The notes below the pieces were generated by a model. That model was not told the DNA's origin. It made no database searches and saw only the letters and a list, made by a program, of their open reading frames with translations. A DNA stretch of 64,000 nt, taken from contig JAGCPH010000037.1 of the NCBI GenBank assembly GCA_017645275.1, positions 29,783-93,782 of the forward strand, given 5' to 3'. Shown here piece after piece: positions 1 to 64,000 of this stretch. Position 1 is the first letter of the stretch, and each line of letters begins with the position of its first letter. This DNA comes from Bacteroidales bacterium (GTDB lineage Bacteria > Bacteroidota > Bacteroidia > Bacteroidales > F082). The translations under genes and the position numbers were made by a program.

Positions 1-2
1 TC

Positions 3-101
3 ATCGAGCCTGAAACGGAAGATGAGAAATGGCTCAACCAGCAAGCCAAAGAGATGCTGGAGGAGTCGAAGAAGAGAGCGCTTGCTATCGCTAGACGTTA
101 A
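3..101 (+). CDS. 3' end of an unidentified protein (partial, runs off window start)
   Basis: Open frame from the window edge ending ...AKEMLEESKKRALAIARR, with TAA at 99-101. Too short to classify. Confidence 0.3.
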   Translation: MEPETEDEKWLNQQAKEMLEESKKRALAIARR

Positions 102-1588
102 AGCGGAATAAGCGTACTGACAACAATGTTGTTGTTAGGCTCTGTCTGGCTCTCCACACGCGAGATGCCACGCTCTGGCCCATTCACAGGCGTCACGATG
201 GTGACAGTTGAACCGTCAGCCTTGATGGCACTCTCGATGAAAGCCATGATGCCGCCATCAAAGCTACAATCGGTAACCATATTATACTGCGGTACCTGCG
301 AGCGGTCGCAAATCACCGTTTCAGTAGTCAAATCAGCCAAAGTGTAGATGGTGAAACTCTGTAAGCCGTTGGCGACATTCGCCTGATAATAATGGCCTTC
401 CGCATCGAATTGGGTATATAACGGCCATCCGGCAGGAAGTGTATTGGCTGTCAGTTGATAGGTGTTTGCATTGAAAGTGTAAAGCGTCTCGCAGTTTGGC
501 CATGAATAGTTTTCCTCATCGCTCACATATATCAAAGTCTGCGCCATTTCACATGGGTCTGCAATGAAATAGCCTGTAGCGACAGCTGTTCCCGTCGCCG
601 CATCGCCATCGATATCGACACGATAGATAGTGCCTTCATTATTATCGTCGGTATAAACCGACACGAAATATTTACCACCAATGCAACGCATTGCAGGCCA
701 ATTGCTGTCACCCCATCCCGTAGCCACTGGAATGCCTTGTATTGCAGGCAGCTCGCCGTTTGAATTCATGATAGCAGCCACATGCGGTATATTGGCACCA
801 TAGCTGATGCATGTGCCAAGATGTCCCTCATTGTCCGTGATGGCATAAGCAATGTTTATAGGCTGCGTCTCAGTGCCTGGCAACACACTGATTACGTTGA
901 CATTATCCCCATTTATGCGAAGCTTCGCCAATCCGCCGTTATATCCTCCCGATGCGATAAAAATGTCGTCACCAACCTGGGCGATAAGACCCAATTTACG
1001 CAGTCTGTCACCCGTTAGATCGCCGTCCAAAGGCACTCCGTTATCGAAAATCCAAGGGATATTAGGACCTCCCCAGTATTTAAGGTTTCCTATCGGGAAT
1101 TTTGTAACGACATTGTTAAGGTCGTAAATCTTGCCATCGCTACGGCGGATGAGAAAGTTCTCGCCATAATCCGACCACCAGCTATGTTCGACTATACCTC
1201 TGATGTTGTCCTGCATGCTCTGGCTGAAAGCGTCGTAGTTGTTGCATTGGTAACGGCATCCCATGAGCCAGATGTAAACGTCACCCACAGGTATCATCGC
1301 GGTGATGCTGACAGTGAGGTTTTGCTTCAATTCCGAAGCGACACCGCTGTCGTCGCATTCGTATTCGTAAGCCATAATCTGCAGATTGCCGTTATCGTCA
1401 ACGCTATAAAGAAATCCGCCGCTCTCGCCGTCTTTAGCGCCGTCTTTGGCACCCAAAGCGAGGTATTTCGCACCGTTGAGGTTCACCTTGCTCATCTTAA
1501 AACTATAGTTTTTGTCTTTGTCTTTTTTCTTACAAGAAACCGTAAAGACAAGAGCCAAAATCATCAGAAATCCGAATAATTTTTTCAT
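98..1588 (-). CDS. hypothetical lipoprotein
   Basis: 496-aa ORF. N-terminal lipoprotein signal MKKLFGFLMILALVFTVSCKK. No recognisable catalytic motif. Confidence 0.7.
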   Translation of the reverse strand: MKKLFGFLMILALVFTVSCKKKDKDKNYSFKMSKVNLNGAKYLALGAKDGAKDGESGGFLYSVDDNGNLQIMAYEYECDDSGVASELKQNLTVSITAMIPVGDVYIWLMGCRYQCNNYDAFSQSMQDNIRGIVEHSWWSDYGENFLIRRSDGKIYDLNNVVTKFPIGNLKYWGGPNIPWIFDNGVPLDGDLTGDRLRKLGLIAQVGDDIFIASGGYNGGLAKLRINGDNVNVISVLPGTETQPINIAYAITDNEGHLGTCISYGANIPHVAAIMNSNGELPAIQGIPVATGWGDSNWPAMRCIGGKYFVSVYTDDNNEGTIYRVDIDGDAATGTAVATGYFIADPCEMAQTLIYVSDEENYSWPNCETLYTFNANTYQLTANTLPAGWPLYTQFDAEGHYYQANVANGLQSFTIYTLADLTTETVICDRSQVPQYNMVTDCSFDGGIMAFIESAIKADGSTVTIVTPVNGPERGISRVESQTEPNNNIVVSTLIPL

Positions 1589-1620
1589 AGTTTTTTATTT
1601 AAATCGTTAGTAATCAGGTG

Positions 1621-1628
1621 CAAAGTTA
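1621..1628 (-). promoter_or_regulatory. Bacteroidota -7 box (TAacTTTG on minus strand)
   Basis: Forward caaagtta, 33 nt upstream of the ATG at 1588. Confidence 0.5.
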
Positions 1629-1657
1629 TAAATAATTTTTAATAAAAATCAAATACT

Positions 1658-2770
1658 TTACTTTTTTTCGCCTAAAATCGCCCATCTCAAGAATGGTATT
1701 CTTCTCAAAACTTCATAAATCGCTGGCGAGAGTGTAAACACTGCCACGGTCAAGATAAGATATATCGCCACCGGAGGTAATGTGGTGTGGTATTTCATCA
1801 TGTAGCCGAGGCTCGCAATCACCAGATAATGAACGACATAGAAGCCGAAACTCGAGCGTGTCATGTAGCCTGCGAAGGCGTTGGTTTTGTCGAATTTCGC
1901 CTTAAACCAGCCCATAAGCGCAAGGCACATCAGATAGCCGTAGAGGCAGTTTAGCGGACTCGCCATATACTGCGGCGTGGTGTTGGTTTGTCCGAAAGTT
2001 GTAATAACCAAAACTGCTCCTGCAATGACAGCGAAAATCATCATCGGAGCCCAGAACTTGCTAAGCATTTCCTGCACTTTCTCGTGCGAAAACACAAGAT
2101 ATCCCATCATGAAGCCGATGAAATAAAACACAGGTTTGTAGAGGTTATACAAGCCGTCAGCCGACTGTGCGCGCGGATTCATGATGAGGGTCTTCTCCCC
2201 AAGCCAGAACAGCACCACGAGCAGTATTATCACCACCATGCCCGACTTCATCTCGCCAAGTTTGCCGCACCAATTCAGTAACTTGTCGTTTTTATCAATC
2301 TTTCTGATGATTAGCAAGATCAATGAAAACAGCCACAGATCCTGGATAAACCACAGTGGTCCGATGCCGTTCACCGACCAAATGAGATACTTGAAAGGCT
2401 GCGGCACCGCTGCCAAAACATCGGTTCCACTGACATGGGTGTTGAAATACCCGACCATCCACTGGAACACAAACAATCCGATGGTGGCAGGGACCAACAG
2501 CTTGCGGGTTCTTGACTTAAACCATGTCTTGCCATCACGGTTTTCCAAAGCATAACGTGAGCTTATTCCTGCCAAAATGAACAGCAGCGGCATAAACCAA
2601 GGGTACAAAATGTACATTAGCACGTCTTGGTACTGCGGGCCGTCGCCGAAGCCGCCCACGCCGCCGAAAACGCCCTTGTTGTTGTAAAAATAAACCACGT
2701 GGTAAAGCAGCACCAGAAGCACCGTCACCCAGCGCAGGTTGTCAATCCAAAATTTTCTTTTCGTTTCCAT
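1658..2770 (-). CDS. acyltransferase family 3 (OpgC/OafA-like) integral membrane protein
   Basis: 370 aa and multi-TM. N-terminus RKFWIDNLRWVTVLLVLLYHV is typical of Acyl_transf_3. Confidence 0.75.
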   Translation of the reverse strand: METKRKFWIDNLRWVTVLLVLLYHVVYFYNNKGVFGGVGGFGDGPQYQDVLMYILYPWFMPLLFILAGISSRYALENRDGKTWFKSRTRKLLVPATIGLFVFQWMVGYFNTHVSGTDVLAAVPQPFKYLIWSVNGIGPLWFIQDLWLFSLILLIIRKIDKNDKLLNWCGKLGEMKSGMVVIILLVVLFWLGEKTLIMNPRAQSADGLYNLYKPVFYFIGFMMGYLVFSHEKVQEMLSKFWAPMMIFAVIAGAVLVITTFGQTNTTPQYMASPLNCLYGYLMCLALMGWFKAKFDKTNAFAGYMTRSSFGFYVVHYLVIASLGYMMKYHTTLPPVAIYLILTVAVFTLSPAIYEVLRRIPFLRWAILGEKK

Positions 2771-2778
2771 ATAAAAAC

Positions 2779-3294
2779 TTATATCTTCTTTGTCCTTATA
2801 AAATGCCCTTCCTGAATGGCGGCAAACGTTGCAAAAATAGCAATAATTATTATCGGAATCAATGATTCAACTAAAAATGTGACAGGAATTCCCACAAAAA
2901 GCAGAAATCCAGTCACTTTGTTCGCGATGGTATGCGGAAAAACGCATTTTTTATATATCACCAATGCCGAAATCTGATTAATGACTTTGATAAAAGCTAT
3001 CACCAAAACCCAAATCCAGATCCAATTCGGAAATGCTAATACTGGAATTAGCTTGATGCAACAGCAAGCCACAAATACGATGTCAGCCAAGCTGTCCAGC
3101 AGCGCTCCTATTTTGCTTTCGCAATGATATTTTCGGGCAATAGCGCCATCAAGCATATCGCTGATGCCACAAGCTAAATAAAGCACCCAGAAAGCAACGT
3201 CTTCAACTCCGAAAAAGAGCAATCCAAAAGCTCCTATGGCTCTGATAATCGTGATTATATTCGGCGTTGAGCCGATATTTAGTTCTTTTGTCAT
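2779..3294 (-). CDS. CDP-alcohol phosphatidyltransferase family protein
   Basis: Motif DMLDGAIARKYHCESKIGALLDSLADIV matches D-x2-DG-x2-AR...G-x3-D-x3-D. Membrane protein. Confidence 0.8.
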   Translation of the reverse strand: MTKELNIGSTPNIITIIRAIGAFGLLFFGVEDVAFWVLYLACGISDMLDGAIARKYHCESKIGALLDSLADIVFVACCCIKLIPVLAFPNWIWIWVLVIAFIKVINQISALVIYKKCVFPHTIANKVTGFLLFVGIPVTFLVESLIPIIIIAIFATFAAIQEGHFIRTKKI

Positions 3295-3632
3295 TACTTC
3301 CCTCCCAGATTCTCCTTTGCCTCAGCGCAATTCTCCCAAATGGCGCCAACCTTTTTGCAGGTGTTCTTGTCTGGGCAGTTGCCACAAGTCTCATAACCCT
3401 TGGCCGCTACACATTTATGCACCTCGCACAGATGGCTACAGAAGTAGAACTTCGGGCCTTCCACACGGCACCCCATGCAATTGATACTCTCGGGTGTAAT
3501 CTGATCAGTGTGATTCATCACGCACCATTTCTTCGCGACCTCGACACGCATCTTGTCGTCGTTCTTCATTGTGGCAATGCGAGCCTCACAGGTCTCGCAG
3601 TTAATACCACAACATGCAATCATCTTATTCAT
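3294..3632 (-). CDS. Cys-rich DUF3795-like protein
   Basis: N-terminus IACCGINCETCEARI plus further CxxC pairs. Assignment is from memory of the family. Confidence 0.55.
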   Translation of the reverse strand: MNKMIACCGINCETCEARIATMKNDDKMRVEVAKKWCVMNHTDQITPESINCMGCRVEGPKFYFCSHLCEVHKCVAAKGYETCGNCPDKNTCKKVGAIWENCAEAKENLGGK

Positions 3633-3898
3633 TTCTTCCAGCGTTTTAGCATTGGGAAGTACTTTCGCATCATCTGTTTGTACTCCTCCTTAGTCATAGG
3701 CTTGGGCATATTCTTATTCACATCGTCGACAAACTGAGCACAATGCTCAATCATCTCGTCCATCGTGCACTCCTGCAGGAACTGGCCATCCTTATAGCAA
3801 TACATGCAATAATCCTCGTTTTTGCTTCCGTCAGCGTTGGTGCCGAGGTTTTCAGCATTGAGCGGCATTCCGCAGCTCTGGCAGAATTTCTGTTCCAT
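3629..3898 (-). CDS. zinc-ribbon domain protein
   Basis: Starts MEQKFCQSCGMPL...EDYCMYCYKDGQF. Overlaps the next gene by 4 nt. Confidence 0.55.
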   Translation of the reverse strand: MEQKFCQSCGMPLNAENLGTNADGSKNEDYCMYCYKDGQFLQECTMDEMIEHCAQFVDDVNKNMPKPMTKEEYKQMMRKYFPMLKRWKK

Positions 3899-3905
3899 AA
3901 TATCT

Positions 3906-4430
3906 TTATTTGTTAAACTCTAATCTCAATACTCTGATAGGTCTGTTCTCGCCTTGATACTGGTTTTCATCGATACAGGTCTCGCCAGTCGGCACAAAGC
4001 CGCATTTCTCCATCACCTTGCCTGATGCGGGATTATCCACAAAATGACCGCTAATCAACGACTTGATATCAGTGGTTTTGCGAATATGATCCATCATCAA
4101 TTTCAATGCCTCGGTACATATCCCTTGATTCCAATACGGCTTGGCAATCCAATATCCGCAAAGCGGCTCATTGTCACGTGCCGGCAGCTCGCACTCGCAC
4201 GACGGACCGTATCCTATCGCACCAATGACCTCGCCAGTGGCTTTCAATACAATAGCCCAATTTGAGTCGTTGTTAAAAACGGTTTTGATGACTTCCCGAC
4301 TCTCCTCCACGCTCTTATGCGGCGGCCAGCCTGCTCTCGGCCCCACGTCAGGGTCGGATGCCCATTTGAAAAGTGTTTCAGCGTCATCATCACGCCAATG
4401 GCGAAGCAAAATTCTATCAGTTTCCATCAA
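3906..4430 (-). CDS. GNAT family N-acetyltransferase (RimJ/RimL-like)
   Basis: 174 aa. Starts ETDRILLRHWRDDDAE and has an acetyl-CoA-binding-like WNQGICTEALKLMMDH. Confidence 0.75.
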   Translation of the reverse strand: MMETDRILLRHWRDDDAETLFKWASDPDVGPRAGWPPHKSVEESREVIKTVFNNDSNWAIVLKATGEVIGAIGYGPSCECELPARDNEPLCGYWIAKPYWNQGICTEALKLMMDHIRKTTDIKSLISGHFVDNPASGKVMEKCGFVPTGETCIDENQYQGENRPIRVLRLEFNK

Positions 4431-5674
4431 TATTTCTCCACAAAATCTCTAATGATCTTGAAAATCGGCTCGTAAGTCACAAAAATACCGTTCTCGTATG
4501 TGTCGTAAATCGTGTGATAATACTGGAAAGCGTCGCCATTCTCGTTCTCGAACAGTATACACGGCACATGGTGCTCAGCAAACGGATAATGGTCGCTGTT
4601 GGCAGCCAACTCGCCGCGGTTCAAAGCCTCGAAATAATGGTTTTCATCATTGATTTTTTCCATCAAAGACAAGCCTCTCAAGCCCTCATCACTGATCTCG
4701 CAGTACTGTACCGGGTTGTTGTCGCCAATCATGTCGATATTGAACAGGTATTTGATTTGCGAAAGCGGTACAGTCGGGTTATCAACATAGAACATCGAGC
4801 CGTTCAAACCTGAGTCTTCGCCTGAAAATGCTATGAAATACATATCATATTCCGGCTTGTTTTTAGCATAATATTCCGCCAAAGTAACGATGGTGGCAGT
4901 GCCCGAGGCATTGTCGTTTGCGCCAGCATAATAAACCTTCTTGCCAAGGTTTCCGAGATGGTCGTAATGCGCCGTAAACACATAGCAGCTGTCGTGTTTC
5001 TCGCCGCTTACCTTTGCAATGACGTTGAAAAGCTCATAGTCTTTCAAAAACTCATTGTCGATATTCAGCTTCACATTTTTCACGCCTTTGATAGCCTCCG
5101 GAGTAATCCAAACTATCGGCTTGCCCATGACTTTGCTGCCGTATGCCTTGTAAAATTTGATTGGCGATGTCCAAGTCTGGATAAAACCTCCTACTGTGGA
5201 ATCTTTTTTATGCAGTGGCCTGAACTCCGGGTGGTTATACATAAACCAGAAGTCGCACACAACCATGCAGTTGGCATATTCTGGCTTTGCCAAGTCGGCA
5301 TACATCTTCTCCGCGTCGAAATTCAGCGTATCCACATGATACACAGGGAATTCGCCATGAACGCCCGGAGAATATTCTCTCATTGCGAAGTCGACACCTG
5401 GAGTGAGTTTCTTGCCGTCAGCCCACATGTCCATCTTTCCACAGAAAGTGTTGATGTCGATTTTGAAAGGCTGGCAAACCACCTCATCAACGCCGACTTT
5501 CTCAAACTCCTTGACAAGGTATTTCCCTGCCTTGTTAACGCCGCCCTTGGCATATCCCCTGCCCTGGTACTTTGCCGAACTCAATTCTTTCACAATCTTT
5601 TTGTAATGCTGTAAATCTTGTGCATTCAATGTAATGGCAACGAATGCCAATAATAAAATCAAAAATTTTTTCAT
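4427..5674 (-). CDS. secreted M28 family metallopeptidase
   Basis: Signal peptide. Zn-ligand context HYDHLG...ANDNASGTATIVTLAEYY...FSGEDSGLNGS. Confidence 0.8.
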   Translation of the reverse strand: MKKFLILLLAFVAITLNAQDLQHYKKIVKELSSAKYQGRGYAKGGVNKAGKYLVKEFEKVGVDEVVCQPFKIDINTFCGKMDMWADGKKLTPGVDFAMREYSPGVHGEFPVYHVDTLNFDAEKMYADLAKPEYANCMVVCDFWFMYNHPEFRPLHKKDSTVGGFIQTWTSPIKFYKAYGSKVMGKPIVWITPEAIKGVKNVKLNIDNEFLKDYELFNVIAKVSGEKHDSCYVFTAHYDHLGNLGKKVYYAGANDNASGTATIVTLAEYYAKNKPEYDMYFIAFSGEDSGLNGSMFYVDNPTVPLSQIKYLFNIDMIGDNNPVQYCEISDEGLRGLSLMEKINDENHYFEALNRGELAANSDHYPFAEHHVPCILFENENGDAFQYYHTIYDTYENGIFVTYEPIFKIIRDFVEKY

Positions 5675-6714
5675 CTTATGAATTTTGCTGTTTTTAACAC
5701 GTTTTCATCCTTGATTTGCAAGAAATAAATCCCTTTCTCCAATTCCGCAACGTTAATTGTTCCATCAGAGCAACCTGTAGCCACCTGTTGCCCCAAAACG
5801 TTGAAGATGGAGTAATCCACCATCTCAGATGGGATATTCCTCAAATACAGGACATCGGAGCACGGATTAGGATAAACTTCCAGAGACTGCTGGCATAATG
5901 TCTCGTTAACCGCCGAAGGATCAGCAGGAATGATATTTACTATGATACCCTCCAACTTGGTCATTCCGTAATAAAAATTAGGATCCGGAATGTCGTACCA
6001 GTTGTCCAAAGAGCCGCCATAGCCGAAGTTGACATGGAATTTGCCATCCGACTCGCGATAGCCGTCGACCACCACGTTGTGGCCTACCGTTCCCTCTGGA
6101 TTTTCAACGGCCATGTGGGCTGGATATCCGTCTTGCAGATTTGAAATCAAAATCTCGAACATCTCTTCAGTAGGCTCGCGGAAAAGCAGGCAGTCTTCGA
6201 AGCCAAACCGTTTGTAAGCCTCATACGCCTGATCCACATAGAATGTGCCCGAGCCTTCCGCCGTGTATATCTGCTTACAGGCTGTGCCGCATGCAAACAC
6301 CACCGCGGCTTTCAACAAGTCGGGAAGCTCCTCGCCGCGCTGCCAGATAGCGTCAATGGAATCGAGATACTCATTAAGCTGCGGAAACGACGGAAATTGC
6401 AACGATTCCCAGTCGTCGTCGATATAGTATTTGCGACCCGCATAGTTGTGGTAATAGTCGTCTTCATCGGTGAAGCGGGTTTCTTGTGTCGTCTGTAAAT
6501 AATTGATAATCTGTCCCATAGCAATAGCAGGACATCCGGCATAGCTGTATGCGTTGCTATAATACGGATCTCTTGGACAAAGCTGATTGTAAGGATAATC
6601 TTGGGTCCATTGGGATTTAAGAAGGAAATCCTGTGCCCAGGCACTTGATAGGTTGCTAAGACCTAAAATGGCCGTAAACGCTACGGTCATCATTACACGT
6701 AAAGTTCTTTTCAT
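5671..6714 (-). CDS. C10 (streptopain-like) cysteine peptidase with T9SS C-terminal sorting domain
   Basis: Catalytic-Cys context YAGCPAIAMGQIINY and His context GHNVVVDGY. C-terminus LEVYPNPCSDVLYL...GIYFLQI is a T9SS CTD. Confidence 0.7.
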   Translation of the reverse strand: MKRTLRVMMTVAFTAILGLSNLSSAWAQDFLLKSQWTQDYPYNQLCPRDPYYSNAYSYAGCPAIAMGQIINYLQTTQETRFTDEDDYYHNYAGRKYYIDDDWESLQFPSFPQLNEYLDSIDAIWQRGEELPDLLKAAVVFACGTACKQIYTAEGSGTFYVDQAYEAYKRFGFEDCLLFREPTEEMFEILISNLQDGYPAHMAVENPEGTVGHNVVVDGYRESDGKFHVNFGYGGSLDNWYDIPDPNFYYGMTKLEGIIVNIIPADPSAVNETLCQQSLEVYPNPCSDVLYLRNIPSEMVDYSIFNVLGQQVATGCSDGTINVAELEKGIYFLQIKDENVLKTAKFIR

Positions 6715-6739
6715 GGTTAATTTGTTTTAAAATTGCCCG

Positions 6740-6747
6740 CAAAGATA
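6740..6747 (-). promoter_or_regulatory. -7 box TAtcTTTG (minus strand)
   Basis: Forward caaagata, 26 nt upstream of the ATG at 6714. Confidence 0.5.
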
Positions 6748-6793
6748 ATAAAAAAAGACTCTCAAGCCATTTTGAAAGTCTTTTTTTCATTTT

Positions 6794-7015
6794 TTAATAC
6801 TCATCTTCGTGGAAGAAAAAGTCATCCTTGGTAGGATAGTCGGGCCAGAGGTCCTCGATACGCTCGTAAACATCACCCTCGTCCTCAATCTCCTGAAGAT
6901 TCTCTATCACCTCCTGCGGGGCTCCGGTTCTCATAGCCCACTCAAGAAGCTCGTCTCTAGTTGCCGGCCATGGAGCATCCTCCATCTTCGACGCTAATTC
7001 TAATGTCCAATACAT
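6794..7015 (-). CDS. DUF2795-like small protein
   Basis: MYWTLELASKMEDAPWPATRDELLEWAMRTGAPQEVIENL. Start moved to the M at 7015 because a -7 box (7040-7047) lies inside the longer ORF. Confidence 0.55.
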   Translation of the reverse strand: MYWTLELASKMEDAPWPATRDELLEWAMRTGAPQEVIENLQEIEDEGDVYERIEDLWPDYPTKDDFFFHEDEY

Positions 7016-7039
7016 ATCTATATCTTTTTTTTCGGGCTG

Positions 7040-7047
7040 CAAAAATA
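7040..7047 (-). promoter_or_regulatory. -7 box TAttTTTG (minus strand)
   Basis: Forward caaaaata, 25 nt upstream of the ATG at 7015. Confidence 0.5.
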
Positions 7048-7090
7048 CTACAATTTTTTATTTTGTCAAGAAAAATTTTTCAAAATTTTT

Positions 7091-7162
7091 AACTCTTTCG
7101 CAACCCTCTTTAAACTCTACACTTTTCAACTACTCTACACTCTAAACTCTTAACTCTAAACT
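7091..7162. repeat. G-free heptad-like tract (family D: AAACTCT/ACACTCT units)
   Basis: aactctttcgcaaccctctttaaactctacacttttcaactactctacactctaaactcttaactctaaact. Related copies at 9927-9990 and 22727-22779. Confidence 0.8.
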
Positions 7163-7691
7163 ACTTCGGCTGCCACTTCGTGTCGCCTTCCGAAAACACC
7201 CTCGACATCACAAAAAACATGTCCGACAAACGATTTAAATATCTCATTATCACAGGGTTAACCTCATGCTGCCTACTCATGCGCACCACGGCTCTCTCAG
7301 CACGTCTGCACACAGTACGGCATACATGGCATTTCGATGCCAACAGGTTCCCGCCAGGGATTATCAGACTCTTCAAAGGCTCCAACGTCTCGTTCATCTC
7401 GTCGATGAATTTCTCTATGCCTTCCACGTCGGCCTCTTCCATCTGAGGAAGCTGTTTCTTCAAATCGGAATTCTCGTCAGTCGCCAACAAGCATTCAGCC
7501 ACCAGAAGACGTTCCTGAATGCGTTTGAACACGTCGTTATATTTTTCCGTCGAGTCCATCAGCACCGCGATGAATGCGCTCAGCTCGTCCAAGGTTCCGT
7601 AAGCCTCAAGGCGCAAGTCGTCCTTACCTACCCTTGTGCCATTTACCAATGATGTGGTGCCTTTGTCGCCAGTTTTTGTGTAAACTTTCAT
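7161..7691 (-). CDS. pduO: PduO-type ATP:cob(I)alamin adenosyltransferase
   Basis: MKVYTKTGDKGTTSLVNGTRVGKDDLRLEAYGTLDELSAFI is the canonical N-terminus. Start set at the internal M. Confidence 0.85.
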   Translation of the reverse strand: MKVYTKTGDKGTTSLVNGTRVGKDDLRLEAYGTLDELSAFIAVLMDSTEKYNDVFKRIQERLLVAECLLATDENSDLKKQLPQMEEADVEGIEKFIDEMNETLEPLKSLIIPGGNLLASKCHVCRTVCRRAERAVVRMSRQHEVNPVIMRYLNRLSDMFFVMSRVFSEGDTKWQPK

Positions 7692-8095
7692 ACCTTTAAT
7701 ATATAATGTTCTTTTTTTATCCTTTTCATAACAAAAATCATGCCAAACTTCCAGCAATCGATGCTCAATCGCACCTTCTCGTCACCAATCAGCTTCTCCC
7801 AGTCCCTCTCATTATGCTTGCCGTGATGAATATCCTTCACTATCATCACGACATCATCTTCATTGAAAATCAATGGATTATTATTGATAAAATCTTTCAG
7901 ATTTTTATCCAGCACTTCATAAAACAGATCGTCATTTGAATCTGTCTGAATTGTATGCCGGTGATTTCTCGACTTCGCTCGAAATGACGAGGTGAATGTT
8001 TTCTCAAGCACCTCCTCATAAAGGGAAAATACCATCGGCGAATGCAGATGATATTTCCCCTGCGCTTTTCTACGATATTTCAAATAACTGATAAT
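7688..8095 (-). pseudogene. short ORF resembling the N- and C-terminal parts of a Bacteroidota SAM-dependent methyltransferase-like family, with the central region missing
   Basis: N-terminal part is MIISYLKYRRKAQGKYHLHSPMVFSLYEEVL. C-terminal part is DVVMIVKDIHHGKHNERDWEKLIGDEKVRLSIDCWKFGMIFVMKR. A family-A repeat copy sits at the junction (SSFRAKSRNHR). Family recalled from memory. Confidence 0.35.
7956..7990 (+). repeat. family A REP-like element (short copy), intragenic
   Basis: ccggtgatttctcgacttcgctcgaaatgacgagg. Confidence 0.75.
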
Positions 8096-8110
8096 CATTG
8101 ATTTAAACGA

Positions 8111-8132
8111 TGGGGACGCAATTGCGTCCCCA
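8111..8132. repeat. perfect hairpin tggggacgcaattgcgtcccca
   Basis: 9-bp GC-rich stem. It generates the spurious N-terminal extension of ORF 7688-8161. Confidence 0.7.
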
Positions 8133-8262
8133 TATTTTTGTCGCCTTCGGCGAGAAATCATTCAAAATCTGTTTTCAAAATCTTTCAAAATGTTTTACGA
8201 AGAATATTTTGTTTGATTTTTTAAAAGATTTTGTTTGATTTCTGCCCTTTAGGGCACCGAAT

Positions 8263-9894
8263 CTATTTCTTTATGAATTTTACAACACTGCTGTTGATCT
8301 TCACGAAATAAACGCCGTTTGCGAGGTCAGCCACGTTGACTGTGTTCTCGCCTTCGTTCACGTTGACATTCATCACCACGCGGCCAGCCATGTCGATGAT
8401 CTGTGCCTCTGCTGCTGCCTCAGCCTCGATCTTGACGATGCTGTTAGCTGGGTTCGGGTAGAGGTTGAACTTCACAGCCTCGTTCTCTCCGACTGCATCA
8501 TAGCCTGTGTAGACCTTGAAATCGGCAATCTCCCATGTCGATGCTGCTGCGTCTGTGCTGGTGTATTTGAATGCGATGTACAGATGGTTAACACCACCCA
8601 TGTTGTTCAATGTGTAGTTTGTTGTCGCCCATTCATAATTGCCTGCTGACCACTGGAAGTCACCTGTGATGTCAACCCAGCCGAATTCGTTAGGATCGCT
8701 CATGCCGTCATAGTCTTCCGACCATTTGATTTCAATAGGATTTCCATCAAATTTGTATGCGTTCATGAAAGCTACTGTAATATCATTGTATGAAGCACCA
8801 TTCAAGAGATCTGGTGTGATGAGCCAGTCTTCGTTGGCATGGTTGACGCTGCTTGCATAGCCGCTCATCTTTGCGTATGGGATACCATTGTATGAGCCTG
8901 TTCCCCACTCCTGCTCACCTAACACGTTGTAAGCCACAAATGGAGCCAAACCAGCTGCAAAGTCTGATGAGAAGATGCACTCAACATTCTGTGTTGTGAT
9001 GGATGCTGTTGGATAGGTGCCATCGGTCTTGTAGTCGATGTTAGCGCCGCTGTTGGTGTAAGGGAAGATAGCGAAATGCCATGTTGTGTGAGGTGTAAGC
9101 TGCTCAAAATACACGTCATTGTCTGTTGCATTGTATGCCACATGACCGTCTGATGCGTCTGTGTCGTTGGCAACCGGTGTACCATCAACCGGCACTGTGA
9201 TGCTGCCTGTTGAGCCAATCACCACATAGCCTCTTGGGAGCTGTGCGCCTGTCGAAGCTGTCCATGTGAGTGTCACCTTGGTGATGTCCAATGATGCCTG
9301 GAAGTTGGTTGGGTAGTTGCTCGGCTCCGGATCGATGACAGGAGCGCCGCCAGCCTTGTAGATGTAAATCAAACCATCAATGTTTGATGATGCTTTGTAG
9401 CATCCGAACAAAGTGCTTGTCTTGTTGTAACGCATGATGTTCTGCTCAACAGTGGCATCGTTTGATGCTGGGACAAAGCCGTCGCCGTCCATTGTAAGAG
9501 TCCATCTGCCTTTGTCGTCAAGAGTTGTCTGTGTCTTGAGGTAGTTGCCGCCACCTGCTGCGTACAGATAACCGCCTTTCACCTCATCGTAGAATGTGAA
9601 AGCGCTGCCTTCCAAGCCTATTGTAATCTCGTAAGGCTCAGTCTGGCTTGATGGATCTGTTGCGACTGATGTTGTGATGCTGCCACCGCTCTCTGTTATT
9701 TCAAGAGCATGACGGTTGTTCGATTTCTGATATGACATCACAAATGCTGTGCCTTCATCGTTAAAACCGACGAGGAGCACTTTGTCACCAGCGCTCAGCT
9801 CTGATGCCGATGAAACCTTTGTGTAGGTGTTGGTCTGAGCCATCATACTCAAACCCATTAGCACTACTGCTAATAAAAGTAAAGTTTTCTTCAT
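8263..9894 (-). CDS. T9SS-secreted surface protein (choice-of-anchor-J-like region plus T9SS CTD)
   Basis: Signal peptide. Contains ...NEDWLITPDL.... C-terminus is FNLYPNPANSIVKIEA...GVYFVKINSSVVKFIKK. Confidence 0.7.
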   Translation of the reverse strand: MKKTLLLLAVVLMGLSMMAQTNTYTKVSSASELSAGDKVLLVGFNDEGTAFVMSYQKSNNRHALEITESGGSITTSVATDPSSQTEPYEITIGLEGSAFTFYDEVKGGYLYAAGGGNYLKTQTTLDDKGRWTLTMDGDGFVPASNDATVEQNIMRYNKTSTLFGCYKASSNIDGLIYIYKAGGAPVIDPEPSNYPTNFQASLDITKVTLTWTASTGAQLPRGYVVIGSTGSITVPVDGTPVANDTDASDGHVAYNATDNDVYFEQLTPHTTWHFAIFPYTNSGANIDYKTDGTYPTASITTQNVECIFSSDFAAGLAPFVAYNVLGEQEWGTGSYNGIPYAKMSGYASSVNHANEDWLITPDLLNGASYNDITVAFMNAYKFDGNPIEIKWSEDYDGMSDPNEFGWVDITGDFQWSAGNYEWATTNYTLNNMGGVNHLYIAFKYTSTDAAASTWEIADFKVYTGYDAVGENEAVKFNLYPNPANSIVKIEAEAAAEAQIIDMAGRVVMNVNVNEGENTVNVADLANGVYFVKINSSVVKFIKK

Positions 9895-9926
9895 GTTTTT
9901 AATTTTTTGATGTTATTACTAAAATT

Positions 9927-9990
9927 CACTTTAAACTTAAAACTCTAAACTTTAAAACTGCCTCTAAACTCTACACTTTCAACTCTCAAC
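9927..9990. repeat. family D G-free heptad-like tract
   Basis: cactttaaacttaaaactctaaactttaaaactgcctctaaactctacactttcaactctcaactt. Overlaps the last codons and stop of the nifU-like gene. Confidence 0.8.
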
Positions 9991-10221
9991 TTTCTCCACA
10001 GCCTTAATCTCCGGAATCACGCTTTTCATCGTGTTCTCGATGCCGTTTTTCAGCGTCTGCGTGCTGTGCGGACAGTTGGCGCAATGTCCTGTGAGCTTCA
10101 CCCACACCGTCATGTCGTCGTCGAGGCGCACAAACTCCACGCCGCCGCCGTCAGCCTTCAAGTAAGGCTCGATTTGCGTCAGAATGTTTCTGACTTTCTT
10201 TTCTATAGCCGCTTTTTCCAT
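9979..10221 (-). CDS. NifU-like Fe-S cluster scaffold domain protein
   Basis: MEKAAIEKKVRNILTQIEPYLKADGGGVEFV...GHCANCPHS. Start set at the internal M. Confidence 0.8.
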   Translation of the reverse strand: MEKAAIEKKVRNILTQIEPYLKADGGGVEFVRLDDDMTVWVKLTGHCANCPHSTQTLKNGIENTMKSVIPEIKAVEKVES

Positions 10222-10222
10222 C

Positions 10223-11245
10223 TTAAACCAATTCAATAACTCTATGTGCCACTTTCTCAAATGCTGCTGTCACCGGACCGAAGTTGCCGAAGGTGTAAGG
10301 CGTTCCCTTGTCACCTGCGCTGGCGATGTTCTCGTCGATCGGGATGGCTCCGAGGAACGGTATTCCGAGCTCTTCAGCGAACTGTTTTCCATGGCCTTCG
10401 CCAAAAATGTAATATTTCTTCTCTGGCATGTCACTTGGCGTGAAATATGCCATATTCTCCACCAGGCCCAGTATCGGGACACTCACGCCCTTGTGTTTGA
10501 ACATGTTAGCGGCACGACGCACATCGGCGAATGCCACCTTCTGTGGTGTCGTCACTATGACTGAGCCCGAGACCTTGAAGTTCTGAGCCAGGCAAAGCTG
10601 TATGTCGCCTGTTCCCGGAGGCATGTCGACCACCAAAAAGTCGATCTCACCCCAGTCGGTCTCGGTCATGAGCTGTGTGAGAGCGCTTGTCGCCATAGGT
10701 CCGCGCCAGATGAGAGGCGTGCTCGGGTCGACCATCATGCCGATACTCATCAGCTTGATGCCGTATTTCTCAAGCGGCACCATGTATGTCTTGCCGTCCT
10801 TGTCGTAGCACTGCGGCTGCTCTCCCTCGATACCGAACATTATCGGCACCGACGGACCGTAGATGTCAGCGTCAAGCAAACCGACCTTAAAGCCTTGTGT
10901 GGCAAGGGCTACCGCAAGGTTCACCGACACTGTCGACTTGCCCACGCCGCCTTTTCCTGATGCCACCGCGATGATATGTTTCACCTTCGAAAGCATCGTG
11001 ACAGGCTCCGTCGGGATGATGTCGACATCGATGTCACCAAAATTATCGTTCAAAATCTTCTTTGCCGACTCAAACAAAAACTGATTTTTCTCGTCGTCCA
11101 CGTCATCCAAAACGAGCTTGAAGCGAACGAGGTTCTCCCCCACTTCCAAATCCTTAATCATTTGAGCATCAACGATGTTGCTTCCTTTCGGGAAATAAAC
11201 AACGTCTTTTAAAACTTCCAAAACCTTCTGTTTCGACGGTATCAT
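10223..11245 (-). CDS. apbC: Mrp/NBP35 (ApbC) family Fe-S cluster carrier ATPase
   Basis: P-loop VASGKGGVGKSTVSVNLA, then VVDMPPGTGD. Confidence 0.9.
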   Translation of the reverse strand: MIPSKQKVLEVLKDVVYFPKGSNIVDAQMIKDLEVGENLVRFKLVLDDVDDEKNQFLFESAKKILNDNFGDIDVDIIPTEPVTMLSKVKHIIAVASGKGGVGKSTVSVNLAVALATQGFKVGLLDADIYGPSVPIMFGIEGEQPQCYDKDGKTYMVPLEKYGIKLMSIGMMVDPSTPLIWRGPMATSALTQLMTETDWGEIDFLVVDMPPGTGDIQLCLAQNFKVSGSVIVTTPQKVAFADVRRAANMFKHKGVSVPILGLVENMAYFTPSDMPEKKYYIFGEGHGKQFAEELGIPFLGAIPIDENIASAGDKGTPYTFGNFGPVTAAFEKVAHRVIELV

Positions 11246-11274
11246 TCTAAAATTTTTTAATCTAAATAAGACTA

Positions 11275-11282
11275 CAAAGATA
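11275..11282 (-). promoter_or_regulatory. -7 box TAtcTTTG (minus strand)
   Basis: Forward caaagata, 30 nt upstream of the ATG at 11245. Confidence 0.5.
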
Positions 11283-11290
11283 CAACTTTT

Positions 11291-12076
11291 TTAAACACGC
11301 AGCAAAAACTTTTCAGTTTCTCGCATAAATCCTTCAGGGTCATCCACATGAATCCAATGCCCCGACTCTGAAAGCGTAACAAGCTGATAATCAGCAAATT
11401 GTTTCTCTATTTGTTCAACATCCTTATCCACTATATAATCCGACTTACCGCCTCTGATAAATAGCGTTGGACCCTCGTAAACGCCTTTGTTTTCAAGGCC
11501 TTTGCTTATCTCCTCAATGTTTTTGTAAATAGATTTCAGATACGGCTTCCACCTGAATCCATGTTCGTGGCTAAATGACAGGTTTTTCAGCAAAAACAGC
11601 ACAATACGTTTTTCAAAATGATATTTCTCGAGCTGTTCCTCCACGTCGCTGCGTCTTTTCACATGTTTCAAATCGACGTTGCCCATCGCAACAAGGAACT
11701 CCAGATGCTGCAGCGGATGGTCGAATTTCCTTGGACTGATATCCAGAACCTCCAGTCGCTCAACGAGTTGCGGGTTCTCAAATGCCAGCATCATGGCAAT
11801 CTTGCCGCCCATGCTGTGACCAACGACGTAACATCTCGTAATATGTTCATAATCAAGCACTTTCTTCACATCACGAGCCATCACCTTGTAGTTAAACGTC
11901 TCATAATGCGGCGACTGTCCGTGGTTGCGCATGTCGGGCACAATCACGTAAAAACCCAGCTCCGCAAAGCGTTTGCCGAAGTTATCCCAGTTGTCGGAAA
12001 GGCCAAGCACGCCGTGCAGCACCACTATCGGCTTATTCTTCGGGTCACCATATTTTCTGTAAAATAACATATTCAT
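11291..12076 (-). CDS. alpha/beta hydrolase
   Basis: HG oxyanion motif VVLHGVLG and nucleophile elbow GHSMGG. The longer ORF N-terminus is translated family-C repeat, so the start is set at MNMLFY. Confidence 0.8.
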   Translation of the reverse strand: MNMLFYRKYGDPKNKPIVVLHGVLGLSDNWDNFGKRFAELGFYVIVPDMRNHGQSPHYETFNYKVMARDVKKVLDYEHITRCYVVGHSMGGKIAMMLAFENPQLVERLEVLDISPRKFDHPLQHLEFLVAMGNVDLKHVKRRSDVEEQLEKYHFEKRIVLFLLKNLSFSHEHGFRWKPYLKSIYKNIEEISKGLENKGVYEGPTLFIRGGKSDYIVDKDVEQIEKQFADYQLVTLSESGHWIHVDDPEGFMRETEKFLLRV

Positions 12077-12085
12077 TCTTCTTTT

Positions 12086-12114
12086 CTCACAGATTTCACT
12101 GATTTTCACAGATT
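12086..12114. repeat. family C CACAGAT repeat
   Basis: ctcacagatttcactgattttcacagatt. Confidence 0.7.
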
Positions 12115-12202
12115 ATTCTTCCACATTTATTTATTGCTAAAGCAATTTGATTTCACAGAAATCTGTGTTATCCGTTCGCTTGCGAACTAAATCGTGTTCG
12201 TC

Positions 12203-12236
12203 AAAAATCTGTGTTTATCTGTGTAATCTGTGAGAG
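12203..12236 (-). repeat. family C CACAGAT repeat (inverted copy of 38374-38407)
   Basis: aaaaatctgtgtttatctgtgtaatctgtgagag is the reverse complement of ctctcacagattacacagataaacacagattttt. Confidence 0.75.
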
Positions 12237-12237
12237 A

Positions 12238-12684
12238 TTAATCTTTTGTATCTATTAAAATCGTCACCGGACCGTCATTGATGAGCTCGACTTGCATGTC
12301 GGCGCCGAATTCACCAGATTCGACTTTGCGCCCAGATACTTCAGCTAACCTCTTGAGAAACAATTCATAAAGCGGTATCGCATGTTCCGGCCGTGCCGCC
12401 TTGATGAAGCTCGGACGGTTGCCTTTTTTCGTCATCGCGTGAAGCGTAAACTGGCTAACCACCAGAAAATCGCCCCCGATCTGGTTGATGTCGAGGTTCA
12501 TTGCGTTGTTCTCGTCGGCAAAGACACGCAGCTTCGTCAGCTTCTGGCAGAGATATTCCACATCTTCTTGATTATCAGCCTCTTCGATGCCAAGAAGCAC
12601 CATAAAACCCTTCTCTATCGCCGACTTCAGCACGCCGCCGATGGTCACCGAAGCCAGACTCACACGTTGTATTACAACCCTCAT
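12238..12684 (-). CDS. dtd: D-aminoacyl-tRNA deacylase
   Basis: MRVVIQRVSLASVTIGG...SQFTL...GNRPSF. Confidence 0.9.
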   Translation of the reverse strand: MRVVIQRVSLASVTIGGVLKSAIEKGFMVLLGIEEADNQEDVEYLCQKLTKLRVFADENNAMNLDINQIGGDFLVVSQFTLHAMTKKGNRPSFIKAARPEHAIPLYELFLKRLAEVSGRKVESGEFGADMQVELINDGPVTILIDTKD

Positions 12685-12707
12685 AATTATTTGTTATATA
12701 TCGTGTT

Positions 12708-12735
12708 GTAAAGACGTGCCATGGCGCGTCTCTAC
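12708..12735. repeat. family E palindrome gtaaagacgtgccatggcgcgtctctac
   Basis: Imperfect inverted repeat. Relatives at 27073-27100, 29658-29685 and 56332-56364. Confidence 0.7.
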
Positions 12736-12810
12736 GGTCTGCAAATGTATGTAATTATTTTCAATAAAAGGGCACTTTGCATTAAAAATTTATGTATTTT
12801 TGCAATCACT

Positions 12811-13152
12811 ATGGAAACAAAAAGACAACAGAAAATCTCGAAGCTGATTCAGAAAGAACTCAGCGAAATATTCCAGAGGGAGATAAAAACCCAAGGAAAC
12901 ATAATGATTACGGTGACTAAGGTCAACGTCACCAGCGATATGTCGTATGCCCGCGTCTACCTCAGCGTGTTCGGTCCTGACAAAGAGACGAAGACCGCTG
13001 TAGTGAAAGAGGTTAACGCCATGAGCAAAAGCATCCGCGGCAAACTCGGCGACCGCATCAAATTGCAGGTAAGAGTGATTCCTGAGTTGCAGTTTTTCGA
13101 GGACGACTCGCTCGATTATATTGAAAACATTGACAATCTGCTCAAATCTTGA
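12811..13152 (+). CDS. rbfA: ribosome-binding factor A
   Basis: METKRQQKISKLIQKELSEIF...VRVIPELQF. A -7 box tatttttg lies at 12795-12802. Confidence 0.85.
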   Translation: METKRQQKISKLIQKELSEIFQREIKTQGNIMITVTKVNVTSDMSYARVYLSVFGPDKETKTAVVKEVNAMSKSIRGKLGDRIKLQVRVIPELQFFEDDSLDYIENIDNLLKS

Positions 13153-14369
13153 AGCTGCCGTTATTCATAGCGCAACGTTATCTTCTTGCGAAGAAAAGCC
13201 ACAACCTCATCAATATCGTGACATGGATATCCATCGTCAGCGTGGCGGTGGCGGCGTTCGCCATGATTTTCGTGCTCTCCATCTTCAACGGCTTCAACGT
13301 CGTCATCAGCGACAACATCCATAAGATGTCGGCCGATTTGCAGATTACTTCCGTCAGTGGTAAAACGGTGAATATCAACGACTTCCCTTTTGAAAAAATC
13401 AGAGCGATAAAAAATGTGGAGCTCGTTTTGCCGACCATCACTGAGGATGCGCTGTTCCGCAACCAGGACAAGCAGCAAATCGGGCAGATTAAAGGCGTTC
13501 CGAAGGAGTTTTATTCCGTTGAGCGAATCAACAATTCCATAATAAAATCAGGAGGTTTCGGCACCAACGCCGATGTCGCTTTCGCAATTCCAGGCATCGG
13601 GATGGCGTATTATCTGGGCATCAACCCCAACAGCCCGTTTGCTATGGTGCAGGTGTATGTGCCACGTCGAGGCAACGCCTCATCTTTCAACCTCGAAAAC
13701 AGCTTCAACACAGGCCAACTCGTTGTAAATGAGACGTTTTCGACCCTTCAGGACATCGACGAGACGACCATCCTGGCTCCTTACGAATGGCTGTCGGAAC
13801 TCATTGGTTATGAAGGACTTGCATCGGATGTAGAGGTATTCATTCAACAGAACCCTCGTAACATCAATCGTGTCAAGAAACAAATCAAAAATATCCTCGG
13901 GCCCGAATACAATGTTTTGGACCAATACGAGCAGCAGTCGACGCTCTACAAGATGATGAAATCGGAGAAACTCGCTGTGTATCTGATACTTGTGTTCATC
14001 TTAGTGATGGCCACGTTCAACGTCATTGGCTCGCTGTCGATGCTCATCATCGAGAAGCGGAAGGACACCTCCACCATACGTGCTATGGGAGGCGATAACT
14101 CATTGATTCGCAGCATCTTCACCAACGAAGGGATGATAATCTCGGTTGTCGGCGGCATCATCGGTTTGATTCTCGGCATCATCGCGGTGCTGTTGCAGCA
14201 GTATGTCGGCATCATCCGTCTCGGCGACGGCACCGGCAGCTATATCGTTGAGTATTATCCTGTTGCACTCCAGCTAAAAGACGTTCTCATCGTCCTCGCC
14301 ACCATCACCATCATCGGTGGCATCGCAGCCTTCAGCACAGTGAAAGTTTCGATGAAGCGGCTGCATTAA
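13149..14369 (+). CDS. FtsX-like ABC transporter permease (LolE-like)
   Basis: MKLPLFIAQRYLLAKKSHN, 4 TM segments, MacB-like periplasmic domain, C-terminal FtsX region. Confidence 0.8.
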   Translation: MKLPLFIAQRYLLAKKSHNLINIVTWISIVSVAVAAFAMIFVLSIFNGFNVVISDNIHKMSADLQITSVSGKTVNINDFPFEKIRAIKNVELVLPTITEDALFRNQDKQQIGQIKGVPKEFYSVERINNSIIKSGGFGTNADVAFAIPGIGMAYYLGINPNSPFAMVQVYVPRRGNASSFNLENSFNTGQLVVNETFSTLQDIDETTILAPYEWLSELIGYEGLASDVEVFIQQNPRNINRVKKQIKNILGPEYNVLDQYEQQSTLYKMMKSEKLAVYLILVFILVMATFNVIGSLSMLIIEKRKDTSTIRAMGGDNSLIRSIFTNEGMIISVVGGIIGLILGIIAVLLQQYVGIIRLGDGTGSYIVEYYPVALQLKDVLIVLATITIIGGIAAFSTVKVSMKRLH

Positions 14370-14395
14370 GGCCGCCGCCAAGGGTGGTTAAGGTC
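14363..14395. repeat. family B element (GCATTAAGGC / CCTTAATGGC type)
   Basis: gcattaaggccgccgccaagggtggttaaggtc. Contains the stop codon of the upstream permease gene. Confidence 0.7.
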
Positions 14396-14404
14396 AACAG
14401 CATT

Positions 14405-14674
14405 TTACAATTGCTCAAAATCAGCAAACAAATCGTTGTAATAAAGGTTTTGTGGATTGAATACCAAATCCCACGATTCTCCCCAAACAACGTTACCGTT
14501 CTGGATTTTAAACTCTTTGAAACGAGTCACATCGTGATACTCATCGTAAACTGGATTCGGTTTTTTAATAAAATATGGCTCAAAGTCAACCAAAACACAA
14601 TGGCTATCCTCGAAGACTATTCTGATTTTATAATCTCCGACATATTGTGCATCAACGACTTTGTATTTGTTCAT
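14405..14674 (-). CDS. DUF2442 family protein
   Basis: MNKYKVVDAQYVGDYKIRIVFEDS. Start chosen directly after the stop of the upstream gene. Confidence 0.6.
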   Translation of the reverse strand: MNKYKVVDAQYVGDYKIRIVFEDSHCVLVDFEPYFIKKPNPVYDEYHDVTRFKEFKIQNGNVVWGESWDLVFNPQNLYYNDLFADFEQL

Positions 14675-14973
14675 ATTTTTTTGTTTATCTCTTCGCAAAC
14701 AACTTTTTCTTTTAAGACAAAAACCTTATGCCATTTCATGGCGATTTCTACAGCGTATTTCTCTACAAAACGCACAGCTTCCTTATATTTTGCTAATGGA
14801 AGTGGCTCAAATCCCTTGGAATTGCGAGTCTCTATAGCTTTCAAAACTCCATTTTCAAAAATGATAATGAAAACCGTTTCGCAATCGTCATATTTTGCGT
14901 GAACGTGTAGCGGCTCGTGTTCGTTTGAATAGAATAAAAACACTATTCCAAGGTAATCATAAATCTTAGGCAT
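14671..14973 (-). CDS. DUF4160 family protein
   Basis: MPKIYDYLGIVFLFYSNEHEPLHVHAKY is the characteristic N-terminus. Confidence 0.7.
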   Translation of the reverse strand: MPKIYDYLGIVFLFYSNEHEPLHVHAKYDDCETVFIIIFENGVLKAIETRNSKGFEPLPLAKYKEAVRFVEKYAVEIAMKWHKVFVLKEKVVCEEINKKI

Positions 14974-14999
14974 AGCAATAAATTTTGAAAATTACATTG

Positions 15000-15007
15000 C
15001 AAAATTA
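15000..15007 (-). promoter_or_regulatory. -7 box TAatTTTG (minus strand)
   Basis: Forward caaaatta, 27 nt upstream of the ATG at 14973. T5-G-A7 tract at 15033-15045. Confidence 0.5.
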
Positions 15008-15055
15008 CAAATAATTTTCATAGCCGCAGCCGTTTTTGAAAAAAATTAGATTTTG

Positions 15056-15131
15056 AGATTCCTCGCTTCACTCCGTTTCGCTCGGAATGACAGGCTCAGG
15101 GTGGGAACAACCAAGCGGCGGCATTAAGGCA
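15056..15131. repeat. degenerate family A copy followed by a family B copy
   Basis: gattcctcgcttcactccgtttcgctcggaatgacagg, then cagggtgggaacaaccaagcggcggcattaaggcac. Confidence 0.65.
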
Positions 15132-15146
15132 CAAAAAAAATTTGAT

Positions 15147-15220
15147 GGTTCTGAACAATTCAAATGGCGGTGATTTCTCCATTCCGTTCCATTTCATTAC
15201 ACTTCAGTCGAAATGACGGG
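15147..15220 (+). repeat. family A REP-like element, long form
   Basis: ggttctgaacaattcaaatggcggtgatttctccattccgttccatttcattacacttcagtcgaaatgacggg. Overlaps the last five codons and stop of rsmA. Confidence 0.75.
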
Positions 15221-16019
15221 TCAACTCCACGAACTCTGCTACAGAAAGCTGCTCCGGACGCTTGTTAAATATCTCATAATCAATAATTTCGGCCGGGATG
15301 AGCGAGCGTAAGGAGTTGCGTAAGGTCTTGCGGCGCTGGTTGAAGGCCTGTTTCACGACGGTCACAAACATCTTCTCATCGCATCCTAACTCCTTGACAT
15401 TGTTACGTTTAAGACGAATAACCGCCGACTTCACCTTTGGTGGCGGGTTGAACACATTCTCATGCACCGTGAACAGGTATTCGATGTCGTACCAAGCCTG
15501 CAGAAGCACGCTCAAGATGCCATAGGTCTTGCTGCCTGGACCAGCCGCGATGCGCTCCGCCACCTCCTTCTGGATCATACCGACGCACTCCGAGACGTTG
15601 TTGCGGTACTTTAGAATCTGGAAAAAGATTTGGGAGCTGATGTTGTATGGGAAGTTGCCGATGACGGCAATGTCAATAGTCGGTGATTTCTCGACTTCAC
15701 TTCGTTCCGCTCGAAATGACGTTAAATCCTGCTTAAGGAAATCACCAAGCGTTAAGTGTCCCTCAAGCATCGGGAACTTGTTCTTCAGAAACTCCACCGA
15801 CTCGGTATCGATCTCCACCACTTGCAGCTTATCAAGCTGATCCTCAATAAGATACTGCGTCAACACTCCCATACCTGCTCCGACTTCGATAACCAAGTCA
15901 TGGTCGGTGCCCAAGGCATTCACGATGTTTCTCGCGATGTTCAAATCGACCAGAAAATGCTGTCCTAGAGCCTTCTTCGGCCTCACCAAACCGTTATTTG
16001 TGTAGTCTTTCATAATCAT
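15204..16019 (-). CDS. rsmA: 16S rRNA (adenine1518/1519-N6)-dimethyltransferase
   Basis: PKKALGQHFL, VIEVGAGMGVLT, GNFPYNISSQIFF. Carries an in-frame repeat-derived insert (see findings). Confidence 0.9.
   Translation of the reverse strand: MIMKDYTNNGLVRPKKALGQHFLVDLNIARNIVNALGTDHDLVIEVGAGMGVLTQYLIEDQLDKLQVVEIDTESVEFLKNKFPMLEGHLTLGDFLKQDLTSFRAERSEVEKSPTIDIAVIGNFPYNISSQIFFQILKYRNNVSECVGMIQKEVAERIAAGPGSKTYGILSVLLQAWYDIEYLFTVHENVFNPPPKVKSAVIRLKRNNVKELGCDEKMFVTVVKQAFNQRRKTLRNSLRSLIPAEIIDYEIFNKRPEQLSVAEFVELTRHFD
15681..15721 (+). repeat. family A REP-like element inside the rsmA coding sequence
   Basis: cggtgatttctcgacttcacttcgttccgctcgaaatgacg, translated on the minus strand as TSFRAERSEVEKSP. 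Confidence 0.8.
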
Positions 16020-17863
16020 TTGTTTAATTCGTCACGCAGTCGGCGGTAGTTTTTTCGGGCCTGCGCCACATAAACGCTGGCGGTGTAATAATCGAACAAT
16101 TTCGAATAGCACTCCATCGCCTCTTCTTTCATATTCAATTGATTCTCAAGCAGTAAAGCATCTTCAATCAATGCCTCGTCGGCGATGTAGCTGTCGGCAT
16201 AGCCCTCGTAAACACGTTTGTAAAGACTGTCGGCAAGCTCGTAATCGCCTTCATTCATTGCTATATTCGCCTTGCGGTAAAACGCGTTCGGCAGACTAAC
16301 CTCGTTGGGGTTATATGCCACCACCGAGTCAAGCATCTGATTAGCAAGCTCATAGCGATGCTGGTAGATGTAATAATCGGCTTTCGCGATACGTTGCAAG
16401 CCAATGGTGTCGTACTCCAGATTGTCGCTGATGGTCAACGAGAGCGTCATCGCGTCGTTGGCGACGAGTTTCGATGTCGCCGATTTCAGAATTCTCAATG
16501 ATGCGTTAGCCCAGTCGAATTCGCCAATAAAATAACGCAGTTGCGCGTTTTTGAACCTTGCCTCGTGCGCTATCGGCTCGTTTTTCATCGACTTCTCAAT
16601 CTGCGAATACAGCAAAGTAGCCTCCCACACCTCGTCGGTAAACAGATAGATATCGGCGAGTTTCATCTTCAATTCGGCTTTGTTTCGAGGCGATAGATTT
16701 ACTTCTAACGCATTGTTTAACAACGTTTTAGCCTCATCATACCTCCCAAGTTCGAAAGCCAGGATCTCAGCCTGAATCGTTATCAGCGATATGGTCTCTT
16801 TCGAATAACCCATTTCCGTGAAAGCATTGTCGATCCTGCCCGACAGTTTCTCGTAAAAACCCTTGTCGTGACTGCCATTTGCGACAGCTTGGGCATACTC
16901 TGCCGCAATCAAACCAATGGTTGCATCGACGTAGTAAACGCCTTCTTTATGCTTTTTTAAAATGTAATTATAAGCATCTATTGCAATATCGTATTGCTTG
17001 TTGTCGTAGGCTATCTGCGCTATGTTGACGATGTCGTTCTCGAAGTCGCCTTTGCCACGTTTGTCAAGGGCTTTGAGCAATGTCAGCGCCATCTCGTAAT
17101 CCTGTTGCTGCAGCGAATACCACATCAGCAGAGACGAATACTCCTCATTATCGGGCTCTTCCTGCGTTTTTCTTAGCAAAGCCATGCGAATCACATCGTT
17201 CACATTGCCGTTGAGGTCGTACATCATCATCACTCGCAGACGGCTTTTAACGGTCTCGTATTGTTCGGGATTTTCCTTCAAATAAAGCAGATAGCACTCG
17301 GTGGCGTTCTCAAAATCAAGCATCGAGTTGTAGGTATATGCTTTTTCGAGGTAGAAATTGTAATTGATATTTGGGTTTTTAGCAGCTTTATTGAATAATG
17401 ATATAGCAACATCATTAAAACTTCTGGCTCTCAACAAGTTAGCGACCTCATTTATTGAATTTTTGTTCTCTGGAACGTCTTTCAGCACCTTATTAAGATA
17501 CTTCGTGGCCTTGTCGTTTTCGCCTTGTTGCTGATACACGTACGCCAAATCGACATGCGACTTCCAGTTTTTCGGATTTTTCTTCAAAAACGCCTTATAA
17601 GCCTTCTCCGCCGCTTCGTAATCGCCCGTAAGTATCAGACAATCAGCGTATTGGTTAAAATAGCCAGTATTCCCGAAGTTGTCGTAAAGGCTTTTGTAGA
17701 TGTCGCGTGCCTTTTCGTAATCTTTTTTGAAATAAAACTCTCGAGCTAATCTCTCATCAAGCTGACGTTGGTTGTTAACATTCTGAGCCTCAATGTTTTG
17801 CAATGAAAACACCAAGCAAATGACAATCATTGCGAAAATACGGAAAATACGCGGCGACTTCAT
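16016..17863 (-). CDS. secreted tetratricopeptide-repeat protein
   Basis: 615 aa with a signal peptide. Repeated A/Y/L-rich 34-aa helical pattern throughout. Confidence 0.7.
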   Translation of the reverse strand: MKSPRIFRIFAMIVICLVFSLQNIEAQNVNNQRQLDERLAREFYFKKDYEKARDIYKSLYDNFGNTGYFNQYADCLILTGDYEAAEKAYKAFLKKNPKNWKSHVDLAYVYQQQGENDKATKYLNKVLKDVPENKNSINEVANLLRARSFNDVAISLFNKAAKNPNINYNFYLEKAYTYNSMLDFENATECYLLYLKENPEQYETVKSRLRVMMMYDLNGNVNDVIRMALLRKTQEEPDNEEYSSLLMWYSLQQQDYEMALTLLKALDKRGKGDFENDIVNIAQIAYDNKQYDIAIDAYNYILKKHKEGVYYVDATIGLIAAEYAQAVANGSHDKGFYEKLSGRIDNAFTEMGYSKETISLITIQAEILAFELGRYDEAKTLLNNALEVNLSPRNKAELKMKLADIYLFTDEVWEATLLYSQIEKSMKNEPIAHEARFKNAQLRYFIGEFDWANASLRILKSATSKLVANDAMTLSLTISDNLEYDTIGLQRIAKADYYIYQHRYELANQMLDSVVAYNPNEVSLPNAFYRKANIAMNEGDYELADSLYKRVYEGYADSYIADEALIEDALLLENQLNMKEEAMECYSKLFDYYTASVYVAQARKNYRRLRDELNK

Positions 17864-17867
17864 GACG

Positions 17868-18341
17868 TCACTCCTTCCTCAGTTGTTTCACGACTTCTTT
17901 CTGTGCGTCAAACCTTTCCTGAAAATACTTGACTTGAGCCTCCATCATATGAAGCTCTTTCTCTTCGTCTTGGATGTATTTCGACGTCGTTTCTTCATCA
18001 AAACGATTGTCGTTGATGTCGTCTCGCAGGTCGGAGAGCTGTTTTCTTGAAAACTTGGCGTTCTCAAGTATTACAACACGTTGAGTCTCAAACTGTTGCA
18101 GATATGCCTGCATTAGAATCATGGTATCGCCTAGGTCTCTGGTTCGTGCCACGGTGGTATCTATTGCCTGATACTCTTTGACGAGATAGCTAAAGTCTTG
18201 AGTATAAAGCACTTCCACCTGATTCTCCACCGCATCCACACGTCGGAGCATCTGGTCGATTTGTCCTGATGGTGACTTGTCTTTGCAAGCCACCATCAGG
18301 ACTAAACCACTGATTGTCAATATCTTACTTAATAATTTCAA
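17868..18341 (-). CDS. coiled-coil lipoprotein, unknown function
   Basis: Lipobox LVLMVAC followed by heptad-rich sequence. Confidence 0.6.
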   Translation of the reverse strand: MKLLSKILTISGLVLMVACKDKSPSGQIDQMLRRVDAVENQVEVLYTQDFSYLVKEYQAIDTTVARTRDLGDTMILMQAYLQQFETQRVVILENAKFSRKQLSDLRDDINDNRFDEETTSKYIQDEEKELHMMEAQVKYFQERFDAQKEVVKQLRKE

Positions 18342-19596
18342 AGCCTGTGTATGGTTGTAATGCCTTTGGAATCAAGATACCGTCTTCTGTCTGGTTGTTT
18401 TCGAGCAACGCAGCCACGATTCTAGGAAGTGCCAGAGCGCTGCCGTTCAAGGTATGAGCCAACTTGATGTTGCCGTCTTTGTCCTTGAATCTCAGCTTCA
18501 TACGGTTCGACTGGAATGTCTCGAAGCATGACACCGAGCTAACCTCGAGCCACAGTTTCTGTGCTGCCGACCACACCTCGTAGTCGTATGTCATTGCTGA
18601 TGTCCAGCTCATGTCGCCGCCACAGAGACGCAACACATGGAATGGCAGCTCGAGCTTACGGAGCAGACCCGCCACATGTTCCTTCATCGCCTCAAGGCGT
18701 TCGTATGAGTTGTTCGGGTTGGCGATCTCGACGATTTCGACCTTGTCGAACTGGTGCAGACGGTTAAGTCCGCGCACGTTCTTGCCCCATGAGCCGGCCT
18801 CACGACGGAAGCAGTTGGAGTAAGCCACGCGTTTGATAGGGAGCTCGCTCTCTTGCACGATGACATCGCGGAAGATGTTGGTCACAGGCACCTCGGCGGT
18901 CGGGATCATATACATCTTATCGAGCGGCACCGCGTACATCTGGGCTTCCTTATCCGGCAGCTGGCCAGTGGCGTATGCCGAAGCCTCGTTGACCACGATA
19001 GGTGGCTGCACCTCGTAGTATCCGTCTTTCACAGCCTCATCGAGGAAGAAGTTGATGAGAGCGCGCTGCAGACGTGCGCCTTTACCGGTGTAGAACGGGA
19101 ATCCCGCGCCAGTCACCTTGTTACCGAGCTCGAAGTCGGCGAGTTTGTATTTGTTGAGCAACTCCCAATGTGGAAGAGCGTTAGCTGGAAGCTCAGGCAT
19201 CTTGCCTTCTTCGCTCACCACCAAGTTGTCGGCTGCTGTCTTGCCACGTGGCACCATCGGGTGCGGGGTGTTAGGAATCTCCACCAACTTACTCTGAATC
19301 AGTGCCTTAAGCTCTTCGAGGCGGTCGCCTTTCACCTTGGTGAATTCCTTCAGTTCAGCCACGCGAGCCTTCAATGGTGCTGCCTCAGCTGCTTTTCCCT
19401 GCTTGCAGAGGTCGCCCACCTGGCGTGCTATAGTGTTGGCTTCTGCCAAAGCCTCGTCGTTTTCCTGCTGTGTCTTGCGACGCTCATCGTCGAGCGCTAA
19501 AATCTCGTCAAGGAGTTCAAACCTCGTGAAGTTCTTGATACTCAGACGGTTGATACACTCCTCTTTATGTTCTCTAATATAAGGTATTGTTAACAT
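18325..19596 (-). CDS. serS: serine--tRNA ligase
   Basis: 423 aa. N-terminal coiled coil, class II motifs FRREAGS and GSALALPR. Confidence 0.95.
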   Translation of the reverse strand: MLTIPYIREHKEECINRLSIKNFTRFELLDEILALDDERRKTQQENDEALAEANTIARQVGDLCKQGKAAEAAPLKARVAELKEFTKVKGDRLEELKALIQSKLVEIPNTPHPMVPRGKTAADNLVVSEEGKMPELPANALPHWELLNKYKLADFELGNKVTGAGFPFYTGKGARLQRALINFFLDEAVKDGYYEVQPPIVVNEASAYATGQLPDKEAQMYAVPLDKMYMIPTAEVPVTNIFRDVIVQESELPIKRVAYSNCFRREAGSWGKNVRGLNRLHQFDKVEIVEIANPNNSYERLEAMKEHVAGLLRKLELPFHVLRLCGGDMSWTSAMTYDYEVWSAAQKLWLEVSSVSCFETFQSNRMKLRFKDKDGNIKLAHTLNGSALALPRIVAALLENNQTEDGILIPKALQPYTGFEIIK

Positions 19597-19615
19597 AGTT
19601 GTAAAAATTAACTTG

Positions 19616-19623
19616 CAAAAATA
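19616..19623 (-). promoter_or_regulatory. -7 box TAttTTTG (minus strand)
   Basis: Forward caaaaata, 20 nt upstream of the serS ATG. Confidence 0.55.
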
Positions 19624-19655
19624 ATAAATTTTTAAAAAACTTCAACTTTTTTTCG

Positions 19656-21239
19656 TCATTTCACATCTCTTGCCGCCCTCACTGCACTTCCGTAATACGG
19701 AATCTCATACTCCACCACTATCAAATCGTAATTATTTGTCCTTGAATCGAAGGTGTTGTTGTCGAATTTCACCACATTCATGCCAGTGCTAGTCCAGTAA
19801 AAACCAGCTTCGCCTCCACCCCTATAATCTTGAATATATCGCAAGCCTGCTGCAGGCAGAAACACCGCTCCTGCCGTCTCAAACACCGATTCCCATTCCG
19901 ACAATGAGATTTTGTTTGGCGCGCTGTCGTATCTGTCTTTTGCCTTCTTAAACTTATAAACCGCTGCCGCCCAGTCGTCAGGAAGCAATATCACGCCATT
20001 GACGCCATTTACCTGCGCCTTGGCATATCTCAATCCCGACATTGTCACACGTTTGTTGAGAATATAGTCCCATTCCTCGCTCGTCAAGGTGCGCCAAACG
20101 TTTCTCTTGTCGCCTCCGTTGGAGATTTTATTCACGCACCAGTCAAAAAATGGTGATTCGAAATAATACGGAAGTTTGGTGGTCGTAGCCGTAGGCCTGT
20201 TGCCGGTGCCACACGCGAAAAGGTCAAGCCAGCCTGCGTATTTCTTCGAGATATTTGCATTTCCAGCTCCCACAATATCCCATTGGTGTTCGGCAAAACG
20301 CCAAATCTTTTCTTTAGGGTTATATTGAAGGTTTCCTTTTGCGAAAACCACCTTGTCGCCCTTTGAATTGATGGCAAACAGTCCGCTCAAGGCACCCACA
20401 GGAACCGGCTGCAATGTCTTATTTATCTCATATGTCTTGCCTTCTTCGACGTAAAGCTCCGCATGCTCAGGATAATTGTCTGATTTCTTGATGGTTACGA
20501 CATGCGACCCAGTGATAATGTCATCCAACACCAATGGCGTTTTGCCACGACTAAGGCTATCTACATACACCGTAGCTCCTGCTGGCTCCGATGTCACCTT
20601 CAGGGTTCCGTGCGCAAAAGGCATCTCAATAACTATGTCATTGTCGGAACCGTCAACAATCTCTATGGTTTTCGTCACTGTCTGGTATTTCTCCAGCGAC
20701 ACTGTTATTTCGTAGGTGCCTGCCGCCATCATCTTGTTGAAATATGGCGTTTTCACCTTTAAAACCTTGCCATTCAGCTTTATCGTGGCACCGTTTTCCG
20801 GTATCGTTGACACTTTGAGCGCGCCCCAGCCTGCATTTACGGCTTTCACATTATTTACAAGCACAAGCTCATAGCCGGCTTTTGGCCGCATCTCCAAAGG
20901 AATATCGAAGCTCACCGAGCCGAGTTCAGGATGCGAAATCTTCAGTCTCGACGCCTTATGTGTGATATAAACCCACACCTCGCCATCTTTGTATTCCAAT
21001 TCAAAAAATACTGTTGCAATATTGCCAGAGTCGAAATTTAAGGCGCGGCGCTCCTTATCGGTGATGTTCTCGGTTCGCACTTTGATGACGGCATAAGGCA
21101 CGTAGTTCAAATCATACTGTCGTGATGTGATGTTGACAAAGCCAGGCACCTCCTTAAAGGAGCCTTCCTTCACTGAAATCTGCGCATTCGCGGCAAGCGA
21201 TAACAGGAAAACACCTAAAAAAAGCAAAAAATAACGTCT
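19656..21239 (-). CDS. secreted modular protein P1: shared N-module, 2 PEGA repeats, FISUMP-like lectin-fold C-terminal domain
   Basis: Signal peptide MRRYFLLFLGVFLLSLAANAQ. N-module ISVKEGSFKEVPGFVNI...PYAVIKVRTENITDKERR...GEVWVYI...LKISHPE...GYELVLVN. PEGA repeats such as GTLKVTSEPAGATVYVDSLSRGKTP. C-terminus GNLQY..WRFAEHQW..WRTLTSEEWDY..AVFLPAAGLRY..FYWTST..GSAVRAARD. Start chosen by analogy with the paralogs; the ORF extends to 21257. Confidence 0.7.
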   Translation of the reverse strand, partial: RRYFLLFLGVFLLSLAANAQISVKEGSFKEVPGFVNITSRQYDLNYVPYAVIKVRTENITDKERRALNFDSGNIATVFFELEYKDGEVWVYITHKASRLKISHPELGSVSFDIPLEMRPKAGYELVLVNNVKAVNAGWGALKVSTIPENGATIKLNGKVLKVKTPYFNKMMAAGTYEITVSLEKYQTVTKTIEIVDGSDNDIVIEMPFAHGTLKVTSEPAGATVYVDSLSRGKTPLVLDDIITGSHVVTIKKSDNYPEHAELYVEEGKTYEINKTLQPVPVGALSGLFAINSKGDKVVFAKGNLQYNPKEKIWRFAEHQWDIVGAGNANISKKYAGWLDLFACGTGNRPTATTTKLPYYFESPFFDWCVNKISNGGDKRNVWRTLTSEEWDYILNKRVTMSGLRYAKAQVNGVNGVILLPDDWAAAVYKFKKAKDRYDSAPNKISLSEWESVFETAGAVFLPAAGLRYIQDYRGGGEAGFYWTSTGMNVVKFDNNTFDSRTNNYDLIVVEYEIPYYGSAVRAARDVK

Positions 21240-21246
21240 CATAATT

Positions 21247-22722
21247 TTAATTATCAAGTACCAGTCGCAAGCCTAAATCTTTGGCCTTCGTATCTGGTTT
21301 GAAATATACGCTCGAAGTGTTTTTGCACCTATCTGCTTCGCACGAAAAGCTTCCGCCCATGGCGCAATGGAAGCCGTTGGCATCGACATCGGTGCACATC
21401 TCATAAACATTGCCGCTCATGTCGAACAATCCGAGTTCGTTGTCGTGTTTCTCGGCAATATTATGGATGCTTCGTGTCATGTTGTAATAATCCTGCTGCT
21501 GTTCCTGGGTGTGTCGCCGGCCCATCAGATAACTGCCGCTGTTGCCGTTATACCACGCCACTTTGTTGATGTCGTTGTCGCCACTGTATTCGTAGCCTTT
21601 GCTCCATTTTCCGCCTTTTGCGGCATATTCCCATTCAGCTCGGGTGGGCAATCGGAAATTAGCCTTCGTCATCTTGTTAAGCTTCTTTATAAACTTAAGA
21701 CAATCATCGTATGTCACCGATTCAACCGGATGACGACTGCCTCCGTTTCTGCTTGGGTTATCGCCCATAACCGTTTTCCAAAGCTCTTGTGTCACCTCTG
21801 TTCTCCCAATATAATAATCGCCCGAAGGTCCGCCTTTCACCAAAATCATGTCGAAAATCGCTTTTTTGACAGTAAAAGACTTAATTATTTTAGCAACAAT
21901 GAGTGGCATTTTATAAACCCAATCTTCATCATCTTCAAGAATCATGGTTTCTTCAATGACGTTATACTCGTCTTTGACCAATTTCAACTTATGTTTTCCA
22001 ACTTTTATATCATTGACAATCAACGGTGTAACACCTTTATCAACGCCATCGATATAAACTGTTGCGCCGGCAGGATATGTCTCGATATTGATAATGCCAT
22101 ATGAAAGATCCAAATCGATATTGATTTTTTCTTCTTTGCCTTTTACAATGTTTATCTGGCGTGTAACTGTCTGATAATTCTTTTTTGAGACCACCAATTC
22201 ATGTTGTCCTGCTGCCATCACATCATTAGTATAAGGTGTTGTCTCGCTCACTTTGACGCCGTTTATCAGCACTGTGGCGCCAGCCGGGTTGGTGGTGACA
22301 GTTAAAACACCTGTGCCGCCGCCGTTTCTGTCGATGGCGCCATTCACCAGCACCAGTTCGTAACCTTGCAATGGCTGCAAATCGTATGGAATGGTAAATT
22401 CCGTCGAGCTGAGGTCGGGATGTGTGATTTTCAGATATGTAGCAAGATATGTGAGATACACCCACACCTCGTTTCCATGAACTTCCACCTCGAGAAACGT
22501 ACGAGCGTCGCCTTTGAAATCCAATTTCGGCAGTTCGTCGGCACTCAAATTCTCCGTCTTTATCCTGATGACCGCAAACGGGGTGTAGTTGTCGTCGGTC
22601 ATGTCTTCCTTCATCGTGAAAAACTGACCGGCATCATGAAACGAGCCTTCCTTTACTGAAATCTGGGCTCTCACACATAACGATGCAAACAATATCAACA
22701 ATAAAACATATAAACGTCTCAT
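21247..22722 (-). CDS. secreted modular protein P2: shared N-module, 2 PEGA repeats, FGE/SUMF1-like C-terminal domain
   Basis: Signal peptide MRRLYVLLLILFASLCVRAQ and the N-module. PEGA repeats such as GVLTVTTNPAGATVLINGVKV. C-terminus IGRTEVTQELWKTVMGDNPS..HPVESVTYDDCLKFIKKLN..FRLPTRAEWEYAAKGG..GLFDMSGNVYEM..GGSFSCEADRC..LGLRLV. Confidence 0.75.
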   Translation of the reverse strand: MRRLYVLLLILFASLCVRAQISVKEGSFHDAGQFFTMKEDMTDDNYTPFAVIRIKTENLSADELPKLDFKGDARTFLEVEVHGNEVWVYLTYLATYLKITHPDLSSTEFTIPYDLQPLQGYELVLVNGAIDRNGGGTGVLTVTTNPAGATVLINGVKVSETTPYTNDVMAAGQHELVVSKKNYQTVTRQINIVKGKEEKINIDLDLSYGIINIETYPAGATVYIDGVDKGVTPLIVNDIKVGKHKLKLVKDEYNVIEETMILEDDEDWVYKMPLIVAKIIKSFTVKKAIFDMILVKGGPSGDYYIGRTEVTQELWKTVMGDNPSRNGGSRHPVESVTYDDCLKFIKKLNKMTKANFRLPTRAEWEYAAKGGKWSKGYEYSGDNDINKVAWYNGNSGSYLMGRRHTQEQQQDYYNMTRSIHNIAEKHDNELGLFDMSGNVYEMCTDVDANGFHCAMGGSFSCEADRCKNTSSVYFKPDTKAKDLGLRLVLDN

Positions 22723-22726
22723 ATAC

Positions 22727-22779
22727 TTAAACTCTAAACTTTAATACTACTCTAAACTCTACACTCTCAACTCTAAACT
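22727..22779. repeat. family D G-free heptad-like tract
   Basis: ttaaactctaaactttaatactactctaaactctacactctcaactctaaact. Lies between the P5 stop and the P2 start. Confidence 0.8.
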
Positions 22780-24589
22780 AATTGAATCTCACGTCGCTCA
22801 TATTCATCAACTTCTCGAGATCGACCTTGTCAGGCTGCCAGGCACGGACGTGGATTAGAGGCTGTGCTCCACGCAAGTCGACGAGCAGGAACAGATAGCC
22901 CACATCGCCATACGATGACGAGAAATATTCCTGTCGCACGCGCACTCCGTACACGTCTTTGGTGTTGTTAGCCTTGGTGAAATCTGTCTCAGTGAAGCGC
23001 AGTCTGATGTACTCGTTGTTACCGAAACACTGCCTGAGATTATTCATGTAGGTGTCCTTGTCGTATTTCGTCAGCTCGGCCTCTTCAGCCGTCAGCTTCA
23101 GCGTCAGACGGTCAGGAATCTCGGTCTTTTTCACCATGCGGCCCACGATGATAAGTGCGTCGTCGGAATAGATGCTCTCGAGGTATCTGTGTCGTTTCAA
23201 GGCGTATGCCGTCTGGTAATCCTCAAGAAAATTCACCAAGATAAGTCTCGAATCCTCGGGCCATTTCGTCTTCGAGATGATGTCGTATTCGGCCTGGTCG
23301 GAGAGACGGAACGCCAGCGAGGTCACTACCTTATTAATAGTGTCGAAGCGGAACACCACGTCTTGCGAGAAGCCCGGCGTGTTACGGAAGTCGAACTGCA
23401 GGGTGATGCTTCGGCAGAGCACTTCGTCCTTATATTTCAATAACTTATAGTCAGGTTTGCCCACCACGGTCATCCTGCCATAATGCGAGAGGGTGTCGAG
23501 CATGTTGTAGCCTTCTGTCGAGAAGCACTCGCGTGCCATAGAAATATTATTATTACGTAAAGCATTCTCTATCAGCGACATACGCTCAAGATAAATGTTT
23601 TCGCTCACGGCACGGTTATGTTCCACCTTGTTCCAGCCCTGCACCTCTTCGTCTTTCTTGACGTTCATGGTCTTCTCGAGGTCGACGGTGTAGATATTGT
23701 TAGAGAAACGCGGCACTTTGATGAGTTCGATGGCGTTCGACACGGCCACATTCATCTTCTTGGCATCTTCTTTAAAGTCGTAGTTCACCTTGATTTTGAA
23801 ACTCTTGGCATCTTTGTCGTGCAGCTGAACAATGAGTTTGCCGTCGCGCACGGTGTTAGGCATGAACTTACGTCCATCATGGCATTCGCAGCGAAGGTTA
23901 ACCACGTCCTGGCCGGATGTGTTCTGCACACGGAGCTTCACGATCATTCCGTCGTCGGTCTGTTCGATGCCGTTTTCTTTCGGGACGATGAATTTAAACG
24001 ACCTCAGTATGCCGTCGTTGCCGCTGATACGTTCCACAAGCCATTCATAATCAACGGTTCCGCTGTCGCCATGGAAAAGCAGTTTCTTGCCTTGAGGGTG
24101 TGCGTAGGTGAGCATCAGGGCCCAGTAATATGCTTTCAGGGCGTCTTCGAGGCAGACATCCTCTTCCATCTTCATACCTTTTATAATATAGCGTTGTATG
24201 TCGTCGCGGCGTTCGTTGCACAAGGCGCGGAAGTCGGGGCGTCGGATGACTATAAGGTATTGATATTCTTCGTCATCGTCGTCTTCGATCACTGCTCTCT
24301 CCAAGGCTTTCTCGTCGATTCTCTCCTTGAAAGTCCTGATGATGTTTTCCACTTGTTTGTCGCCGTTTCCGGCAATGTATATTGCGTTGGAGTTGCAGTT
24401 TTTGGCGATATTGGCATAAAGTTCGCTTCTTGCGGCCTCGGTTGCCTCGTCCGACGAGTTGCACACGTTGCTCAGTCCATAGTACAGTGTGGTGTCGTTT
24501 TTGATGGCTTCCAGTTCTTTTTGTTTTATCTGTGCGAATGCTATATTAGCTAAAGCCATAAAAACCAGTAATATATAAAATCTCTTCAT
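22778..24589 (-). CDS. secreted 603-aa protein P5 of unknown function (N-terminus possibly LPP20-like)
   Basis: Signal peptide MKRFYILLVFMALANIAFAQ. No motif that I can name with confidence. Embedded in the P-gene operon. Confidence 0.6.
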   Translation of the reverse strand: MKRFYILLVFMALANIAFAQIKQKELEAIKNDTTLYYGLSNVCNSSDEATEAARSELYANIAKNCNSNAIYIAGNGDKQVENIIRTFKERIDEKALERAVIEDDDDEEYQYLIVIRRPDFRALCNERRDDIQRYIIKGMKMEEDVCLEDALKAYYWALMLTYAHPQGKKLLFHGDSGTVDYEWLVERISGNDGILRSFKFIVPKENGIEQTDDGMIVKLRVQNTSGQDVVNLRCECHDGRKFMPNTVRDGKLIVQLHDKDAKSFKIKVNYDFKEDAKKMNVAVSNAIELIKVPRFSNNIYTVDLEKTMNVKKDEEVQGWNKVEHNRAVSENIYLERMSLIENALRNNNISMARECFSTEGYNMLDTLSHYGRMTVVGKPDYKLLKYKDEVLCRSITLQFDFRNTPGFSQDVVFRFDTINKVVTSLAFRLSDQAEYDIISKTKWPEDSRLILVNFLEDYQTAYALKRHRYLESIYSDDALIIVGRMVKKTEIPDRLTLKLTAEEAELTKYDKDTYMNNLRQCFGNNEYIRLRFTETDFTKANNTKDVYGVRVRQEYFSSSYGDVGYLFLLVDLRGAQPLIHVRAWQPDKVDLEKLMNMSDVRFN

Positions 24590-24600
24590 AAAAAGTAATA

Positions 24601-25683
24601 TTAATTCTCTATATCACAAACCAAACGAACACTCTGTCCGATATATCGGCCGCGGGAATCTGTAACATAAATATCACCAGATAAAAAGTACACATTATAT
24701 GCGCCAACACCAGAATTGTTAGTCGCCGACCAATATAAGCCTCGGAAACCAACAAGATTCATTGTTGTACCTTCACGCCAACCAGCAGAAGGCAAAAACA
24801 CGGCTCCATTAGCCTCGAAAATGTTATTCCAATCTGTAGATGAGATTTCGTTTTCCGGAAAATCCACAGTGCCTACGTTAGGACTATTCAGATTATAAAG
24901 GGCGTTATCCCAATCATCGGGTAACAGCACCACTCCCCAGGTGCCATCCACTATAGCTTTAGCGAATCTGATTCCACTGCTTGTAGAGCGTTCATTGAAC
25001 ACATAAGACCACTCGTCTTTTGTCAGAGTTCTCCATAAGTTGGCTGCATTGCCGCCGTTGGAGATCGGGTTGGCACCCCAGTCGGTGAATGCCGGATAAT
25101 TGACATTATCTGTTGAAGAATTTGTAGGATTGTCGCCGGTTCCCCATCCAAACATGTCAATCCAGCCGTCGTAAGTTGAGGAGATATTGGAATTGTTTTC
25201 GCCTATACAGACAAACTGGTTATCGGCAAAACGCCATGTGCCTGTTGATGCCCTATATTGCAGATTGCCTTGAGAAAAACTGACTTTTTGTGTCGCACTG
25301 ACTGAAAACTCACTTTTAATCAATCCAGGAAAATCAGTCTGAACACTTTTAACATCAGTTTTTATAATATCAACGCCGTTATTGCATTCAATACAATAAT
25401 AATATAAGGTGTTTTCTGTCAAATTCTCAAAATTAATCACAAACTGATTACCGTTTACAGTAGCATTTGCGCTTGATGCGTTGCTCATGTCGCTGTTTCG
25501 GCTAATGTAGCCCACCACACTTTTCAGCGCAGTAACGTAAGTGTAACTTGCCGATACTTTAATAGAAGTGGTGCTCTTGACAACGCTTTCTGAGGTTATC
25601 TCTAGTTTTTCAATTGTCAATTCTCTTTTTTTGCATCCAAAAAACAAGAGCGGTATCAATGCTATTATCAAATACTTTTTCAT
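24601..25683 (-). CDS. lipoprotein with Ig/Fn3-like N-terminal region and FISUMP-like lectin-fold C-terminal domain
   Basis: Lipobox LLFFGCKK. The C-terminal domain matches P1: GNLQYRASTGTWRFADNQF..GWIDMFGWGTG..WRTLTKDEWSY..AVFLPSAGWR..LYWSAT..GQSVRLVCD. Confidence 0.7.
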   Translation of the reverse strand: MKKYLIIALIPLLFFGCKKRELTIEKLEITSESVVKSTTSIKVSASYTYVTALKSVVGYISRNSDMSNASSANATVNGNQFVINFENLTENTLYYYCIECNNGVDIIKTDVKSVQTDFPGLIKSEFSVSATQKVSFSQGNLQYRASTGTWRFADNQFVCIGENNSNISSTYDGWIDMFGWGTGDNPTNSSTDNVNYPAFTDWGANPISNGGNAANLWRTLTKDEWSYVFNERSTSSGIRFAKAIVDGTWGVVLLPDDWDNALYNLNSPNVGTVDFPENEISSTDWNNIFEANGAVFLPSAGWREGTTMNLVGFRGLYWSATNNSGVGAYNVYFLSGDIYVTDSRGRYIGQSVRLVCDIEN

Positions 25684-25685
25684 AA

Positions 25686-27008
25686 CTATTTGTTTTTAAG
25701 TCCTAATCCTAAACCTATTTTAATTTCAAACATATTGAAACCTGTTGTAACACCATCAACAGAGACAACAAAACCGCGGAAATTGCCTTGCAAGCCGAGT
25801 GACAAATCGATGCCTTGGGCACTTGTCGAAGTGTCTTTCACCCAATAGCCGCTGCTTGTTTCATAGCGTTGCATCCTGATGCCGTAGCCCACTCCCACTC
25901 TGAAAGCCATCGGACCCGAAATACGCATCAAAAAGCCGCCCATCACAGAGAGCGAGGTGTATGAGCCGTTGTCTGTATATTGCGGATAATATGAAGTTCC
26001 GTCAATTGTAACGTAATGATTTTCATCACATTCATAATCGTATTTGGTGTCGAACTTGAAATTGGTCATCACACTTGCGAACCATCCGAAGCGTTTCATA
26101 CTTCCTATTGTTATGCCATACGCCATATCATTATACTGATTCATTGAAGCGTTGAGTGTCAGGAACTTATACTTTATCGGCATATTCAGACTCAAGCTGA
26201 TGTCGCTTTCATCACTCACTGTGATTCTACGTCTGGCATCGTCAAAGCCGCCTTTCACCACTCTTACGGTATGGTCTCCACTCTTCAATTTTATTGATTT
26301 TAAAGGAGTTAAGCCCGTTTCGGTGCCATCAATGTAAACTTTGGCACCATTTTCGGGGCTGCTTGTCACGTTGACATAACCGTATGCCGGACGCAGTTTG
26401 CGTTCAACTGTTATCGGGTCGCCAACCGGAATCTCGGCTGTTCCGTTTTCTGTATGGAAATATTCGCATTCTATGCGCCATTCGTGGGTCTCGCCTGCTG
26501 GAAGTTCTTTTGAAATTTCATTCTCACCCACAAAAACATCGTCAATAAAAATACGTGAATTCGGCTGGTCGGCTTTGACAATCAGATAGTTATAGACAAT
26601 TTCAGCTTCTTCACTATTCCATTTGCTAATCAGTGTCACCTCATAGCCGTGTTTCGGTTTCATATCAGATGGAAAATAGAACTCAACCGAGCTCATATCG
26701 GGATGCGAAATCTTGATATATGAAGCGTAGTAGCTGATGTAGAGCCACACTTCGCCTGTCTGGTATTCCACTTCGAAAAACGTGCGGGCATCGCCTTGGA
26801 ACAGCAGCTCGCGTCGTTGTTTGTCGGTTATTTTCTCCGTACGAATCTTCAGTACGGCATATGGCTGGTCATTGTCGTCGTACATCTTTTCGGTGTTGAT
26901 GTTCACAAAACCTAGCACTTCCTTAAAGGAGTTGGGTTTTATCTCCAGCTGTGCAAAAGCTGGCAACGATAACAATGTCACTAATAACAATAGTAGAACT
27001 TTCCTCAT
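25686..27008 (-). CDS. secreted modular protein P3: shared N-module, PEGA repeats, beta-strand-rich C-terminal domain (possible membrane anchor)
   Basis: Signal peptide MRKVLLLLLVTLLSLPAFAQ and the N-module. PEGA repeat YGYVNVTSSPENGAKVYIDGTETGLTP. The C-terminal ~170 aa has an alternating hydrophobic pattern rich in G/Y/F, ending FEIKIGLGLGLKNK. Start set at the M downstream of the -7 box. Confidence 0.65.
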   Translation of the reverse strand: MRKVLLLLLVTLLSLPAFAQLEIKPNSFKEVLGFVNINTEKMYDDNDQPYAVLKIRTEKITDKQRRELLFQGDARTFFEVEYQTGEVWLYISYYASYIKISHPDMSSVEFYFPSDMKPKHGYEVTLISKWNSEEAEIVYNYLIVKADQPNSRIFIDDVFVGENEISKELPAGETHEWRIECEYFHTENGTAEIPVGDPITVERKLRPAYGYVNVTSSPENGAKVYIDGTETGLTPLKSIKLKSGDHTVRVVKGGFDDARRRITVSDESDISLSLNMPIKYKFLTLNASMNQYNDMAYGITIGSMKRFGWFASVMTNFKFDTKYDYECDENHYVTIDGTSYYPQYTDNGSYTSLSVMGGFLMRISGPMAFRVGVGYGIRMQRYETSSGYWVKDTSTSAQGIDLSLGLQGNFRGFVVSVDGVTTGFNMFEIKIGLGLGLKNK

Positions 27009-27027
27009 TTTATAAAAATTAATGGCA

Positions 27028-27035
27028 CAAAAATA
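27028..27035 (-). promoter_or_regulatory. -7 box TAttTTTG (minus strand) for the P3-P1 operon
   Basis: Forward caaaaata, 20 nt upstream of the ATG at 27008 and directly downstream of the rpmA terminator. Confidence 0.55.
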
Positions 27036-27072
27036 CAAATTTTCTGGAACAAAAACAAATTAATAAAAAAAT

Positions 27073-27100
27073 GTAGAGACATACGACCGTATGTCTCTAC
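27073..27100 (-). terminator. rho-independent terminator of rplU-rpmA (family E palindrome)
   Basis: gtagagacatacgaccgtatgtctctac has a 12-bp stem. On the minus strand it is followed by attttttt. Confidence 0.75.
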
Positions 27101-27127
27101 TATTTTTCTGTTCGTTTTCAATTACGC

Positions 27128-27400
27128 TTACTCTGTCACTTCGGCTGAAACCGGGATGACATTCACGTATGAACGATCTTCTCTTTTCTTTGTGAATTCC
27201 ACGATGCCGTCTGTCAAAGCGAACAAAGTGTGGTCTTTGCCCATTCCGACATTGTCACCAGGATAGTGCTGTGTGCCGCGCTGACGAACGATGATGTTGC
27301 CTGCGATGACTGCCTGTCCACCGAAAACCTTAACTCCGAGTCGTTTGCTATGTGATTCACGACCGTTTTCGGAACTACCAACGCCTTTCTTGTGTGCCAT
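27128..27400 (-). CDS. rpmA: 50S ribosomal protein L27
   Basis: [29 protein letters not shown]. Confidence 0.97.
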
Positions 27401-27424
27401 AATTCTTTAAATTTTTTCGGTTTA

Positions 27425-27736
27425 TTATTCAGTTATGCTTTCAATGCGGATTTTGCTGAGATCCTGACGGTGGCCGTTGAGGGTCTGATAGCCTTTTCTG
27501 CGTTTTTTCTTGAAAACAAGAACTTTGTCTGCTCTGAGATGCTGGATAATCTTGGCATCTACTTTAGCACCTTCGAGGACGGGGGTGCCAACCCTTGTGT
27601 TGCCGTCATTGTCGATCAACAACACCTTGTCGAAGCTGATAGCGCTGTCGACATCGCCGTTCAAGCGGTTGCAGAAGATTTCGTCTCCCTTGCTCACTTT
27701 GAACTGCTGCCCTGCTATTTCAACGATTGCGTACAT
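27425..27736 (-). CDS. rplU: 50S ribosomal protein L21
   Basis: MYAIVEIAGQQFKVSKGDEI...KKRRKGYQTLNGHRQ. Confidence 0.97.
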   Translation of the reverse strand: MYAIVEIAGQQFKVSKGDEIFCNRLNGDVDSAISFDKVLLIDNDGNTRVGTPVLEGAKVDAKIIQHLRADKVLVFKKKRRKGYQTLNGHRQDLSKIRIESITE

Positions 27737-27774
27737 TAATTTGTATTTAATATTTTTTCAAATTTTTCGGACTG

Positions 27775-27782
27775 CAAAAATA
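27775..27782 (-). promoter_or_regulatory. -7 box TAttTTTG (minus strand) for rplU-rpmA
   Basis: Forward caaaaata, 39 nt upstream of the rplU ATG. T7-G-A6 tract at 27807-27820. Confidence 0.6.
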
Positions 27783-27827
27783 CAACTTTTATTAATACGC
27801 CCGACATTTTTTTGAAAAAATTAATTT

Positions 27828-28661
27828 TCATCTCAAAACGATGCGGAATCCCACAGTGGCGTTGCGTCCGTTGTGTTCAATTTCACGGCCGTGGTAAGCT
27901 GATGTGCAGGTGTAGGATTCGCTGTCGTAGCAGCCGCCGCAGCCCACAATAACTTCGCCCGACTCGGGACCGGTATAGTCGAGACCCTGTTCGGCAGGGA
28001 GGTCGGCCAGTTCAGCATACCAGTCGTTGCAGTATTCCCAGACGTTACCGCTCAGGTCGTAGATGCCGAGCTCGTTGGGCTGCTTAGAAGCCACGAAATG
28101 GGAGGCTTGTCCGGCGTTGTCGGTATACCATGCCACATCGCTTATCGTGTTTGAACCAGCGTAGGTGTATCCCTGCGACTTGCGTCCTCCGTTGGCGGCA
28201 TAGTGCCATTCAGCTTCAGTGGCGAGGGCAAAATGCATACCGGCGGGCAGCTGGTCGGCGCACATCGTGTTCAACCTGTCGAGGAAGCCGCCTTCCTTGA
28301 CGATGTCGTAGTAGTTCAGATTGCTGACGGGGTATGAGTCGCCATTGTTCGATTGTCCTTCGGGTTTCCAGCCCATAACATCGTACCAAAGCTTGTTGGT
28401 CACCTCGACGGGACAAATGTAGAAATCGGATAGCGTTCCTGTGACGGTCATCTCTTGGTCATCGTAAATATATTCCATCGAGTAATCGCCGCCTTTCACC
28501 TTTTACATTATAAACTCTTCAGAAGAATTGTTTACTTTAAAGGTGAGCGTCTCTGCAACCCACTGGTTGTTGTTAGTTGGAGTTTCCTTCTTGCAGCCGG
28601 TAAAGGTAATTGCGCTGAAAACGATTGTGGCGGCAATCGCCCATGATAAAAGAGTTTTCAT
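27828..28661 (-). pseudogene. FGE/SUMF1-like lipoprotein gene interrupted by one in-frame TAA
   Basis: The two ORFs 28503-28691 and 27828-28499 are in the same frame. Together they read MKTLLSWAIAATIVFSAITFTGCKK...SSEEFIM-TAA(28503-28505)-KVKGGDYSMEY...VEVTNKLWYDVMGW...ATEAEWHYAANGG...GIYDLSGNVWEY...VGFRIVLR. Confidence 0.8.
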
Positions 28662-28688
28662 TGTGATAAAATTTTTGACAAATCTGTG

Positions 28689-28696
28689 CAAAGATA
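28689..28696 (-). promoter_or_regulatory. -7 box TAtcTTTG (minus strand), promoter-module copy R1
   Basis: Forward caaagata, 28 nt upstream of the ATG at 28661. Part of the conserved ~55-nt module at 28683-28740. Confidence 0.6.
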
Positions 28697-28743
28697 CAAT
28701 TTTTAATCACGCAGCCAGTTTTTTGAAAAAATTAAATTTATAA

Positions 28744-28815
28744 AGCGGCGACCTTAATGGCGTAATGCCATTAATGCCGTTAAAGCCCTTAAGGCAGCCG
28801 CTGAAGGTGGTTTAA
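28744..28815. repeat. family B hairpin cluster
   Basis: agcggcgaccttaatggcgtaatgccattaatgccgttaaagcccttaaggcagccgctgaaggtggtttaa. Confidence 0.75.
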
Positions 28816-29000
28816 TAATATTGTAAACTATACAGTATTTATAAAAATCACATTATTTGAATTCTTCTGGATGCTCCAGCTGATAGAGTATCTTCTTAAC
28901 TTCATCACCCTTTTGAGCAAAATCCAGATCGCTCATTTTTTCGCACTTTTTGTTAAAAATTTTTAACACTTTTCTGCTTGACTGATAAGGATTTTTGGTA

Positions 29001-29008
29001 TATTTTTG
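29001..29008 (+). promoter_or_regulatory. -7 box TAttTTTG (plus strand)
   Basis: tatttttg, 48 nt upstream of the ATG at 29056. Confidence 0.5.
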
Positions 29009-29055
29009 CAGCCAAGAATTCAAAGCATTTTTTGAAATCTTTTAATTTTAAAACT

Positions 29056-29586
29056 ATGGAAGGAAAAAACGAACATCTATTCATTGTAAAAGCCAATAAG
29101 AATCATGGATTTGCATCTTTCTCAGAGGCTAGAAAATGGGCTAAAGAAAACATAATCGGCGATATACAACAACCAATCATAGGAGTTGTTAATATTAGCG
29201 GAAAGGCTATTGAAAAATTTTTGAGCGAAAAGGCTGTAGATAAAAGTACTACCAAAGATGCACACTTGTCTGCATTAAAGGTGTTACCTAACATCATTGA
29301 GAATTCTCTGATTGGAGAAATACACTATGATAGAGACAACAATCCAAACATTCGTGATATAGTTCGCCTTTATGGATATGTTATTATCGGAGATGACAAC
29401 TATCGGGTAAAAACTACAATAAAACGATATAACGACAAAAACTTAAAATCAAAGGCATACAGTTATGAAGTAACAAAAATCGAACTGTTAGAAGGCTTTA
29501 GTGCAACAACGCATACACATAGTGCTGACTTTGTTCCCACATCTAACAATTCGATTTCCAACCGCAAAGATACAACAAATTTTTGA
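29056..29586 (+). CDS. orphan 176-aa protein resembling a domain found in phage or conjugative-element polyvalent proteins (PBECR/LPD-like)
   Basis: MEGKNEHLFIVKANKNHGF...ISGKAIEKFLSEKAVDKSTTKDAHLSALKVLPNIIENSLIGEIHYDRD...YRVKTTIKRYND...KAYSYEVTKIE. Pattern recalled from polyvalent-protein modules. The last 8 codons lie in promoter-module copy R2. Confidence 0.45.
   Translation: MEGKNEHLFIVKANKNHGFASFSEARKWAKENIIGDIQQPIIGVVNISGKAIEKFLSEKAVDKSTTKDAHLSALKVLPNIIENSLIGEIHYDRDNNPNIRDIVRLYGYVIIGDDNYRVKTTIKRYNDKNLKSKAYSYEVTKIELLEGFSATTHTHSADFVPTSNNSISNRKDTTNF
29565..29572 (-). promoter_or_regulatory. -7 box TAtcTTTG (minus strand), promoter-module copy R2, with no downstream minus-strand gene
   Basis: Forward caaagata inside the conserved module 29563-29620. 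It points antisense into the 3' end of ORF 29056-29586. Confidence 0.45.
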
Positions 29587-29619
29587 ACGCGCAGCCAGTT
29601 TTTTGAAAAAATTTTTCGA

Positions 29620-29720
29620 CGGTTTATTATTATTCTGCTCCGCTTGCCTCTTCATTTCGAAGACGCACGTCCGTACGTCTCTACATTTCGCGGCTTGCTT
29701 CGCTTCATTATAATAAACCG
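29620..29720. repeat. long inverted repeat enclosing degenerate family A/E sequence; likely bidirectional terminator region
   Basis: Arm cggtttattat (29620-29630) pairs with ataataaaccg (29710-29720), followed by T8 on the plus strand. The interior contains cgaagacgcacgtccgtacgtctctac. Confidence 0.5.
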
Positions 29721-29760
29721 TTTTTTTTAGCTTAGTATGATGGACTTCGTCGTAGTAAAA

Positions 29761-31965
29761 CTAAGGGACAAGCACGAGGCGGAAACCGTAGTAGTAGTAC
29801 CTGAAGTCTGGAATGCTGGCGCGCCGATTCGAAACCCGACAGCCCCTCGCGTAGTCGCTCCAGCAACCGCCACGAAGCACGCGGTCCGAGCCCGAAGACG
29901 GTCCCTGCTGGTTGGTCTGGCTACTGCTGCTGTAGTTGCCGTACCAGTCCTGGCACCACTCCCAAACGTTTCCGCTCATGTCATAGATGCCGAGCTCGTT
30001 TGGCGTTTTCGCCCCAACTGGATGCGTCTTGCTTCCGCTATTGCCATCGTACCACGCCACATTGTCAATGCTGTTGCTTCCGCTGTATTTGTATCCGTTG
30101 CTCTTGTTGCCACCTCTTGCCGCGTATTCCCATTCGGCTTCTGTAGGAAGTCGGAAGTTTGCACCTGTTTTCTGGTTGAGTTTTCTAACAAACTCTTGAC
30201 ATTCATTCCAACTAATGTAATACATCGGGTAATTGTTTCCTTCTCCCCTCAAAGACCACGATTTGTCTGCCTGGTCGCGCTGTTGGCTAACTGTTGTGCC
30301 CATAACAGCATACCAGAGCTCTTGTGTAACTTCAAACTTTCCGATATAATAGTCGCCTAATGTCACGCTGTGCGAAGGCTTTTCGTCATCATCACAATCG
30401 CCGCCTTGCTCCAATGTACAGCCCATGGTAAATGTGCCGCCTTTTACGGCTATCATTTCAAAGGTAACGCCGTTTACAGTGAAGGTTTTGTTTTCTAATC
30501 TGAACGTCAGCTTAACCGAAGTGTCACCTCCACTCTGCGCCACTGTTATGGTTTTCTTGCTCTCTTTGCTGTCGCGCACGGCTTTCACTTCGTGGTTTCC
30601 GAAGCTTAAAGTCGAAGTTAATGGGCTTGTACCAATGTAGTTACCATCAACATATATCTTGTCGCCAGTGCCGTCGGTGGATATGGAGATTTCTCGTCCT
30701 GTCGCCAGTTTCTCATTTATAGTCAATTTGTTTTTGTCATCAAGAGTGATGTTTTTAACAACTGGGGAGCATCCCGTTTTTTCGAGTCGCAGCTCATGAG
30801 TTCCTATCAAAACATTAGTCAACACTCGCGGGGTGGTACCGAAACTCTTGCCGTCGATAATGATATTGGCGCCGATAGGGTTTGTCGAGACATCCAATGT
30901 GCCATATATTGGCGTAGGATTAGGTATCACTATGTTCTCGTCCTTGCCGAGGGTGAGTTTGATATTTTCCACCGAGTTGCGATGCGATGCCTTGCGAGCA
31001 TCGAAGGCATGATTGCCGTCGCTCAACCGTCCGCTCCAAGTGCCTTTGCCTTTAAACTCATTGTCAATGTAAATATCTGATTCCGAATCGGTTGTGACAG
31101 TCACATTCACAAAATTGGCTAACATTGTCATAGCAGCTTGGGTTGTGTTGCCATCAGTTATTGTGAAAGTCTGTTCGGCAGGAGAAAACATCTCTTTCAT
31201 AACCCTAACTTTATGTTCGCCGCTTGCCAATTTGTCGGTTTTATAAGGTGTTTGGCCAGCTTTTTTGCCATCGATATACACTATGGCGCCACTTTCAGGG
31301 CTGCTCGTCACGTTCAGATAGCCGAATGCAGGCTTCAGTGTCTTTTCAATCGTTATATTTTGGCCTTCTTTTTCAGGAATTGTGGCTTCACCGCTCTCGG
31401 TATGGTAAAGCTCGCATTCGATGCGCCATGTGTGCTTCTCACCAGCCATAAACGACTTCTGGGCAAACTGTTCACCAGCAAAAACATCGTCTATATATAC
31501 TGCGGAGTTTGGTTGGTCGGCGGTTATCACAAGATAGTTATATACATCGACTACTGGCACCATTCCGGTCTTATTCACAAGCGTCATCTCATATCCTTTC
31601 TTAGGTTGCAAATCGAAAGGTATTGTAAATTCAATAGAGCTGAAGTCTGGATGTGAAATCTTAAGATAATAGGCATATTTTGCTGTGAGATATACCCACA
31701 CTTCGCCTGTTTTATACTCAAGCATTATTCCGACAGCCAGATTGCTCTCGAAACGCAAATCACGACGTTGTTTATCGGTGATGTTTTCGGTTCTAACCTT
31801 AATCACCGCAAACGGCAAGTCGTTGTCATCATTCTGATAATTCTGGTCAGGATTGATATTCACGAAGCCTGGCACTTCCTTGAAAGAGCCTTTCTTCACC
31901 TCCAACTGAGCCCACATCGGGATTGACAAAAACAAAACAACTACCAGTGGTATAAATCGCCTCAT
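29761..31965 (-). CDS. secreted modular protein P4: shared N-module, ~5 PEGA repeats, FGE/SUMF1-like C-terminal domain
   Basis: Signal peptide MRRFIPLVVVLFLSIPMWAQ and the N-module LEVKKGSFKEVPGFVNI..PFAVIKVRTENITDKQRR..GEVWVYL..LKISHPD..GYEMTLVN. PEGA repeats such as YGTLDVSTNPIGANIIIDGKSFGTTP. C-terminus FEMIAVKGGTFTMG..IGKFEVTQELWYAVMG..FRLPTEAEWEYAARGG..GIYDMSGNVWEW..RVLRGGCW..GFRLVL. Confidence 0.8.
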   Translation of the reverse strand: MRRFIPLVVVLFLSIPMWAQLEVKKGSFKEVPGFVNINPDQNYQNDDNDLPFAVIKVRTENITDKQRRDLRFESNLAVGIMLEYKTGEVWVYLTAKYAYYLKISHPDFSSIEFTIPFDLQPKKGYEMTLVNKTGMVPVVDVYNYLVITADQPNSAVYIDDVFAGEQFAQKSFMAGEKHTWRIECELYHTESGEATIPEKEGQNITIEKTLKPAFGYLNVTSSPESGAIVYIDGKKAGQTPYKTDKLASGEHKVRVMKEMFSPAEQTFTITDGNTTQAAMTMLANFVNVTVTTDSESDIYIDNEFKGKGTWSGRLSDGNHAFDARKASHRNSVENIKLTLGKDENIVIPNPTPIYGTLDVSTNPIGANIIIDGKSFGTTPRVLTNVLIGTHELRLEKTGCSPVVKNITLDDKNKLTINEKLATGREISISTDGTGDKIYVDGNYIGTSPLTSTLSFGNHEVKAVRDSKESKKTITVAQSGGDTSVKLTFRLENKTFTVNGVTFEMIAVKGGTFTMGCTLEQGGDCDDDEKPSHSVTLGDYYIGKFEVTQELWYAVMGTTVSQQRDQADKSWSLRGEGNNYPMYYISWNECQEFVRKLNQKTGANFRLPTEAEWEYAARGGNKSNGYKYSGSNSIDNVAWYDGNSGSKTHPVGAKTPNELGIYDMSGNVWEWCQDWYGNYSSSSQTNQQGPSSGSDRVLRGGCWSDYARGCRVSNRRASIPDFRYYYYGFRLVLVP

Positions 31966-31990
31966 AAAGCTAGTATTTCAATTGAAGGTA

Positions 31991-31998
31991 CAAAATTA
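31991..31998 (-). promoter_or_regulatory. -7 box TAatTTTG (minus strand) for P4
   Basis: Forward caaaatta, 26 nt upstream of the ATG at 31965. Confidence 0.5.
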
Positions 31999-32040
31999 TA
32001 GATAATTTGGAAGAAAACAAAATTTTTTGATAAAAATTAT

Positions 32041-32048
32041 TATTTTTG
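32041..32048 (+). promoter_or_regulatory. -7 box TAttTTTG (plus strand)
   Basis: tatttttg, ~110 nt upstream of the ATG at 32159. Confidence 0.4.
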
Positions 32049-32158
32049 CATCTGATTTTGGATTAAAACCCTTCCTGAGCATTTGTAAAACATATTTACC
32101 CAAAAGGAATCGCCCGATTGCCTACTGGAATTTTATTGATTTTATAAATTTTGAAATT

Positions 32159-32590
32159 ATGGTAAAACAAAGTAAAAATAAAGTTAAACTTAACAAGAAA
32201 TACAAGGCTATAGGACGCATTCCGATAGCGGCATTAAGAAAAATCCAGGAAGTGATGGAGCTGCCTGATAATGTTCGAATTATCAGGGCTAATATCACAA
32301 ACACCATCAAACATAATCTGAGACACATGGCAGATATGGATAAGCAATTGTCATTACTTGGTCTAACAAAAGAAGACTATGCTGAATTTGTTGCACGAAA
32401 TTACAATGAGATTCATATAGGGAACAAACCATATTCATTGATACTAGCTGTAACTCACATGGATGATCACGATCATATTGCTGCAGTTCACCTGAATTAC
32501 AATAAAAGCGAAAATTTTTGGCTTGTCACCACTGTTCATTCTATAAAGCCTCATGATTTACAGAAGATTCCATTGATTTGGAAGAAATAA
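32159..32590 (+). CDS. orphan 143-aa protein resembling PBECR-type (phage Barnase-EndoU-ColicinE5/D-RelE-like) nuclease domains
   Basis: MVKQSKNKVKLNKKYKAIGRIPIAALRKIQEVMELPDNVRIIRANITNTIKHNLRHMAD...YSLILAV...IAAVHLNYNKSENFWLVTTVHS. Layout recalled from polyvalent-protein nuclease modules and not verified. Confidence 0.4.
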   Translation: MVKQSKNKVKLNKKYKAIGRIPIAALRKIQEVMELPDNVRIIRANITNTIKHNLRHMADMDKQLSLLGLTKEDYAEFVARNYNEIHIGNKPYSLILAVTHMDDHDHIAAVHLNYNKSENFWLVTTVHSIKPHDLQKIPLIWKK

Positions 32591-32616
32591 AAAAGGAGGC
32601 CGAAACCTCCTTTTAT
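32591..32616. terminator. bidirectional rho-independent terminator
   Basis: aaaaggagg-ccgaaa-cctcctttt hairpin flanked by A-runs and T-runs on both strands. Confidence 0.75.
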
Positions 32617-32712
32617 ATCGTAGTTGCCCAAGTTACGAGACCGCTTGCTCGGCCTGCCTGTTAGCTACCCAACACACAGTAATGCAAGATGTGAGGGCCT
32701 GGGCGAAATCAG
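32591..32712 (-). ncRNA. candidate ~120-nt structured small RNA (unclassified)
   Basis: A consensus promoter module (-7 box at 32719-32726) points into a GC-rich non-coding stretch ending at the terminator 32591-32616. A long-range helix GCCCAGG (32698-32704) pairs with CUUGGGC (32626-32632) and encloses two hairpins. Confidence 0.45.
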
Positions 32713-32718
32713 ACACTG

Positions 32719-32726
32719 CAAAGATA
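32719..32726 (-). promoter_or_regulatory. -7 box TAtcTTTG (minus strand), promoter-module copy R3
   Basis: Forward caaagata inside the module 32713-32768, which is highly similar to 29563-29620 and 28683-28740. Confidence 0.55.
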
Positions 32727-32814
32727 CAACAAATTTTTTAACGTGCAGCCAAATTTTTTAAAAAAATATGAAGAATATTTTTCGTATTTTCGTGTTTTTA
32801 GATGTAAAAAATAT

Positions 32815-32822
32815 TATTTTTG
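32815..32822 (+). promoter_or_regulatory. -7 box TAttTTTG (plus strand) for purL
   Basis: tatttttg, 21 nt upstream of the ATG at 32843. Confidence 0.55.
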
Positions 32823-32842
32823 CACTCGAAAAAATTAACACC

Positions 32843-35800
32843 ATGATACTCTTTTTCGAGACCCTTCAGAAAAACATCATCGCTGTGGAAAGCGCTGATA
32901 ATCATTCAGAAAACGATATTAAAAAGTTCGCTTGGCTCTTCGGCGACGCCAAACAAATCAAAGCGGATTCGGTGAAAGGAACCTTCTTCGGACCGCGCCG
33001 CGAGATGATAACACCTTGGAGCACCAACGCCGTCGAAATAACTCAAAACATGGGCATTCGCGGCGTTTCTCGTATCGAGGAATTCCATCCCGTCGAGGAA
33101 AACGACAACAGCTTCGACCCGATGCTGCAAAACAAATACCACGACCTCGACCAAAACGTGTTTTTTGTGGACCGCAAGCCTGAGCCGCTGAAATATATCA
33201 CCGACATCGAAGCTTACAACAACGAGGAAGGTCTCGCCCTCAGCCCTGAAGAGGTTGAGTATCTGAAAGGCATAAGCAAGAAGATTGGCCGCGGCCTCAC
33301 CGACAGCGAGGTGTACGGCTTCGCACAGGTAAACTCGGAGCACTGCCGCCACAAGATTTTCAACGGCACCTTCATCATCGATGGCAAAGAGATGCCCGAC
33401 ACACTCTTCGCGCTCATCAAGAAGACCTCGAAAACCAACACCAACCGCCTGGTCTCGGCTTACAAAGACAACGTCGCCTTCATCCTCGGACCGAAGGTCG
33501 AACAGTTCGCGCCAGCCACCCAGCACAAGGCTGACTTCTTCAAAATCAAAGACATAGACACCGTCATCTCTGTCAAGGCAGAGACTCATAACTTCCCGAC
33601 CACTGTGGAGCCGTTCAACGGCGCCGCTACAGGCACCGGCGGTGAGATCCGTGATCGTCTGGCCGGCGGCAGAGGCTCCATCCCGTTGGCAGGAACAGCC
33701 GTCTACATGACGCCATATCCTCGCAACAACGAAGACTCGAAATGGGAAGACAACTTCAAGGCACGTCCGTGGCTCTATCAGACCCCTGAAGAACTGCTCA
33801 TCAAGGCCTCGAACGGTGCCTCTGACTTCGGAAACAAGTTCGGACAGCCGCTCATCAACGGCTCGCTCCTCACCTTCGAACATACTGAAGGCGCTGACAA
33901 AGGCGAAGACTTCGGCTACGACAAGGTCATCATGCTTGCTGGAGGCATCGGATTCGCTCCTGCTGACGACAGCATGAAGGAAGACCCTGAGCCAGGTGAC
34001 CTCATCATAGTGCTTGGCGGCGACAACTACCGCATCGGAATGGGCGGCGCCGCGGTGTCGAGCGTCGGAACAGGCCAATACTCCAACGCCATCGAGCTCA
34101 ACGCCGTGCAACGTGCCAACCCGGAGATGCAGAAACGTGTTGCCAACGTCATCCGCGCCATGGTGGAGAACGACAGCAACCCGGTGCGCTCAATCCACGA
34201 CCACGGTGCAGGCGGTCACCTCAACTGCCTCTCTGAACTCATCGACAAGAGCGGCGGTACAGTGTATGTCGACAACCTTCCGGTCGGCGACCCTACACTT
34301 TCCGACAAGGAGATTATCGGAAACGAGTCGCAGGAACGCATGGGACTCCTTGTTAATAAACAAGATACCGAGATTATCCGCCAGACAGCCGAACGCGAGC
34401 GCGCACCTTATTATATGGTAGGCGAGTCGACCGACGACCAGCGTCTGCGCTTCGTCCGCAAAAACGGCGTCAACCCGATTGATTTGAGTTTGTCAGACTT
34501 CTTCGGAAGCGCTCCAAAGACCGTTTTGACAGACAAGACAAAGGATTATCATTTCCAAGATATTGATTATAAACAAGATAAGTTTGAGGATTACCTCAAG
34601 AGCGTGCTTCAGCTCGAAGGCGTGGCATGTAAAGACTGGCTCACCAACAAGGTGGACCGCTCCGTGACAGGCCGTGTGGCGTTGCAGCAATGCGCCGGCG
34701 CCATCCAGCTGCCTCTCACCGACCTCGGCATCATGGCACTTGACTATCAAGGCGTCAGAGGCATCGGAACAGCCCTCGGACATGCCCCGGCAGCCGCTTT
34801 GATAAGCCCTGAGGCAGGCTCGAGACTGTCAGTAGCCGAGTCACTCACCAACCTCGTTTGGGCCCCTATCGAGGAGAACCTCAAAGGTGTTTCATTGAGC
34901 GCCAACTGGATGTGGCCAGCCAAGAACGAAGGCGAGAACGCACGACTCTACCGCGCAGTTAAGGCATTGAGCGACTTCGTGTTAGCACTCGGCATCAACG
35001 TGCCGACAGGCAAAGACAGCCTCTCAATGACACAGAAATACAAGAACGGACAGAAGGTGTTAGCTCCTGGCACCGTCATCGTGACAGCAGCCGGTGAGGT
35101 GAAAGACATCAGAAAGGCCGTCAAGCCAGTGATTGTCAACGACAAAGACTCTGAAATCGTCTATATCGACTTCTCGAAAGACGGCTTCAACCTCGGTGGC
35201 AGCAGCTTCGCACAGATTTTGAGCAAGATTGGCCAGAAGACTCCAGATGTCGCTGACACTGAATACTTTAAGAAATGCTTCAACACCTTGCAGAAGCTCA
35301 TCGAGCAAGGTCTCGTGATGGCAGGTCACGACGTGTCGGCAGGCGGCTTGATCACCACCTTATTAGAGATGTGCTTCGCCAACGTGGAAGGCGGCATGGA
35401 CATCGACCTCAGCGCGTTTGCAAAGAACGACCTCATCAGCGTGGCATTCAGCGAGCAGCCAGGTGTGGTGATTCAGGTTAAAGACAAGAAAGTCAAAGAG
35501 TTACTCGACAAAGAAGGCATCAAATATGCTGTCATCGGCAAGGTTTCAGATAAGAGAGCCGTTGCTTTGAAGAAAGGCGGTGAGTCTTACACCTTGGATA
35601 TCAACGCATTACGCGACCTTTGGTACAAGAGCTCATATCTCCTCGACCGCCGTCAGAGTGGCGAAGCGAAGGCTTTGGAGCGTTATCAAAACTATAAGAA
35701 TCAGGCACTTAGCTATGACTTCGGCAGCTTCACCGGCAAGGCTAAAGACCTGGGCATCGACATGCACCGTCGCACTCCTTCGGGCGTGAAGGCCGCCATC

Positions 35801-36538
35801 ATCCGTGAGAAAGGCTGCCAATGCGACCGCGAGATGGCTTACGCGCTCTACACTGCCGGATTCGATGTCAAGGATGTACACATGACCGACCTCGTGAGCG
35901 GACGTGAAGGCCTCAGCGACGTGAATATGATAGTGTTTGTTGGCGGCTTCAGCAACTCCGACGTTCTCGGTTCGGCAAAAGGATGGGCGGGAGCGTTCCT
36001 CTACAACGAGAAGGCACGCACTGCTCTCGAGAACTTCTACAAACGTCCCGACACCATGAGTCTCGGCGTGTGCAACGGCTGCCAGCTCATGACGGAACTC
36101 GACCTCATCTACCCTGACCACGACAAGCATCCGCGCATGATACACAACGACTCACACAAGTTCGAGTCGGGATTTGTGAACGTGAACATCGAGGACAGCA
36201 ACAGCATCATGCTCTCGACATTGAAAGGACGTCGTCTTGGCGTGTGGATCGCACACGGCGAGGGCAAGTTCAACTTCCCTTACGGCAAGGAGAAATACAA
36301 CATCGCGTTGACCTACAGCTACGACGGATATCCGGCAAATCCTAACGGTTCACCGTGGTCGGCAGCGGCCATCACCTCTGCCGACGGTCGTCATCTCGCG
36401 ATGATGCCGCACCTCGAGAGAGCATTCTTCCCATGGCAGTGGGCATTCTATCCGCAAAACCGCAAAGATGATGAAGTGGCACCATGGATTGAGGCGTTTG
36501 TGAATGAGTTGAATTGGATTAAGAAAAATAAGAAATAA
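32843..36538 (+). CDS. purL: phosphoribosylformylglycinamidine synthase (single-chain large PurL)
   Basis: ~1230 aa. Motifs SEHCRHKIF and ETHNFPTTVEPFNGAATGTGGEIRD. C-terminal amidotransferase LGVCNGCQLM...HGEG. Start set at MILFFETL. Confidence 0.95.
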   Translation: MILFFETLQKNIIAVESADNHSENDIKKFAWLFGDAKQIKADSVKGTFFGPRREMITPWSTNAVEITQNMGIRGVSRIEEFHPVEENDNSFDPMLQNKYHDLDQNVFFVDRKPEPLKYITDIEAYNNEEGLALSPEEVEYLKGISKKIGRGLTDSEVYGFAQVNSEHCRHKIFNGTFIIDGKEMPDTLFALIKKTSKTNTNRLVSAYKDNVAFILGPKVEQFAPATQHKADFFKIKDIDTVISVKAETHNFPTTVEPFNGAATGTGGEIRDRLAGGRGSIPLAGTAVYMTPYPRNNEDSKWEDNFKARPWLYQTPEELLIKASNGASDFGNKFGQPLINGSLLTFEHTEGADKGEDFGYDKVIMLAGGIGFAPADDSMKEDPEPGDLIIVLGGDNYRIGMGGAAVSSVGTGQYSNAIELNAVQRANPEMQKRVANVIRAMVENDSNPVRSIHDHGAGGHLNCLSELIDKSGGTVYVDNLPVGDPTLSDKEIIGNESQERMGLLVNKQDTEIIRQTAERERAPYYMVGESTDDQRLRFVRKNGVNPIDLSLSDFFGSAPKTVLTDKTKDYHFQDIDYKQDKFEDYLKSVLQLEGVACKDWLTNKVDRSVTGRVALQQCAGAIQLPLTDLGIMALDYQGVRGIGTALGHAPAAALISPEAGSRLSVAESLTNLVWAPIEENLKGVSLSANWMWPAKNEGENARLYRAVKALSDFVLALGINVPTGKDSLSMTQKYKNGQKVLAPGTVIVTAAGEVKDIRKAVKPVIVNDKDSEIVYIDFSKDGFNLGGSSFAQILSKIGQKTPDVADTEYFKKCFNTLQKLIEQGLVMAGHDVSAGGLITTLLEMCFANVEGGMDIDLSAFAKNDLISVAFSEQPGVVIQVKDKKVKELLDKEGIKYAVIGKVSDKRAVALKKGGESYTLDINALRDLWYKSSYLLDRRQSGEAKALERYQNYKNQALSYDFGSFTGKAKDLGIDMHRRTPSGVKAAIIREKGCQCDREMAYALYTAGFDVKDVHMTDLVSGREGLSDVNMIVFVGGFSNSDVLGSAKGWAGAFLYNEKARTALENFYKRPDTMSLGVCNGCQLMTELDLIYPDHDKHPRMIHNDSHKFESGFVNVNIEDSNSIMLSTLKGRRLGVWIAHGEGKFNFPYGKEKYNIALTYSYDGYPANPNGSPWSAAAITSADGRHLAMMPHLERAFFPWQWAFYPQNRKDDEVAPWIEAFVNELNWIKKNKK

Positions 36539-36543
36539 CAATG

Positions 36544-36573
36544 AAAAAGGTGGTTTCAAAACCACCTTTTTTT
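36544..36573. terminator. bidirectional terminator between convergent purL and holA
   Basis: aaaaaggtggtttcaaaaccaccttttttt. Confidence 0.75.
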
Positions 36574-37573
36574 ATCTCATCAGCTTGTAAATCATCTCCC
36601 GATACAAGTCTTTCTGGCTCACGTCGCTGCTGGTGTTGTAACCTTTTGATTTTAAATCAAATTCACGCAAAACGGCGATATTATCGACACATTTTTTGAT
36701 GTTGTAGCGGCGGGCGGCCTCGAAGTAGTCTTCGACGAAGAATGGGCTTACGCCGAGGACGCTGGCGACGTTGTTTTTGCTCTTGTCGGTGGCGTAATGC
36801 AGCTTCAGAAGCTTGCAATAATAAGCGTAAAGCATTATCACTGTGGCGATTAGCGGGTTATCCTTCGTGTTGTCGCCGAAATAATTGATGATTTGCACCG
36901 CCTTCGGGAAGTCGCCGTAGCTGATGGCCTTCTGAAGCTCGAAGATGTTAAAATCCTTGGAGATTCCGATGTTATATTCGACATCAAAGTCAGTGATTTC
37001 CTTAGTGTTAGGCACCGCAACCATCAGCTTGTCAAGCTCGTTGCGCACCTTTTGCAGGTCGGTTCCAAGGTAATCGGCCAACATTTGGCACGCTTTTTGC
37101 TGTATTTTGTATTTGTGATTGCCAAGATAATTGACGATCCACTTCGGTATGTCCCTGTCGTAAAGTTTCTTCGACTCGAACAGAACATAGTCTTTGTCCA
37201 GTGTTTTCGCGAACTTCAGACGTTTGTCGAGCTTCTTGTATTTGTAATTCAGGACGAGGATGGTCGTCTCGGGAATCATCTCCAGGAACGGCTCCATCGA
37301 CTCGATATTTTTCACATCTTGAGCTTCTTTCACGATGATTACCAAGTAGTTACCCATCATCGGGAAGTTACGTGCCTGCGTCACGATGTCATGCACGTTG
37401 ACGTCTTTTCCGTAAAGGATGATCTGGTTGAAAGCCTTGTCGGCCTCATCCAGCACGGTGCTCTCGATAGCGTCGCTGATGGAATCGATGAAATACGGTT
37501 CCTCGCCCATCAGGAAATACACCGGATGGTAAATCTTGTTTTTTATATCGGAAAGAATCTGCTCGTAAGTCAT
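36572..37573 (-). CDS. holA: DNA polymerase III subunit delta
   Basis: 333 aa. Starts MTYEQILSDIKNKIYHPVYFLMGEEPYFID. Confidence 0.85.
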   Translation of the reverse strand: MTYEQILSDIKNKIYHPVYFLMGEEPYFIDSISDAIESTVLDEADKAFNQIILYGKDVNVHDIVTQARNFPMMGNYLVIIVKEAQDVKNIESMEPFLEMIPETTILVLNYKYKKLDKRLKFAKTLDKDYVLFESKKLYDRDIPKWIVNYLGNHKYKIQQKACQMLADYLGTDLQKVRNELDKLMVAVPNTKEITDFDVEYNIGISKDFNIFELQKAISYGDFPKAVQIINYFGDNTKDNPLIATVIMLYAYYCKLLKLHYATDKSKNNVASVLGVSPFFVEDYFEAARRYNIKKCVDNIAVLREFDLKSKGYNTSSDVSQKDLYREMIYKLMR

Positions 37574-38343
37574 CAGAACTTCAAGTGTTTGACAGTCAAT
37601 CTGTTATCAATAATCTGACGAAGAGCGTCGATGCCTATTTTGATATGCTCGTCGACGAACATGCTACTCACTTTTTTGTCGCTTTCCTCTGTTTTGACGC
37701 CTTCCGGTGTCATCGGCTGGTCGGAGATGAGCAGCAGTGCGCCTGTCGGAATCTCGTTGGCGAAGCCGGCGGAGAAGATTGTCGCAGTCTCCATATCCAC
37801 TGCCATACAGCGGATCTGGCGGAGGTAATCCTTGAAGTTGTCGTCATGTTCCCACACGCGGCGGTTGGTGGTGTATACGGTGCCAGTCCAGTAGTCGTGG
37901 CCGTGGTCGCGGATGGTTGTCGAGATAGCTTTTTGCAGCGAGAAGGCTGGCAGTGCAGGCACCTCAGGCGGCATGTAGTCGTTCGACGTACCTTCGCCAC
38001 GGATGGCAGCGATAGGCAACATGAAGTCGCCGACCTGGTATTTAGGTCGCAGGCCACCGCATTTGCCCAGGAAAAGCACGGCTTTCGGATGGATGCAGCT
38101 CAGCAGGTCCATTACAGTTGCGGCGTTGGCGCTACCCATTCCAAAGTTGATCATGGTGATGTCGCCCGCCGTGGCGCACGGCATAGAGCGGTCGCGGCTC
38201 ACTATCGGCGATTGGCTGAAAAACGAAAACAGCTCCAGATAATGCGAGAAATTGGTCAAAAGAATGTATTTTCCAAACTTGTCGATGCTCTGTCCCGTGT
38301 AGCGCGGCAGCCAGTTTTCCGTGATTTCCTGTTTTGTCTTCAT
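37573..38343 (-). CDS. amn: AMP nucleosidase (short Bacteroidota form, PNP_UDP_1 fold)
   Basis: MKTKQEITENWLPRYTGQSIDKFGKYILLTNFSHY...GMGSANAATVMDLL...MAVDMETATIF. Confidence 0.8.
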   Translation of the reverse strand: MKTKQEITENWLPRYTGQSIDKFGKYILLTNFSHYLELFSFFSQSPIVSRDRSMPCATAGDITMINFGMGSANAATVMDLLSCIHPKAVLFLGKCGGLRPKYQVGDFMLPIAAIRGEGTSNDYMPPEVPALPAFSLQKAISTTIRDHGHDYWTGTVYTTNRRVWEHDDNFKDYLRQIRCMAVDMETATIFSAGFANEIPTGALLLISDQPMTPEGVKTEESDKKVSSMFVDEHIKIGIDALRQIIDNRLTVKHLKF

Positions 38344-38357
38344 GATACAATTTTTTG

Positions 38358-38365
38358 CAAAGATA
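38358..38365 (-). promoter_or_regulatory. -7 box TAtcTTTG (minus strand)
   Basis: Forward caaagata, 15 nt upstream of the amn ATG. Confidence 0.45.
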
Positions 38366-38373
38366 TGAAAAAA

Positions 38374-38407
38374 CTCTCACAGATTACACAGATTGCCACA
38401 GATTTTT
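38374..38407 (+). repeat. family C CACAGAT repeat
   Basis: ctctcacagattacacagattgccacagatttttt. Confidence 0.75.
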
Positions 38408-38458
38408 TATTCTTCTTTTTTTTCACATCTAAAAACTCGAAATACACGAAATTTTTCT

Positions 38459-38573
38459 CCGTCATTTCGACTGAAGCGGAGCGGAATAGAGAAATCTCCG
38501 CCCTCTGAATTGTTCCGAAACATTCAAATGCCGGTGATTTCTCGACTACACTTCGTTGCGCTCGAAATGACGG
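38459..38573. repeat. two family A elements in inverted orientation (composite ~115-nt palindrome)
   Basis: ccgtcatttcgactgaagcggagcggaatagagaaatctccgccc, a 27-nt spacer, then ccggtgatttctcgactacacttcgttgcgctcgaaatgacgg. Confidence 0.8.
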
Positions 38574-38595
38574 AGTAACGTATCGTATTTTTTAT

Positions 38596-38603
38596 TATTT
38601 TTG
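38596..38603 (+). promoter_or_regulatory. -7 box TAttTTTG (plus strand)
   Basis: tatttttg, 16 nt upstream of the ATG at 38619. Confidence 0.5.
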
Positions 38604-38618
38604 CAAAAATTTTTGGAA

Positions 38619-39395
38619 ATGGCATTTTTAACAGAAGATCTAGTTTTCGGACCGATACACAGCAGAAGACTTGGCAACTCACTGGGTGTCAACCTGTTAC
38701 CAAAGATTGGAAAGATTTGCACTTTCAACTGCGTTTATTGCGAATGCGGCTGGAATCCGGAGAAAAGAGACGGGCACGCCAAGTTGCCGACACCTCGCGA
38801 ATACGAGCAAACACTGGAGGATGCGCTGAAAAATCTCGTCGGGACACCCAAAGAACCCGACAGCATCACATTTTCAGGCAACGGAGAGCCGACATTGCAT
38901 CCTGATTTCCCGGAAATCATCGACATAACTGTAAGATTGCGAGACAAATACGTGCCAAAAGCCGTCATCAGCGTGCTGACAAACGGCACCAGGATTCACG
39001 ACGAGAAGGTCTTCAAGGCATTGCAAAAAATCGACAACAACATCTGCAAGCTCGACGGCGGAACGCTCGATATTATTAATAAGGTAAACCTCCCGAATGT
39101 GAAAATCGACCTAGAGCAATACATCAAAGATCTGCAACGCTTTGAGGGTCAGGTGATTATACAGACATTGTTCCTTCGCGGCGAGCATAACGGCGTGAGA
39201 TTTGACAACACCACCGACAAGGAGATCAATCTCTGGCTTGAGCATTTAAAAAAGATAAAACCAAGAAAAACAATGATTTACGTCATCGACAGAGAGACAC
39301 CGGAGAAGAATCTAGAGAAGCTTTCGACGGATGAGATGGCGAAGATTGCCGAAAAAGTTAAGTCGTTGGGACTCAATGTAGAATATTATTCATAA
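38619..39395 (+). CDS. radical SAM protein
   Basis: CTFNCVYCECGW is a CxxxCxxC cluster motif. Also GEPTLHPDF. Confidence 0.8.
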   Translation: MAFLTEDLVFGPIHSRRLGNSLGVNLLPKIGKICTFNCVYCECGWNPEKRDGHAKLPTPREYEQTLEDALKNLVGTPKEPDSITFSGNGEPTLHPDFPEIIDITVRLRDKYVPKAVISVLTNGTRIHDEKVFKALQKIDNNICKLDGGTLDIINKVNLPNVKIDLEQYIKDLQRFEGQVIIQTLFLRGEHNGVRFDNTTDKEINLWLEHLKKIKPRKTMIYVIDRETPEKNLEKLSTDEMAKIAEKVKSLGLNVEYYS

Positions 39396-39434
39396 AATAT
39401 TTTTAAAATTTTTCGTTCTTATTAAAAAAATTGC

Positions 39435-39442
39435 TAAATTTG
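39435..39442 (+). promoter_or_regulatory. -7 box TAaaTTTG (plus strand)
   Basis: taaatttg, 33 nt upstream of the ATG at 39475. Confidence 0.5.
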
Positions 39443-39474
39443 CAACGCAAAAAATGTAAATAAAATTTAACATC

Positions 39475-40089
39475 ATGAATAATAAAAATCTGACAATCAT
39501 CAACATCGCTTTGGCTCTTATAGCTTTGTTGTTAGTTTATTTGATTTACAAAAGCATCAGCGAACCTGTAGTCTTTGAAAACATCCGTAAAGAGAGAGAA
39601 CTCGAGGTGGTTCAGAACTTGAAGGACATCAGAAGCACTCAGACTCTTTTCAAGCAGACTTACAACAGATACACCGCTGATTTCGATTCACTTATCGATT
39701 ATATCAAGACCGGTAAGCTTCCTGTGGTCAACATCGTGGCCGACCCTAACGACACAACATTTACAAAGACCATCAACGATACAGTCGGTTACATCGCCGT
39801 TGCTGACTCGCTGTTCAGAAACAGAGAGAACTTCAATGTCGAGAGTTTGCGCTACGTTCCTTATTCAGAGAACGAGAAGGTGCAGTTCGAGTTGCAGGCT
39901 GGCTACATCACACGTGGTGGTTTGAAAGTGGCTGTGTTTGAGGCTAAGACCCCTTACTGGGTATATCTTTGGGACCTCGACCCACAGAGAGTCAACAACT
40001 TGAGAGCCGAGCAGGAAGACCTCGACAAATATGCAGGTTTGAAAGTCGGTTCGATGGACGAGCCTTCGTTGAACGGTAACTGGGAATAA
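39475..40089 (+). CDS. N-terminally membrane-anchored hypothetical protein
   Basis: One TM segment (IINIALALIALLLVYLIY). No recognisable motif. Confidence 0.6.
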   Translation: MNNKNLTIINIALALIALLLVYLIYKSISEPVVFENIRKERELEVVQNLKDIRSTQTLFKQTYNRYTADFDSLIDYIKTGKLPVVNIVADPNDTTFTKTINDTVGYIAVADSLFRNRENFNVESLRYVPYSENEKVQFELQAGYITRGGLKVAVFEAKTPYWVYLWDLDPQRVNNLRAEQEDLDKYAGLKVGSMDEPSLNGNWE

Positions 40090-40090
40090 T

Positions 40091-40693
40091 ATGTCCCCAA
40101 TTGCTGAAAACCTGAACTCACACGAATTAACCATCCGAAATTATGCGGATGGTTTTTCGTATATTGTCGTCGACAGCGACAAGCACACTTTCGTGCCAGC
40201 GGCCCTTTACCAGGAAACCAAAAAGTCGAAATACCTTGATTTTCTTGGACTTAAGGAAGATAACAGCGTGGTCTGCGCCGACTATCTCGAGCCAGTCGAC
40301 ATGTATAATATTTACAACGTGTCGAAAAAAGAACACGCCAAGCTGAAAAATCTAGAAAACACAGAGTTTCGTCATGCCTCCACCCTGCTTCTGGAGGAAT
40401 TGATCAAGGAGAACCTCGAACGTATCGACGACACTAGAGTCTATCTGAATGTGAAAAACAATAGCTTCGAGATGATGATTCTGAAAGCGGCTAACTTGTT
40501 GTTTGACAACACTTTCCGTTTCAAGACAAAAGAAGATTTCCTGTATTTCGTGCTCTTCTCGATGGAGCAGCTGCATCTCGACGCGGAAATAACTCCGGTT
40601 TATTTCATGGGCATGATTGAGAAAGACTCACAGGTGGTGGAGCTCATTACCAGATACATACGCGACGTGCGCTTTAAAACTGAAAGAATATGA
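40091..40693 (+). CDS. DUF3822-like protein
   Basis: HELTIRNYADGFSYIVVD start and a position just upstream of rsmD, as I recall for this family. Confidence 0.5.
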   Translation: MSPIAENLNSHELTIRNYADGFSYIVVDSDKHTFVPAALYQETKKSKYLDFLGLKEDNSVVCADYLEPVDMYNIYNVSKKEHAKLKNLENTEFRHASTLLLEELIKENLERIDDTRVYLNVKNNSFEMMILKAANLLFDNTFRFKTKEDFLYFVLFSMEQLHLDAEITPVYFMGMIEKDSQVVELITRYIRDVRFKTERI

Positions 40694-41241
40694 GAATCAT
40701 CAGAGGACGACATCAGAGACGGCAGATTATAGCGCCAGACAACCTTCCGACGCGCCCCACGACCGACATGGCCAAGGAAAGTCTGTTCAACATCCTTGAA
40801 AATCAGATAGATCTGGAGGAGACCACGGCACTCGACCTCTTTGCCGGGACAGGGAACATCTCGTATGAGCTCGTCTCGCGAGGATGCCCTCATGTGACCG
40901 CCGTCGACGAAAACAACAACTGTGTAAGATTCATCCGCGAGACAGCTAACAAGCTGAATATGAACGAGTTATCGGTGGTAAAATCAGATGTCTTCAGGTT
41001 TTTGCCTATGCATAAGGCCAAATACGACCTCATTTTTGCTGACCCGCCGTACGACTGCCAGCATTATGACGTGCTCGTGAACCTAATTTTTGAAAATGAG
41101 TTGCTCAACGAAGACGGGATTTTCGTCCTTGAACACGACAGAACCGTTGATTTCAGCGAGCATCCGCATTATTACGACCATAGAAAATACGGAAAAGTGA
41201 ATTTCACTTTCTTTTCAGATAAAATAACAACCGAAAAATAA
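40690..41241 (+). CDS. rsmD: 16S rRNA (guanine966-N2)-methyltransferase
   Basis: MRIIRGRHQRRQIIAPDNLPTRPTTDMAKESLFNIL, DLFAGTGN, FADPPY. Confidence 0.9.
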   Translation: MRIIRGRHQRRQIIAPDNLPTRPTTDMAKESLFNILENQIDLEETTALDLFAGTGNISYELVSRGCPHVTAVDENNNCVRFIRETANKLNMNELSVVKSDVFRFLPMHKAKYDLIFADPPYDCQHYDVLVNLIFENELLNEDGIFVLEHDRTVDFSEHPHYYDHRKYGKVNFTFFSDKITTEK

Positions 41242-41246
41242 AAACT

Positions 41247-42836
41247 ATGAAAAAACTTAACCTATTGATTGTGTTGCTTTTAGCAACAATGACATTAAGC
41301 TTGAACGCTCAGGTCAATATTGACGAATATGAATTTGAGGGCGCGAACTGCACCAGCATCATGGTGGGCAAGAAAGCCTCTACCGACGGCTCGGTGATGA
41401 CGTCGCACACCTGCGACAGCTGGTATCGCACCTGGATGCGCTGGGAGCAGGCAGCTGACAACGAAGAAGGCGCCACTATGAAGATTTACAAAGGCACCAT
41501 GCACACTTTCAGTCCGAGAGAGACCAAGGGCTTGGAGGTAGCAGGAGAGATCCCAATGCCGAGCCACACATACGCATATCTTAACACCGCATATCCTTGT
41601 TTCAACGAGAAACAGCTGGCCATCGGCGAGACCACATTCTCTGGTCCTGACACTCTGGTGAACAGTGACGGAGTGTTCCAGATCGAGGAGCTCGAGCGCG
41701 TCGCCTTGATGAGTTGCGACAACGCCCGTGATGCCATCATGCTCATTGGCGAGCTCGTGAAAGAGTACGGCTATGGCGACGGTGGCGAGGCCATAACCAT
41801 TGCTGACACCAAAGAGGTTTGGCTCATGGAAATCATGGGTGAAGGCCCTGACAAGATCGGTGGCATCTGGGCTGCACAGAGAGTGCCTGACGGAGAGGTC
41901 AGCGTGTCGGCTAACATCCCGAGAATCAAATACTTAAATAGAAAAGACAGCAAGAACTTCCTCTGCTCAGAGAACGTGGAGGAGGTGGCAATGAAATACG
42001 GCCTCTGGGACGGCGAGGGCGACCTCGTATGGTACAAGGCATTCGGCAGCAGCTACTCCAACGGAAAGAACTTCCGCGAGCGTGAGTGGTTCATCTTCAA
42101 TGAGTTGGCACCATCGTTGAAGCTCGACAGAGACGGCGATGAGCTCCCATTCTCAGTGAAGCCAGAGAACAAAGTCGACGTGCGCGACGTGATGCGTCTG
42201 CTCCGCAGCTATTATGAGGGCACCGACATGGACATCACACGTAACCTGAAGATTGTCGACAGAAAAGGCGACACCATCGTCTCCCCTACCGCCAACCCAT
42301 GGATGGGCGGCAACGAGCAGAAGGTGTACAACATGCTGAAGCCAGGTACCATCGAATTCAAACGTGGCGTGGCAATGTCGTGGTGCTCATATTCGTTTGT
42401 GGCACAGCTCCGCGACTGGAAACCCGACGAGACCGGCGGCATCTGCTGGATCGGCGTGGAGAACCCAGGTCAGAGCCCGAGAATCCCTGTATACAGCGGC
42501 TGCACCAAGATGCCTTCATGCTTCGACAGATGCGGCCACGGCGGATTTGACGAGCAGACAGCATTGTGGCGTTACAGAAAAGCCAACAAGCTTGCTCAGG
42601 TCAACTGGGGATTATGCAAAGACGTGATGTACGGCAACATCGAGCGTTACGAGGTGAAAGCCATGGAAGAGATGCCTGAGCTCGAGAAGAAGGTCGAGAA
42701 GATGTTGAAGAAAGGCGACCGCGAAGAAGCCATCAAGCTCCTCAACCGCTACACCTCCGACTTCGAGGCAGCGACGGCAGAGACCTGGAAAGAGATGGAA
42801 CACTCATTCTGGGAGAGATTCTGGACTGGTTTTTAA
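41247..42836 (+). CDS. secreted C69 family dipeptidase
   Basis: Signal peptide followed by the catalytic N-terminal Cys context ANCTSIMVGKKASTDGSVMTSHTCD. Confidence 0.8.
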   Translation: MKKLNLLIVLLLATMTLSLNAQVNIDEYEFEGANCTSIMVGKKASTDGSVMTSHTCDSWYRTWMRWEQAADNEEGATMKIYKGTMHTFSPRETKGLEVAGEIPMPSHTYAYLNTAYPCFNEKQLAIGETTFSGPDTLVNSDGVFQIEELERVALMSCDNARDAIMLIGELVKEYGYGDGGEAITIADTKEVWLMEIMGEGPDKIGGIWAAQRVPDGEVSVSANIPRIKYLNRKDSKNFLCSENVEEVAMKYGLWDGEGDLVWYKAFGSSYSNGKNFREREWFIFNELAPSLKLDRDGDELPFSVKPENKVDVRDVMRLLRSYYEGTDMDITRNLKIVDRKGDTIVSPTANPWMGGNEQKVYNMLKPGTIEFKRGVAMSWCSYSFVAQLRDWKPDETGGICWIGVENPGQSPRIPVYSGCTKMPSCFDRCGHGGFDEQTALWRYRKANKLAQVNWGLCKDVMYGNIERYEVKAMEEMPELEKKVEKMLKKGDREEAIKLLNRYTSDFEAATAETWKEMEHSFWERFWTGF

Positions 42837-42865
42837 CTTTTTGATATGATTTGAGGCAACTTAAT

Positions 42866-44221
42866 ATGAAAACATCTTTACGTTTATTGGCAATAATAGT
42901 GTTGACAGGCATTTTCGGCTTCGCCAACGCACAAGGCACACCATGGTACGGCTTTGCCCGCACGAGTATCAACGGAGAAAGCTGGCAAAACAAGTTCATC
43001 ACCTTCACAGCGCAGAATCCTGGTGAGGTGCAAGCTGTCTCCGAGACATTCCCTGAGACTTGGGCAGCCACCTACTATGATGGATACGTGTGGTTTGTCA
43101 CCGTGACAAGAAGTCTGTGCAAGGCACCTTTTAACGAGGAGACCCAGACTATTGGCGCTTACGAGATATTAGTGCAACAATTAGTGCCATATAACCTGAT
43201 TATCGACATGGCATACAATCCTGTTGATGGAATGATGTATTATTTATGTCAAGACAGTCAATATCACTGTAATTTGAAACGCTCAAGTCTTGCCACACCT
43301 GCCGATGTTGAAAATATTGGTGATTTCAGCGTGACCATGTGGACTTTGGCCATCAACAGCCAAGGAGAGGCTTTCGGTGTTGCTTACGAAGAAGGTAATT
43401 TGCACAGAATAAACCTCCAAGATGCCACGACGACAGTGGTAGGAGCCACAGGAAAAGAGGTTTGGTACACCCAGAGTATGGCGTTCGACATGAACACCAA
43501 TGAACTTTATTGGGCGCAGTTTGCCACTGCAAGCGACAATGGGCTGTATCAAGTGAATACCACAACAGGTGCTGCCACCTCGCTCGGCGTTATCGGCAGC
43601 GGCACACAGCTCACGGGCTTGTTTATGGTGTCGGAGCCCACTCCACCGCAACCTCAGATTATCACCGAGATTTACCTTGAAGGTTTCTCAGCCCCTGTAT
43701 GGAACGAGCATCCAGACTATGACATGTATGTGGATGAAAATGAGCCATATAGATTGACCGACCTCGCTTGGCACTATGTGTTGGGAATGTCGGATCCGAC
43801 GGTTGGTCCGGACGAGTATTTCGACGATGAGAACAAAGCCTATTATCTGGCAGCCAAGTTCACTCCAAAAGAAGGTTATCAGATAGACCCTCATCCGACA
43901 GTCTATTTTAATGGTGACAGCTCATTGTTCGACAGTGGCACCACTTTTGGAGACGACTATTGGGCTTTCACCATCGATTTCTATGTGATTGACGACGGTG
44001 TTGCCGAGCAGACAGCGAAAAATATTGCCGTTTGGCCAAATCCAGCCAATGACATGCTCTATTTGAATGTCATGGATGGTGTTGATGTCAGCATCTTCGA
44101 CATGACAGGCCGTATGGTGATGCAGACACGTTATGCAGGCCAGCTCAATGCGAGCACGCTGGCTCCGGGCGTTTATGCCGTTAAAACTGGGAACTACATG
44201 ATGAGATTCATCAAAAAATAA
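42866..44221 (+). CDS. T9SS-secreted protein of unknown function
   Basis: Signal peptide MKTSLRLLAIIVLTGIFGFANAQ. C-terminal CTD is VWPNPANDMLYLNV...GVYAVKTGNYMMRFIKK. Confidence 0.7.
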   Translation: MKTSLRLLAIIVLTGIFGFANAQGTPWYGFARTSINGESWQNKFITFTAQNPGEVQAVSETFPETWAATYYDGYVWFVTVTRSLCKAPFNEETQTIGAYEILVQQLVPYNLIIDMAYNPVDGMMYYLCQDSQYHCNLKRSSLATPADVENIGDFSVTMWTLAINSQGEAFGVAYEEGNLHRINLQDATTTVVGATGKEVWYTQSMAFDMNTNELYWAQFATASDNGLYQVNTTTGAATSLGVIGSGTQLTGLFMVSEPTPPQPQIITEIYLEGFSAPVWNEHPDYDMYVDENEPYRLTDLAWHYVLGMSDPTVGPDEYFDDENKAYYLAAKFTPKEGYQIDPHPTVYFNGDSSLFDSGTTFGDDYWAFTIDFYVIDDGVAEQTAKNIAVWPNPANDMLYLNVMDGVDVSIFDMTGRMVMQTRYAGQLNASTLAPGVYAVKTGNYMMRFIKK

Positions 44222-44226
44222 TTTTT

Positions 44227-46812
44227 ATGAAAAAAATCATAAGACAATTCATGGCGTTCATGCTGGTCGTAGCTTTGGCTATACCGGCATGGGCTGTGTT
44301 CAACGAAAGTGATATCGCGAAGACGCTGAGCATCCTCCGTTCGGAGTTGCATCAGGAATATGTCAAGTTGGAAAGCAGGCAGAACTGGATAAAGCAGCGC
44401 AACGAGATGCAACACCAGGAACTCGTCAATATGACAAAACGCTGCAATGAACTGGCGTTGATGCTATATTCGCAAAGCCAGGACTACACTTTCGACATGA
44501 CCTACGCCCTCGACGAGGTGACGCGCGAGTACGACAACTACCACAGCCAACGTCGCCCGTTCGACGAGATTTTGGCGAATCTCAACATGGAGATAGAACG
44601 CTGCGAGCACTTGGCTGAATCGCTACGCCGACTGCCGCCTATGCTCGACAAGATTGATGGCCTCCCCGACAGTCTGTCGTCGGTGATGGACGCTCTGTTG
44701 TTGAGCGGAAACATCTTGCATTACGACGAGGACTCCCCATTTTTCCTTGACGAACAGGGACAGATAGACCGTGACTCATGTCTTTACTACACCCTCACGT
44801 TGCTTGACATGTACAAAGACGCGCGTGAAAAGGTGACACAAGACGGCGAGCACTACAAACTGATGAGCATACGTCTCGACGAGAGCTACAACTACGCCGT
44901 AAAACGCTATCGTCTCATCCAGAAACACATCTTCATCGACGGTCAGGATAACTACTTCAAGGTGTTGAAATCGTTCACGCGTTATAAGAAGAGAGCTGTC
45001 CACGACGCAGCCATGAAATACGGCATTGGCGATACCACCACCGATTCGGAAGCCTTACGGCAGAGCGACTGGCGTGGAGCCAAGGTGTCAGGATTCATTG
45101 TGATAATCTTGGTTTATATAGGCATCGCAACTTTGTTGAGCAGTCTTATCATGCGTGTTCTGAATAAGAGATCGCTTCGATTCAGGACCGTAGCATCGCA
45201 GGATCGCAGCCATCTTATCAGCCTGTTCGGCGGTGTGATAATCTTCATTTTGTCGGTGATGATTGCATCAGCTTTCACCTCATCGAATTTCTTTAAAGTG
45301 GCGTCAGGACTGCTGTTGACATACGCATGGCTGGTGGCTTCCATCTTATTGTCGTTGCTCATACGCATCCCGTCGGCGACGATTAGAAAGGTATGGCAGC
45401 TCTACCTCCCGATGATTGTGCTCAGCTTGATAGTGATCACTTTCAGAATCATCTTCATCCCGAACAAGCTTGTAAACCTGATATTCCCGCCAATCGTCCT
45501 GATATGCACTATCTGGCAGCTCTTGTTATGCAGAAAAGTCAACCGCATCAAGGAGGCGCGTCATGACATGACATACAGCTGGGTTACTCTCGGCATTATG
45601 ATTGTCGGCACGATAATCATCTGGTCGGGCTATGTGCTGCTTGGCATTCAGGTATTCATATGGTGGCTCTTCCAGCTCGCCGCCATCGAGACGATAACGG
45701 CATTGTACATCCTGCTTGACCGTTATGACGAGAAGAAGATGAAACTATACAAGTTGGAATACCAAAAAGACCATACCATATACGAGCCAGAGCGCAAAGA
45801 CGCTTACATCGCCGTGACCTGGCGCTTCGACTTTATCAAACAGGTGGCGTTGCCGGTGCTCGCTATTATCACCATCCCGATGTGTTTGTTCTACGCCGGC
45901 GATGTGTTTGATTTGGGAGAGATCAGCAAGGATATCTTCACGAGGTCGTTCTTCAACCTTGTCGACGACGACGGAAGTGCCATCTTGAATTTCTCGCTGT
46001 ACAACATCACGCTTGTGGCTGTCATGGTGTTCTTTTTCCGTTATCTCAGTTACATTTCGAAAGCTTTGTACCGCAAAGTCAAGTTTGATAATTTGGCGCA
46101 CAAGCAGGGTAAGACACATTTCCAGGCCAATGAGATCAACTTCACTTTGGCCGACAACGTGATTGGCATCTTGGTTTGGGGCAGTTTCATCGTCATTACG
46201 GTGGTGGTGCTGAAGATCCCGATTGGGGCATTATCCATCGTGGCAGCAGGTCTTGCCACCGGTATCGGTTTGGCTATGAAGGATATCCTCAACAACTTCA
46301 TCTACGGCATCCAGCTCATGGGCGGGCGTCTGCGCGTGGGCGACTACATCGAATGTGACGGCGTCCGCGGTAAGGTGACAGCCATCAGCTATCAGACCAC
46401 ACAGATTCAGACATTGGAAGACACTGTCATCGCGTTCACCAATACCACTTTGTTCAACAAGAACTTCAAGAATCTAACCCGTAACGGCGACTACGAATTC
46501 TTAAAGCTTGTGGTAGGTATAAAATACGGTACCGATGTAGATATGGTACGCGGACTGCTTAACGAGGCCACTAAAAAGCTGATGACGAAAGACAGTTACA
46601 ACCGTCCGATAGTCGACCCCAAACGCGGCATCAACGTGTTTTTCGAGAGTTTTGGCGACAGCAGTGTCAACATCTGCCTCAAGCAATACGTCTTGGTGGA
46701 AGAGCGTGCCCCGTATATCGCACGTGCGCAAGAGCTCGTCTACAACACGCTCAACGAGCACAACATCGAGATTCCGTTCCCGCAAAGAGACGTGTGGATC
46801 AAGCAGGGATAA
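44227..46812 (+). CDS. large mechanosensitive ion channel (MscS family, MscK-like)
   Basis: 861 aa. N-terminal coiled coil, ~10 TM segments, and MscS core GDYIECDGVRGKVTAISYQTTQIQTLEDTVIAFTN. Confidence 0.85.
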   Translation: MKKIIRQFMAFMLVVALAIPAWAVFNESDIAKTLSILRSELHQEYVKLESRQNWIKQRNEMQHQELVNMTKRCNELALMLYSQSQDYTFDMTYALDEVTREYDNYHSQRRPFDEILANLNMEIERCEHLAESLRRLPPMLDKIDGLPDSLSSVMDALLLSGNILHYDEDSPFFLDEQGQIDRDSCLYYTLTLLDMYKDAREKVTQDGEHYKLMSIRLDESYNYAVKRYRLIQKHIFIDGQDNYFKVLKSFTRYKKRAVHDAAMKYGIGDTTTDSEALRQSDWRGAKVSGFIVIILVYIGIATLLSSLIMRVLNKRSLRFRTVASQDRSHLISLFGGVIIFILSVMIASAFTSSNFFKVASGLLLTYAWLVASILLSLLIRIPSATIRKVWQLYLPMIVLSLIVITFRIIFIPNKLVNLIFPPIVLICTIWQLLLCRKVNRIKEARHDMTYSWVTLGIMIVGTIIIWSGYVLLGIQVFIWWLFQLAAIETITALYILLDRYDEKKMKLYKLEYQKDHTIYEPERKDAYIAVTWRFDFIKQVALPVLAIITIPMCLFYAGDVFDLGEISKDIFTRSFFNLVDDDGSAILNFSLYNITLVAVMVFFFRYLSYISKALYRKVKFDNLAHKQGKTHFQANEINFTLADNVIGILVWGSFIVITVVVLKIPIGALSIVAAGLATGIGLAMKDILNNFIYGIQLMGGRLRVGDYIECDGVRGKVTAISYQTTQIQTLEDTVIAFTNTTLFNKNFKNLTRNGDYEFLKLVVGIKYGTDVDMVRGLLNEATKKLMTKDSYNRPIVDPKRGINVFFESFGDSSVNICLKQYVLVEERAPYIARAQELVYNTLNEHNIEIPFPQRDVWIKQG

Positions 46813-46892
46813 AACCTTGGAATCATCAAATTTTATGATAAAAACGGTTTAAATCACAACAAATGGTGATGATGGGATAATATTTATGATTC

Positions 46893-46900
46893 TAATTTTG
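46893..46900 (+). promoter_or_regulatory. -7 box TAatTTTG (plus strand)
   Basis: taattttg, 55 nt upstream of the ATG at 46955. Confidence 0.45.
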
Positions 46901-46954
46901 CAGTCGGAAAATTAACCTGATTGTAAAATTAGTCAAATCATAAATTATTAAACC

Positions 46955-47733
46955 ATGAAATCGCATAAAATTAACCAGTTTTTTGGAAGGTATGCGGCCT
47001 TCCTCCTGAGATGGCGCTGGGCCGCCATTGCCTTGTTTGCAGTAATCCTGATAGTGTCGTTTATTGGGATGTCGAAGATGGTGCAGCAGACCTCGTTCGA
47101 CGACTATTTCATCGAAGGCGACCCTATGTTGGTGAAAACCAATGAGTTCAAAGAGAACTTCGGTAACGACTACTTCATTGGCATTCTTACGGAATGCGAC
47201 AACCATTTCACAAAAGAAAGCCTCACTTTGATGCGTGAGCTTGGCGAGGAGCTGCTCGACTCGCTTTCGTACGGCGACAAGATAACCTCGCTGGTTGACC
47301 TTGAGTTTATGCTGGGTTCGGAGGACGGCATGGAGATTGTACAAATCGTGCCTGATGAGATTCCAGAGACCGGGTCGCCAGAGATGGAGCAGATCCGGTC
47401 TCTTGCTTATAGCACAAGCCCCATGTTGCGCGCAAACTCATCTCAAAAGACGGCAAAAACGCTTGGATTTTGGTGAAACTGCGTGCCTTCCCTTCGGAAG
47501 ACGAGTGGAAGCAGACCAGCAACATATCGCCCGACATCGTGATGCTCATCATGACACGTTCGCTGCGAGGCATCATCTGTCCGCTTTTGGCAGTGATAGG
47601 TGGCGTGGTGATAACCTTCGGCGTGGTGGCATTCTCATGTTTTTGGTCAATCCTCGAGCTCTTCCAGCAGCGCAAACGCGTTGACAGGGGCTGGTTTCCC
47701 AAAGGCCCGGGGCATAGTAAAGAAGAACGGTGA
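46955..47733 (+). pseudogene. remnant of an MMPL/RND-type transporter gene (frameshifted and internally deleted)
   Basis: The N-terminal TM and periplasmic-loop start is intact (FFGRYAAFLLRWRWAAIALFAVILIVSFIG...DYFIEGDPML). The frame shifts near the C4 run at ~47419-47422 into ...KLISKDGKNAWILVKLRAFPSEDEWK. It then jumps to one TM-like piece (SLRGIICPLLAVIGGVVITFG) and stops. Total ~260 codons versus the ~800 expected. Confidence 0.7.
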
Positions 47734-47741
47734 TATCAATA

Positions 47742-48365
47742 TTATTTCAGCATCGCCTCGATGTCGTTTTCCATTTCCTCAGGCTTTGCTGTAGGTGGGA
47801 AACGCTTGATTTCGGTGCCGTCTTTCGAGATTAAGAATTTGGTGAAGTTCCAGCGGATTTCGCCTTCTTTGCGGCCTTCAGAGCGGCTGAGGCTGTCGAC
47901 GAGAGCCATCGTGGCTTTGTCTTTGAAGCCGTGGACCTCTTCAGTAGGCACTTGCTCAGTCAGATATTTGAAGATTGGGTGAGCGTTCACACCGAACACC
48001 TCCACTTTCTTCATCAGCGGGAACGTGACGCCGTGGTTGATGCGGCAGAACTCGGCAATCTCCTCGTCGGTGCCCGGCTCCTGGTGTTTGAACTGGTCGC
48101 AAGGGAAGCCTAAGATGACGAATCCCTGGTCTTTGTATTTCTGATAAAGGGCTTCCAAGCCGTCGTATTGTGGGGTGAATCCGCATTTCGAGGCGGTGTT
48201 GACAATCATCAGGACGTCGCCTTTGTATTGCGACATTTCCACCTCTTCGCCTTTGTTGTTCAAGGCCTTAAAGTCATAAATCGTTGCCATTTTCTTGTTG
48301 TTTTGGGTACATGCCGCAAGGATAACCAGTAATCCGACGACGATGCATGTTAATAATTTTTTCAT
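47742..48365 (-). CDS. glutathione peroxidase-family lipoprotein
   Basis: Lipobox LVILAACT. Active site NTASKCGFTPQY. WNFTKFLI. Confidence 0.85.
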   Translation of the reverse strand: MKKLLTCIVVGLLVILAACTQNNKKMATIYDFKALNNKGEEVEMSQYKGDVLMIVNTASKCGFTPQYDGLEALYQKYKDQGFVILGFPCDQFKHQEPGTDEEIAEFCRINHGVTFPLMKKVEVFGVNAHPIFKYLTEQVPTEEVHGFKDKATMALVDSLSRSEGRKEGEIRWNFTKFLISKDGTEIKRFPPTAKPEEMENDIEAMLK

Positions 48366-48384
48366 ATTTAAATAATTACAATTG

Positions 48385-48392
48385 CAAAAATA
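48385..48392 (-). promoter_or_regulatory. -7 box TAttTTTG (minus strand)
   Basis: Forward caaaaata, 20 nt upstream of the ATG at 48365. Confidence 0.5.
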
Positions 48393-48420
48393 ATAAAAAT
48401 ATTGATATAATAATAAAAAT

Positions 48421-51400
48421 TTAGAATGGATAGCCGATACTGAAATTTAAACGCAGGCCATCAAGGACTGAAGGCATATTGTAATAGGTATTGATCGGCT
48501 TAGTAAGGTCAGGCTTGAGCTCCTTGTCATATTTGTATGTCTGGTAAGGTGCGTGGATGCCGACGCCCAAGTCAAGGCGGATAACGAGTCCGTCGATGTC
48601 GAGGCGGAGTCCGAAACCAGTACCCAAGGCTATCTGCTTCGCGATATACGGATTATCAATAATTCCGTCATATATTTCCTCAGTAAACTCCATAATCTCG
48701 CAATATGCCTCATAATCTTCGCTACTGAGATAATCAAAAGTGTTTTCCCAGTTCCATACGTTGCCAGCATCGACGAAAACGGCACCATTGAGCTTCCAAA
48801 CGAGTGGGAAGCGCACTTCAAAGTTGGCTTCGAGTTTGATATCACCGGCATGGAAGAAATTCTGGTTGAATCTGAGGCTATGAAAATTACCAGGTCCGTA
48901 GGCGTATGGTTCGGCTGCTCGCAAGCTGTTAGGACCGCCGGTATAGAATGATTCGGAAAGCGGCGCATACTCGGAGTTGCCCAGCGCTATATTGGAGCCT
49001 GCAAAAAGTCGCGTTGCGATACATGTCCGCTCCGTAAAGTTGAACTTGTTCCACAACTCTATCGACAACCTGACGAACTGGTTGAAAGGGACACCGACGA
49101 GTGGTTTGTCCAACTCATCCCACGAGTATCCGAAGAGGCAATAGGTGGCGTCTATCAGATTGCCTGCTTCTTTAATATCAAATTCAATCATGGTGTTGAC
49201 CGCCCGTTTGAAACGGTAGTCACTATAGGTGATTCCGTAGCCGACAGAAGGAACAAACTCGTTTCCGGCAAGCACTTTTAGGATCTCAGGATGGCTAGCC
49301 GCAGCTTCGATCAACCTTTGCGATTCGGCTTTCACTCTGATCACAGAAAGCGAGAAAGGTGTTAATACATGTGTAAAATAAGGAGACGTACGGATAAAAT
49401 ACGAGAAGGATCCATAGAACTTGTTAACACCATATCCACCGGCAATGTTCTCGTACTTGTATCCTAGTCGGTAACGGGTGTCGCCTTCAAGGTTTTTGCC
49501 TTTTCCAAAGTGCAGATATGGGAAAATGAGTGCGGCATCAATACCGAATTTGTAGGTGTCGGTTATTCTCGGATCTCCTGGCTGTCGGTCTTTCAGCGCC
49601 CAATAGTACGCCCCATAGCCCTTGATTGAGAATGTCTCCCCGTGTCCCCAGAGGTTATTTGTCAAATGGCCAAGGGTGAGGTTCGGGCCGAGACTGTGAT
49701 TGGAACGATAGGTGATGTCCGCATCCGCCAGCAATTTATATGTGCGCATGATGGTATCGCCCAAAGACGACATGTATTTTTTACGCTTCCATTGTTTTTT
49801 AGACCCCACACCGATGCCTGACTTGTTAAGTTCACCTTCTAAGATGTTTTCATAATCGCGCTGTGAGAACGCACGTAAGAAAACATTTCCTGATTTGGTG
49901 AGTTTATAGTCCGCGGATATAAGACTGAGCAAGCCGTTGGCTTTGTTGACCTCGGGGTTGTCGGTGATGGTGGAGCCTACGGTGACGGTCAGTTTTTCAC
50001 TGAACAGAGCTTTGCTGATGGTGATGTTCATGTCACTGGTTTTGCCAGACTCATGTACTGTTTCTCCGCTACTGATATCCACATCCACGATATTTCCTAT
50101 CTTGGAATTCGCCATAGCTGCATTGATACGGCTGTTGAAGATGCTGGACAGTGCATATCCGTCTTTCTGTGCTGCCACGTTGCTTTCGCCAACATACATA
50201 CCGGTAGCCAGCAATGCTGCCGCTATACCTTCGCGGGTGTCTTCATCCATTGAGGCGAGTTCACGCGTGATGGTCTCGTCATTTGGTGCTTCGATATAAA
50301 AGCCTACAGTGCCAATGCCTATCGAATCGAGCACACCATCCACACGCACGCCAGTGTTGAAAACCACACGACGCATCTCTTCGCCCTCCGATTGCACATC
50401 AGCTTTCACCTGTTGCGAAGCGGAGAGGTGCATAAATGTCTGGCCTATTGGACCGTTGAAGGCGACATAGCTTCCTGGATCCACTTTGAAAGGTATCATT
50501 GGATATAACTTGGGCGAATAGCGAACCACTCCTTCGTCCACATTGACCCTTCCACCTAAGTTAAGTTCCCCGTCGGCGGTGTTAAATTGTACGTTGACCG
50601 TGCCGTTTGGTTTGACTTGCGCCAGATTCTTTTTATCTATCGGATAGGTTAAGTCGGTAGTAGGAAGGATTGTGACATCCACGTCGGCATGGATACTATC
50701 CAGCGGCCCCGTCACTCGTCCACGGATATCGGTTGCCAGGTCACCATAGATAGGGAAAGTGCCATTTTGCTCAAGTTTTATCGGAGAGAAACTATCGGCA
50801 GTCAAACCGACATCCAGACGCATTGAGTTGAGATCCAATCCACCATTCAGAGCCAGATAGGAACTATCGACGCTATAGATACGCACATCGTTCAATTTCA
50901 CATTATTATGCTCCATCACGATAGGCGTTTCCCCCAGATTAAACTTAATATCGTATGGTTTGTATAAGGCGCTTATATTTTTAGGCAGCACTTCGGCGGA
51001 GATGTCAAATTGATCAGGCATGCCATCTACGGTAGCCTTAGCCCGCACGAAACCATCCAAGTCGATGTCATCCATTTGAATAATGCTGCTTACCAGCTCA
51101 AGCGGGATGTCGTTCAAGCGCACATCTGCCTGGAAGGCGTTCTCATATTGTTTCGATGGTGAAATCAGGATGTCTGCCGTTCGGTTTCCGAGTTTCATTC
51201 CATCATACACGAGGCTGTCCAACGCAAGATGTCCAGTGCCGCTCAGCTCTCTCCCATTCCGTTCCAAGTCAAGTTTTAGCGCGGCATCGGTGCTGAGGTT
51301 ATTTACATCCATAACGCCATCGTTAATGCTGGTCTTGGTCGTGAGCGAGGCGGTGGTCTTGCCTTCCGTCATGTTGATCCGCAACGTGGCCTTAGCTTCA

Positions 51401-53229
51401 GGCAGATGCATTCCCGTACTGTCTTCGTCCAAATGGTTAATATACGGAATGGAAGCATCAAGGGCCAAGTCGGATTGGATAGAATCGGACTTCAGCAACA
51501 GCGTCATCTCATCAATATCCAGCCCCATACCCTCTATGATACCTTGGACTGGGCTGCCTTTCGCCAACTCTATTTCCGCCTGTATGGCTGGAATAAGCCG
51601 TCGGAGAGTGTCCAACATAGTCAAATCTTGTAACGAGACGATGGACTGCACAAAGGTTGAGTCTGTTACGACACCCAACATGGGCTGAACCTCGTCCACC
51701 AGTCTGAGCACATGCATCGGACTTTGTGCCCCGATGGTAAGTCCTTGTGTGACAAGATTAAACAATGTGGCGGTATCTGTAGTGAAGTCAAGGTGCAGGG
51801 AGTCGACATTAAAATCTTCGCCTGCCACGTGTGCAACAATATTCTTCATCTGCGTGTGGTAGTCCACGTTCATCTGCTCCGGTGTAAAGAAATCAGATAC
51901 CAGGAAATGATGCTCCGTCTCCGCCTTAATCCGCATGACACTGTCAGTCATCGTAACTGGCAAATGCAGTGTGCCGGCCACTGTTTTATTGGCCATCTCG
52001 GCATCAAGCATAAGGCCTGACACATTAATGCTGTCATAGATACAATCGGTCAGGTTCATGGCCAGTTTGCATTTCATCGCTGGTGAATAAGGGTCTATTC
52101 CTGTGCCTTGCGCATGTATTTCGCCTGCCAATTCCACGTGGTGACTGTCTTGTAGAAATGGGCTTATGTCAACTTTCTCAACATCCACCAACATGTCATA
52201 CGCCTCATCATCAATATCATAGAATCCTCCCAAGTTGATTTTACTACCATGATATTCCGCATTGCCTGCCAGGTCCACACGCATCGTCTCCATATCTAGC
52301 TTCGTGGCCATCAGGTCCACTTCCGCCCCTAATGAGTCGGAGCGCACGTGTAATCCATTAGAATTAATCAAATTGGTGCTCAAATCCACCAGCGCATCTC
52401 CATAGATTGTGTCAAATGGCAAGTACAATGATTCCAGCGTAAACGAGGCATTTCCAATATTCAGGCGGCGTGCATTATAGAGGTCGTTTTCCACGTCCGC
52501 CAACACATTCGTGGACAAAGAGCCAACACGTAAATCCAGATCCATCGGGTTGAGCACAAACCTTATATTGTTCAATTCACCGTCAGCCACCTCTATGACC
52601 ATTGGGCTAGAGGTTGAGATTGTGTCCTCGGTAACGGTGTCGCTGTCGCGCAGCTCAACGCACACAAACGCATCCGCCAACTTCAAGTCATGCAACGGGT
52701 ACTGTCCTTCCGTAATGTTGAGTCCCGGACTCTTAACATCCAGATGCCCTACGATAGCGTCGATGCCTATTCCGTCTATCAGCGTGTCGGAGTGTACCGT
52801 CCCTTGGTCCAGCAGCAGTTGGTCCACTAGGATTGTACGGGCCATAAAGTCGTCTTTCGGCTCATCATCTCCAGGTTTTTTCATACAGCCTCGCAAATGT
52901 AAGCCCCGCAGGTAGAGCATCGTGTCCTGATTGCGACGACCAATATAGAGACTGTCTATTTCTATGTGTATAGGCAGATCTTCTTCGCCCTTGTATGCGC
53001 GATAGAGAACCATAGGAGAATGATGGAAAGGAGAAAGATACAGCCGTCCCAGATTCACATCCAGGTCGGTTCGCTGGTTGATTTCCGCCACGCATCTTTG
53101 CAAGACAGCGGTGCGGGCTCCAGGTGTCACCAGAATGACCGTCACGGCAACCAGCAGTAACAGCACTATTCCCACGATGACACCCACAACGATGCAAGGT
53201 ATTTTCCAGATCAGCCTCTTCTTACTCAC
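48421..53229 (-). CDS. giant TamB/AsmA-like protein fused to a C-terminal Omp85-type beta-barrel
   Basis: 1602 aa. N-terminal signal-anchor IVVGVIVGIVLLLLVAVTVILV and a long beta-rich repetitive body. DUF490-like stretch LNLGGRVNVDEGVVRYSPKLYPMIPFKVDPGSYVAFNG. The last ~450 aa carry Omp85 features (FYTGGPNSLRA, AVFVDAGNVW, GTGFGLRLD) and a terminal Phe. Confidence 0.7.
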   Translation of the reverse strand: MSKKRLIWKIPCIVVGVIVGIVLLLLVAVTVILVTPGARTAVLQRCVAEINQRTDLDVNLGRLYLSPFHHSPMVLYRAYKGEEDLPIHIEIDSLYIGRRNQDTMLYLRGLHLRGCMKKPGDDEPKDDFMARTILVDQLLLDQGTVHSDTLIDGIGIDAIVGHLDVKSPGLNITEGQYPLHDLKLADAFVCVELRDSDTVTEDTISTSSPMVIEVADGELNNIRFVLNPMDLDLRVGSLSTNVLADVENDLYNARRLNIGNASFTLESLYLPFDTIYGDALVDLSTNLINSNGLHVRSDSLGAEVDLMATKLDMETMRVDLAGNAEYHGSKINLGGFYDIDDEAYDMLVDVEKVDISPFLQDSHHVELAGEIHAQGTGIDPYSPAMKCKLAMNLTDCIYDSINVSGLMLDAEMANKTVAGTLHLPVTMTDSVMRIKAETEHHFLVSDFFTPEQMNVDYHTQMKNIVAHVAGEDFNVDSLHLDFTTDTATLFNLVTQGLTIGAQSPMHVLRLVDEVQPMLGVVTDSTFVQSIVSLQDLTMLDTLRRLIPAIQAEIELAKGSPVQGIIEGMGLDIDEMTLLLKSDSIQSDLALDASIPYINHLDEDSTGMHLPEAKATLRINMTEGKTTASLTTKTSINDGVMDVNNLSTDAALKLDLERNGRELSGTGHLALDSLVYDGMKLGNRTADILISPSKQYENAFQADVRLNDIPLELVSSIIQMDDIDLDGFVRAKATVDGMPDQFDISAEVLPKNISALYKPYDIKFNLGETPIVMEHNNVKLNDVRIYSVDSSYLALNGGLDLNSMRLDVGLTADSFSPIKLEQNGTFPIYGDLATDIRGRVTGPLDSIHADVDVTILPTTDLTYPIDKKNLAQVKPNGTVNVQFNTADGELNLGGRVNVDEGVVRYSPKLYPMIPFKVDPGSYVAFNGPIGQTFMHLSASQQVKADVQSEGEEMRRVVFNTGVRVDGVLDSIGIGTVGFYIEAPNDETITRELASMDEDTREGIAAALLATGMYVGESNVAAQKDGYALSSIFNSRINAAMANSKIGNIVDVDISSGETVHESGKTSDMNITISKALFSEKLTVTVGSTITDNPEVNKANGLLSLISADYKLTKSGNVFLRAFSQRDYENILEGELNKSGIGVGSKKQWKRKKYMSSLGDTIMRTYKLLADADITYRSNHSLGPNLTLGHLTNNLWGHGETFSIKGYGAYYWALKDRQPGDPRITDTYKFGIDAALIFPYLHFGKGKNLEGDTRYRLGYKYENIAGGYGVNKFYGSFSYFIRTSPYFTHVLTPFSLSVIRVKAESQRLIEAAASHPEILKVLAGNEFVPSVGYGITYSDYRFKRAVNTMIEFDIKEAGNLIDATYCLFGYSWDELDKPLVGVPFNQFVRLSIELWNKFNFTERTCIATRLFAGSNIALGNSEYAPLSESFYTGGPNSLRAAEPYAYGPGNFHSLRFNQNFFHAGDIKLEANFEVRFPLVWKLNGAVFVDAGNVWNWENTFDYLSSEDYEAYCEIMEFTEEIYDGIIDNPYIAKQIALGTGFGLRLDIDGLVIRLDLGVGIHAPYQTYKYDKELKPDLTKPINTYYNMPSVLDGLRLNFSIGYPF

Positions 53230-53266
53230 GACTTGTCTTGCTTTTCAGATAAAATAATATTACGTG

Positions 53267-53274
53267 CAAAAATA
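53267..53274 (-). promoter_or_regulatory. -7 box TAttTTTG (minus strand)
   Basis: Forward caaaaata, 38 nt upstream of the ATG at 53229. Confidence 0.5.
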
Positions 53275-53331
53275 CACAACATTTCTGAACTTGCGACAAG
53301 TTATAGAGAAATGTTTGGAAAAGAGCTGATT

Positions 53332-54177
53332 TTACACAAATAATTCTCCTTTTGCCAAAATATAGGCGCTCCCGCCGACGTAAATCGTGCCGTTTTCAGC
53401 GATGCGGGTCATGATGACGGAAGGTCGGCCCATCGCTTCGCCTTGCAAGAATGAGAAATGCCCTTTTGCAGGAATGACGCCGTTTACCGAAAGATAATGC
53501 GTCAAAGCGGCATTGGCAGTGCCTGTCGCCGACTCTTCGGGGATGTCGTATAAAGGAGCGAAGTCGCGGACATGCGCCGTGTGGCCGTCGCCGCCGAAAG
53601 CGAATACGTGGAAACTCACAGCGTTATGCTTTTTCGTGATGGCGGAAACAGCCCCCATGTCGGGTCGCAGGCTGTTGAGCGTGGCGACATCCGCTACTTG
53701 TATCATGAAATCGGGCAAGCCTGTCGAGACGATTTGTATTGGTAAGTTTGGAGTTGTGCCGCCTAACTCCAATGCCCGATATATTTCTTCAGTGTTTTCA
53801 ATGGTTTCCACAATTTTCGGTGTCGCCATCTGCATCATCACGCGCTCCCCAACTTCTATGGTGAGGTCGCCGGCTTTAGTGTGACAGAGACATGACCCAG
53901 CAGCCAGTTTCATGCTATGAAGCAACGCAAACGTCGCGATAGTGGCGTGACCGCAAAGGTCAACTTCAGCCTTCGGGGTGAAATACCGCGCAGTGTATTC
54001 ATTTTCAGAATGCCTCAAAACGAAAGCCGTCTCCGAATATCGCAGCTCGGCAGCAATTTTAATCATCAAATCCTCTTCAGGAAAAATGTCTTCCTCAAGA
54101 AGCACCACTCCAGCAGGATTTCCGCCGAAAGGCTGGCTTGTGAAAGCGTCAACGATATGATAGCTAAGCTTTTTCAT
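53332..54177 (-). CDS. PhzF family isomerase
   Basis: MKKLSYHIVDAFTSQPFGGNPAGVV...SETAFV...DLCGHATIA. Confidence 0.85.
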   Translation of the reverse strand: MKKLSYHIVDAFTSQPFGGNPAGVVLLEEDIFPEEDLMIKIAAELRYSETAFVLRHSENEYTARYFTPKAEVDLCGHATIATFALLHSMKLAAGSCLCHTKAGDLTIEVGERVMMQMATPKIVETIENTEEIYRALELGGTTPNLPIQIVSTGLPDFMIQVADVATLNSLRPDMGAVSAITKKHNAVSFHVFAFGGDGHTAHVRDFAPLYDIPEESATGTANAALTHYLSVNGVIPAKGHFSFLQGEAMGRPSVIMTRIAENGTIYVGGSAYILAKGELFV

Positions 54178-54262
54178 AATACTTTATTGAAACAGTTACC
54201 CCATCACCACATCAAGCACCATCATCAGCATATTTTTTCCTCTGCAAAGATATAAAAAATTT

Positions 54263-56302
54263 TTAACCTGCGTAACTATGCATTCCGCCTAAAATATAAT
54301 TTACGCCGAAATAGGTCATCAGAACGCTGAGGAATGCGAATATGCAGAAGATATGGAAATTCATCGGTTTTTGCAACCCCGGCGCCATGGTTTTATGCAA
54401 TGCGGTGGCGTAAACCATCAACGTGATCAGCGACCATGTCTCCTTCGGATCCCAGCCCCAGTAGGTGCCCCACGAGATGTTGGCCCACATCGCCCCGATG
54501 ATGATGCCGAAAGCGAGGCACATCACAGCAGGATAAAGCATCCCGCGTGAAATCTCAGCCATACGCTCGATCTCTTCCGAAGCGTTTTTGTTGAAAATGC
54601 GTACAATAACAGCCGCCAAACCGTTGATAAACATGAAGCCCAGCAAAGCGTATGCAATCATGATGACTGCCACGTGCAAGCCCAAGAGCGGCGACGAAAG
54701 CACCGGCACCAGCGGCGTGATCTTCGGGTTGGCAGAGCTCATCACCGCAACGAGCATCATCAAACCGCCGACAATCATGCCTGTAGCGACGATGTTGACG
54801 CCGTTTTTACGCCTCATGGCAACGATGCCTGCTATCAACAGCGACACCCACGCCATGAAATGCTGTGTCTCGGCGCTCTTCGCCAACGGGATGTGCCCCG
54901 CCACAATCCAACGGAGTATTATCAAAAATGTCAAAAATGCAAAGATAATCCAATTGATTGATACTGAAACAGTTGTAATCCGTTTCGGAATCTGCTTTCC
55001 AATGGCGGTATAAACGCAGAAAATCACGAAAAACAGCAGCCCGAAGCACAACATAAAGTATGCCACATAGTTGTATTTTGCCCAAACGTTGTAGGTTTTC
55101 TCGGTCTTAAACCTGAAATCCGAAGGCAAAGAACCTGCGCCGTTTTTCTGCTGATATGCCTTGATTTTCAATAAAGTCTCCGAAAAAGCGGCATAGTCTT
55201 GTTTTACAACCAACTCATTGAGATAACTTATTGATTTTCTGATAAATACCCACTCTTCTTCGCTCACATTTTCTGGAAGGTTGTCGTTCGGACTAACCCA
55301 TTTCACAGTACCATCTGGCATCTGGATGGGGAAAATCTTCATCATAGCGCCGGTCAGGAACGACTCGACCAGATGTTTCACCTCGTCGCGCTTACTCTTC
55401 TGACGCTCAGTGCCTTTCCAGTAATTCGGGTAAAACATCCAGCCTGCCAAGATCTGTTCCGAAGTGTAGCCTTCGTATTTAGGTTTTCCGTATAGTTTGC
55501 AGGCAAAATCTTTCGCAAAGCTTTGCATTGGCGCGATGCGGCCGCTGTTGTAGATGTAGATGTCGCCCAAATCGGCAGCCACGTCTTTCGGCAAAGTCTT
55601 GAGCTCTGCAGCCGTGGCAAAGCCACCTATCATCATCATTATCAATAAGATAGCGAAATTTTTCGACTTTGGCACGGTTTTTGTAGTAATTTTCTTTATG
55701 AACAAAACCAACATGGATATAATCATCAGAATATATCCAATGTAAGTCACTGTGATGCCCCATGGGTCGTGCTGCACCGTCAAAGTGACACCGCCCAAAT
55801 CTTCGTCGAAGTCTTCGTTGAAGAAACGGAAACCTTTGTATTTCAATATGTTATTCATTGAGATTTTACCTTCTTTGAGGATGTTGCCGTCGTCGGAAAT
55901 CACCACATTCGACACGTAGTCGGCGTGTGACATGGTGCCCGGGTAGTAGACAACATCAAAACTTTTCAAGGTCACATAAAATGGCATTTGGATTTGGTCT
56001 TTACCAATTTTAAAAGTGTTAACCGACTCATTCTCAGCGATATGCATATTTCCATTCTGACTTGTGGTGAATGTCAGCAAGCCGCCGAGCAAAATTATCA
56101 GAATCGAGGCATGGATGCCGAAAACCAGCATGTTTTTCCACATTTTTGTCTTGACAATATTGTACAAAACCGATGCGGCGAACACGAACAATAGTGTCAC
56201 GAACCACCATTTGTCGTAGATGGGTGTTTTTACCAATGTGCTGATAATCATCACTATGATTGTTACAATCCAGATTATCAAGGATGCTTTGTTGTTTTTC
56301 AT
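54263..56302 (-). CDS. ccsA: cytochrome c biogenesis protein, fused ResB/CcsB-CcsA (CcsBA)
   Basis: 679 aa and polytopic. Trp-rich heme-handling motif WANISWGTYWGWDPKETWSLITLMVY. Confidence 0.85.
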   Translation of the reverse strand: MKNNKASLIIWIVTIIVMIISTLVKTPIYDKWWFVTLLFVFAASVLYNIVKTKMWKNMLVFGIHASILIILLGGLLTFTTSQNGNMHIAENESVNTFKIGKDQIQMPFYVTLKSFDVVYYPGTMSHADYVSNVVISDDGNILKEGKISMNNILKYKGFRFFNEDFDEDLGGVTLTVQHDPWGITVTYIGYILMIISMLVLFIKKITTKTVPKSKNFAILLIMMMIGGFATAAELKTLPKDVAADLGDIYIYNSGRIAPMQSFAKDFACKLYGKPKYEGYTSEQILAGWMFYPNYWKGTERQKSKRDEVKHLVESFLTGAMMKIFPIQMPDGTVKWVSPNDNLPENVSEEEWVFIRKSISYLNELVVKQDYAAFSETLLKIKAYQQKNGAGSLPSDFRFKTEKTYNVWAKYNYVAYFMLCFGLLFFVIFCVYTAIGKQIPKRITTVSVSINWIIFAFLTFLIILRWIVAGHIPLAKSAETQHFMAWVSLLIAGIVAMRRKNGVNIVATGMIVGGLMMLVAVMSSANPKITPLVPVLSSPLLGLHVAVIMIAYALLGFMFINGLAAVIVRIFNKNASEEIERMAEISRGMLYPAVMCLAFGIIIGAMWANISWGTYWGWDPKETWSLITLMVYATALHKTMAPGLQKPMNFHIFCIFAFLSVLMTYFGVNYILGGMHSYAG

Positions 56303-56331
56303 TGAGCCAAAGTTTTAAATGTTTGTTACGG

Positions 56332-56364
56332 TTCGCAGAGACGCGCAATGCGCGTCTCTGCGAA
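56332..56364. repeat. family E palindrome ttcgcagagacgcgcaatgcgcgtctctgcgaa
   Basis: 15-bp stem immediately downstream of the di-heme gene stop. Probable terminator hairpin. Confidence 0.7.
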
Positions 56365-56387
56365 TCCGCAAAAATAATGTTTTTTAT

Positions 56388-58007
56388 TTAAATAGCTTCA
56401 ATAAATTTCACGACGGCGTCTCTGTCTTGTTTCGACAGCTGGCGGAATTTCTCCACGGTGCGGCGTGCGTCGCTTTGTGGGTTACCGTGCCACATGATGG
56501 CCTCGATGACCGTTTGTGCGCGGCAGTCATGCAACCTGTCGCTCGAACCGGTGCAGATGGCCGACAGTCCGCGACCCCACAACGGGGTAGTGCGGCACCA
56601 TCCGGTGCGTATGTCGTTCTCCATATGGAGCTTGTGCTGGATGTAGTCGCTGTAAGGCCAAATCTTCTGGTGCGGATAACGTGGCAGACGTGAGTCGGCG
56701 TCGGCAAAGAATCCTGCCGGGTCGGTGAACACGTCGTCGCCAGTCTCCCACGACGGACGGTGGCAGTAGGCGCAGCCCATCTCGGTGAAGAGCTCACGAC
56801 CACGCTGTACCTCAGGATCATCGAGGTTACGTGCTGCCGGGACAGCCAAGCCACGATGCCATACCATGAAGTTGACGTAGTCCTCGTCTTTCATCTCAGG
56901 GACCTTCATATCCGCAGGAATCTGGTCGTTCATCATCAAGTAGTTGTAGATGTCGGCTTCAACATCTCCCGTGAGGTTGTACTGTGGGAAGTAGTTATAG
57001 AACTCGGCCTGCACGTCAGGGTCTTGCGATGCCTTGGTGGCGTAAGCCGCTGTCATGTAATGTCCCATCTTGGTGCGGTGCGTCACGTTGGTGATGTTCC
57101 AGATGGCGTTGGCGCCTGGAGCATCCTGAAGCGGACCGCGTGTAAGGGCGTAGGTGTAACGCTTCGGGTGGTTTGTGTTGCCGTACAAGCCAGTAGGAGC
57201 CCAGTCGTTGCCAGCCCACATGCCCGGATTGATGCCGTTCTGCATGTAGCCGTCGGTGAACTCTTTCTGATACTGTGCCTTCAGCGAGTCATCAGGGATA
57301 GCGTCGATCAAGCCAGTGCCGTAGATGCCGATAGTAGACTCCAATCTGCATACGAACTCATTGTAAGAGATAGGGTTACCGCCCACTTCGAGAGGCACGT
57401 AGAATGCATCCTCAGGGATGTAGACCTCAGGATAGGTGAGGCTGTAGGTCTCGCCATCGTCGAAACGGTTGCCCCACTCGTCGGTGTAGTTAAGCCAGCT
57501 GATCTGGATCTTCGTCTCATCCAATGGTGCCTTGAACGGCGCGACAGCCTTAGTCTGTGGCATGCCGGTGTACGAGCTGAGGTAGGTGTCGTTTCTGTCA
57601 GTGAACACCAACAGATAGCCGTTGCCCCAGTCGTCGGCGCGATAGCGGTTCATACGCATTCCGTGACCGTAGCCTGGATGGCAGGCGATGCACGAGCTGC
57701 GGATGTAAAGAGGTCCCAAGCCGTTGAACGGCTCGTTGTTTTGAGTGTAGGTGCGCTCGAAGAAGTACTCGCCATACTTGAACTGTGCCGTCAGTCCGGC
57801 GTTCACAGTGGCTGGAGTAGGGTCTTCGTAGGCCGTCTGGGTGTTGTTGAACGTGGTGCCCAACTCACCGCCGGCGTAAGTGCCCTCCACTACGGCTGGA
57901 GTCGGCGTAGGCGCAGGGGTGCTCTTGTTTTCTTTCTTGCAAGATGCCACACCCAATGCCAGCAATCCGGCTGCAGCAAAAAGTGTTAATTGATTGAATT
58001 TAAACAT
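56388..58007 (-). CDS. di-heme c-type oxidoreductase (DUF1111 / thiol-oxidoreductase-like) lipoprotein
   Basis: Lipobox GVASCKK and two CxxCH motifs (CIACH, CAYCH). Confidence 0.8.
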   Translation of the reverse strand: MFKFNQLTLFAAAGLLALGVASCKKENKSTPAPTPTPAVVEGTYAGGELGTTFNNTQTAYEDPTPATVNAGLTAQFKYGEYFFERTYTQNNEPFNGLGPLYIRSSCIACHPGYGHGMRMNRYRADDWGNGYLLVFTDRNDTYLSSYTGMPQTKAVAPFKAPLDETKIQISWLNYTDEWGNRFDDGETYSLTYPEVYIPEDAFYVPLEVGGNPISYNEFVCRLESTIGIYGTGLIDAIPDDSLKAQYQKEFTDGYMQNGINPGMWAGNDWAPTGLYGNTNHPKRYTYALTRGPLQDAPGANAIWNITNVTHRTKMGHYMTAAYATKASQDPDVQAEFYNYFPQYNLTGDVEADIYNYLMMNDQIPADMKVPEMKDEDYVNFMVWHRGLAVPAARNLDDPEVQRGRELFTEMGCAYCHRPSWETGDDVFTDPAGFFADADSRLPRYPHQKIWPYSDYIQHKLHMENDIRTGWCRTTPLWGRGLSAICTGSSDRLHDCRAQTVIEAIMWHGNPQSDARRTVEKFRQLSKQDRDAVVKFIEAI

Positions 58008-58024
58008 ATTAAGATTAGTTTAGG

Positions 58025-59194
58025 TTAGTTGTCTTGGATAGCGACTTTTGCCTCTGCAAGCACATCTGAAAGCTCCTGGCATGCATCCATAGCCTCGCCT
58101 GCACTCGGGTCCGCATAGTTGTTCACAAATGGAGCAGCCATATTGTTGATCTTGGTAAGTGCGTTGTTGATAGCCTCAATGATTCTGCCATCCAACTGAG
58201 CATCAATGCCTTGCACGTATGCGTGGAGCGACTTGCTCTCGTCATGTTCGCCCTCGTTGCCGCCCATGTATGCGTTTTTGACAGAGGTGATGTTGTCGAA
58301 AAAGTCAAGAATCGACTTCTGGCTGTATGGCGACTCGACGTATGTAGGGTCCTCGCCGGTGTGTGGCTTGCCGATCTTCGATGTGCCGACCTCATCAGAG
58401 ATGTCGATGCTGCCGTCGATAATCGACTGAAGCGCCTGTGTGAGTGTCACGTAGGTGCTGCCAGCCTGTCCAGCCTTCTGCATGTTCTCGCTGTAGCTGA
58501 AGTCGCCGCCGTTGACGGTAGTGTTGAATTCAAGCTCTTCCATCAATGCGACGTGTGATGCAGGAGCGGCGTCACCCACCCAGCTCACCTCGAGTTGGAA
58601 GCAGCGGTTGCGGAGGTCGCCTGCCACCGCCACAGCATAAATCATGTAGTCGTTGGTGATCTCTGCCACCGGGCGTGCCTGACCGTCACGGAAAAGGATA
58701 TACTCGATGCCGTGGAAGCCGAGGAGGGCGTTGCCAAGCTGCTCGCCAGCCACGATGTCGCCGTCTTCAGTGTCCAAAGCGGCCAACATGCTTGGACTTG
58801 CCATGAGGTTGTTGAAAGCGTCCTCATCAAGCGGCCATGAGTCGATATGCGGGTCGATGCCAAAGTCGGAGGCGGCACCAAACAAAAACGCCTCGCTCAT
58901 CTCCCACCAGTGACGTGCCTCGAGGAACGACTCTGTAGCTTTGTTGACGTTGGCCTGGGTCATATCACCTTTCAAAGTCTTGAGGTCGTTGACGAGCTCG
59001 TCGCTGTACAACGCCAGCTTGGTGTAAGTCGGAGCCACAGTGTGGTTCAAAAACTGGTTGATGATGGTGGTCTTGACAGCGTTGGTGTCTGTTGCAGGTT
59101 CTGGATCTGATTTACTCTTTTTGCATGAGTTGAAGCTCATTGCGAACAATGCTGAAAATGCTATCAGCAAAGTGGTTTTGAAGAATTTTTTCAT
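58025..59194 (-). CDS. imelysin family lipoprotein
   Basis: Lipobox SFNSCKK. All-helical sequence sitting next to a DUF1111 gene, as in known imelysin loci. Family recalled, not verified. Confidence 0.6.
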   Translation of the reverse strand: MKKFFKTTLLIAFSALFAMSFNSCKKSKSDPEPATDTNAVKTTIINQFLNHTVAPTYTKLALYSDELVNDLKTLKGDMTQANVNKATESFLEARHWWEMSEAFLFGAASDFGIDPHIDSWPLDEDAFNNLMASPSMLAALDTEDGDIVAGEQLGNALLGFHGIEYILFRDGQARPVAEITNDYMIYAVAVAGDLRNRCFQLEVSWVGDAAPASHVALMEELEFNTTVNGGDFSYSENMQKAGQAGSTYVTLTQALQSIIDGSIDISDEVGTSKIGKPHTGEDPTYVESPYSQKSILDFFDNITSVKNAYMGGNEGEHDESKSLHAYVQGIDAQLDGRIIEAINNALTKINNMAAPFVNNYADPSAGEAMDACQELSDVLAEAKVAIQDN

Positions 59195-59235
59195 GATACT
59201 ATAATTTATAATTTGTTAATAATCAAATTGATTGT

Positions 59236-59292
59236 CCGGTGCGCGGCCTTAATGGCATTAAGGGCCTTAATGGCGTTAAGGGCGGCGCAATC
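59236..59292. repeat. family B hairpin cluster
   Basis: ccggtgcgcggccttaatggcattaagggccttaatggcgttaagggcggcgcaatc. Confidence 0.75.
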
Positions 59293-60607
59293 ATCTCACA
59301 AAGAATCCACTATACGCCACACCGATATTCACCATCGGCTCATTGTTATACTGCGCCTTCAGGAATCTTTCCGAAAACTCGGCTTTTATCACAACCTGCT
59401 TGATCGGATAATAATTCAAACCAGCTGTCACCACATGGCGTTCTGTCCAGTCGTACATGGTGATGGCACCTTCGTAAGGGATGTAGCTGTCGTAGTAGTC
59501 ATAGCGTCCGAAAACAAAGAGCTGGCGTTCGCCGGTGCGTCTCATGCCATGGAAGATGTCGTAAGCCACCTCGCCGCCAATAGCCACGGCCTCCTCTCCC
59601 ACCAACGAGCGCGGATAAGGCGAAAAACTCTGGTGGTTCTGATTTTTATTATAGGTGGAGATGACATCGGCGTCATTGAGATGACCGTAGTCGAAGTTGC
59701 CTCTCACGATGAAACCGTGTGCCTTGTAGTCAAACTCGGCAGTGCCAATCAAGACAGTGCCTTTCACATTTTTATATTTGTCGGCCTCGTTGGTCACGAT
59801 GTCGTTGTTGAACGAGTTGCCGATGTAGCCGCTCACGCCGATATGCAGGCCCTTAATCGAGTAATTATCAATGCGTAACGCTCCAGCAAGCTTGCTTGCG
59901 ACCTTAAATTCATATGGCGATGCGGCACCGTTTTTCACCCAGTTGGCGTTGTTGAACATGTTGGAGTTCAGGCCTGGCACGACCACTGCCTCGTAGCGCC
60001 ATTTCCCGATTTTTCCCCAGATGCTGACGCCTGTTTCGTGCCATGTGTTCGGCATGATGGTGAACTCGCCCTCAGGACGGTAGCAGGTGAAAAACTGCGT
60101 CGGAAGGTGTGCGTAATTGGTCTGCCCGACAGGCACTATAATGTGTCCCATCCTGATATTCAATGCATTACAGAACGATTTCTGAAGCCAGAACTGCTCA
60201 AGTGCAACCTCGCCGCCACGTTCAATCTCATGCTCGAACTCGCCAGTCTCCTCGGCCTCAATCTCGATGGCCACCTCGTTGCCGCCGTGCTCGAACTCGA
60301 TCTCGCTACCCATCGTCCAGCCGTGACCGAAGTCATACCCGATATTGATGACCACGTGCGGCAGGTCGACGCGACCGTATCCGTCGGAGTTTTTGTAACG
60401 CTCAGGATGCGAGTAGCGGAACATGTTGTCGCTATAGAAAGTGCGTGTGTAGACCGCCTCGCCATAGCCTCCGATGGTTAGTCTTGATTTTGTAACTTTT
60501 TGGTTTTCAGTTCGAATCGTGTCGTTTTCAGCAGCCATCGCATTTTCCGTCAAGGAAAAAACAAAAATGGCCGTAAGTGTTAAAATTGATAAAAAAAGCC
60601 TTTTCAT
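59291..60607 (-). CDS. outer-membrane beta-barrel protein (porin-like), first gene of the imelysin cluster
   Basis: Signal peptide, alternating beta-strand pattern, aromatic-rich C-terminus. Confidence 0.6.
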   Translation of the reverse strand: MKRLFLSILTLTAIFVFSLTENAMAAENDTIRTENQKVTKSRLTIGGYGEAVYTRTFYSDNMFRYSHPERYKNSDGYGRVDLPHVVINIGYDFGHGWTMGSEIEFEHGGNEVAIEIEAEETGEFEHEIERGGEVALEQFWLQKSFCNALNIRMGHIIVPVGQTNYAHLPTQFFTCYRPEGEFTIMPNTWHETGVSIWGKIGKWRYEAVVVPGLNSNMFNNANWVKNGAASPYEFKVASKLAGALRIDNYSIKGLHIGVSGYIGNSFNNDIVTNEADKYKNVKGTVLIGTAEFDYKAHGFIVRGNFDYGHLNDADVISTYNKNQNHQSFSPYPRSLVGEEAVAIGGEVAYDIFHGMRRTGERQLFVFGRYDYYDSYIPYEGAITMYDWTERHVVTAGLNYYPIKQVVIKAEFSERFLKAQYNNEPMVNIGVAYSGFFVR

Positions 60608-60725
60608 ATTTAAAAAATAACGCGTTTATTCATAATGCGAAAATACATCATACAAACGCGCGGCTCTATCCCCTTTTTTGGGGATATTTTTCAAAAAAGG
60701 TAGTAAAAAATGGTGATGTTCCCGG

Positions 60726-61119
60726 TTATTTGTCTTTGTATTCCTCCCGAGCCTGTTTGATCAGCGCATCAACCTCGTAGGATTCCTTAAGCATCTCACC
60801 GACCTTAATCCAATAGTCATCGTCTTTTTCATCGTTATTAACATACAGCTTGCTGAATTCTTCCACTTCCTCCTCGGTGATGTTCATCATTTTCATGCAG
60901 TTGTTGCGATGATCTTTCATGTCCTCCAGATAAACGAAATTATCAAAAGCATAATCGTATAAGTTGACGAGAAAATCTTTTCCGTGGTTTCCTGAAACTT
61001 TGTGGTCGATTTTGTCATTGCACCGATAATCTTGTTACGCAGGCTGTCGAAGTCGTAAATCAGCATCATCACCATCTCTTTCTTGGCGGCTTTTTCTGGT
61101 TGTTATTTTTGTTTTCCAT
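60726..61119 (-). pseudogene. small (~130 codon) gene broken by two frameshifts at poly-A runs
   Basis: The ATG at 61119 gives MENKNNNQKK. The -1 frame gives AAKKEMVMMLIYDFDSLRNKIIGAMTK. A third frame gives IDHKVSGNHGKDFLVNLYDYAFDNFVYLEDMKDHRNNCMKMMNITEEEVEEF...EEYKDK. An intact -7 box lies at 61143-61150. Confidence 0.55.
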
Positions 61120-61142
61120 ATTCATTTCTAAGATTTACGTTG

Positions 61143-61150
61143 CAAAGATA
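61143..61150 (-). promoter_or_regulatory. -7 box TAtcTTTG (minus strand)
   Basis: Forward caaagata, 24 nt upstream of the ATG at 61119. Confidence 0.5.
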
Positions 61151-61191
61151 TAAAAATTTTGTGCTTTTACATAATGTTCAAAATTTTGCAA

Positions 61192-61224
61192 TAAAAAAAC
61201 GCTGACTCATTAAGAATCAGCGTT
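61192..61224 (-). terminator. rho-independent terminator after tRNA-Phe
   Basis: The aacgctga...tcagcgtt hairpin is followed on the minus strand by a T-run (forward aaaaaaa at 61192-61199). Confidence 0.7.
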
Positions 61225-61229
61225 TTGCG

Positions 61230-61302
<73 letters not shown>

Positions 61303-61316
61303 CCTTTTTCGCGCTG

Positions 61317-61324
61317 CAAAAATA
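61317..61324 (-). promoter_or_regulatory. -7 box TAttTTTG (minus strand) for tRNA-Phe
   Basis: Forward caaaaata, ~15 nt upstream of the tRNA 5' end. T6-G-A5 tract at 61349-61360. Confidence 0.55.
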
Positions 61325-61390
61325 CAACATTTTTTTATTCCCACAACATTTTTTGAAAAATATTTTTTATTTTTGCATTTTCTTTTGATT

Positions 61391-62122
61391 ATGAACGACA
61401 TTCTAACCATCGATATCGGCAATACCAAAGCGAAATACGCCGTGTTTCACGATAAAATCATCGTCGAATCCAACGTTTTTCAACCCGAAAGCGACGACCT
61501 CAAGCAGCTTTTGGCAAAATATCCTTATATTAATAAAGGTATAATATCATCCGTCGGCGGAAAAACCAAAGAGTGCCTCGCACAACTCGAAAACATCAAA
61601 ATGCTGGTGCTCTCAAGCGAAACCAAACTCCCTTTCGCGCTGACATACAAAAATAAAAACCAGATAGGAGCCGACCGCATCGCCCTTGTCGCCGCCGCCT
61701 ACGCCGAAAAACCACACCAAAACAGCCTCGTCATCGACATCGGGACATGCATCACCTACGACATCCTCACCGACGACGACCGTCACCTCTGTGGACCGAT
61801 AAGCCCCGGCATGAACCTGCGCTTCAAAGCAATGCACGAACATACCGCCCTGCTCCCACTCTGCACACCAACAACCGACGAGCTCAAAATCATCTGCGAC
61901 AACACCGTCGAATGCCTCCACAGCGGCGTGCAACTCGGAGTTATACACGAAATAAAAGAATTTATCAACCTTTACTCATTGAAATTCAACGACTTAAACG
62001 TTTTCATATCAGGAGGTGACAATATTTTCTTGCAAAATAAGTTAAATTCTTGTATCTTTGCAAGTTCAAACTTTATGTTTAACGGCTTAAGATTGATTTT
62101 GGAATATAATGATATTCAATAA
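61391..62122 (+). CDS. coaX: type III pantothenate kinase
   Basis: MNDILTIDIGNTKAKYAVF...GADRIA...DIGTCITYD. A -7 box tatttttg lies at 61368-61375. Confidence 0.9.
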   Translation: MNDILTIDIGNTKAKYAVFHDKIIVESNVFQPESDDLKQLLAKYPYINKGIISSVGGKTKECLAQLENIKMLVLSSETKLPFALTYKNKNQIGADRIALVAAAYAEKPHQNSLVIDIGTCITYDILTDDDRHLCGPISPGMNLRFKAMHEHTALLPLCTPTTDELKIICDNTVECLHSGVQLGVIHEIKEFINLYSLKFNDLNVFISGGDNIFLQNKLNSCIFASSNFMFNGLRLILEYNDIQ

Positions 62123-63395
62123 GTTACGAAAAATACTGATTTTAGTTGTCATGATTTTCATGACAACAAGCGGTGTTTTTGCCCAAAATGACATCTCTTC
62201 GCCGTACTCACGTTTCGGTCTCGGCTCGATGAACACCAACAAGTCGAACGCGGCTCTGCAGGCCATGGGAGGCATCGCTAACGCCATGAGCGGCAAGCAT
62301 ATGCTCAACAACTCCAACCCTGCCGCCTACGCCGATGTCGACTCCCTCACATTCCTCCTCGACGCCGGATTCTATATGCGCTACTCGACTTTCCGAACCG
62401 CCGACCAGATCGAAAAAGGCTCCGACGCCTCATTCGATTACTTCGACATTGGCTTCGGAATAACAAAATGGTGGAAGACAGGCCTCGGACTCACACCTCT
62501 GAGCAGCCGCGACTATGTGTCAAACGCCACATTCGACTGGATGCATCAATATAAAATTGATTATGAAGGATATGGCGGTCTGAACAAGATCTATTGGGCC
62601 AACGGCTTCAAGATATATAAAGGCCTCTCACTCGGCGTCAGAATGGATTATCTTTGGGGAAACATCATCGACCAAACGACATTGTATTTCCCAAGCGAGC
62701 CTTATTTCCTGAATGAACGCCGCACCGACAAACTCATGGTGAGCGAAGCGACATTCACGCTAGGCCTCATGTACAAACACGATTTCAAAAACGACTACCA
62801 GCTCAGCATAGGTCTCACCTACGGCATCCCAGCCAGATGGAAAGGCCACCGCGACATGTTCATACGTACGATGTACAAAGGTTATGCCCTCAACACCGAA
62901 ACACCCGTCGACACCATCGTCTACACCACCATGCAACGTGTCAACATCGACTATCCGCAGAGCATCGGGACAGGTATCACACTCAAAAAAGGCGACAGCT
63001 GGCTCATCGGCGTCGACTTCAACTGGGGCAACTGGGAAGCCTTCCGCATGAACGGCGTGAGCGACTCACTGCAAAACAGCTGGAACGTCGCCATCGGCGG
63101 ATGCTATACACCGTCAAACAACACCCTGTCAAGCTACTTTAGGAAGATGACTTATCGGGCCGGATTCCACTACGACCAGACGATATTCAACATCTACGGA
63201 CAATCAATCAACAAATACGGAGTCACATTCGGCTTTGGAATGCCTATATTACGCTCAATGACAATGCTCAACTTCGCCTTCGAATTCGGCAGAATGGGCA
63301 CAACAAAAGGCAACCTCATCGAAGACAACTATTTCAACATCTCGTTCGGCGTGTCAATACACGACCGATGGTTCGTAAAACGAAGATATAAATAA
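62109..63395 (+). CDS. outer-membrane beta-barrel protein (FadL/TodX-like fold suspected)
   Basis: Signal peptide, then SSPYSRFGLGSM. Beta-strand periodicity. Terminal aromatic-rich strand. Confidence 0.55.
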   Translation: MIFNKLRKILILVVMIFMTTSGVFAQNDISSPYSRFGLGSMNTNKSNAALQAMGGIANAMSGKHMLNNSNPAAYADVDSLTFLLDAGFYMRYSTFRTADQIEKGSDASFDYFDIGFGITKWWKTGLGLTPLSSRDYVSNATFDWMHQYKIDYEGYGGLNKIYWANGFKIYKGLSLGVRMDYLWGNIIDQTTLYFPSEPYFLNERRTDKLMVSEATFTLGLMYKHDFKNDYQLSIGLTYGIPARWKGHRDMFIRTMYKGYALNTETPVDTIVYTTMQRVNIDYPQSIGTGITLKKGDSWLIGVDFNWGNWEAFRMNGVSDSLQNSWNVAIGGCYTPSNNTLSSYFRKMTYRAGFHYDQTIFNIYGQSINKYGVTFGFGMPILRSMTMLNFAFEFGRMGTTKGNLIEDNYFNISFGVSIHDRWFVKRRYK

Positions 63396-63413
63396 CATAA
63401 AATTATAACAAAA

Positions 63414-64000
63414 TGAAACTCAGAAATTTTTTAATTCTCGGCGCAGTTATCTGCATGTCAACACTGGCATTTGCACAGAATAGCGAATGCGACGCTGACA
63501 TCTCTGTTTACAGAGAAGCATTCAAACAATGGGACGGCAAGGCTTCAACAGCCAATCCGACAATGATTTCATCTTGGAGAAAAGTGTTCCTCACATGCCC
63601 AAGCTACAAGGAAAGAACACTCACCGACGGTGTGAAAATCGTCAATAACGCACTCGTGAGAAGCACCAAAGACGAAGCTTTGAAAGAGAAATACATCGAC
63701 ACCCTCGTCATGGTGTACGAAGCACGTATCCAATATTTCCCAAAGACAAAAACTGGCAACCAAGTCGGTAACATCAAAGGACGTATGGGTATCGACCTCA
63801 TGGCCTACCCATCACGTATGGAACAGGCCTACTATGCCTTGAAAGAAGCTATCGAGATTGACGAAAACAACACCAACTACGCATTCATCGACGCTTATTT
63901 CACCACCATCATCAACATGGTGAAAGCCGGCAAACTCGACGAGTCTGTCATCCTCGACGAATACAGCCACCTCATGGACATCGCTGAATTCAACATCAAC
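63414..64000 (+). CDS. secreted helical-repeat (TPR-like) protein, 5' partial at window end
   Basis: MKLRNFLILGAVICMSTLAFAQ signal peptide. Open frame to the window edge. Confidence 0.5.

Follow-up and report, generated by a model that had tools for sequence, protein, structure and literature searches.

What is the block of five minus-strand genes between the rpmA terminator and serS in a rumen-type Bacteroidales strain? A preliminary description of this DNA read it as one operon encoding a surface-displayed array of binding proteins. We analyzed the block within the window, that is, the whole 64-kb stretch of DNA under study, and compared it with related loci. It probably arose when the transcription unit of a conserved envelope gene, X603, captured two promoter-less two-gene cassettes, with a third island next door. 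The heads of the encoded proteins would be variable ligand-binding envelope domains, varied at three levels.

Organization of the block

The coordinates of the open reading frames bear out five tightly packed genes (Table 1). The gaps are 2, 11 and 55 nt, and then +4 nt if P1 starts at ATG or -11 nt if it starts at TTG, as described before (-11 to 55 nt). The -7 box reported ahead of the block is also present. It and the serS box are the only minus-strand TAnnTTTG boxes in the intergenic DNA of the block. Insertion III shows neither a -7 box nor a strong terminator in its interior. Co-transcription of the five genes seems likely, given their spacing and the absence of internal promoter or terminator motifs.

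Table 1. Features of the block and its surroundings (positions in the window).
Feature	Position	Strand	Remarks
serS -7 box	19616-19623	-	pattern match; lower edge of the block
Insertion III	19635-22777	-	promoter-less P2 + P1 cassette between X603 stop codon and serS promoter; replaces 36 nt of L078
P1	19656-21242	-	528 aa; signal peptide, N-module, 2 PEGA repeats, LEC head (nt 19659-20402)
N-module of P1	20850-21182	-	alignment of P3, P2, P1, P4
P2	21247-22722	-	491 aa; signal peptide, N-module, 2 PEGA repeats, FGE-type head
N-module of P2	22339-22665	-	alignment of P3, P2, P1, P4
X603	22778-24589	-	603-aa protein
Insertion II	24590-27027	-	promoter-less P3 + Lipo cassette between X603 promoter and ATG; replaces 20 nt of L078/L076/L079
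Lipo (lipoprotein)	24601-25683	-	360 aa; lipobox FFGC; N-terminal beta domain, LEC head (nt 24604-25338)
P3	25686-27008	-	440 aa; true ATG at 27008; signal peptide, N-module, PEGA-like middle domain, PEGA (nt 26181-26375), predicted C-terminal 8-stranded barrel (nt 25689-26171)
N-module of P3	26622-26951	-	alignment of P3, P2, P1, P4
Bacteroidetes-type -7 box (TAnnTTTG)	27028-27035	-	pattern match; native X603 promoter, now ahead of the whole block
rpmA intrinsic terminator	27073-27100	-	12-bp stem, then T-run; upper edge of the transcription unit
51-nt repeat copies	27771-27821, 28681-28731, 29561-29611, 32715-32765		sequence repeats
lipoprotein-FGE gene	27828-28661	-	interrupted by in-frame TAA at 28503-28505
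Island I	27831-32814		interrupted lipoprotein-FGE gene, LPD3-domain ORF, P4, unknown ORF; replaces 46 nt of L078
P4	29761-31965	-	734 aa; outside the five-gene block; signal peptide, N-module, PEGA-like domain, 4 PEGA repeats, FGE-type head
P4 variable region (VR), DGR-type	29761-29894	-	3' 134 nt against heterologous L017 TR

Cassettes inserted around a resident gene

The closest relatives (L076, L078 and L079; backbone 91-97% identical in nucleotides) carry rplU-rpmA-X603-serS only. X603 is their sole gene between rpmA and serS, and both cassettes are missing. This neighbourhood survey overturns the idea of an operon that evolved as a unit. The block consists of the resident X603 and two strain-specific cassettes at fixed intergenic points, with breakpoints at 27027/24590 and 22777/19635. 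Homology to L078 ends exactly at 27028, and in L078 the promoter region precedes the X603 ATG by about 20 nt. Placed at these points, the cassettes would be expressed from the resident promoter.

Different N-module genes occupy the same X603 flanks in L006, L014, L002, L010, L072 and L074. Homology between strains breaks just past the N-module. At the position of P3, L006 has a barrel protein whose N-module shares 95% identity with the one in P4. Paralog expansion and reassortment of N-modules and heads are observed directly.

Island I is missing from the closest relatives and also from L014. Four copies of a 51-nt repeat, similar to the rplU promoter, bracket and subdivide it. Within its interrupted gene, 27828-28499 (223 aa) encodes a further FGE head, overlooked before (PF03781, 88 bits, 8e-25, cut-off 23.3).

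The resident protein X603

X603 had been described as a secreted protein without a nameable motif, and it matches no Pfam or NCBIfam family above the cut-offs. Behind its signal peptide, an N-terminal domain resembling LPP20 is predicted, then a beta-sandwich and C-terminal domains of the NTF2-like kind. Its profile matches LPP20 (PDB 4kzs) with an E-value of 0.0034 over residues 19-76. Precomputed PF02169 matches exist for about 20 of the listed distant homologues and not for the window protein itself. The AlphaFold2 model (pLDDT 83, pTM 0.81) gives NTF2-like Foldseek matches from E 6e-5. The window copy has a signal-peptidase I site and no lipobox. One search returned 627 homologues and another more than 2321. 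X603 is a conserved resident envelope protein of Bacteroidales.

The N-module family

P3, P2, P1 and P4 share a module of about 110 aa behind the signal peptide, followed by PEGA, as the preliminary description stated. The modules are 42-55% identical to that of P3 and have 37 invariant columns. We found no match for the module in Pfam or NCBIfam. A profile search recovered it in 407 representative proteins, always at residues ~20-130 and directly behind the signal peptide. It was confined to uncultured Bacteroidales, most of them from the ruminant gut, whose genomes hold many copies: 70 genomic loci came from 22 uncultured MAGs, with 1-8 loci per genome.

The common stalk with interchangeable heads extends well beyond the window. 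Among 146 N-module proteins, 29 carry an LEC head, 24 an FGE head and 24 a barrel. PEGA is present in 46 of 52. Further cargo includes Sel1, TPR, Laminin_G_3, Peptidase_S46, TonB_C and Rotamase (PPIase) domains. The N-module is the invariant part and is joined to very different cargo; hence it might be a docking or anchoring handle and not a binding head. It is an undescribed conserved domain, and its putative docking role is testable.

Spacers and heads

The PEGA assignment (PF08308) is solid. P3, P2, P1 and P4 score 77, 103, 82 and 156 bits against a Pfam gathering cut-off of 20.8, with E-values from 1e-21 to 2e-46 (P3 1e-21; P2 7e-30). Likewise, the FGE-sulfatase/SUMF1-like heads (PF03781) of P2 (103 bits, 2e-29) and P4 (176 bits, 1e-51) exceed the cut-off of 23.3.

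The heads of P1 and Lipo are homologous to each other, as proposed (42% identity, E 3e-59). They had been called FISUMP-like, and we name them LEC. The former label does not hold: TIGR02145 and PF09603 miss both window heads even at E<=10. Fib_succ_major (PF09603) matches 1 of 17 LEC family members, marginally (E 0.046). Lcl_C/DUF1566 (PF07603) matches 2 of 17 heads, again marginally (E 0.049), and one full-length family member at 1.5e-6; the window LEC proteins have no significant match to it. Sequence comparison fails to tie LEC to the lectin fold: hhalign against FGE gives 12.5% probability, and there is no PDB match. LEC would be an unclassified head of the DUF1566/Fib_succ_major-like kind.

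The predicted P3 barrel and its lipoprotein partner

The preliminary description suspected that one paralog, P3, ends in a membrane-embedded anchor. Structure prediction agrees. The AlphaFold2 model of P3 has a pLDDT of 88.9, and of 89-96 over residues 280-440. Foldseek relates it to Ail, OmpX, the transmembrane domain of OmpA and NspA (prob 1.0, E 2.7e-6 to 8e-4, TM (target) 0.41-0.59). Residues ~280-440 are therefore predicted to form an OmpX/Ail-like 8-stranded outer-membrane barrel. However, sequence identity to these proteins is 7-16%. Compared with OmpA, the domain order is reversed, and the P3 barrel is C-terminal to a soluble beta-sandwich array of 280 aa. Pfam barrel models match weakly, and in relatives only.

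The pair formed by an N-module barrel protein and a Lipo-type lipoprotein recurs in at least 15 loci. According to the model, the barrel would anchor this paralog, which is habitually paired with an LEC lipoprotein. The conserved pair is a subject for study in rumen isolates or in a heterologous host.

Traces of DGR mutagenesis

In three related loci, HRDC-type diversity-generating retroelements (DGRs), which are mutagenic, act on orthologues of both head types. Mismatches between the variable region (VR) and the template repeat (TR) fall on TR adenines in 22 of 22 cases in L001 and in 14 of 15 in L017, both P4 orthologues, and in 23 of 23 in L048, a lipoprotein LEC head. In all three an HRDC and/or RT gene adjoins the target, and the TR peptides are Asn-rich. 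HRDC is a known DGR accessory gene, and among DGR targets with a lectin fold, the FGE type and the DUF1566/Fib_succ_major type of head form the two main classes (PMC5758913). PEGA domains have also been noted on DGR targets (bioRxiv 10.1101/2020.04.01.020958).

In the window, P4 shows the same signature. Its VR differs from the L017 TR at 31 positions: of the 40 template adenines, 24 are mismatched, and of the 94 other bases, 7 (Fisher P = 2.8e-10). Identity at non-A bases is 93%, versus 74% elsewhere in the gene. Every amino-acid difference falls on a codon with template adenines, mostly Asn. This base pattern identifies the P4 region as a product of DGR mutagenesis, whose retroelement would lie outside the window. 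In Lipo, 17 of the 22 Asn positions of the L048 TR peptide are substituted, versus 12 of 44 others (P = 2e-4). Against the available templates, no adenine bias appears for P2, P1 and the interrupted FGE gene, nor for Lipo at the DNA level. RT, HRDC gene and template repeat are all absent from the 64-kb window, and any current diversification of the window heads is therefore conjectural. Among 80 metagenomic loci whose FGE heads are related, only 6 have an RT or HRDC gene next to them.

The description of the heads as ligand-binding remains plausible, because orthologues of both types are DGR variable regions in relatives and P4 carries a DGR-written region. The window proteins would be DGR-type variable lectin-fold envelope proteins, and the locus a multi-level hot spot for varying putative binding proteins.

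The history of the locus could then be as follows. The cassettes would derive from a lineage-specific multigene family whose members start with a cleavable signal peptide and the N-module, continue with beta-sandwich spacers of the PEGA type and end in an exchangeable domain. In the window, that C-terminal domain would be an FGE-type C-type-lectin-fold head (P2, P4), LEC (P1, Lipo) or the OmpX/Ail-like barrel (P3), and the heads would serve as variable ligand-binding domains of the cell envelope. At the first level, paralogs expand and reassort N-modules and heads. At the second, strains gain, lose and replace cassettes at fixed intergenic points, where a resident promoter would express them. 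At the third, as seen in three related loci, HRDC-type DGRs direct mutagenesis of adenines in the C-terminal ~45-65 residues of a head.

Cellular location

For the proposed surface array we found no positive evidence. The T9SS C-terminal sorting domain (Pfam Por_Secre_tail) is absent from P1-P4, Lipo and X603, and two other proteins of the window carry it and serve as positive controls (5671-6714 and 8263-9894). In Bacteroidetes, the export signal of surface lipoproteins is K-(D/E)2 or Q-A-(D/E)2 right behind the lipidated Cys (PMC5080379). Lipo starts with CKKRELT, which fits neither form.

A periplasmic location is a serious rival to surface display, and we consider it a substantial possibility, if short of probable. 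The proteins would then build a scaffold along the periplasmic side of the outer membrane. Once cleaved by signal peptidase, the N-module proteins would remain in the periplasm, with P3 tethered by its barrel and its N-module and PEGA hanging into the periplasm. The soluble paralogs would dock via the N-module to P3, X603 or the cell wall, and the heads would bind envelope or imported ligands. Besides the missing sorting and export signals, the topology of the barrel is consistent with this scaffold. Both termini of 8-stranded barrels of the OmpX/OmpA type face the periplasm, so the N-module of P3, with its predicted C-terminal barrel, is expected on that side. TonB_C, S46 dipeptidyl-peptidase, parvulin PPIase and Sel1/TPR, which the N-module carries elsewhere, are typically periplasmic. 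FGE-like lipoproteins such as PorK/GldK are components of periplasmic rings, and the window heads match GldK weakly; the NCBIfam scores (GldK 46-92 bits against a cut-off of 350; GldJ 26-31 against 458) indicate no membership in either family. On the other hand, Lipo orthologues in L002, L030, L048 and L058, including the DGR-targeted one of L048, start with CKKDD or CKKDE and fit the surface export signal. Release in outer-membrane vesicles is also possible. Moreover, the characterised DGR variable proteins of both head classes, TvpA and LdtA, are surface lipoproteins (PMC5758913).

Other readings of the locus

The block might lack a concerted function. Paralogous genes would then have accumulated by chance where recombination is frequent, at a hot spot beside X603, with heads that perhaps decay after having been DGR targets. 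We regard this as unlikely. All cassettes are indeed missing from the closest strains, and their content differs in every relative. The neighbouring head gene has a premature stop, and the DGR module is missing just past P4, where homology to L017 stops ~130 nt after the stop codon, at the start of the L017 HRDC gene. However, all five reading frames of the block are intact, with conserved domain boundaries, and the pair of barrel protein and LEC lipoprotein is kept in at least 15 loci. N-module genes even adjoin X603 homologues only 28-39% identical to that of the window (L072, L074 and L067). Loci next to X603 make up 6 of the 70, versus roughly 1% expected for a single-copy gene, and the insertion points let cassettes inherit a promoter. 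The reason for this adjacency may be a hot spot for insertion and not a functional link.

A more far-reaching idea, which we hold to be doubtful, makes the N-module a dockerin-like assembly handle. With it, a rumen Bacteroidales lineage would mount exchangeable cargo on a shared platform at the outer membrane, made of the barrel-anchored paralog, the partner lipoprotein and possibly X603. The cargo would comprise DGR-diversifiable lectin heads, peptidases, chaperones and TonB-type domains, and cassettes would be plugged in and out of the X603 transcription unit. If true, this would be a modular envelope scaffold not previously described.

It is most improbable that the FGE-type heads are enzymes that generate formylglycine or, in the manner of EgtB/PvdO, oxidize substrates in the envelope: PF03781 is above its cut-off and NCBIfam PvdO and EgtB match below threshold, but all equivalog scores are far under their cut-offs (97 bits against 500, 74 against 360), and TvpA-type FGE folds lack the enzymatic activity (PMC5758913). 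The P4 residues that presumably match the catalytic-cysteine stretch also fall within the hypervariable region. The P2 head does contain a C-x4-C motif (SFSCEADRC), presumably where FGE enzymes have their catalytic cysteine pair.

Comparison with known systems

The preferred reading, captured cassettes with variable heads, can be set beside several systems. Polymorphic loci in which a constant 5' handle is followed by exchangeable 3' ends are found in the C-terminal displacement of Rhs/CDI and in pilin cassette systems. The likeness is one of functional analogy, without homology: a conserved N-terminal segment joined to alternative C-terminal domains, replacement between strains at fixed chromosomal points, and homology that breaks past the N-module. 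In contrast, toxin/immunity genes and silent truncated cassettes were not seen here, and every copy is a full gene with its own signal peptide. Exchange at the fixed sites involves entire genes, in the form of promoter-less cassettes.

To our knowledge, few bacterial systems hypervary proteins in a targeted way, DGR variable proteins being among them, and little is known of how their heads are mounted, localised and exchanged beyond phage tail fibres and two lipoproteins. The Legionella LdtA-type targets belong to DUF1566/DUF823/Fib_succ_major, 'CLec2', category 'd' (Wu et al. 2018, PMC5758913). Like them, the LEC head is borne by a lipoprotein, and it gives weak, mixed matches to Lcl_C (DUF1566) and Fib_succ_major, in keeping with what Wu et al. 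2018 report for category 'd' (PMC5758913). The L048 orthologue is a DGR target with a C-terminal variable region of ~65 aa ending in GQSVRLV. Unlike them, the window proteins lack significant matches to those models and an adjacent DGR. The LEC head is also fused to an N-module/PEGA stalk in P1, and the Lipo gene is habitually paired with a barrel-anchored paralog.

P4 is closest to the TvpA-type targets (PMC5758913). Its head is above the FGE-sulfatase cut-off, its variable region lies at the extreme C-terminus, and the template is Asn-rich. In L001 and L017, the orthologues lie in target-HRDC-RT-TR cassettes whose mismatches are almost adenine-only. However, the window holds the target without HRDC, RT and TR, so a DGR-written head persists without an adjacent retroelement. 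P4 is no lipoprotein and has an N-terminal extension of 500 aa (N-module and ~5 PEGA-type domains) not described for TvpA. It also belongs to a multi-paralog family whose stalk bears non-lectin cargo as well, so that one stalk carries both major classes of lectin-fold heads and unrelated domains.

Gene block and inserted cassettes

The preliminary description placed five minus-strand genes between the rpmA terminator and serS, behind a single -7 box. An ORF scan recovered all five at the same coordinates, with intergenic gaps of 2, 11, 55, and +4 nt; with the TTG start of P1, the fourth gap becomes -11 nt. The single box was found as well. A scan for the Bacteroidetes pattern TAnnTTTG gave the next intergenic copy only ahead of serS, and no strong minus-strand terminator was found between these two boxes. 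The promoter calls rest on this pattern; a sigma-70 scan is uninformative for Bacteroidetes.

Features of the window and of related loci, with their coordinates
Feature	Position	Strand	Basis or remark
P3	25686-27008	minus	ORF scan; plausible start ATG at 27008, upstream TTG not preferred
Lipoprotein (LEC head)	24601-25683	minus	ORF scan; lipobox FFGC
X603	22778-24589	minus	ORF scan
P2	21247-22722	minus	ORF scan
P1	19656-21242	minus	ORF scan
P4	29761-31965
rpmA terminator	27073-27100		upstream of block; 12-bp stem
-7 box heading the block	27028-27035	minus	pattern scan
-7 box ahead of serS	19616-19623	minus	pattern scan; next intergenic occurrence
Insertion, P3 + lipoprotein	24590-27027		DNA alignment; replaces 20 nt, X603 own promoter to ATG
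Insertion, P2 + P1	19635-22777		DNA alignment; replaces 36 nt, X603 stop codon to serS promoter
Island	27831-32814		DNA alignment; replaces 46 nt, purL to rplU
51-nt promoter-like element	27771-27821, 28681-28731, 29561-29611, 32715-32765		four direct copies; contains TAnnTTTG box
Lipoprotein gene, FGE-type head	27828-28661	minus	signal MKTLLSWAIAATIVFSAITFTGC; in-frame TAA at 28503-28505
LPD3 ("large polyvalent protein-associated") ORF	29056-29586	plus	E 7e-16
Small ORF in island	32159-32590	plus	no family; sole homologue in L045
L001, P4-type target	VR 6081-6213; TR 7787-7919		mismatches at TR adenines 22/22
L017, P4-type target	VR 6905-7038; TR 8595-8728		mismatches at TR adenines 14/15
L048, LEC lipoprotein target	VR 13479-13679; TR 14491-14688		downstream of barrel paralog; mismatches at TR adenines 23/23

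The block consists of a resident gene, X603 (a 603-aa envelope protein), and inserted cassettes. In the three contigs most similar to the window (X603 94% identical; 91-97% nucleotide identity), the order is purL, then rplU-rpmA-X603-serS. No genes with the N-module, the N-terminal module of the window proteins P1 to P4, were found in them. The island holds the interrupted FGE lipoprotein gene, the LPD3-domain ORF, P4, and an unknown ORF.

In related genomes, locus L006 has a barrel protein and a LEC protein upstream of X603, and its downstream position is empty. In L014, a single N-module-LEC gene precedes X603 and P2/P1-like genes follow it, and L002 has the barrel and lipoprotein pair downstream. 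At the P3 position of L006, the N-module is 95% identical to that of window P4, yet it is fused to a barrel. N-modules and heads are therefore reassorted. In L067, L072, and L074, N-module genes lie beside X603 homologues just 28-39% identical to the window protein. This occurs in 6 of 70 N-module loci, well over chance for a single-copy gene, an excess that suggests either a functional link or a long-lived hot spot for insertions.

Relatives share one copy of the 51-nt element, which is the native promoter of rplU. The remaining three flank and split the 5-kb island that the closest strains lack, and one of these three sits exactly at the end of homology to the retroelement-bearing L017. The element may be the recombination substrate for island capture. 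An FGE-sulfatase ORF at 27828-28499 (Pfam) had been missed in the preliminary description; the stop codon in the longer gene 27828-28661 marks a pseudogene or stems from a sequencing error. The two plus-strand ORFs of the island are convergent or antisense to head genes, and the LPD3 domain is typical of mobile elements.

The N-module and the C-terminal heads

The common N-terminal module of ~110 aa in P1, P2, P3, and P4 was borne out by alignment (42-55% identity to P3, 37 invariant columns). Likewise, Pfam matched PEGA in all four proteins and FGE-sulfatase heads in P2 and P4. For the N-module, the LEC head, the P3 C-terminus, and X603, neither Pfam nor NCBIfam gave a match, even with the limit set at E<=10. 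The label of FISUMP-like, given earlier to the head of P1 and the lipoprotein, was therefore not upheld by the family-model test proposed with it. These two LEC heads share 42% identity (E 3e-59). Marginal Fib_succ_major / Lcl_C matches appear in 1-2 of 17 LEC members, and a sequence search of PDB with LEC gave no match at E<=10. Comparison of LEC with FGE (hhalign) reached 12.5% probability, and the aligned part is only the WRTLTxxEW / RLPTxAEW motif. GldK/GldJ, PvdO, EgtB, and LIC10124 were rejected as identities for window proteins because their scores were far under the cut-offs.

The metagenomic protein P0029 (149 aa) is a natural chimera, with the first half of an N-module joined directly to the last ~85 LEC residues. 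It carries the Pfam tag PF26707 in the database. This accession is not in the Pfam copy searched here, so LEC may already be covered by a very recent Pfam entry.

A search of 1.84 billion representative proteins with an N-module profile gave 407 matches at E<=1e-3 (122 at E<=1e-30). The module always occupies residues ~20-130, immediately after the signal peptide, in proteins of 137 to 980 aa. Among the best 146 of the 407, 29 have a LEC head, 24 an FGE head, and 24 the P3-type C-terminus. PEGA is present in 46 of 52 other N-module proteins examined with Pfam. Their cargo includes seven Sel1 repeats, TPR repeats, two Laminin_G_3 domains, a complete S46 peptidase (E 4.5e-193), two parvulin PPIase domains, and TonB_C. 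With one genome per species, we found 70 N-module loci in 22 MAGs, up to 8 per genome. All 22 represent uncultured organisms, and the source of most is a ruminant gut (water buffalo, goat, red deer, cattle, yak). From this occurrence and the diverse cargo, we take the N-module to be an undescribed, lineage-restricted handle fused to many kinds of C-terminal domain.

The P2 head presents a C-x4-C site (SFSCEADRC; 21250-21400, minus), which we take to be the position of the FGE catalytic cysteine pair. The P2 head might keep metal binding. P4 has hypervariable residues at the matching site.

Retroelement signatures in the heads

Next to an X603 homologue in L001 lie an HRDC gene (a DGR accessory gene), a reverse transcriptase (RT), and an FGE fragment. 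Self-comparison of related loci found template repeat (TR) and variable region (VR) pairs of a diversity-generating retroelement (DGR) in L001, L017, and L048. The TR-encoded peptides are Asn-rich, and L048 has an RT at the contig end. The P4 3' end differs from the L017 TR at 24/40 adenines and 7/94 other bases (Fisher P = 2.8e-10), and identity to L017 over the remainder of the gene is 74%. P4 thus carries a variable region written by a DGR. Compared with the L048 TR peptide, the window lipoprotein is changed at 17/22 Asn positions and 12/44 others (P = 2e-4), a pattern that is no more than suggestive.

When the final ~220 nt of each of the five heads were compared with the whole window by blastn, no TR was found, only paralog similarity. 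Searches with the L001 and L017 proteins (phmmer and tblastn) found no RT or HRDC gene there (best E 0.65). The P4/L017 homology extends beyond the stop codon by ~130 nt, up to the start of the L017 HRDC gene. This stretch (29630-29760, minus; L017 7039-7170) is far better conserved than the P4 gene, and its first ~40 nt are almost identical. It may be a DGR homing or hairpin region kept without the retroelement. A phage origin was tried with the 23-mer TACTACGACGAAGTCCATCATAC, which is conserved shortly after the stop codon in both P4 and L017, and nothing in IMG/VR matched.

One metagenome scan for same-species P4 alleles, meant as a test of live diversification, gave heads at most 66% identical, none with the N-module; only 6 of 80 metagenome heads adjoined an RT or HRDC gene. 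The closest strains provide no P4 alleles, as the island is wholly missing there. The metagenome contig Ga0334886_1004440 (L112) bears an HRDC-type DGR with two targets, both with related FGE heads. Its one TR matches two separate VRs in the locus (1638-1758, 4870-4987, 6871-6991), and 94% and 100% of the VR mismatches fall on adenines.

Structural models and localisation

The AlphaFold2 model of P3 (mean pLDDT 88.9) shows a beta-sandwich chain, then eight long antiparallel strands (residues 280-438). Foldseek matched it with Ail, OmpX, the OmpA transmembrane domain, and NspA (E 2.7e-6 to 8e-4, prob 1.0). The barrel dominated the PDB matches of the whole model, and no specific relative of the N-module fold was identified; in a viral library, phage tail proteins built of generic tandem beta-sandwiches dominated, and their TM-scores were poor. 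The barrel gene followed by the LEC lipoprotein gene is repeated in at least 15 loci.

The X603 model (pLDDT 83, pTM 0.81) has a weakly LPP20-like N-terminal domain (PDB 4kzs, E 0.0034) and NTF2-like C-terminal domains. X603 has hundreds of homologues. A Bacteroidaceae relative (28% identical) has >2300, some with LPP20 annotation.

The N-module proteins of the window could be periplasmic rather than surface-displayed, and we give the periplasmic reading somewhat less than an even chance. The known topology of 8-stranded barrels would leave the soluble part of P3 in the periplasm, and much of the other N-module cargo is typically periplasmic. The T9SS sorting domain is absent from the block proteins and present in two others of the window. 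Moreover, the window lipoprotein begins CKKRELT, which is not the K-(D/E)2 surface export signal of lipoproteins (PMC5080379). However, four lipoprotein orthologues, including the DGR target of L048, begin CKKDD or CKKDE, and characterised DGR targets of both head classes are surface lipoproteins. With evidence on both sides, our preferred reading remains that of putative variable binding proteins anchored in the envelope; function, expression, and localisation of the block proteins are what we infer.

The two T9SS substrates are a Peptidase_C10 protein (5671-6714, minus) and an unknown protein (8263-9894, minus), both with Por_Secre_tail. Therefore, the organism uses type IX secretion. A 1602-aa protein (48421-53229, minus), of unusual length for the Omp85 family, has a C-terminal Omp85 as its sole Pfam match (E 1.7e-15).

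Comparison with known systems

Lectin-fold DGR targets fall into two main categories, with heads of the FGE type and of the DUF1566/Fib_succ_major type, and HRDC has been described as a DGR accessory gene (PMC5758913). Both window head classes correspond to these categories. PEGA domains on DGR targets have been mentioned in passing (bioRxiv 10.1101/2020.04.01.020958). The gene block of the preliminary description is real and more structured than noted, but not categorically new; it belongs with the DGR-type variable lectin-fold proteins, already known as a class. Distinctive here are the undescribed N-terminal module, the conserved barrel/lipoprotein pair, the plug-in cassettes around a conserved envelope gene, and a putative orphan DGR-written head in P4.
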